In this document: positions 1 through 20,321 of the stretch, in pieces
Layout: each line of letters opens with the position of its first letter
How positions within the stretch are numbered: position 1 is the first letter of the stretch
Program-made: the position numbers and the translations under genes
Notes under the pieces: generated by a model
Database searches by the model: none
Told to the model about the DNA's origin: nothing
Seen by the model: the letters and a program-made list of their open reading frames with translations, nothing else
Assembly: GCA_048938895.1 (NCBI GenBank)
Contig: JBHLLU010000064.1
Location: 1-20,321, forward strand
DNA from: Promethearchaeota archaeon
GTDB lineage: Archaea; Asgardarchaeota; Lokiarchaeia; Sigyniarchaeales; SOKP01
Length of the DNA stretch: 20,321 bases
Direction of reading: 5' to 3'

Positions 1-29
1 TTTTTATAGTTTTGACTTAATTTGTAAAA

Positions 30-1118
30 ATGATATCTCTTGGAATTGATCCTGGGTCGAAGAGTTGGGACTTCTTTGGATTGGAAGATAATAATACAAT
101 CCTAGATACCTCTTTACCCACAAAAGATTTGGTCGAGGACCCTCAAAAGGCAATTGATGTCATTAATTCTGTTAAAAATATAAATTTGATGGTTGCCCCT
201 TCTGGTTTTGGCCTTCCTATGAAAAATGTAAATGAATTAGATGAAAAAGATATTTTTTTTACATTATTGAAATTCAACCAAAAAGAAAAAAATCAAGTTC
301 TTGGTCTTGGAAAAGTATTAAGATTAATCAAAGCTCAACAAATTCCTGGTATTATTGTCCCAGGAGTCAAACATCTACCCACAGTTCCTAGATATCGGAA
401 AATTAATAAAGTTGATATGGGTACAGCTGATAAAATTTGCACCTCAGTCACAGGAATCAGAGATCAAATGGAAAGATTAAATCTTCCTCCCGAAAAAGTA
501 AATTTTATTATGGTTGAAATTGGTTATGGCTTTACTGCAGTACTCGCAATTGAAAATGGGCAGATAATTGATGGTATTGGAGGATCAAACATACTTGGTT
601 TCAGAGCAAGTGGTTCTCTTGATGGAGAACTAGCATATCTAATCAAGACAATTCATAAAAAAAATATATATAAAGGAGGTGTAGCCTATATTTCGGGTTA
701 TTCTGATTTAAGTTTAAAGGAAATAACTCTTTTAGCTGAAAAGGATGAACAAACAAAAATTGCACTTAAAGCATATATTTCTAGTGTGAAAAAAGCAGTT
801 TTTGGAATTTCATCCTCATTTTCTAATAAAGACAAAATCACAGAGATTTTATTAGCTGGAAGGGGATCAAATTTATCATATTTAAAAGATAAAATGATAA
901 ATGGGTTAAGTAATGTCGCACCTGTTAGAATTATGAAATCTTATAGTCAAATTGCAAAACGGGCCGCTCAGGGTGCAGCCTTCATAGCCAATGGAATTCT
1001 TGGAGGAGAATTTGAACCAATTATTACAAATTTACAACTCAAAAATGCATCTGGTTCAATTTTAGATGATATATTTATTCCATTCGAAAAAGAAAAACTA
1101 TTACGTGATTTAAATTAA
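30..1118 (+). CDS. DUF1464-family protein (ASKHA/butyrate-kinase-like fold, predicted kinase)
   Basis: N-terminal phosphate-1 motif LGIDPGSKSWD; APSGFG; KVDMGTADK; phosphate-2 motif VEIGYGFTA; IIDGIGG; C-terminal AAQGAAFIANG. These are typical of archaeal DUF1464 proteins. Confidence 0.8.
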   Translation: MISLGIDPGSKSWDFFGLEDNNTILDTSLPTKDLVEDPQKAIDVINSVKNINLMVAPSGFGLPMKNVNELDEKDIFFTLLKFNQKEKNQVLGLGKVLRLIKAQQIPGIIVPGVKHLPTVPRYRKINKVDMGTADKICTSVTGIRDQMERLNLPPEKVNFIMVEIGYGFTAVLAIENGQIIDGIGGSNILGFRASGSLDGELAYLIKTIHKKNIYKGGVAYISGYSDLSLKEITLLAEKDEQTKIALKAYISSVKKAVFGISSSFSNKDKITEILLAGRGSNLSYLKDKMINGLSNVAPVRIMKSYSQIAKRAAQGAAFIANGILGGEFEPIITNLQLKNASGSILDDIFIPFEKEKLLRDLN

Positions 1119-2685
1119 AATTTTAATAGTAACTGGTCAGTCTAGTTATCAGATAATAGAAAAGATCATTAAATCAATTTCAAAACATAAAATTAGTGTT
1201 ATAAAAGCACCTGTAACTATTTCAGCGTTCTTAACAGAGAATATTACATCCCAAATTTTAGAAAAAATAATAATATCTAATTATGACTTAATTTTACTTC
1301 CTGGATTCGTGCAATGGGATACTTCTAAGATAGAAGAAAAATTTTCTATACAAATTAGAAAAGGACCAGAATTTGCCTCTGATTTACCTGAAATTCTAAA
1401 TAATTTGGATGAAACTGAATTATCTACTAGTATTCCGGCAAATAAATTATTTGAAGAATCAGGTGAAAATATATATCACCAACTTTTAAAAAAACAAATT
1501 GAAAAAGCAAAAAATGAGATTTGTCACCACACCTTCTATTTGAGGGAGGATAAATCAGATTTAATTATCGGTAAAAATTTACCTCCCCCAATAATCGCTG
1601 AGATTGTGAATTGTCCGGAAAAATCTAATCCAAAAATCCTTAACAAAGCTAAGCATTACATTGAATCTGGAGCTAAAATTATAGATATTGGATGTGTTTC
1701 TAATAAACCAGATCCGGGACGAGTTAAAGAAATAATTAGTTTAATTCGATCTGAATATGATGTTTTAGTAAGTATTGATTCGATGGATCAGAAGGAACTT
1801 AAAGCTGCAGTAGATGAAGATATTGACCTTATCCTTAGCCTAGATATGGGATGCTATAAAGAATTCTTGGATCTTCCCAAAGACATTCCTATTGTAATCC
1901 TACCAACTAACCTAAAGAATGCCTATTTTCCAAAAGAACCTGAAGTCCGTGTTAAGAATTTGTTTAATCTGACAAAAGAATTACAGAAGAATGGATTTCA
2001 GAAAATTATCGCCGATCCATTACTAGAGACACCTATTACTCCAGGAATATGTAATTCCTTAAATTCTTATTTCCTTTATAAAAAACAAATTAAACTTGAA
2101 AAGAATAAAGGTTTGGAAGTTCCCCTATTTTTTGGAATCTCAAACGTTGTTGAACTTATGGATATAGATTCTGTAGGAATAAACGGCCTTTTAGCTAGTA
2201 TAGCAGCAGAATTAGATATTAGTATTTTATTTACTGTTGAACACAGTCCTAAATTATTTGGTGGGGTGCGGGAATTGAAAGATAGTATAAAACTTAACTA
2301 TTTAGCAAAATACAAAAACACCCCCCCGATAAATCAAGGATTATCATTATTTAAGGCGAAAGGTAAAGTCAATCAAAAAATACCTTCAATAAAGGAGAAT
2401 AATGCAATCATTGTAGATGATCTAATTCCTGATTATCAACCTGATGAAAAAGGGTATTTTAGAATTTTTTTGAACCAAATTCAAAGAAAGATTTATGTTC
2501 TATTCTATTCAAATAAAGACATCTTGCTTCATGCTTATAGTGGAGAAAATGCTGAAGCCCTCAGTAAAGAAATAATAAAGCAGGAAATATCAGATGATTT
2601 ATATCATCTAAATTATTTAGGAAGAGAACTGAAGAAAGCTGAAATATGCCTACTCCTTGGAAAACCTTATATTCAGGATGAATAA
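1114..2685 (+). CDS. Dihydropteroate synthase-like protein (MJ0107/TIGR00284-type) with C-terminal DUF4346-like domain; true start probably ATT at 1114, not GTG at 1309
   Basis: The frame is open from 1114 (after TAA 1111-1113) and reads IKILIVTG...PVTISAFLT...YDLILLPG, the usual family N-terminus. Pterin-binding barrel motifs IIAEIVN, GAKIIDIG, VSIDS, IIADPLL and FFGISNVVELMDIDSVGIN follow. The C-terminus has DEKGYFRI...HLNYLGRELKKAE...YIQD. Confidence 0.8.
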   Translation: MKILIVTGQSSYQIIEKIIKSISKHKISVIKAPVTISAFLTENITSQILEKIIISNYDLILLPGFVQWDTSKIEEKFSIQIRKGPEFASDLPEILNNLDETELSTSIPANKLFEESGENIYHQLLKKQIEKAKNEICHHTFYLREDKSDLIIGKNLPPPIIAEIVNCPEKSNPKILNKAKHYIESGAKIIDIGCVSNKPDPGRVKEIISLIRSEYDVLVSIDSMDQKELKAAVDEDIDLILSLDMGCYKEFLDLPKDIPIVILPTNLKNAYFPKEPEVRVKNLFNLTKELQKNGFQKIIADPLLETPITPGICNSLNSYFLYKKQIKLEKNKGLEVPLFFGISNVVELMDIDSVGINGLLASIAAELDISILFTVEHSPKLFGGVRELKDSIKLNYLAKYKNTPPINQGLSLFKAKGKVNQKIPSIKENNAIIVDDLIPDYQPDEKGYFRIFLNQIQRKIYVLFYSNKDILLHAYSGENAEALSKEIIKQEISDDLYHLNYLGRELKKAEICLLLGKPYIQDE

Positions 2686-2704
2686 ATAAAAAAAATGTAA
2701 TAAT

Positions 2705-2992
2705 TTAAATTTCTTCAAGGGTTTGTATACCTGGTCTTTCTGGAACGCAAAAGGGCGTAAATTCAGCCATATTTTTGCCTAAATTAGCCCCATGTGCCTT
2801 GAAAGCAGCCTCGTCAGCATATTTTTCATAAAAAATAATAATGTTCGGATTTTCCTTCACAACATGAGGTTGGTACACTAATGTACCAGGTTCTTGCTCT
2901 TTGATCTTTAGAACAATTTTCTTTAAAGCTGCTTTTGCTTCCTCCATTTTACCTTCTTGTATTTTTACAGTTGCAATAATTGATATTGTCAT
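2705..2992 (-). CDS. ABM-domain (antibiotic biosynthesis monooxygenase / putative quinol monooxygenase) protein
   Basis: 95 aa with pattern IIATVKIQEGK...EPGTLVY...IIFYEKYADEAAFKAH; GGTG motif just upstream of the ATG. Confidence 0.85.
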   Translation of the reverse strand: MTISIIATVKIQEGKMEEAKAALKKIVLKIKEQEPGTLVYQPHVVKENPNIIIFYEKYADEAAFKAHGANLGKNMAEFTPFCVPERPGIQTLEEI

Positions 2993-3089
2993 TATAACAC
3001 CATTTCTAATTTTTGATAAATTAGATTATTTATTAAAATGCTTTTACCTATAAAAAAAATTAGATTCATCATAAGATTTTAATTATTAA

Positions 3090-3264
3090 CTACACAAGAA
3101 ATTCCTGTGAATTTTTTGGAGATGGAATTCGCATCAGGTGTTCTAATGTCGGAGTAACATCAATTAATTTCACAGAAATATTCACCATCATAAAACTTGT
3201 GTATGAGATAGGGTATAGCTTGATCTATGCCGATTACTAAAAGTTTTTTAGGAACAGTTCCCAT
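3090..3264 (-). pseudogene. Remnant of an alkaline-phosphatase-superfamily (type I phosphodiesterase/NPP-like) gene with most of the interior deleted
   Basis: Not in the ORF track. ATG at 3264 reads MGTVPKKLLVIGIDQAIPYLIHKF, resembling the family's first strand and metal-binding Asp (LxIGxD), and stops at TGA 3162-3160. A shifted frame reads SVKLIDVTPTLEHLMRIPSPKNSQ to TAG at 3090, resembling the family's C-terminal 'lxDvxPTl..l.gip.P' motif. Confidence 0.65.
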
Positions 3265-3422
3265 ATATAATTCTCATCAATGATATAATTAATTAGTTAC
3301 TTTTAATACTGAATAATTCTAGGAGATAAATGCTTTAAATAAGACAATTATAAATTAAAAAAACTCATATTAGTAAATTATAATCAACCAAAAATGATCG
3401 GTATAGTAAAGGGGGATCAATA

Positions 3423-5285
3423 ATGATACCAAAGAAAATGGATATTTTTCTTAAAGAACGATTACCAGAAGCCACTCTAAAAACAAGACTCAAAAAGGAT
3501 AAAGGAAAATGTTTCTTGGAATTCAGTAAAGTAGATGAGCATCTACTATCTCGAATTGGAATCTATGCTGACAAATTAGGACCATATCTTGTTTCTTGTA
3601 TTTGGGATGAACAATCTCCTTTAGAAATTGGTGGATATCTAGTTGTGGATAATTTGAGTATGGGTAAACCGAGTATGGGTGGTATCAGAATGCTTCCTGA
3701 TATATTGCCTTCTGATATTCATAATTTAGCAAGGGGGATGACCCTAAAAAATGCAGCAGCTAATCTTCCATATGGAGGGGGGAAAGCAGGAATAGTGGCC
3801 GATCGAGAGCTCTCCCAAGATAATCATAATGAAGTAATCCGTAGTTTTGCACGTCTAATTAATAGATACAAAGATATTTATGTACCAGGACCAGATGTTG
3901 GTACAAATGATGCTGATATGAAAACAATAGCTATCGAAAATGGGCTGGATAGCGCAGTTTCTAAACCCGCTGATATGGGTGGAAATCGGATCGATGAACT
4001 TGGGGCCGCGGCGGGGGGAATCGTAATTGCACTTCAAACCTTATTAGAGATTCTACCAAGATTGAGAGTACTTACTCAATTTGCAAGCCTAGAAATTCCT
4101 GAAATAAAAGATTTGAAGGTTTTAATCCAAGGATTTGGTGCAGTCGGTGCTCATGCAGCACGTATTCTTAAGAAACGGATTCCAGAAGCAAGAGTAATTG
4201 GAATTAGTGATTTGGAGGGATATTTATACAATGAAGCAGGATTACCAGTAAGTGATCTTTTTAGTCTATGGCAAAAAAATCACCTTGTAACATATAATTA
4301 CTTCCAAAAAAACATCATCTCAGAAGGCTACAAACACCCAATTAAATTTTCGACCAATCGAAACAATTTACTTCTTGAAAGTGCTTTTTGTTTTATCCCT
4401 GCTGCCCCAATATTTAATTATTTAGGAGTTCGTCCTTCTGAATCTCCTACTACTACTGTTGATCGAATGGGAAAGTGGTCATTAATAGTAGAAGGTGCTA
4501 ATACATATAGCCCTGATCCTAACCGGAAAGCAGCCAGGACTAGGATGGAACAAATAGTGTATAGAGAAAGAGGTGTTATGATTGCTAACGATTATTTAGT
4601 CAATTCTGGTGGTGTTATTTTTGCTGCTCAAGAGCACATTATTAAAACTCCAGAACATCTTCAAGTACCCATAGAAATTCTAGGAGATCGTAACAAAGTA
4701 GATAAATGGTTAAATGATCATTCCAAAGAGTTTATAGAACTCTCAAAACAGAGATTAATAGCTGGAGAAGAATATAGGGAAGACGTAATACACCATAACA
4801 TGATTGAACATGTGGACCTTTTAGCAGCAAATCCAGATATGCTTCCTAGCACGGCAGCCGAAAGAATTAGTCTTCAACGTTTAACTGCAAAGGAAAGTGA
4901 ACGAACAGCAAAAGATATCATGATATCAATTCCAACAATTGATGTAAATAGTAATATTCAAGAAGCTGCTGAATTAATGATTAAAGAAAATAGTGGGATA
5001 ATAGCAGTACTTTCCGAAGAAAAACTTGTGGGGGTTATTACAGATTGGGATGTTACTGCTGCCGTAGCCTCAAATAGTTGTGATGCGATTATTGAAAGAA
5101 TAATGACAAAAGACGTAATTACAGCTGCCCCCGATTTTTCTATTGTAGACATAGTCCGAGAATTAGAACAGTTTCAGATTTCTGCAATGCCGGTAGTAGA
5201 AGATGGAAAAGTTTTAGGAATGGTTAATACTGATTTAATAGCTCAACGCTATTTCTTAGAATATCTACAAACTCGTCAATCATAA
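3423..5285 (+). CDS. Glu/Leu/Phe/Val dehydrogenase-family protein fused to a C-terminal CBS pair
   Basis: GGIR, MTLKNA, catalytic GGGKAG, VPGPDVGT, Rossmann IQGFGAVG, VEGAN and DYLVNSGGVI. Two CBS motifs follow from about 4905 (TAKDIM..LVGVITDWD; IMTKDVIT..MPVVEDGKVLGMV). GGGGGA upstream of the start. Confidence 0.9.
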   Translation: MIPKKMDIFLKERLPEATLKTRLKKDKGKCFLEFSKVDEHLLSRIGIYADKLGPYLVSCIWDEQSPLEIGGYLVVDNLSMGKPSMGGIRMLPDILPSDIHNLARGMTLKNAAANLPYGGGKAGIVADRELSQDNHNEVIRSFARLINRYKDIYVPGPDVGTNDADMKTIAIENGLDSAVSKPADMGGNRIDELGAAAGGIVIALQTLLEILPRLRVLTQFASLEIPEIKDLKVLIQGFGAVGAHAARILKKRIPEARVIGISDLEGYLYNEAGLPVSDLFSLWQKNHLVTYNYFQKNIISEGYKHPIKFSTNRNNLLLESAFCFIPAAPIFNYLGVRPSESPTTTVDRMGKWSLIVEGANTYSPDPNRKAARTRMEQIVYRERGVMIANDYLVNSGGVIFAAQEHIIKTPEHLQVPIEILGDRNKVDKWLNDHSKEFIELSKQRLIAGEEYREDVIHHNMIEHVDLLAANPDMLPSTAAERISLQRLTAKESERTAKDIMISIPTIDVNSNIQEAAELMIKENSGIIAVLSEEKLVGVITDWDVTAAVASNSCDAIIERIMTKDVITAAPDFSIVDIVRELEQFQISAMPVVEDGKVLGMVNTDLIAQRYFLEYLQTRQS

Positions 5286-6409
5286 TATTTTCTGATATTA
5301 TATAAGGTGTCTCTTTGTGCCGCACGTTTTCCTGCAGTTTTTATGATTGCTATTATCTCTTCCGGAGGAAGATATTCACCAAAATCTGCTCCTGCACTCT
5401 TAGATATGTTCTCTTCAATTAATGTTCCTCCAAAATCGTTTACGCCATAATTTAGAGAGACTTGAGCCAATTTGGGACCTAATTTTGGCCAAGAACATTG
5501 TAAATTATCAATATAATTATTTAGAAATATCCTTGAAACACAGAATAACTTTAAATCTGCCATTCCATAATTTGGGTTTAAAGGATGTGCTTCTAATCTC
5601 GATAACATCGGTTTTTCTTTTACAAAAGGTAAAGGTACTAATTCTGTGAATCCTCTCGTCTCTTTTTGAATTTCTCTTAGAATATTTAAATGCTTTATTC
5701 TATCATTATTCGTTTCAATATGTCCATACATGATTGTTGATGTTGTCGGGATTCTTAAATTATGCGCTGTGGTGATAATATTAATCCACTGTTGAGTAGA
5801 TACCTTGTTGGGGCATATAATTTTTCTGACATCATCAACTAAAATTTCTGCCGCAGTACCAGGGATTGAATCTAATCCTGCCTTTTTTAATTCTTTCAAG
5901 GTTGTCTCGATTGAATTACCGTATAATTTTGACATGAAAAAGATTTCTTGAGGTGAAAACGCATGAGTATGCAAATTTTTATCAACCTCTTTAACCATTT
6001 TAAGAATATCTAAATAAAAATCAAACCTGAGTTCAGGATTTATCCCTCCCTGAATACATACCTCTGTACAGTTTAAATTTTTTGCTTCAATAGTCCGCTC
6101 TTTAATTTCATCCAATGTAAATAAGAACGCATCTTCATGATTAGCTGGTAGACTAAATGAACAGAATTTACAACCTTGAAAGCATATATTTGTGAAGTTA
6201 ATATTGCGATTAATTACAAAGGTTACAATATTCTCTTTTTTATCTAGGCAAAGCTCATTTGCTGTATATTGTAGCACTAAAAATTCTTTTCCCTGAACAC
6301 CTAGTAGTTTTAAAGCCTCATCAGGGGTGATCTCAATATTATTTAATGCCTTCTTTAAAATTGCCTTTGTTTCTCTTTCTATGTGATTAAAAATATCAGT
6401 ATCCATCAT
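5276..6409 (-). CDS. cofH: FO synthase subunit CofH (radical SAM)
   Basis: VTFVINRNINFTNICFQGCKFC (CxxxCxxC), EVCIQGG, HAFSPQEI, GLDSIPGTAAEIL, TTSTIMYGHIE, GVNDFGGTLIEENISKSAGA; adjacent to cofG. Confidence 0.93.
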   Translation of the reverse strand: MMDTDIFNHIERETKAILKKALNNIEITPDEALKLLGVQGKEFLVLQYTANELCLDKKENIVTFVINRNINFTNICFQGCKFCSFSLPANHEDAFLFTLDEIKERTIEAKNLNCTEVCIQGGINPELRFDFYLDILKMVKEVDKNLHTHAFSPQEIFFMSKLYGNSIETTLKELKKAGLDSIPGTAAEILVDDVRKIICPNKVSTQQWINIITTAHNLRIPTTSTIMYGHIETNNDRIKHLNILREIQKETRGFTELVPLPFVKEKPMLSRLEAHPLNPNYGMADLKLFCVSRIFLNNYIDNLQCSWPKLGPKLAQVSLNYGVNDFGGTLIEENISKSAGADFGEYLPPEEIIAIIKTAGKRAAQRDTLYNIRKYYD

Positions 6410-7505
6410 TATTTATATTATCTATGACTTTTTTAATACTTTCTGAGCAGAAACCACTTCTCGATATAAATTTTTCATAAATTGGAAGTCTTTCCTTGAG
6501 GAGATAACCATTAGAGCTGCAAATTTTGCTTAACTCATCGATGTAAGGCCATGGGTTCTCTGGATTTACATAATCCAAAGTAAATGGTGAAATTCCCCCA
6601 AAATCATCAATCCCCATTTCAATAAATTCCTTTTCATATCCGGATATTAAATTTGGAGGTACCTGAATAGCAATATTATTTTCAAATATTATTCTCGCAA
6701 TTCCAACGATTCTTAGAATCTCATCAAAACTGATTTTTTTTTTTGGTTGGTAGGGAATTCCGGGTTTATTTACAAAATTCTGAATAATTATCTCTTGAAT
6801 ATGACCATAAGTATCATGAATATTTTTAATTAAAAATAAATCTTTTATTCTATCGTTTATAGATTCTCCTATTCCTAAAAGGAGACCTGTAGTAAAAGGG
6901 ATCTTCAACTTTCCTGCATTTTGAATATGTTCTATACGCTTTTCAGGGATTTTTCCAGGCGATTGCTCATGTACACCTCCCTTCTCATATAATTTCATAC
7001 TTGTGCTCTCGAGCATAAGCCCCATACTGGCATTGTAGCTCTTTAATTGTTTCAGTTCATTAAAAGTAAGGATTCCAATATTTGTGTGAGGTAATAAGTT
7101 CAACTTCAACAAATTACTAGAAATTTCACTCACAAATTTAATGAAATTAGTATACTCTCTCTTTTTTAATTCGTTTCTAACATTTTCAAAGACCTCAACT
7201 TTTTCCCCTGACATAATTAATGTTTCTTTACAGTTATAATCAATACCCTTCTGAATTATTTCTTCCATCTTTTCTTTTTCAAGTAAAACGACATTTTGCT
7301 CCATCCCTAACTTGGGAATTCTATGGTTATAGAAACAATATCCGCAGAAATTTTGACAATAATTTGAGAGAGATAATGTAAAATTTTTAGAATACGTGAT
7401 TAAATAACGTTCTTCTTTTGGTAATTCAGATTTAATCTCTCTGACATTCTCCCTTAGTTTTCTAAGAGGACTTTTTTTGAAATAATCTATATTTTTTTGA
7501 ATCAT
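6396..7505 (-). CDS. cofG: FO synthase subunit CofG (radical SAM)
   Basis: ITYSKNFTLSLSNYCQNFCGYC, LLPHTNIG, NASMGLMLE, IPFTTGLLLGIGE, GHIQEIIIQNF, IQVPPNL, DDFGGISPFTLDYVNPENPWP. Confidence 0.93.
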   Translation of the reverse strand: MIQKNIDYFKKSPLRKLRENVREIKSELPKEERYLITYSKNFTLSLSNYCQNFCGYCFYNHRIPKLGMEQNVVLLEKEKMEEIIQKGIDYNCKETLIMSGEKVEVFENVRNELKKREYTNFIKFVSEISSNLLKLNLLPHTNIGILTFNELKQLKSYNASMGLMLESTSMKLYEKGGVHEQSPGKIPEKRIEHIQNAGKLKIPFTTGLLLGIGESINDRIKDLFLIKNIHDTYGHIQEIIIQNFVNKPGIPYQPKKKISFDEILRIVGIARIIFENNIAIQVPPNLISGYEKEFIEMGIDDFGGISPFTLDYVNPENPWPYIDELSKICSSNGYLLKERLPIYEKFISRSGFCSESIKKVIDNINNDGY

Positions 7506-8173
7506 AACATATTCCGTTTATATTTTAGCATAACATAATTATTTCGGCAGCTTAAATTAATTAGATCATATTTAGTGGCCTCACTCATAGTATCAAAACC
7601 GAAACCCTCAACCAAACTGATTGCTTCTTTACCACCAACAATCCAAGGCGCAACTGTTAACCTAATTTCATCTACTAAATCCTCTTTAATGAAAGTCCAG
7701 TTTAAATTCCCCCCTCCTTCAAGTATAATTGATTTTATTCCAGATTTTTTTAGGAGTGGCATAAGATTTCGCAGATCGACACGTTCTCCTTTTCCTGATT
7801 GAATTATTTTTATATTATGGCTCTCAAATTTCTTTATTTTACTAACTGGAACATTTTCTGTTGTACAGATGATTGTAGGGTAAATTTCTGGTTGGTATGA
7901 TATAACATTTGATTCTATTGGGATTGATAACTTACTATCAACAACAATTCGAAAATATCCATTATGTTCAAAAAATTTTATGTGTAATTTTGGATTATCA
8001 TTTAGAACTGTATCCTTTCCAACCATAATAGCATCTACTTGGCTGCGTAGTTTATGAACTTCCCTCCAATCTTCTTCATCCGAAAGCTCAGAATCACCGG
8101 ATTTTGAAGCAATTTTCCCATCAATTGTCATAGCCGCACTTAATATTACATAAGGTTTTTTATATTCTTTCAA
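7502..8173 (-). CDS. arfC: 2,5-diamino-6-ribosylamino-4(3H)-pyrimidinone 5'-phosphate reductase (RibD-C/Rib7/ArfC type, no deaminase domain)
   Basis: PYVILSAAMTIDGKIA, VHKLRSQVDAIMVG, DNPKL, RIVVDS, ILEGGGNLN, LVDEIRLTVAP; ATGA overlap with cofG. Confidence 0.88.
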   Translation of the reverse strand: MKEYKKPYVILSAAMTIDGKIASKSGDSELSDEEDWREVHKLRSQVDAIMVGKDTVLNDNPKLHIKFFEHNGYFRIVVDSKLSIPIESNVISYQPEIYPTIICTTENVPVSKIKKFESHNIKIIQSGKGERVDLRNLMPLLKKSGIKSIILEGGGNLNWTFIKEDLVDEIRLTVAPWIVGGKEAISLVEGFGFDTMSEATKYDLINLSCRNNYVMLKYKRNML

Positions 8174-9329
8174 ACACTACTTCTCCTTTTATATAAGTCT
8201 TTTTTATATTCTCTGATTTTAATCTTTGTACAATAACATCATAAATATTGGAATTGTTTAAGTTTTTAGTATAAAAATTTGGGTCATTCAGGTCAACAAG
8301 AAAGAAATCTGCCATTTTTCCCTCAGAGATTGATCCCATTTTATTTTCTAGCCTAAAGTTTTTAGCTGCATTAATGGTAACCATTCTTAAGAGCGCTTTT
8401 GAGGTTAATTGTATTGTTTTGTCATAACTTCCTAATACTCTAAAAATTCGGTATATATAGCGCATTTCTTCAAAAAGATCCGAATTATTGGTCATTAGAT
8501 TATCCGTTCCTAAGGATACAGGAATTCCAAGTTTTAGTATTTCCGTTATAGGTGGAAATCCCACACCAAAATATCCATTTGAACGAGGGCATAAAACTAA
8601 TGCCTTCTCCTCCTTTTGTATTTGTACTAAATCGCTTTTAGTTAATTTTGTTCCGTGAATGATAATATCGACCAAATTATCTTTGAAGAGACTCTCTAAT
8701 ATTTTAGAATCGCGAATGTTCTCAGCACAATGACATGCTATCATCTTTTCAAAATCTAATTTTGATTTTGCAATATAATTTTTATTATTCATTGAAATCT
8801 GATCATAACTTGCTAGCCCCACACCATCCGCTAGCTCAAATATTAAACCTATTTCACTCTCATCCATAAACCTCCCATATATTCGACAATTAATTGGTGT
8901 TTTTTCTAAAATTTTCCTTAGAAGGCTTACACCTTCAATTCCTCCTTCTCTAAAATCTATAAAACAGGTAATCCCACTCGAAAACATTTCTAAAATTGCT
9001 TTCTCTATGCCAAATCTAATGATTTCCTGTGAGGTTTGTCTTAACAACTGATGTTTTAGACCAAATGGTGGAGCAACAATTTCATTTAATTCTTTATTAA
9101 TTCCAATCTCTTTAGCAAAACTATCACCAATATGAACATGAGAATTTATCAAACCAGGAATTAATAACGTAGATTGGTCAATTTTTAATGGTTGAAGGTT
9201 TTCTTCAGGATTTTCATATGAAATCTTATTAATTTTACCTTCCTTATCAATTTCTATAAATACATTCTTCGCTAAATCTAGATCATCCCCAATTAATGCA
9301 TAGGGACTATGGACTATTGTTTCATGCAT
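8160..9329 (-). CDS. Metal-dependent amidohydrolase (TIM-barrel, deaminase-like)
   Basis: PGLINSHVHIGD (HxH), DFREGG, CHCAE, IIHGT, LCPRSN, LGTDN, TINAA, GSISEGKMADF; first gene of an overlapping operon with arfC-cofG-cofH. Confidence 0.85.
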   Translation of the reverse strand: MHETIVHSPYALIGDDLDLAKNVFIEIDKEGKINKISYENPEENLQPLKIDQSTLLIPGLINSHVHIGDSFAKEIGINKELNEIVAPPFGLKHQLLRQTSQEIIRFGIEKAILEMFSSGITCFIDFREGGIEGVSLLRKILEKTPINCRIYGRFMDESEIGLIFELADGVGLASYDQISMNNKNYIAKSKLDFEKMIACHCAENIRDSKILESLFKDNLVDIIIHGTKLTKSDLVQIQKEEKALVLCPRSNGYFGVGFPPITEILKLGIPVSLGTDNLMTNNSDLFEEMRYIYRIFRVLGSYDKTIQLTSKALLRMVTINAAKNFRLENKMGSISEGKMADFFLVDLNDPNFYTKNLNNSNIYDVIVQRLKSENIKKTYIKGEVVFERI

Positions 9330-9527
9330 TATTATGTTCTCTGAAACATAATGATTGAACGAGTTATTTTAATATATTACTATAACATTAAGTTATTTCA
9401 AATTATCTAATACTCAGTAAAAATGATTTATTTTAATTTATATTAACTATTATAACCGATTCATCTTTTTCTAATTTAGAGAAAAAAATAAGTTATATAC
9501 AGGTGAATTAGAATTCACAAATTTAAA

Positions 9528-10472
9528 ATGGATCTTCAAGATTCTGGGTCAGAATTTGATATTGCAATAGATAAAGTTGGGATTGTCGGACTAGAGAAAA
9601 AAGTTGAAATTGTACAAGAGAATAAAAAATACTCATTTTATCCTAAGATTTCTGCACTAATAAACCTTCCTGCTCAGCAACGTGGCATTCATATGTCGAG
9701 GACTTCGGAAACTATAGAAGAAGTGATAAACGAGGTAATCTTTAAACCCACTCCAACAATCGAGTTAGTTGGAGATAGGATAATTCGAAAATTATTAGAA
9801 AAGCATCCATATACTTCAAAAGCGGAAGTGAAATTAGAAGGAAAGATTGTAGTTCAAGTCAGAGAAAATAATACAAGAAATATCCAAAAATCTTACGATA
9901 TTAGCTCTTTTGTTAAAGCTAAAAGAAAAGGAATTGGTGAAATTGATTACATATATTTTATTGGGGCTAGTGCTGTAGGAATGACGGTATGTCCCTGTGC
10001 CAAGGAGATGTCACAAGAATATGCTGCTGAAGTCATCAAAACACGGAAAGATATTAATGTTTCAGAAGAGGACCTTAAAAAATTAATCAATATTCTTCCA
10101 TTTTCATCACATAATCAGAGATCAATTGGAACGATAATCCTGCAGATAAAAGATCTATCTAACCATAAAATTGATGTTTTAGATATAATCGATGTGATAG
10201 AAGAATCTATGAGCGGTAAAATCCAATCCGTATTAAAGAGACCAGAGGAAGCTGAATTGGTAAGAACTGCTCACCTAAAACCACTATTCTCTGAAGATGT
10301 TATAAGAGAAATGGCAAAGAATTTCATTCTAAGAGATTTTCCAAATCTTGAAAATAATTTTGAAATTAAATTTAAAATTGAATCTTTAGAAAGCATACAT
10401 TTACATAATGTATATGCTGAATTAAAAACTACAATAGGGGAATTAAAAAACAAATTACAAGCAAAAAATTAA
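9528..10472 (+). CDS. mptA: GTP cyclohydrolase MptA (FolE2/GCYH-IB family)
   Basis: DLQD..IDKVGI, QRGIHMSR, GMTVCPCA, SHNQRS, LKRPEE, FSEDVIR, ESIHLHNVYA; GGTGA upstream. Confidence 0.88.
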   Translation: MDLQDSGSEFDIAIDKVGIVGLEKKVEIVQENKKYSFYPKISALINLPAQQRGIHMSRTSETIEEVINEVIFKPTPTIELVGDRIIRKLLEKHPYTSKAEVKLEGKIVVQVRENNTRNIQKSYDISSFVKAKRKGIGEIDYIYFIGASAVGMTVCPCAKEMSQEYAAEVIKTRKDINVSEEDLKKLINILPFSSHNQRSIGTIILQIKDLSNHKIDVLDIIDVIEESMSGKIQSVLKRPEEAELVRTAHLKPLFSEDVIREMAKNFILRDFPNLENNFEIKFKIESLESIHLHNVYAELKTTIGELKNKLQAKN

Positions 10473-10490
10473 ATAACTTTTTAGTGGAAT

Positions 10491-11696
10491 TTATTTCCTA
10501 TTATTTACAAAGTGCTTTATTACAATTATATAACTTTTAACAGGTAAAATTTTTGGATTTTTTTTATAACTAGCTGGAATTGGAGCATTGCACCTAGAAC
10601 ACAAGTTTGAACTTCTCAACCAATCCCTAAATTCATCTGCATGAGCAGGATATCTACAATTTGGGCATAAAATTATTCCCCTTCCTCTATCTTCGGGAAG
10701 TTTAGGCAATTTAAAACAAAAAATGCATTTAAAATCCTCTTTTGATAAGCGTGCTGCATTAGGTTTATATATATTAAAATTAGTTATTTTTCTCATACTC
10801 TTTTGGCTACGTACTTGACTTCCTGTTGATCCTGTCCTTGTAGTTTTAGTTGATGTTTTAACACTTGTAGTTGCAGATCTTCTCTGTGAGGTCGGTGTTG
10901 ATCTTGATGAATGACTTACAGTTCTTGATCTATTAGTCACAGTTCTAATTGAAGGTGTTGGAGTTGCTCTTATAGTTGTCCGAGTGCTTTCTCTATATCT
11001 TCTTGGCGTTGTATTAGATCTAGGTGTTGTTAATTGGTTTAATCTATTTGTACGTTGAGTGATATAATCTCTAGTTAGCTGGGGCAATCGGGATCTTGTT
11101 CCAAATAATCCCGGAATAATTATTATTAAGATTGTAACTATAAGCAATATCAAAAGATTAAGATCTACAAAGAGATGAGCAGGTAGGAAATAAGGATCAT
11201 AAAAGTCGACAAGAGAATAAAAACTTAACCAATATATTACAATGAAAAGCACAATTGAAATACTCAAGATATAACCAAATTTACGCGCATCGATAGATTT
11301 AGTACCAAAATAAATCACATTATATTTCTTAAAGCAACGATAAAGAGAGATTGAACCATATAAAATATAGGGAGACCCGAATAGAATACTCCACCAACTT
11401 AAATATAAATCGGTACTTTCTAAAAGATTTTCACCTAACAAACCTGTAAAATTCCCCCAAATTGAATAAAAGATTCCAATAAAAAGAGGAGCTATAGTAA
11501 AAAATGCGGTATTATGAGGTGAGTTATATTCGCGGTGCTGTTTAATGTTTTTTAAAACTTTAAAAGAAAATATTAACCAGATCCCAATCAATAACCAGCT
11601 AATAAAGACATTAACGGAATTTAGGATTGCCCCATGAATTATTCCTATAATTGTAAACACAAGGAGTAGTAGGACTATTGATTTAGTTTTTACCAC
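10491..11696 (-). CDS. Multi-pass membrane protein with C-terminal RING-variant zinc finger (putative E3 ligase)
   Basis: About 6 hydrophobic segments in residues ~7-200, then a ~100 aa Thr/Ser/Arg-rich low-complexity linker. It ends in C-x2-C-x16-C-x2-C-x4-H-x2-E-x3-W-x6-C-x2-C (nt 10590-10727). Last gene of the Ubl-E1-E2-JAMM run. Confidence 0.72.
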   Translation of the reverse strand: MVKTKSIVLLLLVFTIIGIIHGAILNSVNVFISWLLIGIWLIFSFKVLKNIKQHREYNSPHNTAFFTIAPLFIGIFYSIWGNFTGLLGENLLESTDLYLSWWSILFGSPYILYGSISLYRCFKKYNVIYFGTKSIDARKFGYILSISIVLFIVIYWLSFYSLVDFYDPYFLPAHLFVDLNLLILLIVTILIIIIPGLFGTRSRLPQLTRDYITQRTNRLNQLTTPRSNTTPRRYRESTRTTIRATPTPSIRTVTNRSRTVSHSSRSTPTSQRRSATTSVKTSTKTTRTGSTGSQVRSQKSMRKITNFNIYKPNAARLSKEDFKCIFCFKLPKLPEDRGRGIILCPNCRYPAHADEFRDWLRSSNLCSRCNAPIPASYKKNPKILPVKSYIIVIKHFVNNRK

Positions 11697-11725
11697 CGCT
11701 TTTAAACCACCTTGAATTTTATTAT

Positions 11726-12559
11726 TTAATCTTCATCATATTCTAGATATACCGGCTTTCCCTGAATAATGGGATTCATAAAATTTAGTATTTCTGGAAG
11801 CATGCGAATGTCTAGTGACCCTTTAATACCATAAACTAAGGGATACCAACTCTTAGTGGTTAAATCAGCACGATAAATTTCAAAGCCTGCTGAAGTTCCG
11901 TTAATAAGGTATGGATCTATAACAAGTGCAACAGCTTTATTCCAAAGTTTTTGGTATCTTGCTTGAGTGCCAATATCTTCGTTAGACATAAAACATCCAT
12001 AAGAAGGATGACTATGTGCCCAACCACAAATAAATAACTTTTGTTTTTTAATATCTTGAAAGGCTCTAGCATAATTTCTATAATCTTTTATTTCAGCATA
12101 CACTGCTGTTCCATGACCCATAGGATAGTAATCCTCAATATGTAAAATGCCATATCTATCAATTACTTTTCCTGCAAGTAGTCCTATTACTTCTACCCAA
12201 TTTCGTTTGGGAATTCTAGAATTCGCATACTTAAGGGCATGACTTGCTACTTTTAGAATTGCTTTTACTGAAATGTATACTTCCTTTTCTATTTTTTCAT
12301 CATTATTACTTATTTCCTCTACGTTTATTGTGTCTGATCTAGCCTGAATGGTATTTGAATGCTTAATTGTTTGCTTTTCGGGAGTTTTTTTAGAAATCAT
12401 CGAGCTAATTTCATTAACTAATTCTTTTTCTTCAAATTTTAATTCTTCATAAATTTCTTCTAATAGTTCCTTTTTAATTATGTCTTTAATTTTCAATTTT
12501 ATCGTCTCTTTAATAGAGTCTATATGTTTATTTTCTTCTCCCATTCTGTTTTTCACCAC
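11726..12559 (-). CDS. JAMM/MPN+ metallo-isopeptidase (Rpn11/AMSH-like) with N-terminal helical extension; ATG at 12544 is a likely alternative start
   Basis: ISVKAILKVASHA, catalytic EVIGLL, GWAHSHPSYGCFMSNED (HxH-x7-S-x2-D), ALVIDP. Confidence 0.92.
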   Translation of the reverse strand: MVKNRMGEENKHIDSIKETIKLKIKDIIKKELLEEIYEELKFEEKELVNEISSMISKKTPEKQTIKHSNTIQARSDTINVEEISNNDEKIEKEVYISVKAILKVASHALKYANSRIPKRNWVEVIGLLAGKVIDRYGILHIEDYYPMGHGTAVYAEIKDYRNYARAFQDIKKQKLFICGWAHSHPSYGCFMSNEDIGTQARYQKLWNKAVALVIDPYLINGTSAGFEIYRADLTTKSWYPLVYGIKGSLDIRMLPEILNFMNPIIQGKPVYLEYDED

Positions 12560-13080
12560 TTTTTAGTAGCATACTTTTTAACAAGAGTTTTTACTTTTTT
12601 TTCAAAAAGTTTCTGATTTTTCATCATTTCTATTGCTGCCTTTTTATTGAAAACATCAGTTGGATTTACATACTTACCTCGTGTGTTTAACATGGCGATT
12701 ATCGCCTGAACGACAGTAACAGCTGATTTTGATGGACTCCAGCCACCCTTTTTTCCAACTAGTGATGGATCTACTAATGCCAAACATATATTTCTCTGTC
12801 CTTTATATTCACTCGGCTTTGCCCAAAAATTCGGATGCCAAATCGGTGTGTGTAATCTAACAAATGGTGGCTGCTTAGGATACTGAGTAGGAAATCTCAT
12901 TTCTAACTTAAAGAGACCACCTGCATAAGCCGTACCCTTGGGACCTTTAATAGTCATTGCTAAATGATCTATACTCTTTCTTTGAGGATTAAATGGTTTT
13001 AACTGAATTATAGTTCCTTGTTTATATAATTTTTTTAATCCAGCAAAATCTTGGGAGATCCGACTACTTCTTATACTCAT
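12553..13080 (-). CDS. Ubiquitin-conjugating enzyme E2
   Basis: IKGPKGTAYAGGLFKLEMRFPTQYPKQPP, TPIWHPN, catalytic Cys in NICL, WSP, NPTDVFNKKAA. Confidence 0.93.
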   Translation of the reverse strand: MSIRSSRISQDFAGLKKLYKQGTIIQLKPFNPQRKSIDHLAMTIKGPKGTAYAGGLFKLEMRFPTQYPKQPPFVRLHTPIWHPNFWAKPSEYKGQRNICLALVDPSLVGKKGGWSPSKSAVTVVQAIIAMLNTRGKYVNPTDVFNKKAAIEMMKNQKLFEKKVKTLVKKYATKKW

Positions 13081-13180
13081 AATCTCAACCCTTTAGATTT
13101 ATTCTTATTCTTTATATTAAATATCTAAATTTATAGTTATATTTTTAATTATTCTATAAAACACACTTTTGTACAAAATC

Positions 13181-14416
13181 TTATTTGAATTTAAGAGTTA
13201 CAAAAATTTCTCCTTCCTTAAATCCTGCAATTGTTAAAAATTCATAATCTCTTAAACCGTTTTGAATTGGATTCTGTTCTAAATCTATCATTTTGACATC
13301 GTTAAAATCCAGTAATGTTATAACAGGTTCTAGATCAGGATCTAGTTTAAAACCATGATTTTCTAAGGTTTTAATTACATTACTACATGGAGAACTTTTA
13401 TTCAACTTCACTACGAATCTTCGAACATCTTTACCACATTGAGAACATTCTGGGTTCCTTTTCTTTTCAATATGATAAAACATCATGGTTATTCCATTAA
13501 AAATAACATATGTTTTGATAGGTTGACCTAAACCCTTATGACCTTTATTCCAATGAAGAATTTTTACAACTTCATGCGATTGTAATGCAGAAATAATTGC
13601 ATTGATGGTTATAATTCCTGGATCATGCCTATCAATAATTTTAACAATATCATCTTCAGTATACTCAGGGAGGAAATTGTGTTTGTTTACCAGTTCATTA
13701 GCAATTTTTTGAATATACTTAATATCATCAATGTTCTTTGGATTGGGGTCCCTGTCAAAGTTTTCCTTAAAGGCCATATCTCCCTTGAAAACACAGTGAA
13801 TTCTTTTTCTCGGTACGCCAACGACTGTACATGCTGCCATCTCATCACTTGCTCCCACTGGGAGAGGATTACATTCATAACATGCATTTTTGTAAGGAAA
13901 AACGGTATAAACATGACCATGGTAACCTGATACTCCTCCATCTACTAAGGGTTTTCTAAATCTAATACACTGAGCATTTAAATTTAAACGAGCGTTCATG
14001 GAGTCGAGACCCCCCACGACAACATCAGCTGCCTTATATAATTCTGGATCCAATCTTTCTAAGGAACTATAATACCCTTTGATAACTATATTCGGATTAA
14101 TTTCACTTAATTTTTTTGCAGCAACATTTGCTTTAGGTTCTCCTAACTTAGCACCTGCAAATAAAATTTGACGATTTAAATTTGAATGTTCTATAATATC
14201 TAGATCTACCAAATCTATATGACCCACACCTAACATTGCTATGTTCTTCGCAATTTCGCATCCTAATCCACCAACTCCCACTATTAAAACTCGAGAATTT
14301 TTTACTAGTTTCTGTGACCATCCCTCAAGTCTAAATTGCCTATCATATAAATTTCGTTCTTCTGATGTTAGATCTTTACTAAAAAAATCTGAACTCTTTT
14401 TCATTATTTTCACCAA
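13181..14416 (-). CDS. Ubiquitin-like activating enzyme E1 (ThiF/MoeB fold with Uba2/Uba3-like catalytic Cys segment); ATG at 14404 likely start
   Basis: YDRQ, VGVGGLGCE, DLDIIEHSNLNRQILF, Zn pairs CYEC and CSQC, catalytic segment ACTVVGVPRKRIHC, and a ~80 aa C-terminal extension in the position of a ubiquitin-fold domain. Confidence 0.92.
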   Translation of the reverse strand: MVKIMKKSSDFFSKDLTSEERNLYDRQFRLEGWSQKLVKNSRVLIVGVGGLGCEIAKNIAMLGVGHIDLVDLDIIEHSNLNRQILFAGAKLGEPKANVAAKKLSEINPNIVIKGYYSSLERLDPELYKAADVVVGGLDSMNARLNLNAQCIRFRKPLVDGGVSGYHGHVYTVFPYKNACYECNPLPVGASDEMAACTVVGVPRKRIHCVFKGDMAFKENFDRDPNPKNIDDIKYIQKIANELVNKHNFLPEYTEDDIVKIIDRHDPGIITINAIISALQSHEVVKILHWNKGHKGLGQPIKTYVIFNGITMMFYHIEKKRNPECSQCGKDVRRFVVKLNKSSPCSNVIKTLENHGFKLDPDLEPVITLLDFNDVKMIDLEQNPIQNGLRDYEFLTIAGFKEGEIFVTLKFK

Positions 14417-14427
14417 TTATGAATATT

Positions 14428-14463
14428 AAAAAATAAAAAAAATTAGGGGCTTAAAGCCCTAAT
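14428..14463 (-). terminator. Hairpin plus T-tract between the Ubl and E1 genes
   Basis: The minus strand reads ATTAGGGCTTTAAGCCCCTAAT (inverted repeat with one bulge, 14442-14463), followed at once by TTTTTTTATTTTTT. Confidence 0.55.
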
Positions 14464-14493
14464 ATGATATTTTATGAAGAGAATTATATAAGT

Positions 14494-14826
14494 CTAACCC
14501 GCAGTACTTGCAGGAATCAAAAGAATATCATCACCATCATTGACATTATAGTCTCTCAAAGAACTATTTTCATCCATTGTAACTCCGCCAGAAGATAAAT
14601 GAAAATCATTTGGATCAAGCCCATAAAGATTACCTAAAGTTCGCTTAATATCTCTTACTTGATTACTGTCATTAACTGTTAATTTTTCTTTTTTTTCTCC
14701 AGGACCAATAGTTGACATGAAATATAAAGTAAGTTTTTTTCCTCCAGAAGGAGTCTTAGAGGCAGGAGTTTTAGATCTTAAAGGTTCCTCCTCACCTAAA
14801 TTTTCATCAAATTCATCAAAACTCAT
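14494..14826 (-). CDS. Ubiquitin-like modifier 1 (beta-grasp fold, acidic N-terminal tail, C-terminal ..LIPASTAG)
   Basis: Ubl pattern LTV...V.DIK...FHLSSGGVTMDENSSLRDYNVNDGDDILLIP; ends in Gly immediately before TAG; directly upstream of E1. Confidence 0.9.
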   Translation of the reverse strand: MSFDEFDENLGEEEPLRSKTPASKTPSGGKKLTLYFMSTIGPGEKKEKLTVNDSNQVRDIKRTLGNLYGLDPNDFHLSSGGVTMDENSSLRDYNVNDGDDILLIPASTAG

Positions 14827-14930
14827 TCAAAACACTTCCTTTTTTTTGTTATTTCTTGATTTTTATTTAGTTATTAATTTTAAACTTAATAAGAACATAT
14901 TAAAAAGATAATATAAAATCAATTGGAATG

Positions 14931-14960
14931 ATTTTGAAGTTTTTTTAAAAACATCAAAAT
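14931..14960. promoter_or_regulatory. 30-bp dyad in the divergent Ubl1/wHTH promoter region (candidate operator)
   Basis: ATTTTGA-A-GTTTTT-TT-AAAAAC-A-TCAAAAT: 13 of 14 arm positions pair. The AT-rich context lowers its significance. Confidence 0.45.
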
Positions 14961-15076
14961 TGAGATGGAGGAAATTACGATTTAGAAGAAATTATACTAT
15001 AAATTGTATGAATGCCTATTAATATATATACAAATATACAAGACCAAAAATTTCAATGCTATAAAAACATAAGCTT

Positions 15077-15748
15077 ATGAATTCTTTGGATAATGCAGAA
15101 TCTATTGTTCTTGAATTAGTAGAAGAGTATTTAGTGAAAAAAACCTTTTTTTCTGTAAGAGAAATTATATCGTTTATTAGTAATAGAGTGAGGTATAATC
15201 CTAATATAAATGAGAATAGAATTGAATTAATCTTAAAGGATTTAATTAAACAAAGAATTATTCTTCCTGGTACAAGATTAATGAAAAACAATATTATTGA
15301 ACATCCAAAAAGGAATGAGATCTTTAATTACATCAAGAAGAATCCCTCAAATATTAATGAAATAATGAAAACCCTGCATATCGGTAGTAATCAAGCTTTA
15401 TGGCATTTATCATGTTTAGAAAAATTCCAATTCGTAAGATCAAAACAAATTAACAATCATAGAGTTTTCTTTAAATTTGAATCAAATCCTAAATATGACG
15501 AGTTATATTATTATTTGAAAAAAGAAATTCTTCAAAAAATAATTCAGTTTATGGATCAAGAGAATAGAGCATTAAAAATTACAGAAATAGCAACTGGTTT
15601 AAAAAAAAATCATAATACAATCAAAAAATACTTGTCTATCTTAACGGATCTGAAATTAATAAATATTGAAAAGGATATTAAGAGAAAACTCTTCAAACTT
15701 AACAAAAAGAATTACATAAAGATAAAAAAATTAATTAATGGTGGTTAA
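15077..15748 (+). CDS. Multi-domain winged helix-turn-helix transcription regulator (ArsR-like tandem wHTH)
   Basis: KRNEIFNYIKKNPSNINEIMKTLHIGSNQALWHLSCLEKFQFV and LKITEIATGLKKNHNTIKKYLSILTDLKLI are two wHTH units; there may be a third at the N-terminus. Confidence 0.8.
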   Translation: MNSLDNAESIVLELVEEYLVKKTFFSVREIISFISNRVRYNPNINENRIELILKDLIKQRIILPGTRLMKNNIIEHPKRNEIFNYIKKNPSNINEIMKTLHIGSNQALWHLSCLEKFQFVRSKQINNHRVFFKFESNPKYDELYYYLKKEILQKIIQFMDQENRALKITEIATGLKKNHNTIKKYLSILTDLKLINIEKDIKRKLFKLNKKNYIKIKKLINGG

Positions 15749-15833
15749 ACAAAAAAACTTCATTTTCATTCCAATCTCATTTAAATTTTAAATATTATAT
15801 TTTACATTCAGAAAACAATCTAATTAAAAAATT

Positions 15834-16625
15834 ATGAAAAAAAAAAATAGAATTTTTAGTATTTTTGCTCTTTTTGCTGTCTGTATTTTTATTTATGTTC
15901 TTTTTTTCTTATTTCGTATCAAAAATTATTCCTTATTTCTCATTCTATCGATTGGTAGTGTTGCTGTTCTATCTACTAGTACTGTGTATACAATTATTCA
16001 ATCTAAAGGTAGTTGGGAAGATAAAATAAAAAGAAAAAAAATACCTGAACCTAAATCAATTAAAATGAAACCTGTTGATATCATTGAATACTATATTGAT
16101 GCTATACCTTTAATTAAAGAGTATGTTGAATCAGATGAAAGTTATAAGGATATGGAAATAATCGATAAGTATATTTTTTCAGTTTTTAGTAAGGAAGAAT
16201 TAATTAAAATAAATCTCCTTGATTTATCTCCAATTGATAAAATTAACTTCATCCAAGAAATGCTTTATTTTGATTCAAATGAAAGAAAGACCTTGTTTGA
16301 AAATATGTTGAGAAATAGAGATAAAGTTGATGAAAAAGTTACTTATACACCGATTCTAAGTACTTATGATACTGAAGACCAGATTCGTGTTTTTATAAGA
16401 TCATTAGTTGAACCCGGTGATAAAACAAAAATATTAATAATTAACACTGATGAATTTATTGGTATATTAAAAGAAAAAATAGGCATAATATTTGATTATA
16501 CTCCAGAAAGTTTTTTACTCTCTTCAGGAGGAATATTGTTAGATGATCAATCACAAATAAAAGACTTCAATATAGTAGATGATGATGAGATAGCTTTAAT
16601 TCCCTCAAGAAAAAATAGAGGATAA
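15834..16625 (+). CDS. Membrane-anchored protein (2 N-terminal TM segments) with C-terminal ubiquitin-like domain ending in Gly
   Basis: Hydrophobic residues ~8-27 and ~33-56. Residues 183-263 (nt 16380-16622) align by eye with the neighbouring Ubls (FLLSSGGILLDDQSQIKDFNIVDDDEIALIP vs FHLSSGGVTMDENSSLRDYNVNDGDDILLIP). It ends ..RKNRG-stop. Confidence 0.82.
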   Translation: MKKKNRIFSIFALFAVCIFIYVLFFLFRIKNYSLFLILSIGSVAVLSTSTVYTIIQSKGSWEDKIKRKKIPEPKSIKMKPVDIIEYYIDAIPLIKEYVESDESYKDMEIIDKYIFSVFSKEELIKINLLDLSPIDKINFIQEMLYFDSNERKTLFENMLRNRDKVDEKVTYTPILSTYDTEDQIRVFIRSLVEPGDKTKILIINTDEFIGILKEKIGIIFDYTPESFLLSSGGILLDDQSQIKDFNIVDDDEIALIPSRKNRG

Positions 16626-16663
16626 AAAAAGTTAATGATATTTTAAATGATCTTTCTATAATT

Positions 16664-17071
16664 TTACCCCGCTGTACTTGCTGGAATTAACAAAATGTCG
16701 TCACCATCATTTATATTGTAATCTTTTAAAAATGAACCCTCATCCATAGTAACTCCACCAGAAGATAAATGAAAATCAGCTGGATCTAATCCAAATAAGT
16801 TTGCTACCGTTTCTTTAATATCTCCAACATTATTGCCCGTATTTACATTTAATTTCTGCTTTTTCTCACCTGGACCAATAGTAGACATGAAATATACGGA
16901 AATCTTTTTCCCTTCAGTAGTAACTCTTAGTGCAGGAGTTTTGGATTCAACTACTTCTTCAGGAGTCTTAGTAGAAGGTTCTTCTAAATCTTCTTCCAAA
17001 TCTTCGTCTAACTCTTCATCTAACTCTTCATCCAAATCCAAATCCTCATCAAAATCATTGTCAAATCCCAT
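16664..17071 (-). CDS. Ubiquitin-like modifier 2 (paralogue of Ubl1, longer acidic tail); start reassigned to ATG 17071
   Basis: The core is near-identical to Ubl1 (YFMSTIGPGEKK, DFHLSSGGVTMDE, NDGDDILLIPASTAG). MGFD matches Ubl1 MSFD, and AGGAGG at 17085-17090 lies upstream. 135 aa. Confidence 0.9.
   Translation of the reverse strand: MGFDNDFDEDLDLDEELDEELDEDLEEDLEEPSTKTPEEVVESKTPALRVTTEGKKISVYFMSTIGPGEKKQKLNVNTGNNVGDIKETVANLFGLDPADFHLSSGGVTMDEGSFLKDYNINDGDDILLIPASTAG
16979..17035 (-). repeat. 12-bp tandem repeat (about 5 copies) encoding L-[DE]-E-[DE] in the Ubl2 tail
   Basis: TTGGATGAAGAG / TTAGATGAAGAG / TTAGACGAAGAT / TTGGAAGAAGAT / TTAGAAGAA on the minus strand. Confidence 0.75.
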
Positions 17072-17307
17072 TAAAATTATATAACCTCCTTTGTTATGAA
17101 TACATATACATAAAAGAAATTTAAATATATAAATAGAATCGAGATATAAAAGAATAAATCTCAAAATAAAATTAATGACCTCATTTAACTGCATTATTAA
17201 AAATGCAAAATATTTAAAATTCTTTTCAGGACTTATTTTTAGTAAAATGCAAACACTTTAGAGTCGGGGTTAATATGAAATTATTAGCATAATTAGATAT
17301 TAAATGA

Positions 17308-18429
17308 ATGTATATGAATGAAGAACCTATTCCAAAACATAAGATTAGAGAAAAAACACCAGAAGAAGAGATGGATCTTCCACTCGATAAAAGACTATTA
17401 AAAAAAATTAAAAAAGAGAGAATAGCTTTAGATAAAGAAAAGAGTGAGTGGGAAAAAGTAGTTAACCAAATTGAAAATTATAATGATAATATCAAAAGTC
17501 TTGAAATAAAAAGGAAGAACCTAGAAACTGAGGTCAGAAACCTCACCGAAAAAAGGGATTTATTACGAAATGACTTAAAACAAGCGAGAAATGACATTGA
17601 AAAACAAAAAGACGATTTAGCTTTGAAAGAAAACCAGTTAAGAGAGAGATATAGGAGAAAAAATGAAGAACTAAGCGAAAAGAAAGCTCAACTTGACAAA
17701 TTTCAAGAGAAATTAGATAATTTACGGGAGGAAATAAGTAGAGACAAAAATGATTTAGAAAATGAAAAGCAAAATTCAGAGAACCGCTTAAAAGAGATCA
17801 AAACAAAACTTCCTGGGATGGAAAGAAGAGAGAGTGCTTTAGAAAGAACTATTAATGATTTAGAAGATAAGTTAATGGATTTAAGAGATGAAGCAAAAAA
17901 TCTAACTAAAGAACGCGATAGCCTAAAAAGGGAAATAATTGATGAAAGAAATAGGATAGCTGACGAAAAAAGAAGGTTAAAAGAAGAACGAGAAAAAACT
18001 CGATATAGGAAAAAAGATTTAGATTTAAAAGCACGTGAAATTGAAAAAAAAAAAGAAGATTTAAAAAAATATAGAGATAAAATAGATAAGGACTCAAATG
18101 ATCTAGAAAAAAGAACCCGACAACAAGACACAAGATTTAAAGAATTAGAAAGGAAAATTCCTCGAGCTGAAGACAGATACAACTCCTTAATGCATAAAAT
18201 CCCAAATTTAGAAGATAAACTCAAAAAGTTAAATGAGGATTATAAAAAAATCGCAAAGGAAAAGATTTCACTAGAGAATGAAAAAAATACCATCAGGAGA
18301 GAACGAGAAAAACTTGAGAAAGATAAACAACGATTCTTAAGAGAAAAACGAGATTTTGAAAAAGAAATAAGGAAAATTAAAACTATCCCTAAACATAAAA
18401 TCAGATCAAAAACTCCTTCAAACTACTAA
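17308..18429 (+). CDS. Long coiled-coil protein with internal ~116-120 aa repeat and matching terminal motifs
   Basis: K/E/R/L-rich heptad-like sequence with no ATPase head. IPKHKIREKTP at the N-terminus and IPKHKIRSKTP at the C-terminus. Confidence 0.8.
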   Translation: MYMNEEPIPKHKIREKTPEEEMDLPLDKRLLKKIKKERIALDKEKSEWEKVVNQIENYNDNIKSLEIKRKNLETEVRNLTEKRDLLRNDLKQARNDIEKQKDDLALKENQLRERYRRKNEELSEKKAQLDKFQEKLDNLREEISRDKNDLENEKQNSENRLKEIKTKLPGMERRESALERTINDLEDKLMDLRDEAKNLTKERDSLKREIIDERNRIADEKRRLKEEREKTRYRKKDLDLKAREIEKKKEDLKKYRDKIDKDSNDLEKRTRQQDTRFKELERKIPRAEDRYNSLMHKIPNLEDKLKKLNEDYKKIAKEKISLENEKNTIRREREKLEKDKQRFLREKRDFEKEIRKIKTIPKHKIRSKTPSNY

Positions 18430-18445
18430 AAATAACATTTTTTTT

Positions 18446-19495
18446 GTGAGATTCGTGAAAATAATTGAAGGTATAGAAGGAGACTATATAGAGACCAATG
18501 AATCTAATTTATTTTTTGATGTAAAAGGGTTATTTCATCCAAATGATAGAAAGATCTGTTTCCTAAGATTTTATCCTCATCCAGAAGGGGATAGAATAAA
18601 ACAAGGAATCAAGTATAAAAAAGTATACAATTTAGATGAACGCTATTCCCTAATCAAAACTATGTATCCTCAATACCTTTTTAACTCTAAAGAACTTGGT
18701 ATAGAAGTACAAGCTGTTAAAAATCGAGATATTAAAAAAATTTATACTCCGAGAGAATATTTTCAGAATTTGAAAGAAATCGACAATCTTTCTACTCTTG
18801 AGAGTTATTCCAAAGATTTATGTGAATTATTTATTGAAAAAGGAGGAATCTCTCCGGATTTAATAGGAATCACAGGATCCACAATGGTTGGTTTAAATGA
18901 AGAAGACTCAGATATTGATATAATTATCTATGGCACAGAAAATAGTTATAATTTTCAAGAAAAACTCTTTAATATATTGAAAGAGAGTAGTTTGCTCAGA
19001 AAGTATAATTTGGAAGAATATAATACTCACTATGATTGGAGGGTTGGGGGTTCTGATATTTCTTTTGAAAGTTTTATGAGGAGTGAGCGAAGGAAGCTTC
19101 ATCAAGGAAAATTTTCCGTTTATGATTATTTTATTCGTTATATAAAAAGCCCTAAGGACTGGAAAGGTAATTATTATGATTATGAGTACTCGAATATGGG
19201 AAGAATTAAAGTGAAAGCACTAATAACTGAATCAAAAGATTCCATATTTACTCCTTGTACTTACAAAATTGGTAATGTTAAGCCCCTTGAGAAAAAATTA
19301 ACTGATAATAAAATTGATATAAAAGATATAACAGAAATAAATTCTTTTCGAGCACGTTTCTGTGAACAAGCTAAAGAAGGAGAATATGTGTTAGTAGAAG
19401 GAAAATTAGAACGAGTTAATTATAAAGATACAATTGAATTTTATCGAATTTTATTAACTGACCAAACTAAGGATAAAATGCTTGTTATAAATTAA
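18446..19495 (+). CDS. Archaeal nucleotidyltransferase-domain protein (pol-beta superfamily, COG1665-like)
   Basis: EGDYIET..FFDVKG..HP, FLRFYP, IGITGS..VG..SDIDIIIYG (GS + DxD), and C-terminal OB-like SFRARFCEQAKEGEYVLVEGKLE. Confidence 0.75.
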   Translation: MRFVKIIEGIEGDYIETNESNLFFDVKGLFHPNDRKICFLRFYPHPEGDRIKQGIKYKKVYNLDERYSLIKTMYPQYLFNSKELGIEVQAVKNRDIKKIYTPREYFQNLKEIDNLSTLESYSKDLCELFIEKGGISPDLIGITGSTMVGLNEEDSDIDIIIYGTENSYNFQEKLFNILKESSLLRKYNLEEYNTHYDWRVGGSDISFESFMRSERRKLHQGKFSVYDYFIRYIKSPKDWKGNYYDYEYSNMGRIKVKALITESKDSIFTPCTYKIGNVKPLEKKLTDNKIDIKDITEINSFRARFCEQAKEGEYVLVEGKLERVNYKDTIEFYRILLTDQTKDKMLVIN

Positions 19496-19554
19496 AGTTA
19501 AATAATTAACGTATTATTAAAATCTTTTTATTAGAAAAAAATTTTCAATATCTG

Positions 19555-20321
19555 ATGGATGTATTCAATGCTGATTTACATATTCACTCTCCCCACTCGA
19601 TTGCAGTATCCAAATCACTAAATCTCGACACGATGTTAGAAACTTGTAAAAAAAAAGGATTAAATATTCTTGGTACGGGTGATATTTTACAACCAGAATG
19701 GCTTAAATATATGCAAAGCAATTTAAAAAAAGAATCAGATGGCTCCTTTTCTTATAAAGATGTATTTTTTATACTTCAAACTGAAATTGAAGACATGGAA
19801 AGTATTCATCATGTAATCTTACTTCCGAATTTCACAGTAGTAGAGGAAGTGCAAAAAAAATTAGAACCTCATTCAAAAAATCTTTTGGATGAATGGGGTG
19901 GAAGACCTCGAGTAAATTTATCACCTCCCGCATTGGTTGATCTTATTACAGATTCTGGGGGTATAATTGGTCCTGCTCATGCATTTACACCATTCAAAGC
20001 AATCTTTCGACAAGATAAATTTGAGACTCTGGAGGATTGTTATCAAGATGCAATAGATAAAGTACATTTTTTAGAACTGGGATTATCTGCAAATACAGAT
20101 TTGGCAGATAAATTAGATACTCTCAAAAATATTACATTCCTCAGTAATAGTGATGCCCATTCACAAGATCCTCGTTCTTTAGGACGAGAATTTAATAGGT
20201 TAGAAATTGATAATCCCTCTTTTGAAGAATTAGAATTGGCTTTGAGAAGAAAGAGTAATCGTAAAATAACTTTAAACGTCGGATTACACCCGAAACTTGG
20301 AAAATATTATAATATGTTTTG
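19555..20321 (+). CDS. PHP-domain endonuclease Q-like protein (TIGR00375-type), truncated by the window end
   Basis: Not in the ORF track. ATG at 19555 reads MDVFNADLHIHSPHS..KKKGLNILGTGD..QTEIED..IHH..GRP..IGPAHAFTPF..LELGLSA..FLSNSDAHS..LGREFN..LGKYY; open to the end of the window. Confidence 0.85.
   Translation, partial: MDVFNADLHIHSPHSIAVSKSLNLDTMLETCKKKGLNILGTGDILQPEWLKYMQSNLKKESDGSFSYKDVFFILQTEIEDMESIHHVILLPNFTVVEEVQKKLEPHSKNLLDEWGGRPRVNLSPPALVDLITDSGGIIGPAHAFTPFKAIFRQDKFETLEDCYQDAIDKVHFLELGLSANTDLADKLDTLKNITFLSNSDAHSQDPRSLGREFNRLEIDNPSFEELELALRRKSNRKITLNVGLHPKLGKYYNMF

Follow-up and report, generated by a model that had tools for sequence, protein, structure and literature searches.

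A predicted membrane-embedded RING-type ubiquitin ligase encoded at the end of an Asgard ubiquitin operon

The last gene of a ubiquitin-type operon in a Promethearchaeota archaeon encodes a protein, hereafter TM-RING, in which six predicted transmembrane (TM) helices are followed by a long linker and by a C-terminal RING-type zinc domain. This protein is probably a membrane-bound ubiquitin ligase from an archaeon closely related to the eukaryotes; with a probability of roughly 65%, it can be interpreted as a membrane-embedded RING-type E3 belonging to the cascade (ubiquitin-like modifier, E1, E2, and JAMM) encoded by the same operon, an activity that is predicted from its domains and its gene neighborhood. 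In that case, it would be an archaeal RING E3, encoded within an operon, in which the RING is joined to a so far undescribed six-helix membrane module and has Glu at one of the metal-ligand positions. A search of the running text of the literature retrieved no description of such a protein from the ubiquitin operons of Asgard archaea, although the gene may already have been drawn or listed in a figure or supplement.

The window analyzed, i.e., the whole stretch of 20,321 nucleotides, corresponds to one complete contig of an AT-rich genome (about 30% G+C). The TM-RING gene closes a co-directional operon embedding the modifier, E1, E2, and JAMM genes, and its downstream neighbor, the convergent folE2 gene, codes for a GTP cyclohydrolase. 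The features considered are the following:

14494 to 14826, minus strand: ubiquitin-like modifier with the end ...STAG (PF00240, 28.4 bits vs. a cut-off of 25.4)
13181 to 14416, minus strand: E1-like activating enzyme of the ThiF family (PF00899, E 7.3e-60)
12553 to 13080, minus strand: E2 (UQ_con, PF00179, E 5.4e-26)
11726 to 12559, minus strand: JAB/MPN (JAMM) metalloprotease, immediately upstream of the TM-RING gene (PF01398, E 2.2e-13)
10491 to 11696, minus strand: TM-RING open reading frame, 401 aa, GTG start, stop codon at 10491-10493 (homologues, AlphaFold2)
11106 to 11696, minus strand: TM module, residues 1-197 (Kyte-Doolittle profile, AlphaFold2 helices, charge bias, paralogue residues)
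11622-11693, 11529-11615, 11457-11507, 11328-11396, 11214-11288, and 11106-11162, minus strand: TM helices 1 to 6, respectively
10782 to 11105, minus strand: predicted cytoplasmic linker, residues 198-305 (pLDDT, composition)
10494 to 10781, minus strand: C-terminal RING-type domain with flanking helices, residues 306-401 (model pLDDT 93.1, RING/U-box matches)
10590 to 10727, minus strand: metal-ligand core from C324 to C369, of the C4-H-E-C2 type, with W359 (52/52 invariance, RNF24 alignment, hhalign)

The four same-strand neighbors (JAB/MPN, UQ_con, ThiF, and ubiquitin-family) all exceed the respective Pfam cut-offs, and the intergenic distances, going upstream from the TM-RING gene, are 29, -7 (an overlap), 100, and 77 bp. 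The N-terminus of the 401-residue product is matched by that of its homologues (MVKTK/MAKIK). According to an alignment of 20 orthologues, the operon E2 has an invariant HPN motif and an invariant Cys99. It is gene order that pairs the TM-RING protein with this E2, since the source genome also encodes 11 Prok-RING_1-like matches (E <= 0.01) and about four E2-like domains; a complex prediction for the operon E2 and the RING domain gave a score of 0.25 (mark 0.32) and carries no weight either way. The sequencing runs listed are 11 DNA metagenome runs from sediment, marsh, and mangrove, belonging to seven studies, with no RNA run among them.

The phylogenetic distribution and the gene organization were then considered. 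The family comprises at least 357 proteins at E <= 1e-3 (among the best 8000 candidates, which were those scored), falling into 119 clusters at 50% identity; most of the listed homologues are 350-450 aa long, and each name given by the source to the 120 best matches listed is "hypothetical protein". The best relatives are labeled as Promethearchaeota (Loki-type) and as Thor-, Hod-, Hermod-, and Odinarchaeota. Matches at E <= 1e-5 were retrieved from 123 of the 201 genomes sampled from the phylum, many of them being RING-only proteins; strong matches (best E <= 1e-30) are harbored by about 67 of the 201, in seven Asgard families, and those inspected extend over the TM part as well as the zinc domain.

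Moreover, in 20 loci, hand-chosen to span seven families and including related genomes that are not independent samples, the JAMM gene is followed by the TM-RING gene without exception (20/20), and the E2 gene precedes the JAMM gene in 19, the twentieth ending at a contig edge. The genes for the ubiquitin-like protein and for E1 are found upstream or no more than a few kb away in these loci. The TM-RING architecture is thus genuine and conserved, with a functional link to the operon. A sequence-only reading of the window had proposed about six TM segments, a basic Thr/Ser/Arg-rich linker, and a C-terminal RING-like domain with a conserved Trp, in an operon with E1, E2, and JAMM. The whole layout is borne out by the present data: six TM segments were obtained by both Kyte-Doolittle and AlphaFold2, the linker is disordered and has the composition described, the structure searches point to a RING/U-box rather than a PHD or ribbon domain, with W359 in 52 of 52 members, and the operon genes combine Pfam matches above cut-offs with JAMM adjacency in the 20 chosen loci.

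The zinc domain harbors the pattern C324-x2-C327-x16-C344-x2-C347-x4-H352-x2-E355-x3-W359-x6-C366-x2-C369, whose nine positions do not vary in any of the 52 members; since the identity among these sequences falls to about 20%, such an invariance is far beyond chance. The putative ligands are, therefore, seven invariant Cys/His residues plus an equally invariant Glu355 at ligand 6, and the presence of Glu at this position in all 52 members suggests a possible change in, or loss of, the first zinc site. At the canonical linchpin position (370), the residues found are N, D, S, G, E, or A, with K or R in none of the 52 members; R368, located within the last Cys pair (ligands 7 and 8), is found in 50 of them. 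The residues predicted to contact the E2 are I325 (46/52), F326 (38/52), and W359 (52/52). A conserved segment with an invariant P312 precedes the RING, and conservation is highest in the zinc domain as a whole, with a mean column identity of 0.52 vs. 0.36 for the TM part.

Probing Pfam with the TM-RING protein did not retrieve any match at E <= 0.01, and NCBIfam gave none; below the cut-offs lie zf-RING_16 (12.8 bits vs. 27.4, E 0.099) and Prok-RING_1 (11.7 bits vs. 29.1, E 0.26), together with a weak DZR match. A zf_UBZ match (E 0.02) spans 13 residues and was set aside as a match to a Cys knuckle. In the 63-member alignment, zf-RING_2 and Prok-RING_1 are each found in 16 sequences (E <= 0.01), and five matches to each were obtained from 20 full-length members scanned singly, all under the cut-offs. 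The family profile compared with the PDB retrieved the RING of human RNF24 (E 0.0088), in an alignment that places H352 on ligand 5, E355 on ligand 6, and W359 on the Trp of the E2-contact helix.

The predicted structure leads to the same assignment. The C-terminal domain folded alone reached a pLDDT of 93.1, and Foldseek against the PDB returned, among the rows shown, almost exclusively RING/U-box structures (best E 6e-3, probability 1.00). A search independent of Foldseek, carried out on 48,161 chains, gave RING/U-box-type structures in each of the 50 rows shown (Z between 7.6 and 4.8, alignments of 55-87 residues); since the tool's calibration ranks values of Z <= 7.7 as middling, the weight of this search lies in the rows being all of one kind. 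PHD fingers, UBZ fingers, and zinc ribbons are absent among the rows shown, which leaves a place for families that were not listed. According to these models, the zinc domain has a RING/U-box fold.

The closest relatives of this domain, i.e., the archaeal small RING finger E3s, had not been considered in the earlier reading. The zinc-domain HMM retrieves (E about 1e-12) RING proteins of 60-92 aa whose genes lie beside those for E2 and E1, in all of ten loci hand-picked from other Asgard families. An hhalign comparison of the zinc domain with seven such proteins gave a probability of 98.4% (E 5e-15, 55 columns), and the four that were scanned are all over a Pfam cut-off (Prok-RING_1 with 32.1 and 35.8 bits; zf-RING_2 with 33.7 and 31.4 bits). 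On the basis of these profile comparisons, the zinc domain is homologous to the small RING proteins (srfp) of archaeal ubiquitin clusters. The two share the same spacing, C-x2-C...CPxC-x4-H-x2-X-x3-W...C-x2-C, and the genes for both adjoin those for E2 and E1. The differences concern the rest of the protein, the sixth ligand, and the locus: srfp are soluble, consist of 60-92 aa, and have His at ligand 6, whereas TM-RING consists of 401 aa, with a six-TM module, a 108-aa tether, and Glu at ligand 6, the latter throughout the family, and is encoded by a modifier/E1/E2/JAMM operon with a different gene order. A 380-aa soluble paralogue from the source genome has Cys at this position.

As described in PMC5654768, the Caldiarchaeum srfp is a biochemically demonstrated E3 whose activity depends on I30, W58, and R69; matched by motif position, I325/F326 and W359 are the counterparts of I30 and W58, respectively. 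Activity is also reported for a Helarchaeial RING E3 in a preprint (bioRxiv 10.1101/2023.07.25.550441).

The departures from a canonical RING have to be weighed here, as they would also be expected if the protein were a non-catalytic membrane adaptor, with a degenerate RING that docks or sequesters the E2, the modifier, or the JAMM protein without stimulating transfer. This possibility is suggested by the Glu at ligand 6 (52/52), by a linchpin position that is never basic, and by the fact that every Pfam RING cut-off is missed; nevertheless, a domain conserved more strongly than the membrane part, which keeps its E2-contact positions I325/F326 and W359 and whose gene holds the operon slot expected for the E3 of the cascade, makes a purely passive role unlikely.

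Concerning the membrane part, an AlphaFold2 model built from 52 diverse homologues (mean pLDDT 84.3) places six TM helices at residues 2-25, 28-56, 64-80, 101-123, 137-161, and 179-197, with a pLDDT higher than 89 across this part, and the Kyte-Doolittle profile agrees on six. A short beta-hairpin (residues 127-136) lies within the fourth loop. The distribution of charges, averaged over 52 members, is alternating: K+R vs. D+E is 1.46 vs. 0.13 at the N-terminus, 2.83 vs. 1.40 in loop 2, 5.63 vs. 0.46 in loop 4, and 6.40 vs. 1.98 in the stretch after TM6, whereas in loops 1, 3, and 5 the acidic residues outnumber the basic ones. By the positive-inside rule, the predicted topology is N-in/C-in; this, in turn, would imply that the linker and the RING, both located after TM6, are cytoplasmic, in agreement with the side of the membrane that the sequence-only reading requires for the RING. 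The loops predicted to be cytoplasmic contain the conserved residues R55, N58, and P60, and the K124-Y125..I128 beta-hairpin.

The TM module could not be assigned to any described family by the searches performed. It gave no match in Pfam or NCBIfam, no usable match in the ESM Atlas (residues 1-205), and, in a structure search with residues 1-200, generic or designed helical bundles only (Z <= 7.2), with no clear PDB fold. Foldseek with the whole-protein model returned RING rows only, and the TM parts of Hrd1, Derlin/rhomboid, Doa10, and Pex proteins are absent among the rows shown in the structure searches with that model. Two further candidates were discarded. An internal 3+3 repeat had an hhalign probability of 1.9%; PFF1_TM (PF22251), matched by six of 63 members at E <= 0.01 (best 2.2e-6), was judged compositional, because in the two members inspected the matches extend across the low-complexity linker and score under the cut-off (21.3 and 19.2 bits vs. 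32.3).

The linker opens with a conserved juxtamembrane helix (about residues 209-223) and continues as a disordered tether, with a pLDDT lower than 50 at residues 231-289 and 294-300 of the AlphaFold2 model. Its 108 residues include 27 T, 17 S, and 20 R, with only 4 K and 2 D+E. The ratio K/(K+R) is 0.17, compared to 0.70 in the 18 other open reading frames of the AT-rich window, and all 52 members have proportionally fewer Lys residues in the linker than elsewhere in the protein. This composition may reflect the avoidance of acceptor lysines beside a ligase domain; a binding function similar to that of RS domains is the alternative.

The TM module also exists as a separate protein. In 11 of 13 distant (Heimdall-labeled) loci, a TM-only paralogue of 195-213 aa is encoded directly downstream of the TM-RING gene and on the same strand; of the remaining two loci, one has it nearby on the opposite strand and one lacks it. 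It is absent from seven loci of the close family and from the source window. A profile search with this paralogue retrieved 97 proteins, none with a Pfam domain, from organisms labeled as Heimdall-, Prometh-, Thor-, Hermod-, and Lokiarchaeota; the names given by the source are nearly all "hypothetical protein", with one "ABC-type multidrug transport system permease subunit". As judged from these sequences, the TM module is an autonomous unit. The TM-only paralogues retain N58, P70, P109, R120, Y125, and I128, and the fact that the residues common to the two proteins sit mostly on cytoplasmic loops suggests that these residues form a docking surface.

Such a conserved stand-alone form would also be in line with a TM module representing the functional core, such as that of a transporter, channel, or membrane enzyme, to which the RING would be added mainly for self-modification, setting the abundance of the protein, or for coupling to the cascade. 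We consider this quite improbable: no similarity to transporter or enzyme families emerged from Pfam, NCBIfam, the ESM Atlas, or the structure search, the conserved residues lie on the cytoplasmic loops rather than in the bilayer, and a Lys-poor linker speaks against self-modification designed to occur there. Lastly, a zinc domain acting as a PHD/UBZ-type reader or as a nucleic-acid finger with an RS-like linker, instead of an E2-recruiting RING, deserves very little credence, in spite of the spacing C-x2-C...C-x2-C-x4-H-x2-X...C-x2-C, which equals the general consensus of C4HC3 fingers, of the weak zf_UBZ and DZR matches, and of the RS-like composition of the linker, given that PHD and UBZ domains are found in 0 of the 50 structure rows shown and not among the listed Foldseek rows, and that its homologues include operon-linked RING proteins passing the zf-RING_2 or Prok-RING_1 cut-offs.

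If the TM-RING protein is a membrane-embedded E3 of the operon's cascade, the following scenario can be depicted. The six TM helices would anchor the protein in the cytoplasmic membrane, its N- and C-termini facing the cytoplasm, and the tethered RING would recruit the charged E2 of the operon to the cytoplasmic side of this membrane. From there, the modifier could be transferred to membrane or membrane-proximal proteins, the presumed substrates, and the Arg-rich, Lys-poor tether of about 100 residues would be spared from becoming a target itself. The JAMM protein would reverse the modification or process the modifier. Finally, the choice of substrates or partners within the membrane probably falls to the TM module, which probably acts as an oligomer.

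A comparison with the eukaryotic membrane RING ligases helps to place this protein. Hrd1 and gp78 share with it a multi-pass membrane domain followed by a cytosolic C-terminal RING, and Foldseek lists the Hrd1 RING (6f98) as one of its weak matches (E 0.66). However, their ligands are of the C3H2C3 type (RING-H2), compared to C4-H-E-C2 in TM-RING, no similarity between the TM domains was detected in Pfam or in the rows shown by the structure search with residues 1-200, and the TM-RING operon is devoid of genes for luminal partners and of a Derlin-like gene. Hrd1, moreover, has eight TM helices, compared to six in TM-RING.

MARCH and Doa10 are membrane-anchored ligases too. The RING-CH consensus, with a C4HC3-like spacing and a Trp four residues after ligand 6, resembles the TM-RING finger; nonetheless, the RING-CH is located at the N-terminal side of the TM segments and has Cys at ligand 6, whereas in TM-RING the finger is C-terminal and the same position is occupied by Glu; TM similarity was not found in this case either. 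In Pex2, Pex10, and Pex12, several TM segments are combined with a C-terminal RING, and it is by the TM parts that the three proteins assemble; the Pex12 RING (7t9x, Z 5.0) and the Pex complex (7t92, Z 4.9) are among the structure-search rows, and the TM-only paralogue adjacent to TM-RING in the Heimdall-labeled loci hints at a comparable hetero-oligomer. No match of the TM-RING TM part to that of the Pex proteins was found.

Because TM homology was not found, the likeness to Hrd1/gp78, MARCH/Doa10, and Pex2/10/12 concerns architecture only; by descent, sequence comparison groups the zinc domain with the archaeal operon RING proteins. The sequence-only reading had compared the protein with Hrd1, gp78, and MARCH as either analogous or ancestral. 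The absence of TM matches in Pfam and NCBIfam, the generic bundles (Z <= 7.2), and a ligand set that is neither RING-H2 nor RING-CH lend no support to homology with these ligases, and for the same reasons "analogous" is defensible and "ancestral" is left without evidence.

A broader scenario can be advanced as a tentative one, which we regard as rather doubtful in its entirety. The operon E3 common to Loki-type and Heimdall-labeled Asgards would be an integral membrane machine with a carboxylate ligand in its first zinc site, whose six-TM module, homo-oligomeric in the source organism and paired with the TM-only paralogue in the Heimdall-labeled lineages, recognizes or extracts membrane proteins; ubiquitin-type tagging might, in this case, have been aimed at the quality control or sorting of membrane proteins (a proto-ERAD or proto-MVB function) at a stage preceding endomembranes.

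In eukaryotes, ERAD, endocytic/MVB sorting, and the recycling of peroxisomal receptors depend on membrane-embedded RING ligases, for which we know of no established prokaryotic origin; to our knowledge, the archaeal ubiquitin cascades described so far make use of small soluble RING proteins. The TM-RING family offers an uncharacterized TM fold, as well as a naturally occurring RING in which a metal-ligand position is taken by Glu. Since it is conserved and operon-encoded, and combines a membrane module with a RING, it represents a concrete and clonable candidate for asking whether the ubiquitylation of membrane proteins predates eukaryotes.

In Heimdall-labelled lineages, the gene immediately 3' of that for the TM-RING protein encodes, as a stand-alone TM-only protein of 195-213 aa, a paralogue of the 6-TM module (loci L036-L038, L041, L042, L044, L045 and L049-L052; for example, L037:7974-8576 (-)); none was found in the window or in the close relatives examined. 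Sub-threshold matches to PFF1_TM (PF22251), the TM domain of a vacuolar membrane protease, were retrieved for 6 of the 63 family members (best E-value 2.2e-6); in the two inspected, P0178 and P0192, both from outside the window, they are spread over TM5-TM6 and the low-complexity linker and are, for this reason, probably compositional.

The following RING-type proteins are encoded elsewhere, the first on contig C12 of the same genome and the others in further Asgard lineages:

L002:1144-2286 (-), soluble paralogue of 380 aa, with a CPxCxxPAH..W finger and a C-terminal zinc ribbon
L070:7847-8671 (-), membrane-anchored RING protein
L071:7045-7857 (-), membrane-anchored RING protein
L068:3485-3964 (-), membrane-anchored RING protein

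The finger of the soluble paralogue follows the same pattern as that of the TM-RING protein, yet it has a Cys at ligand 6; hmmscan scores the protein at 27 bits against Prok-RING_1, and the search of the genome at 31 bits. Across the whole genome, Prok-RING_1-like matches with E <= 0.01 number 11, and E2-like domains about four. The three membrane-anchored proteins differ in build from the TM-RING protein: in some of them the Prok-RING_1 domain (35.8 and 38.6 bits) is preceded by hydrophobic segments, and one other carries a hydrophobic tail at the C-terminus.

Downstream of the operon, positions 1309-10472 represent a cofactor-biosynthesis neighbourhood, with the genes:

1309-2685, pterin-binding protein
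5276-6409, first of two radical-SAM genes, CofH-like
6396-7505, second radical-SAM gene
7502-8173, RibD_C
8160-9329, amidohydrolase
9528-10472, folE2

The modifier gene of the operon and the genes on its other side are:

14494-14826 (-), ubiquitin-like modifier, ending in ...LLIPASTAG
15077-15748 (+), winged-helix protein, ArsR/HTH_5-like
15834-16625 (+), 263-aa protein in which two hydrophobic helices at the N-terminus are combined with a ubiquitin-family domain at the C-terminus, ending in ...SRKNRG
16664-17194 (-), second modifier copy
17308-18429 (+), 373-aa protein rich in Lys/Glu/Arg

The ArsR/HTH_5-like gene is divergently transcribed relative to the operon, of which its product could be a regulator. 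The 263-aa protein, scoring 24.9 bits against PF00240, just below the cut-off of 25.4, may be a membrane-anchored Ubl; at L033, L034 and L048, too, Ubl-domain proteins are encoded beside the operon. The 373-aa product, which bears a near-identical short motif (PKHKIR.KTP) at either end, is probably a long coiled coil, judging from its own sequence and weak Pfam matches. The second copy is near-identical to the operon modifier over its C-terminal 70-odd residues, including ...STAG, and a hydrophobic leader and a long acidic N-terminal extension precede this part.

Ubiquitin ends in ...RGG, whereas the operon modifier ends in ...LLIPASTAG. Of the 27 Ub-like ORFs in the 20 related loci (L033-L052), 26 have STAG as their C-terminal motif and the remaining one has SRAG. 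The Gly of the motif is the exact terminus in 17, and 1-7 residues follow it in the other 10; these would need processing, for which the JAMM protease would be a plausible candidate.

Follow-up and report, generated by a model that had tools for sequence, protein, structure and literature searches.

The question raised by this locus is what kind of protein is encoded by a short gene of a Promethearchaeota archaeon (Lokiarchaeia) whose product combines a ubiquitin-like core with a disordered N-terminal tail and an end with a single Gly. We call this protein Ubl1, and the whole stretch of DNA that was analysed, 20,321 nucleotides in length, the window. The initial annotation had read Ubl1 as a mosaic modifier, with a C-terminal tail and a beta1-beta2 region related to UFM1 and an N-terminal tail like that of SUMO, and as a relic of the divergence of the eukaryotic Ubl families. 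We conclude that Ubl1 is probably a modifier of the ubiquitin family that can be conjugated, served by a ubiquitin-like cascade of the Lokiarchaeia (Promethearchaeota), and not a relative of UFM1. The gene and its parts are as follows.

14494-14826, minus strand: Ubl1, ubiquitin-family protein of 110 aa and probable modifier (open reading frame; stop codon at 14494-14496)
14737-14826, minus strand: N-terminal tail of Ubl1, residues 1-30, with an acidic aromatic start (MSFDEFDE..) and then two motifs of the psi-[KR]-S-K-T-P type (K19, K24)
14497-14523, minus strand: C-terminal tail LLIPASTAG, residues 102-110, in which G110 is the presumed conjugation residue

Ubl1 belongs to the ubiquitin family

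In Pfam searches Ubl1 passes the cut-off of the ubiquitin family PF00240 (E-value 1.4e-6, 28.4 bits against a cut-off of 25.4), which is matched by all 44 of 44 family members at E<=10. The second-best Pfam family is Rad60-SLD (PF11976), found for 29 of the 44 members at E<=10 with a best E-value of 1.1e-5; Ubl1 scores 19.8 bits against it, under the cut-off of 23.8. At E<=1e-3 Ubl1 has 864 homologues.

Residues 31-105 are modelled as a beta-grasp that can be superposed on ubiquitin, in a model of middling confidence (mean pLDDT 74.9) with values of 82-87 in the core. The top Foldseek match is the ubiquitin of Caldiarchaeum (6fno_D, 6.7e-8). The 50 matches listed by Foldseek and the best 50 of VIA-align are led by Caldiarchaeum ubiquitin, ubiquitin variants, ISG15, NEDD8, Hub1 and SUMO. 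A profile search of the PDB finds single ubiquitin at 2.7e-5 and the Caldiarchaeum Ubl at 1.3e-5, and in the ESM Atlas the neighbours of Ubl1 are ubiquitin and Rad60 clusters (0.92, with 173-185 features in common). With phmmer, positions 17-74 of the Ubl1 core align to residues 13-70 of ubiquitin without gaps; in this register Gly76 is matched by G110 and Gly75 by A109. In the register of the PDB profile alignment the position equivalent to ubiquitin Ile44 is a Ser, so ubiquitin's usual receptor surface is lost in Ubl1.

UFM1 ends in one Gly that follows a small hydrophobic residue, with a Pro five before it, and has a longer beta1-beta2 connection; these features are also present in Ubl1. 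The beta1-beta2 loop of the Ubl family is four residues larger than that of ubiquitin, and its STIGPGEK sequence is nearly invariant. Homologues of Ufm1 have been identified by structure in nine Asgard clades, some of them multi-region or partial according to the accessible part of that report (PMC12962969), and these resemble the fused and tandem forms of the present family. In the same part of the report, the Loki representative of the Asgard 'Ufm1' proteins aligns to UFM1 over query residues 1-84. This range suits a tail-less 84-aa Ubl, such as the Gly-Gly Ubl on contig C123 of this genome, better than a core at residues 31-110. The C123 protein is modelled with a pLDDT of 90.7, and its top PDB matches are ubiquitin and SUMO.

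The direct searches give no special affinity of Ubl1 to UFM1. There is no Pfam match between Ubl1 and PF03671 at E<=10, and nothing exceeds the cut-off of PF03671 in this genome or in any of 400 genomes of the phylum; the sole match in the genome (E 0.091) lies in a 469-aa ORF resembling aspartate kinase. UFM1 is absent among the 60 matches listed of the 378 and 298 in the sequence and profile searches of the PDB. It is unnamed among the 50 listed of at least 500 Foldseek matches and among the best 50 of VIA-align, which are listings and not pairwise comparisons. A UFM1 cluster in the ESM Atlas reaches 0.84 and shares 135 features with Ubl1, less than the ubiquitin clusters (0.92 and 173-185). 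Foldseek, which had been suggested as a check of the core, puts ubiquitin-type proteins first. A best profile match to ordinary ubiquitin without UFM1 affinity, as observed here, is an outcome that the initial annotation had named as refuting its reading. The spacing of the tail, which the initial annotation had called the same as in UFM1, is simply that of ubiquitin, because the core alignment runs without gaps up to the last residue and the tail registers are identical. We consider a UFM1-related mosaic very unlikely. What stands of the earlier reading is a distinct and conserved class of modifier that has one Gly at its end and an N-terminal tail that looks functional.

The Ubl1 gene heads an E1-E2-JAB operon

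The genes around Ubl1 are listed below, with their occurrence in 80 related loci, all of which are from close relatives only (found with an alignment of close homologues).

14442-14463, minus strand: terminator-like hairpin with a T8 run in the spacer between Ubl1 and the E1 gene
13181-14416, minus strand: E1 of canonical type, 411 aa, with Cys196 in an ACT..P..HC segment (ThiF, 7.3e-60)
12553-13080, minus strand: E2 of 175 aa with a UBC fold, in which H82-P83-N84 and C99 were identified in the translation (UQ_con, 5.4e-26; 48 of 80 loci)
11726-12559, minus strand: JAB/MPN metalloprotease, 277 aa (PF01398, 2.2e-13; 42 of 80 loci)
10491-11696, minus strand: polytopic membrane protein with about six hydrophobic segments, a linker rich in S, T, R and P, and a C-terminal Cys/His zinc finger (42 of 80 loci)
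15077-15748, plus strand: double winged-helix (ArsR-type) protein, divergent from Ubl1, a possible regulator (HTH_5, 6.5e-7; 48 of 80 loci)

The order Ubl, E1, E2, JAB and membrane zinc-finger protein is syntenic; the Ubl family heads this operon, with the E1 gene immediately downstream, in 50 of the 80 loci. A gene with a nucleotidyltransferase fold is also part of the syntenic block. Terminator-like sites number three in 14200-15100, where 0.3 are expected from shuffles, and the fold of the whole spacer between Ubl1 and E1 is not unusual (z -0.64).

The E1 is most similar in the PDB to Uba1 (137 bits), SAE2 (133 bits) and UBA3 (131 bits, residues 35-331), followed by MoeB (112 bits) and UBA5 (59 bits). 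Its segment AACTVVGVPRKRIHC aligns to the LCT...P motif of Uba1, including the Cys. The initial annotation, which had noted a Uba2/Uba3-like segment in the adjoining E1, was right that this E1 is not like UBA5; it is of the Uba1/2/3 type, which also speaks against a UFM1 pathway, as does the E2, an ordinary UQ_con protein with an HPN motif.

The JAB/MPN motif is intact in the translation (E123 ... H182-x-H184 ... S192-x-x-D195), and this protein is likely to be the processing and deconjugating enzyme. The zinc finger of the membrane protein has weak Pfam matches only, to zf_UBZ (0.011), zf-RING_16 (0.081) and Prok-RING_1 (0.14). On its cysteine pattern and these sub-threshold matches the protein is a candidate RING-like E3. 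The operon contains the components that define eukaryote-like operons in archaea, namely a Ubl, a canonical E1, a UBC E2, a JAB/Rpn11-like protease and a RING-type protein, the last with a weakly supported finger.

The adenylation fold of the E1 is shared with ThiF and MoeB, and two of the 44 family members have weak matches to ThiS (best E 0.013), as might be expected if Ubl1 were a sulphur carrier or dual-function Ubl, similar to ThiS, MoaD, Urm1 or SAMP and activated by a MoeB-like enzyme. This E1 lies far below all the NCBIfam cut-offs for MoeB, ThiF and UbaA, has the canonical insertion with the catalytic Cys and matches UBA3 as far as residue 331. It is accompanied by a UBC E2 and a JAB, no rhodanese domain was found with Pfam, and other, shorter ThiF genes are present elsewhere in the genome for the sulphur-carrier job. 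We give a sulphur-carrier role scarcely any credence.

Bacterial defence operons with Ubl, E1, E2 and JAB genes, and CBASS with Cap2 and Cap3, share the four-gene logic of the present operon. Ubl1 could on this account belong to an anti-virus conjugation module; the nucleotidyltransferase-fold gene in the syntenic block points in the same direction, as do CBASS E1-E2 models, which the E1 adenylation domain matches weakly (59.5 bits at most). The E1 is far nearer to Uba1, at 137 bits. PADLOC yields only generic E1 and coiled-coil matches, and none for the Ubl, the E2, the JAB, the zinc-finger protein or the nucleotidyltransferase. Unlike a defence island, the block is a stable feature of the core genome with constant neighbours; among the genomes of the genus, 52 of 53 contain the family. 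Across the phylum it was found in 192 of 400. The chance that this is a defence module appears slim.

The C-terminal end is under extreme constraint

Two further proteins of the window carry the same domain.

16664-17071, minus strand: Ubl2, a paralogue of Ubl1, 135 aa, with a strongly acidic 54-aa tail, two KTP motifs and the end LLIPASTAG
15834-16625, plus strand: membrane-anchored protein whose Ubl domain, at the C-terminus, belongs to the same family (PF00240, 24.9 bits)

Ubl2 is 71% identical to Ubl1 and scores 24.5 bits against PF00240, just below the cut-off. Its open frame spans 16664-17194 on the minus strand; the start was assigned to the Met at 17071 because relatives start at the same MGF/MGD and the upstream frame varies between loci. 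At least two ORFs of the STAG type are found in 45 of the 80 loci.

The ORFs confirm that Ubl1 and Ubl2 both end in LLIPASTAG followed by the stop codon, with neither a Gly-Gly nor a propeptide. At the end of Ubl1, Ala-Gly takes the place of Gly-Gly and the last Gly alone is retained. Among 120 close homologues the C-terminus is IPASTAG in 119 and IPASSAG in one. The terminal Gly, whose conservation was to be checked, is kept in all 120 and in 31 of 33 distant representatives, and the same counts hold for the pattern [ILVM]P-x4-G at the C-terminus. Calculated from 47 relatives without gaps, pN/pS falls from 0.26 in the N-terminal tail to 0.11 in the core and 0.027 in the last nine codons, which makes the IPxSTAG end the most constrained part of the gene. 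The value over the last nine codons leads us to read the common end of Ubl1 and Ubl2 as paralogy under selection, with chance excluded.

The proposal that the modifier is encoded already mature holds for this clade and not for the wider family. In this genome neither Ubl1 nor Ubl2 extends past the terminal Gly, and the ORF stops at the Gly in 113 of the 120 close homologues and in 111 of 126 ORFs from the related loci; the remaining seven and 15 have residues beyond it. In the wider family, 21 of 31 representatives have between one and six additional residues. Overall the precursor extensions in relatives are 1-7 aa long. Head-to-tail poly-Ubls also occur in relatives (P0121 with three units, P0122 with two), with the acidic motif directly following ..AG at the junction.

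A Ubl of this family is also found at the C-terminus of large proteins, in fusions with CDC48_N-VWA and HerA. Such fusions would suit a ubiquitin-like adaptor that is never conjugated, in which the Ubl domain and tail motifs bind partners and the terminal Gly is structural. The adjacent membrane-anchored protein, which occurs in 47 of the 80 loci and is 31% identical to Ubl1, has the same domain without a conserved Gly: its own C-terminus is a Gly, an end found in 1 of 38 homologues, the others being basic and non-Gly. Judged by these ends, it is a UBL-domain protein and not a modifier. Enzyme-free stand-alone Ubl copies are found in 30 of the 80 loci, so not all copies need undergo conjugation. 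An adaptor does not account for the extreme constraint over the last nine residues, for variable short extensions and poly-Ubl junctions placed precisely after ..AG, or for the fixed place of the Ubl gene ahead of E1, E2 and JAB, and even the fusions retain the ..AG end at or close to the C-terminus. Such an adaptor seems to us highly improbable as an account of Ubl1, and we prefer a conjugated modifier.

A lysine motif in the N-terminal tail

The acidic N-terminal extensions noted initially, of about 30 and 55 aa, are confirmed as disordered tails of 30 aa in Ubl1 and 54 aa in Ubl2. In the model, the acidic residues 1-30 of Ubl1 are disordered, with a pLDDT of 47-54 in blocks of 10 residues. 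The acidic aromatic start motif is retained in the 120 close homologues, and 11 of 14 short-tailed distant representatives have an acidic F-x-x-[LIF] motif. Ahead of the core, 125 of 126 STAG-type ORFs have one K[TV]P or more, and 83 have two or more. The comparison with the tail of SUMO is fair as a functional analogy; it does not extend to kinship, given the sub-threshold Rad60-SLD score.

Across the genome the motif [ILVMF][KR][STE]KTP is observed eight times, where 1.4 are expected. Four of the eight copies are in Ubl1, in a short-tailed STAG Ubl on contig C53 and in a coiled-coil protein encoded in the window.

17308-18429, plus strand: coiled-coil protein, 373 aa, with ..KIR[ES]KTP.. at both ends, a candidate substrate or co-client

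Among 44 orthologues of the coiled-coil protein, 42 have the N-terminal motif and 41 have KTP within the last 12 residues, with 2-4 copies of the C-terminal KTP in 20 of them. In 42-52 orthologues each of the E1, E2, JAB, helix-turn-helix, nucleotidyltransferase and zinc-finger proteins, KTP occurs zero times or once.

Two further occurrences were put down to chance. The KTP in the JAB of the window is present in 1 of 43 orthologues, and a KIRSKTP in a 497-aa ORF on contig C53 lies inside an apparent anthranilate synthase.

Any functional role of the KTP motif is a conjecture. We suggest, tentatively and with more doubt than confidence, that the cascade directly recognises psi-[KR]-S-K-T-P as a consensus for acceptor lysines, that Ubl1 may form chains on its own tail, that the ends of the coiled-coil protein may be decorated, and that the acidic head may be a site of reader docking or unfoldase entry. 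Direct reading of the motif can be likened to that of the SUMO consensus by the SUMO E2. The tail of Ubl1 holds two motifs and the C-terminus of the coiled-coil protein between one and four. If true, this would be a consensus-directed, chain-forming Ubl system, orthogonal to the Gly-Gly system of the same cell, and a diversification of pathways of the SUMO-versus-ubiquitin kind would already exist within the Asgard archaea.

Comparison with known systems

Ubl1 and its relatives form a conserved family of Asgard Ubls in which three parts are fixed: a tail with an acidic aromatic motif and one or two psi-[KR]-S-K-T-P motifs, a ubiquitin fold with the STIGPGEK loop and an IPxSTAG end. The openly accessible literature that was searched holds no description of an Asgard Ubl with a single Gly or a tail. 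Archaeal ubiquitin-like systems are already known, and what is new here is a single-Gly, tailed variant among them.

In Caldiarchaeum subterraneum an operon encodes ubiquitin, E1, E2, a small RING protein and an Rpn11-type JAB, as described in the accessible parts of the reports (PMC5654768, PMC6043591; PDB 6fno, 6fj7), and the JAB processes the ubiquitin precursor (PMC6043591, likewise in its accessible part). The same gene set is found here in a single operon, and the best structural match of the Ubl1 model is the Caldiarchaeum protein. Unlike it, the Lokiarchaeial Ubl ends in Ala-Gly and has the larger loop and a conserved tail of 30-54 aa with linear motifs. The Lokiarchaeial system also differs in its E3 candidate, a polytopic membrane protein, in having several paralogues in each genome, and in the second system, with a Gly-Gly Ubl, that the same genome encodes.

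An ESCRT-linked ubiquitin of Helarchaeia is made as a precursor, and its E1/E2/RING cascade is active in vitro, according to the available part of a preprint (bioRxiv 10.1101/2023.07.25.550441). As described there, that modifier has a Gly-Gly with a four-residue extension and lies among ESCRT genes, whereas the Ubl1 cluster is single-Gly and has no ESCRT gene.

With ubiquitin and NEDD8, Ubl1 shares the Pfam family, an alignment without gaps that starts at residue 13 and runs to the C-terminus, an E1 of canonical type with its catalytic Cys, a UBC E2 with HPN and, in its relatives, poly-Ubl precursors. It differs in its low identity (about 20-26%), in the replacements Gly75 to Ala, Leu71 to Pro and Ile44 to Ser, and in the added N-terminal tail; removal would likely be carried out by the operon-encoded JAB, unlike in those systems. 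The UFM1 system (UBA5, UFC1, UFSP) uses a Cys protease, whereas that of Ubl1 has a metalloprotease, a canonical E1 and an HPN E2. SAMP, Urm1, ThiS and MoaD have a MoeB/ThiF-type enzyme without an E2 and end in Gly-Gly, whereas the Ubl1 system has an E2 and an Ala-Gly end. Ubl1 resembles SUMO in that its N-terminal tail is disordered and holds conserved lysines within a short motif; unlike SUMO it lacks Gly-Gly, and its motif (psi-K/R-S-K-T-P) is basic where the SUMO consensus is acidic. By analogy with SUMO, consensus-directed conjugation and chain building are possible.

A proposed cascade and its meaning

We infer from adjacency and conservation that the canonical E1 would adenylate G110 and accept Ubl1 on Cys196, although we know of no canonical E1 documented to act on an Ala-Gly end. 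Ubl1 would then be handed on to Cys99 of the E2, and at the membrane the polytopic protein with its RING-like finger may steer Ubl1 onto lysines. Both the trimming of precursors and the removal of conjugates would fall to the JAB/MPN protease. The disordered tail would stay in the mature tag, where the acidic aromatic and psi-[KR]-S-K-T-P motifs could serve as docking or acceptor sites, and the coiled-coil protein, with KTP at both ends, would be a likely client. The last Arg of Ubl1 is R91, and trypsin would leave a remnant of 19 residues on the substrate lysine instead of Gly-Gly, so standard di-Gly remnant proteomics would overlook the conjugates.

The same genome also has, on contig C15, a JAB-E1-E2 set with a Ubl ending in ..IGG plus three residues and a membrane RING protein. 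The non-Gly penultimate residue and the Pro at the position of ubiquitin residue 71 may insulate the Ubl1 system from this Gly-Gly system.

Asgard ubiquitin systems inform reasoning on the origin of eukaryotic protein tagging, and to our knowledge the Asgard modifiers studied so far end in Gly-Gly. The present family, strongly conserved and multi-copy, differs from these at its tail end and has a disordered head that bears motifs. In a genome that also encodes a Gly-Gly system, it would supply a second modifier, served by a canonical E1, an E2, a protease and a candidate membrane ligase of its own. Eukaryotes are known for such parallel Ubl pathways insulated from one another, and here the pattern would be present in an archaeon.

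Gene organisation of the locus

The window spans 20.3 kb with a G+C content of about 30%. On its minus strand the gene for Ubl1, the modifier under study, is followed in a row by those for an E1, an E2, a JAB protease and a 401-aa membrane zinc-finger protein.

Features of the window (coordinates, strand, description)
10491-11696, minus: 401-aa protein; about six hydrophobic segments, a linker rich in Ser, Thr, Arg and Pro, and a Cys/His finger at the C-terminus
11726-12559, minus: JAB/MPN protease, 277 aa (2.2e-13)
12553-13080, minus: E2, 175 aa (UQ_con, 5.4e-26)
13181-14416, minus: E1, 411 aa (ThiF, 7.3e-60)
14442-14463, minus: terminator-like hairpin and T8 run, inside the 78-nt spacer from Ubl1 to the E1 gene
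14494-14826, minus: Ubl1, 110 aa
15077-15748, plus: ArsR-type double winged-helix gene, upstream of Ubl1
15834-16625, plus: membrane protein ending in a Ubl domain, upstream of Ubl1
16664-17071, minus: Ubl2, a second free Ubl, upstream of Ubl1
17308-18429, plus: coiled-coil protein, 373 aa
18446-19495, plus: nucleotidyltransferase-fold protein, directly 3' of the coiled-coil gene

By pattern match, the spacer hairpin could be a partial terminator that gives more modifier than enzyme transcript. The linker of the 401-aa protein, which sits between its membrane part and its zinc finger, includes a long low-complexity region with many TP and RS/RT pairs (residues about 215-320; 10800-11100, minus). 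An ORF after the nucleotidyltransferase gene (stretch 18446-20319, plus) has a start resembling a PHP-type phosphoesterase.

Gene order was compared between 80 related loci, each from a species-representative genome; some shortfalls are cuts at contig ends. The E1 immediately follows the Ubl in 50 of the 80, the E2 is present in 48, the JAB protein in 42 and the zinc-finger membrane protein in 42. The HTH gene is found in 48, the membrane Ubl-domain protein in 47, the coiled-coil protein in 44 and, directly after its gene, the nucleotidyltransferase in 43. Stand-alone Ubl copies occur in 30 loci, and 45 hold a short-tailed and a long-tailed Ubl together. All named relatives are Promethearchaeota (Lokiarchaeia-type) metagenome genomes. 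Contigs with a Ubl1-type protein 79-96% identical to that of the window carry differing submitter labels (Hermod-, Hod-, Odin- and Thorarchaeota, Promethearchaeota); these labels are probably unreliable.

The Ubl domain of the membrane protein belongs to the Ubl1 family (31% identity to Ubl1), and the protein recalls eukaryotic membrane UBL-domain proteins. It is not a modifier, only one of its 38 homologues having a Gly end; since the other 37 end in basic residues without Gly, the terminal Gly in this genome looks incidental.

Ubl1 is a constrained member of the ubiquitin family

The translations of both free Ubls bear out the initial annotation: Ubl1 and Ubl2 end in LLIPASTAG followed by the stop codon, and their acidic N-tails are 30 aa and 54 aa long. 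Against 47 gapless relatives pN/pS is 0.027 in the last nine codons of Ubl1, 0.11 in the core and 0.26 in the tail; the gene is real and under constraint. An AlphaFold2 model built on a 44-sequence alignment has a mean pLDDT of 74.9, with residues 1-30 at 47-54 and the core at 82-87. From N- to C-terminus the model shows strand 31-38, strand 45-52, helix 57-68, strands 75-79 and 82-84, a short helix 90-93 and strand 100-105.

The same annotation proposed a UFM1-like modifier, which none of the tests supports (Pfam, PDB profile, Foldseek, ESM Atlas, E1 type). The top Pfam family for Ubl1 is ubiquitin, at 28.4 bits against a cut-off of 25.4, followed by UBL_USP40 and Rad60-SLD, both under their cut-offs; the Ufm1 model gives no match to Ubl1 at E<=10. 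Among 44 diverse family members PF00240 matches all 44 and Rad60-SLD 29, and Ufm1 is absent from the 25 Pfam families listed for them (ranked by how many members match, the last by a single one). Nothing scores above the Ufm1 cut-off in the whole 4.65-Mb genome or in 400 genomes of the phylum. The sole match in the genome (E 0.091) lies inside a 469-aa ORF resembling aspartate kinase.

Ubiquitin chains are the top matches of the family profile among PDB sequences (single ubiquitin 2.7e-5, Bacteroides ubiquitin 2.2e-7, Caldiarchaeum Ubl 1.3e-5). The best Foldseek match of the Ubl1 model in the PDB is Caldiarchaeum ubiquitin (6fno_D, 6.7e-8), then ubiquitin variants, ISG15, NEDD8, Hub1 and SUMO. 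In the ESM Atlas ubiquitin/Rad60 clusters reach 0.92 (173-185 of 256 features); with these families removed the UFM1 cluster reaches only 0.84 (135 features), on a par with bacterial YukD-like and TmoB clusters.

The C-terminal spacing had been likened to that of UFM1. The single core sequence aligns without gaps from residue 17 to 74 on ubiquitin 13-70, so that the nine residues to its end pair with ubiquitin's last nine (I104 with 70, P105 with 71, A106 with 72, A109 with Gly75, G110 with Gly76); the spacing is thus ubiquitin's own. The four-residue offset from ubiquitin lies in the beta1-beta2 loop.

The E1 was rightly described as Uba2/Uba3-like, not UBA5-like: it scores 137 bits to Uba1, 133 to SAE2, 131 to UBA3, 112 to MoeB and 59 to UBA5, and in the alignment its Cys196 coincides with the LCT-motif Cys of Uba1. 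A canonical E1 argues against a UFM1-type pathway.

Close, distant and fused homologues

A word-indexed search returned 864 homologues of Ubl1, the best 120 of which are 83-95% identical. These 120 have IPASTAG in 119 cases and IPASSAG in one; the Gly is terminal in 113, and 2-4 extra residues follow in seven. Searching exhaustively with the 80-aa core gave 456 proteins at E<=0.001. Among the 150 of these that were listed, many multi-stretch matches of 20-32% identity, many of them aligned in the register of ubiquitin itself, look like polyubiquitins, and 33 bear the family core motifs. [ILVM]P-x4-G is found at most eight residues from the end in 31 of the 33, ten of which stop at the Gly and 21 carry 1-6 extra residues; the remaining two look truncated or chimeric.

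Two distant proteins are head-to-tail poly-Ubls, P0121 with three units and P0122 with two. An acidic F-E-D-[LF] motif, a KSKTP motif, the fold and the ..AG end recur in every unit, which makes these proteins polyubiquitin-like precursors. The next unit begins directly after the Gly, which is strong if indirect evidence that the family would be cleaved after ..AG. The Ubl is also found at the extreme C-terminus of large proteins: CDC48_N-VWA (two representatives) and HerA-type ATPase (one) fusions, among P0144, P0155, P0166 and P0137, retain the ..AG end. In other fusions the N-terminal parts match Roadblock/LC7 weakly or contain a CPxC motif resembling a zinc ribbon.

Of 400 genomes of the phylum, 192 have a match to the core at E<=1e-8; they represent 12 of 33 families and include 52 of 53 genomes of the genus, usually with 3-5 copies. 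With the core as single query, families f18 (0/12 genomes) and f19 (0/19) are examples without a match.

A motif shared by the N-tail and the coiled-coil protein

The Ubl N-tail is disordered, yet constrained in sequence. Its first ten residues are almost fixed among close homologues, an acidic F-x-x-[LIF] motif is present in 11 of 14 short-tailed distant members, and 125 of 126 ORFs carry one or two K[TV]P motifs ahead of the core. Composition predicts 1.4 occurrences of the pattern [ILVMF][KR][STE]KTP in the roughly 3,900 crude ORFs of the genome; the observed number is eight. Of these, two are in short-tailed Ubls with the STAG-type end (Ubl1 and a copy on contig C53, the fourth in the genome), and two more are at the ends of the neighbouring coiled-coil protein, which has an almost identical 11-residue motif (..PKHKIR[ES]KTP..) at each terminus. 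Its 44 orthologues keep the N-terminal motif in 42 cases and KTP within the last 12 residues in 41 (the other three comprise two with KKP and one truncated at the edge of its locus); 20 have 2-4 tandem copies (I-K-[ST]-K-T-P-S) at the extreme C-terminus. KTP is found in 0-1 of the 42-52 orthologues each of the E1, E2, JAB, HTH, nucleotidyltransferase and zinc-finger proteins. Modifier and co-clustered protein thus have a linear motif in common. Our best guess is that it serves this cascade, all of whose enzymology we infer, as a docking or acceptor site.

Parallel Ubl systems

ThiF-type genes and UQ_con matches number five each in the genome. A second full set lies on contig C15 (ORFs 6762-10257 of the stretch C15:14000-30000): a JAB protein of 175 aa, an E1 of 294 aa, an E2 of 186 aa, a Ubl of 87 aa and a membrane protein bearing a RING-like finger (zf-C3HC4_3, 0.0011). 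The 87-aa Ubl ends in ..IGG plus three residues and is not matched by PF00240. On contig C123 (locus positions 1486-1740, minus) a tail-less Ubl of 84 aa ends in ..AGG and one further residue, with each Gly kept in all 23 aligned relatives. It has 196 homologues, is conserved in Lokiarchaeia, and has ubiquitin and SUMO as best PDB fold matches.

The nearest described systems are the Caldiarchaeum operon (PMC5654768, PMC6043591) and the ESCRT-linked cascade of Helarchaeia, in which ubiquitin carries a four-residue extension after Gly-Gly (bioRxiv 10.1101/2023.07.25.550441); Hatano et al. treat Asgard ubiquitin in the context of ESCRT (PMC9192718). Köstlbacher et al. describe Ufm1 homologues, identified by structure, from nine Asgard clades, and the supplement aligns residues 1-84 of one Loki representative to insect UFM1 (PMC12962969). 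By its range, the 1-84 alignment suits the tail-less Ubl of 84 aa more than one with its core at 31-110, and the C123 protein may be that homologue. A full-text literature search turned up no account of an Asgard Ubl with a single Gly and a tail, and the NCBI name for these proteins is only 'ubiquitin-like domain-containing protein'.

The distinct modifier class first proposed is thus supported as a variant of the ubiquitin family and not supported as a UFM1-like mosaic: the evidence favours a modifier that ends in Ala-Gly, has an enlarged beta1-beta2 loop and a motif-bearing tail, and comes with canonical enzymes of its own in a genome that also encodes a Gly-Gly system. The single-Gly family is therefore one of at least two parallel cascades. 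By analogy with the residue-72 gate between ubiquitin and NEDD8, the differing tail ends of the Ubls are the obvious candidates for keeping these cascades apart.

Follow-up and report, generated by a model that had tools for sequence, protein, structure and literature searches.

Proteins with a ubiquitin-like (Ubl) fold can be divided into two types. Type 1 Ubls bear a conserved C-terminal glycine (usually Gly-Gly or x-Gly), which is either free or exposed by clipping of a short extension, and E1 enzymes require this glycine in a tail of fixed length. In type 2 proteins, the Ubl fold is built into a larger chain, has no end that could be activated, and binds a pathway component such as the proteasome, an E2, an E3 or an AAA ATPase non-covalently. 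Non-conjugated UBL-domain proteins that are integral to membranes (TMUB, HERP and MUB) are regarded as a eukaryotic elaboration. The MUBs of plants and animals are anchored by C-terminal CAAX prenylation, are not conjugated, and have been proposed to act as docks for pathway enzymes. HERP-type proteins are integral to the ER membrane, where their UBL is cytosolic and not conjugated and they work next to a RING ligase of the membrane. The mammalian membrane proteins TMUB1 and TMUB2 are likewise described as carrying a cytosolic, non-conjugated UBL, located between N- and C-terminal transmembrane segments, and as working beside a membrane RING ligase (PMC7482433).

Archaeal ubiquitin systems have been described as operons of E1, E2 and JAMM genes with free Ubl modifiers, and the ubiquitins of Asgard archaea end in di-Gly, sometimes with a short pro-peptide (PMC5654768; 10.1101/2023.07.25.550441). 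A bacterial system outside the ubiquitin field is also of relevance here. In Bacillus subtilis, the membrane protein SdpI is proposed to sequester SdpR, an adjacently encoded autorepressor of the ArsR family, by binding it on the cytoplasmic side of the membrane (PMC2910880). Here, we present a membrane-bound Ubl protein, memUbl, which is encoded within an archaeal E1/E2/JAMM operon and kept in at least two genera.

The DNA analysed (the window) is a stretch of 20,321 nucleotides from an Asgard archaeon. The memUbl gene encodes 263 amino acids on the forward strand (15834..16625, stop codon included), as seen from the open reading frame list and translation. A gene for a triple winged-helix (WH), ArsR/SmtB-like protein of 223 amino acids (15077..15748, forward strand; Pfam, PDB profile and AF2 evidence) lies 85 bp upstream on the same strand. 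Two soluble Ubls flank this pair on the reverse strand, both ending in ...LLIPASTAG: Ubl-A (14494..14826; 110 amino acids; translation and Pfam) and Ubl-B (16664..17071), which has an acidic N-terminal extension and is convergent with memUbl. The open reading frame of Ubl-B is listed as 16664-17194(-), and its start was trimmed to an internal Met (MGFD...) where its orthologues begin. In the loci compared, memUbl constantly adjoins Ubl-B and is close to Ubl-A. Further along the reverse strand are genes for an E1-like enzyme of the ThiF family (13181..14416; Pfam ThiF, 7.3e-60), an E2 enzyme (12553..13080; Pfam UQ_con, 5.4e-26, with an HPN...C motif in the translation) and a JAMM/MPN protease (11726..12559; Pfam JAB, 2.2e-13). 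They are followed by a polytopic membrane protein of 401 amino acids (10491..11696, reverse strand), in the translation of which a linker rich in S, T and R and, at the C-terminus, a Cys/His zinc finger can be seen. It is possibly a membrane RING-like E3, a tentative assignment since all RING or zinc-ribbon matches to its C-terminus are sub-threshold. The divergent intergenic region between Ubl-A, with the E1-E2-JAMM operon, and the winged-helix gene (14827..15076) contains long invariant blocks in a MAFFT alignment of 15 loci and is a candidate promoter and operator region.

Full-length homologues of memUbl are present in 24 of 24 genomes of the same genus. A database search with the whole protein, covering proteins of its own length class, returned 337 proteins at E<=1e-3, the best 120 of which (query included) are near-full-length. 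At its N-terminus, memUbl has a membrane hairpin of two helices, from which a basic linker leads to a helical middle module; the ubiquitin fold comes last. The two N-terminal transmembrane helices noted in an earlier, sequence-only reading of this DNA are borne out by hydropathy, calculated as Kyte-Doolittle means over 19 residues, and by the AF2 model, in which they form a helical hairpin. Helix 1 (residues ~7-27; 15852..15914, forward strand) reaches a hydropathy of 2.88 and is modelled as a helix at residues 4-26, and helix 2 (residues ~33-55; 15930..15998, forward strand) reaches 1.87 and is modelled at residues 32-57. The second helix is Ser/Thr-rich and highly conserved, with S42, L46, S47, T50 and Y52 invariant in the family alignment. 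The basic juxtamembrane linker (residues 56-78; 15999..16067, forward strand) is predicted to be disordered, with pLDDT <50 for residues 59-78. Mean charges in the family are +3.5 for the N-terminus, +0.6/-0.7 for the loop between the helices and +8.5/-2.5 for residues 56-80. Because the N-terminus and the stretch after helix 2 are basic, the positive-inside rule predicts an N-in/C-in topology, in which the soluble parts of memUbl, including its Ubl domain, would face the cytoplasm and not the extracellular side.

The Ubl domain (residues 183-257; 16380..16604, forward strand) is identified by AF2, Foldseek and BLASTP, with a Pfam score just short of the cut-off. It is modelled as a beta-grasp fold of beta-beta-alpha-beta-beta order, superposable on ubiquitin, with pLDDT of 75-91 in blocks of 10 residues, and its best Foldseek matches in the PDB are Caldiarchaeum ubiquitin (6fno_D, the top match), NEDD8 and ubiquitin, with E values of about 4e-6 to 2e-5 and TM (target) of 0.78-0.92. 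The Pfam ubiquitin family (PF00240) matches memUbl at E 1.7e-5, scoring 24.9 bits against a gathering cut-off of 25.4 bits, and precomputed PF00240 matches exist on many of its homologues; Pfam and NCBIfam scans of memUbl gave no family besides ubiquitin. In BLASTP comparisons, memUbl is 32% identical to Ubl-A (14494-14826(-), E 3e-17) and 40% identical to the listed Ubl-B frame (16664-17194(-), E 2e-19), while Ubl-A and Ubl-B share 72% identity with each other. Such similarity goes far beyond chance, and by sequence the Ubl domain of memUbl and the soluble Ubls on either side are paralogues, as its shared SSGG and D[YF]N..D.D.I.LIP motifs had first indicated. In an alignment of 28 membrane and 42 soluble copies, the two groups agree in 22 identically conserved columns, among them those of the PGEK loop and the LSSGG turn, while 21 columns are group-specific. 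The domain appears to retain much of the surface of the soluble modifiers, without their activatable end. It has the fold of the Caldiarchaeum and Asgard ubiquitins and shares with them an operon with E1, E2 and JAMM genes; however, those ubiquitins are free modifiers with a conserved glycine, as are the flanking Ubls, whereas memUbl is membrane-bound and its glycine is not conserved.

The translation of memUbl ends in ...LIPSRKNRG-stop, and the tail SRKNRG (16605..16622, forward strand) was correctly described as basic and one residue longer than that of the soluble Ubls, since six residues follow LIP, compared with five in ASTAG. R259 and K260 are kept in at least 90% of the family, whereas the final three residues vary (N, S, K, D, T, R, E, G, L) or are absent; homologues end in SRKEKN or similar sequences. 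Among the best 120 of 337 matches (query included), a terminal glycine is found in one of 119 homologues. It occurs in one of 27 other genomes (1/19 of the same genus and 0/8 further ones, six of them from a second genus), and in none of six representatives of remoter clusters whose C-terminus is complete. No glycine is conserved anywhere after LIP in the tails of the homologues or in the other genomes. Of the 40 soluble Ubls beside memUbl, on the other hand, 38 have -AG as their last residues (31/32 and 7/8 in two sets of loci), and the two exceptions have -AG plus six residues.

The sequence-only reading had proposed that E1 charges memUbl on its terminal glycine, so that the cascade would covalently tether target proteins to the membrane. 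In favour of a conjugatable modifier, the Ubl domain is paralogous to the modifiers of the operon, the E1, E2 and JAMM genes are adjacent, and the present protein and that of one close relative (P0005 / L002) do end in glycine without an extension. The conservation of this glycine, which that reading had suggested as a check, argues strongly the other way: it is missing in 118 of the 119 listed homologues and in 26 of the 27 other genomes. Among the closest relatives (76-77% identity), the final residue is R, E or G, indicating that the last codon drifts by single-base changes. Furthermore, the tail contains no second glycine or small residue and exceeds by one residue the conserved -AS[TIV]AG of its cognate Ubls. 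We therefore regard conjugation of memUbl as highly improbable. As the terminal glycine is not conserved while the neighbouring soluble Ubls keep their -AG, memUbl is considered non-conjugatable: it lacks the conserved C-terminal glycine of type 1 Ubls, carries a Ubl fold within a larger protein without an activatable end, and is on these sequence features an integral, non-conjugated type 2 UBL-domain protein. The other possibility raised at the outset, a non-conjugated membrane dock, is compatible with these data and with the predicted cytoplasmic location of the Ubl domain.

Among eukaryotic proteins of this type, memUbl resembles TMUB and HERP as an integral membrane protein with a predicted cytosolic, non-conjugated UBL. 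It differs from TMUB in that both of its transmembrane helices are N-terminal and its UBL comes last, after the module for which binding of a winged-helix protein is predicted, and in that the Pfam and NCBIfam scans give memUbl no family match beyond the ubiquitin fold. With the MUBs it would share a non-conjugated ubiquitin fold at the cytoplasmic face of the membrane and a proposed role as a dock for pathway enzymes, but it has no C-terminal Cys (SRKNRG) and is anchored by two transmembrane helices instead.

The middle module (residues ~79-165; 16068..16328, forward strand) is the predicted docking site for the triple winged-helix protein. The helical middle domain of the sequence-only reading is confirmed by AF2, which places helices between residues 80 and 160, with pLDDT in 10-residue blocks rising from ~50-57 (residues 81-120) to 73-82 (residues 121-160). 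Searches with the module gave a best E of 0.014 and nothing consistent in Pfam, a single match at E 1 among PDB sequences, and no usable match in the ESM Atlas, and none of them assigned it to a known family. A profile search covering proteins of all lengths returned 68 matches at E<=1e-3. Of these, 31 have at least 350 amino acids, and in 27 of the 31 no more than 10 residues separate the end of the module from the C-terminus. The module is placed behind a transmembrane helix and ectodomains of the LamG, TSP3, beta-helix, FG-GAP and WD40 kinds. It is a mobile domain, and many proteins of this archaeal family that resemble surface receptors carry it as their cytoplasmic tail. A Cys-rich finger adjoins the module in 22 of the 68 proteins; matches of these fingers to B-box, RING, IBR and double-zinc-ribbon domains were all sub-threshold, and they are therefore not called E3s.

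The likely partner of the module is encoded next door. The winged-helix protein matches Pfam HTH_5 (6.5e-7) and HrcA_DNA-bdg (2.4e-6), PDB profiles of 5duk (6.5e-7) and the ArsR-family protein 2p4w (3e-4), and the NCBIfam models SdpR (1.5e-6) and ArsR (8e-9), both below their curated cut-offs. Its AF2 model (pLDDT 90.3) contains three WH units. Sequence profiles liken it to the DNA-binding regulators of the ArsR/SmtB, Sso10a and Lrs14 families. In a Foldseek search, many multi-WH proteins match the model at TM of 0.24-0.34, including non-DNA-binding scaffolds (UFL1-DDRGK1, ESCRT-II and ScpB) at similarly low TM, and because so many match alike, the fold search cannot part regulator from scaffold. 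Given these scaffold matches and the NCBIfam scores below cut-off, the protein is a putative DNA binder at most.

The pairing of module and winged-helix genes extends well beyond the present locus. The winged-helix gene adjoins memUbl in 18 of 20 loci of the genus, the remaining two being cut or masked. Of 21 further loci with a module gene, 16 have a full-length winged-helix paralogue as its immediate neighbour in the same orientation; in four of the five others the module open reading frame is cut by the contig end, and in the fifth (L041) no winged-helix neighbour is present within the stretch examined. In the present genome, three of four full-length winged-helix paralogues adjoin a module protein, the third such pair having been predicted and then found, and the fourth paralogue is fused to a transmembrane segment of its own. 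Identity matrices of 16 paralogous module/winged-helix pairs correlate with r = 0.81, a value reached in none of 5000 permutations, although kinship inflates such a Mantel correlation.

Structure prediction also supports a physical association. The complex of module and winged-helix protein was predicted with an ipSAE of 0.78 (0.77, 0.80 and 0.78 in individual runs), compared with 0.00 for the best of three controls, with partner pLDDT of at least 83 and at least 90% of contacts common to the runs. Among 80 solved complexes, 58 attained this mark, as did 2 of 110 mismatched pairs, counts that are only rough since the score is the model's own confidence and our own alignments were used. Nine module positions are invariant in the memUbl family, and seven of them (Y87, Y97, F115, F139, E142, Y145 and E150) fall into the predicted interface, which takes up 40 of 93 module residues. 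On the winged-helix side, the interface, which comprises 39 of 223 residues, shows no enrichment of conserved positions: it contains 5 of 28, with ~4.9 expected by chance. The recognition helix of WH2 is buried in the predicted interface. The middle module is accordingly predicted to bind the adjacent triple winged-helix protein, so that the one partner of memUbl with evidence here, from a complex prediction made for this pair and its controls, is neither E1 nor E2.

From these observations we consider it reasonably probable that memUbl is a non-conjugated Ubl membrane anchor that binds its ArsR-like neighbour and uses its Ubl domain as a handle for the ubiquitin machinery. The two-helix hairpin would anchor memUbl in the cytoplasmic membrane with its soluble parts inward, and the middle module would serve as docking domain for the upstream-encoded winged-helix protein. 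Since the module is predicted to bind this protein, memUbl probably holds a regulator-type protein at the membrane, and we infer that it may thereby sequester it. The Ubl domain is most likely a non-covalent handle or built-in signal, read by E1, E2, JAMM or the membrane zinc-finger protein, and would couple the ubiquitin machinery to the tethered regulator. The same pair of module and winged-helix genes is used by a family of surface-receptor-like proteins, of which memUbl is a member with no ectodomain and a Ubl domain in its place.

This arrangement resembles SdpI-SdpR, as memUbl is encoded beside an ArsR-like winged-helix protein, assigned as such by Pfam and PDB profiles, and is predicted to bind it in the cytoplasm. 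The proposed holding of a regulator at the membrane also recalls, by analogy, anti-sigma factors. The resemblance to SdpI is functional only, as memUbl has no SdpI-type family match in Pfam or NCBIfam. Moreover, the binding element of memUbl would be a soluble helical module and not the transmembrane helices, the present regulator has three WH units, and a Ubl domain is attached to the membrane partner.

An alternative is that memUbl acts purely as a dock or decoy in the manner of MUB or TMUB: its Ubl domain would non-covalently bind E1, E2, JAMM or the zinc-finger protein and so concentrate or inhibit the cascade at the membrane, and the winged-helix neighbour would be a mere regulator of the operon. 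The non-conjugatable Ubl domain, the 22 columns that it shares with the soluble Ubls, its constant proximity to them, and the polytopic protein with a Cys/His finger in the operon are all consistent with such a role, as is the membership of mammalian TMUB1/2 in a membrane RING ligase complex (PMC7482433). It leaves unexplained why the module is common to Ubl-less receptor-like proteins, each paired with a winged-helix paralogue, and why a strong module/winged-helix interface is predicted. As a full account of memUbl it is unlikely, but docking is compatible with the anchor model favoured here and may form its missing half.

A different role for the winged-helix partner would be that of a tandem-WH scaffold, forming with memUbl a ligase-like or sorting platform for the soluble Ubls at the membrane, much as ESCRT-II does or, in the UFM1 system, the DDRGK1-UFL1 pair that is anchored to the ER. 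Foldseek does match the model to the UFL1-DDRGK1 chimera 8b9x (E 9.7e-5) and ESCRT-II 2zme (E 1.5e-4), but with TM (query) of only 0.25-0.31 and an rmsd that exceeds 11 A, as any multi-WH protein would, and the sequence profiles favour the DNA-binding families. A scaffold would agree with the burial of the would-be recognition helix of WH2 and with the position of the genes within a ubiquitin operon. It would also fit the Cys-rich fingers found beside the module in 22 of 68 proteins, were it not for their sub-threshold scores for B-box, RING and zinc-ribbon. Two other module/winged-helix pairs of the present genome, in addition, have no ubiquitin-system gene among the open reading frames listed around them, a narrow view covering 3.1 kb at L022 (frames of at least 150 amino acids) and the first 5 kb at L054 (at least 100 amino acids). 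We consider a scaffolding function distinctly unlikely.

In the eukaryotic ubiquitin-fusion-degradation (UFD) pathway, a fused, non-removable Ubl is itself ubiquitylated. By analogy, the Ubl domain of memUbl could be a built-in degron or acceptor, so that its ubiquitylation by the cascade would cause the anchor to be extracted or degraded and the partner to be released. The domain is permanently fused, non-cleavable and without the glycine, and it conserves lysines that the soluble Ubls also have, K213 without exception and K197 and K199 in at least 90% of sequences. TMUB2 is also reported to be a substrate of its own ligase complex (PMC7482433). The conserved lysines may be structural, however, and the reasoning is purely inferential, making a degron very unlikely on present evidence.

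Both the anchor and a signal-like Ubl domain would find a place in a more specific and quite unlikely circuit, in which the archaeal ubiquitin system controls the release of a membrane-tethered regulator of its own operon. Here, the triple winged-helix protein would regulate the Ubl-E1-E2-JAMM operon and be kept at the membrane by memUbl, the fused, non-removable Ubl of which would be read by the cascade. This Ubl would serve either as a pseudo-substrate, reporting how much E1/E2 capacity is free, or as an acceptor whose ubiquitylation leads to extraction. The activity of the ubiquitin pathway would thus set the time of regulator release, and the receptor-like relatives with zinc fingers would do likewise when signals arrive from outside. 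In eukaryotes, Spt23/Mga2 are membrane-bound transcription factors whose release depends on ubiquitin. If true, the archaeal circuit would be a prokaryotic forerunner of this Spt23/Mga2-type logic, and its signalling family would be new and confined to one Asgard family.

In the literature searched, we found no description of memUbl or of the unit of module and triple winged-helix protein, although supplementary gene tables may hold some. Sequence relationships suggest that memUbl arose by duplication of the operon's own modifier and then lost its glycine end. The split of ubiquitin folds into 'modifier' and 'adaptor' would therefore have arisen in archaea too. The cytoplasmic tail module and its triple winged-helix protein, finally, constitute a candidate two-gene unit for transmembrane signalling in these archaea.

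The membrane-Ubl protein (memUbl), the 263-residue product of the gene at 15834-16625 (+), has the overall layout that the sequence-only reading gave it. Two hydrophobic helices at its N-terminus (residues ∼7-27 and 33-55) are followed by a low-confidence basic linker, by a middle module with helices between residues 80 and 160, and by a domain related to the flanking soluble ubiquitin-like proteins (BLASTP: 32% identity at E 3e-17 to one and 40% at E 2e-19 to the other). This last domain (residues 183-257) adopts a beta-grasp fold (pLDDT 75-91 over 10-residue blocks), with Caldiarchaeum ubiquitin, NEDD8 and ubiquitin as its top structural matches. After the LIP motif, the tail reads SRKNRG, ending in the RKNRG-stop originally noticed, against ASTAG in the soluble Ubls. 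Charges averaged over the family (+3.5 at the N-terminus, +0.6/-0.7 in the inter-helix loop and +8.5/-2.5 in the 25 residues past the second helix) fit the positive-inside rule for an N-in/C-in protein, and the Ubl domain is therefore predicted to be cytoplasmic. The second transmembrane helix (TM2; 15930-15998) is Ser/Thr-rich and unusually conserved, with S42, L46, S47, T50 and Y52 invariant and V43, A44, T48, S49 and T53 kept in at least 90% of the family; this exceeds the needs of a mere anchor and hints at a specific helix-helix contact within the membrane.

The genome is 4.65 Mb in size and 98.7% complete, and the window has a GC content of ∼30%. On the reverse strand, a ubiquitin-type operon runs from Ubl-A (14494-14826) through E1/ThiF (13181-14416; Pfam 7.3e-60), E2 (12553-13080; Pfam 5.4e-26) and JAMM (11726-12559; Pfam 2.2e-13) to a polytopic membrane protein whose C-terminal part bears a Cys/His finger (10491-11696). 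This last product has a long Ser/Thr/Arg-rich low-complexity linker and the finger pattern C-x2-C...C-x2-C...H...C-x2-C, for which sub-threshold matches only were obtained (EL5 RING, listerin RING and Prok-RING_1); it may be a membrane RING-like E3. Upstream of the operon lies an ordinary cofactor-biosynthesis cluster (5276-10472), with two radical-SAM CofH/CofG-like genes, RibD_C, an amidohydrolase and a type I GTP cyclohydrolase FolE2. Divergent from Ubl-A is the gene for a winged-helix protein of 223 residues (15077-15748, +), and the memUbl gene starts 85 bp beyond it. The intergenic region 14827-15076 contains long blocks that are invariant across 15 loci, such as TGGAATGATTTTG and AAGAAATTATATTATAAATTGTATGAATGCCTA, which are candidate promoter and operator elements in an obvious spot for an operator. 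Convergent with memUbl is the second soluble Ubl, Ubl-B, listed as a 176-residue ORF (16664-17194, -) but probably starting at an internal Met (MGFDNDFDEDLD..., ∼17071), where orthologues begin; the mature protein carries a long, acidic stretch at its N-terminus, with no counterpart in Ubl-A. On its far side, a Lys/Glu-rich coiled-coil protein of 373 residues (17308-18429, +) is kept in synteny in nearly all loci of the genus. A further soluble Ubl copy (112 residues) is found elsewhere in the genome (contig C53, 18797-19063, +).

The free C-terminal Gly of memUbl had suggested that E1 might charge the protein, so that conjugation would tether targets to the membrane. This Gly is not conserved. 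It ends one of 119 homologues in the protein search (P0005, SRKDRG), the commonest ends being SRKEKN, SRKEKS, SRKERN or a bare SRK; it is present in one of 19 same-genus loci, in none of eight further genomes (six of them from a second genus, g14) and in none of the six more remote cluster representatives whose C-terminus is complete. In the nearest relatives (76-77% identity), the final residues are G, R and E, all within a single base change of the GGA codon in the window, and the last position of memUbl is drifting. In contrast, soluble Ubl ORFs of the same loci end in -AS[TIV]AG in 31/32 cases within the genus and in 7/8 in the further genomes. From this contrast within loci and within genomes it follows that selection maintains the Gly of the soluble paralogues but does not maintain that of memUbl, and we reject membrane tagging by conjugation as very improbable. 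At least 90% of the memUbl family retain R259 and K260, and some constraint must therefore act on the tail, but a constraint other than that on an E1 substrate. Although paralogous to the archaeal ubiquitin-like modifiers, memUbl lacks their defining conserved Gly end. The two exceptions among the soluble proteins, Ubl-B orthologues at L012:1075-1464 (+) and in locus L032 (-), carry six residues after the -AG (IITYRK and CYIERI, respectively); they look like pro-forms needing C-terminal processing, perhaps by the JAMM of the operon.

The middle module (residues ∼79-165) has no relative in Pfam, PDB sequences or Atlas. Searched as a profile (alignment A2, residues 58-178, 20 loci), it retrieved 68 proteins at E<=1e-3 from 1.84 billion cluster representatives, and membrane-Ubl proteins were only the top few of these. 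In 27 of the 31 matches of at least 350 residues, the module lies no more than 10 residues from the C-terminus. The large proteins, of up to 2081 residues, have an N-terminal signal or TM segment, ectodomains with LamG, TSP3 repeats, right-handed beta-helix, bacterial Ig, FG-GAP or WD40/PQQ propellers, and one TM helix plus a Lys-rich linker between ectodomain and tail. Given this extreme C-terminal position behind ectodomain and TM helix, the module is a cytoplasmic tail domain of receptor-like surface proteins. Directly ahead of it, 22 of the 68 proteins have a Cys-rich finger, with sub-threshold B-box, RING or zinc-ribbon matches only; its pattern in the receptor-like proteins (P0139-P0189; loci L034-L053) is C..H...C..C....C..C...C..C. 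Among 150 other genomes sampled from the phylum, which do not imply absence elsewhere, the module occurs in 21/25 of the window's own family and in 0/125 of other families, and its Ubl-bearing form in genera g1 (4/4) and g14 (11/12).

Module genes are generally paired with a winged-helix gene. The second module protein of the genome (contig C78, 439 residues) is directly followed by a 223-residue paralogue of the window's winged-helix protein (33% identity over the full length, E 2e-37). Across 21 module loci (C78 and 20 fetched from other genomes), a full-length paralogue (215-246 residues) adjoins the module gene in the same orientation in 16; four of the five misses have a module ORF cut by a contig end, and the fifth, L041, is a real miss, with no winged-helix neighbour within the stretch fetched. 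Five loci, those of the sub-type that most resembles the window's module, have the winged-helix gene upstream, as do the membrane-Ubl loci; in the 11 loci of the other sub-type it is downstream. The genome encodes four full-length paralogues, and the pairing predicted a module beside the one on contig C68. This prediction held: a module missed by the first profile and found with the broader alignment A4 ends a 424-residue surface protein directly upstream (L054:2031-3305, with the winged-helix gene at 1323-1994, both -). Directly upstream of this third pair in the genome, L054:3395-4411 (-) encodes a 338-residue paralogue of the ectodomain protein; this copy stops just past its TM helix and has no tail module. 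The fourth paralogue (contig C137; L055:5732-6787, +; 351 residues) has a hydrophobic TM segment of its own at the N-terminus, fused to the winged-helix part, and is a covalently membrane-anchored form of this arrangement. Identity matrices of 16 paralogous pairs correlate with r = 0.81 (0/5000 permutations as high), and those of the second sub-type alone with r = 0.54 (16/5000), figures that are inflated by row kinship.

Complex prediction with the winged-helix protein (A3, 34 rows) and the module (A4 residues 20-112, protein residues 77-169) gave an ipSAE of 0.78 (runs 0.77, 0.80 and 0.78), against 0.00 for the best of three controls, with partner pLDDT of at least 83 and at least 90% of contacts agreeing between runs. 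The ipSAE mark was attained by 58/80 solved complexes and by 2/110 mismatched pairs, figures that are a rough guide only because own alignments were supplied. No solved complex of this sort is known to us, and a pass through memorisation by the predictor is therefore unlikely. The most confident contacts join the conserved YIFS strand of the module (F115) to residues 24-27 and 61-65 of the first winged-helix unit; later module helices (F139, L154, M158) are placed on the third helix of the second unit (residues 103-117). By hand count, seven of nine invariant module positions fall in the predicted interface (40 of 93 residues), and conserved positions of the winged-helix protein are not enriched there (5/28 in 39/223 residues). 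The module is thus predicted to bind the winged-helix protein.

The model of this partner (pLDDT 90.3) has three tandem winged helices. Its sequence profiles point to DNA-binding families: HTH_5 (6.5e-7) and HrcA_DNA-bdg (2.4e-6) in Pfam; 5duk (6.5e-7), the ArsR-family 2p4w (3e-4), then Sso10a, Lrs14 and TFE in the PDB; and ArsR/SmtB (8e-9) and SdpR (1.5e-6) in NCBIfam, both under curated cut-offs. In Foldseek, the whole model matches any multi-winged-helix protein loosely (TM 0.24-0.34; Pol III subunit, SelB, UFL1-DDRGK1, ESCRT-II and ScpB), and a single unit matches ArsR with a TM (target) of 0.71. A role as regulator is favoured over one as scaffold.

We propose that memUbl would act as a membrane anchor on which the neighbouring winged-helix protein, probably a regulator, docks via the middle module. 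In the receptor-like relatives, the signal could come from the ectodomain; in memUbl, input should come from the cytoplasm, because the outer loop is tiny (five to six residues) and a Ubl domain takes the place of an ectodomain. Aligned with the soluble modifiers, this domain has 22 columns conserved with the same residue and 21 group-specific ones, tail included, a pattern that would suit a domain that is no longer activated but that some of the same partners still recognise. It may bind E1, E2, JAMM or the membrane finger protein, or be ubiquitylated itself. The alternative raised at the outset, a non-conjugated dock, is retained in a sharpened form.

HERP and the prenylated MUBs are non-conjugated membrane UBL proteins, and memUbl would work alike. 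Mammalian TMUB1/2, which belong to the RNF185-Membralin complex (PMC7482433), resemble it as integral, non-conjugated membrane UBL proteins beside a membrane ligase, here a possible one. It is no member of these groups, having no homology to them outside the fold, no CAAX box and differently placed TM helices. A functional likeness is offered by SdpI, which holds the ArsR-type repressor SdpR at the membrane (PMC2910880), as memUbl is proposed to tether its winged-helix neighbour. In literature listings and in passages of PMC9192718, 10.1101/2023.07.25.550441 and PMC10936438, no description of a membrane-anchored Ubl or of the tail-module/winged-helix pair in Asgard archaea was found. We regard memUbl as a new archaeal variation on the theme of membrane UBL adaptors, tied by strong evidence from genomes and predicted structures to a triple winged-helix partner, and as a member of a wider two-gene receptor-tail family.
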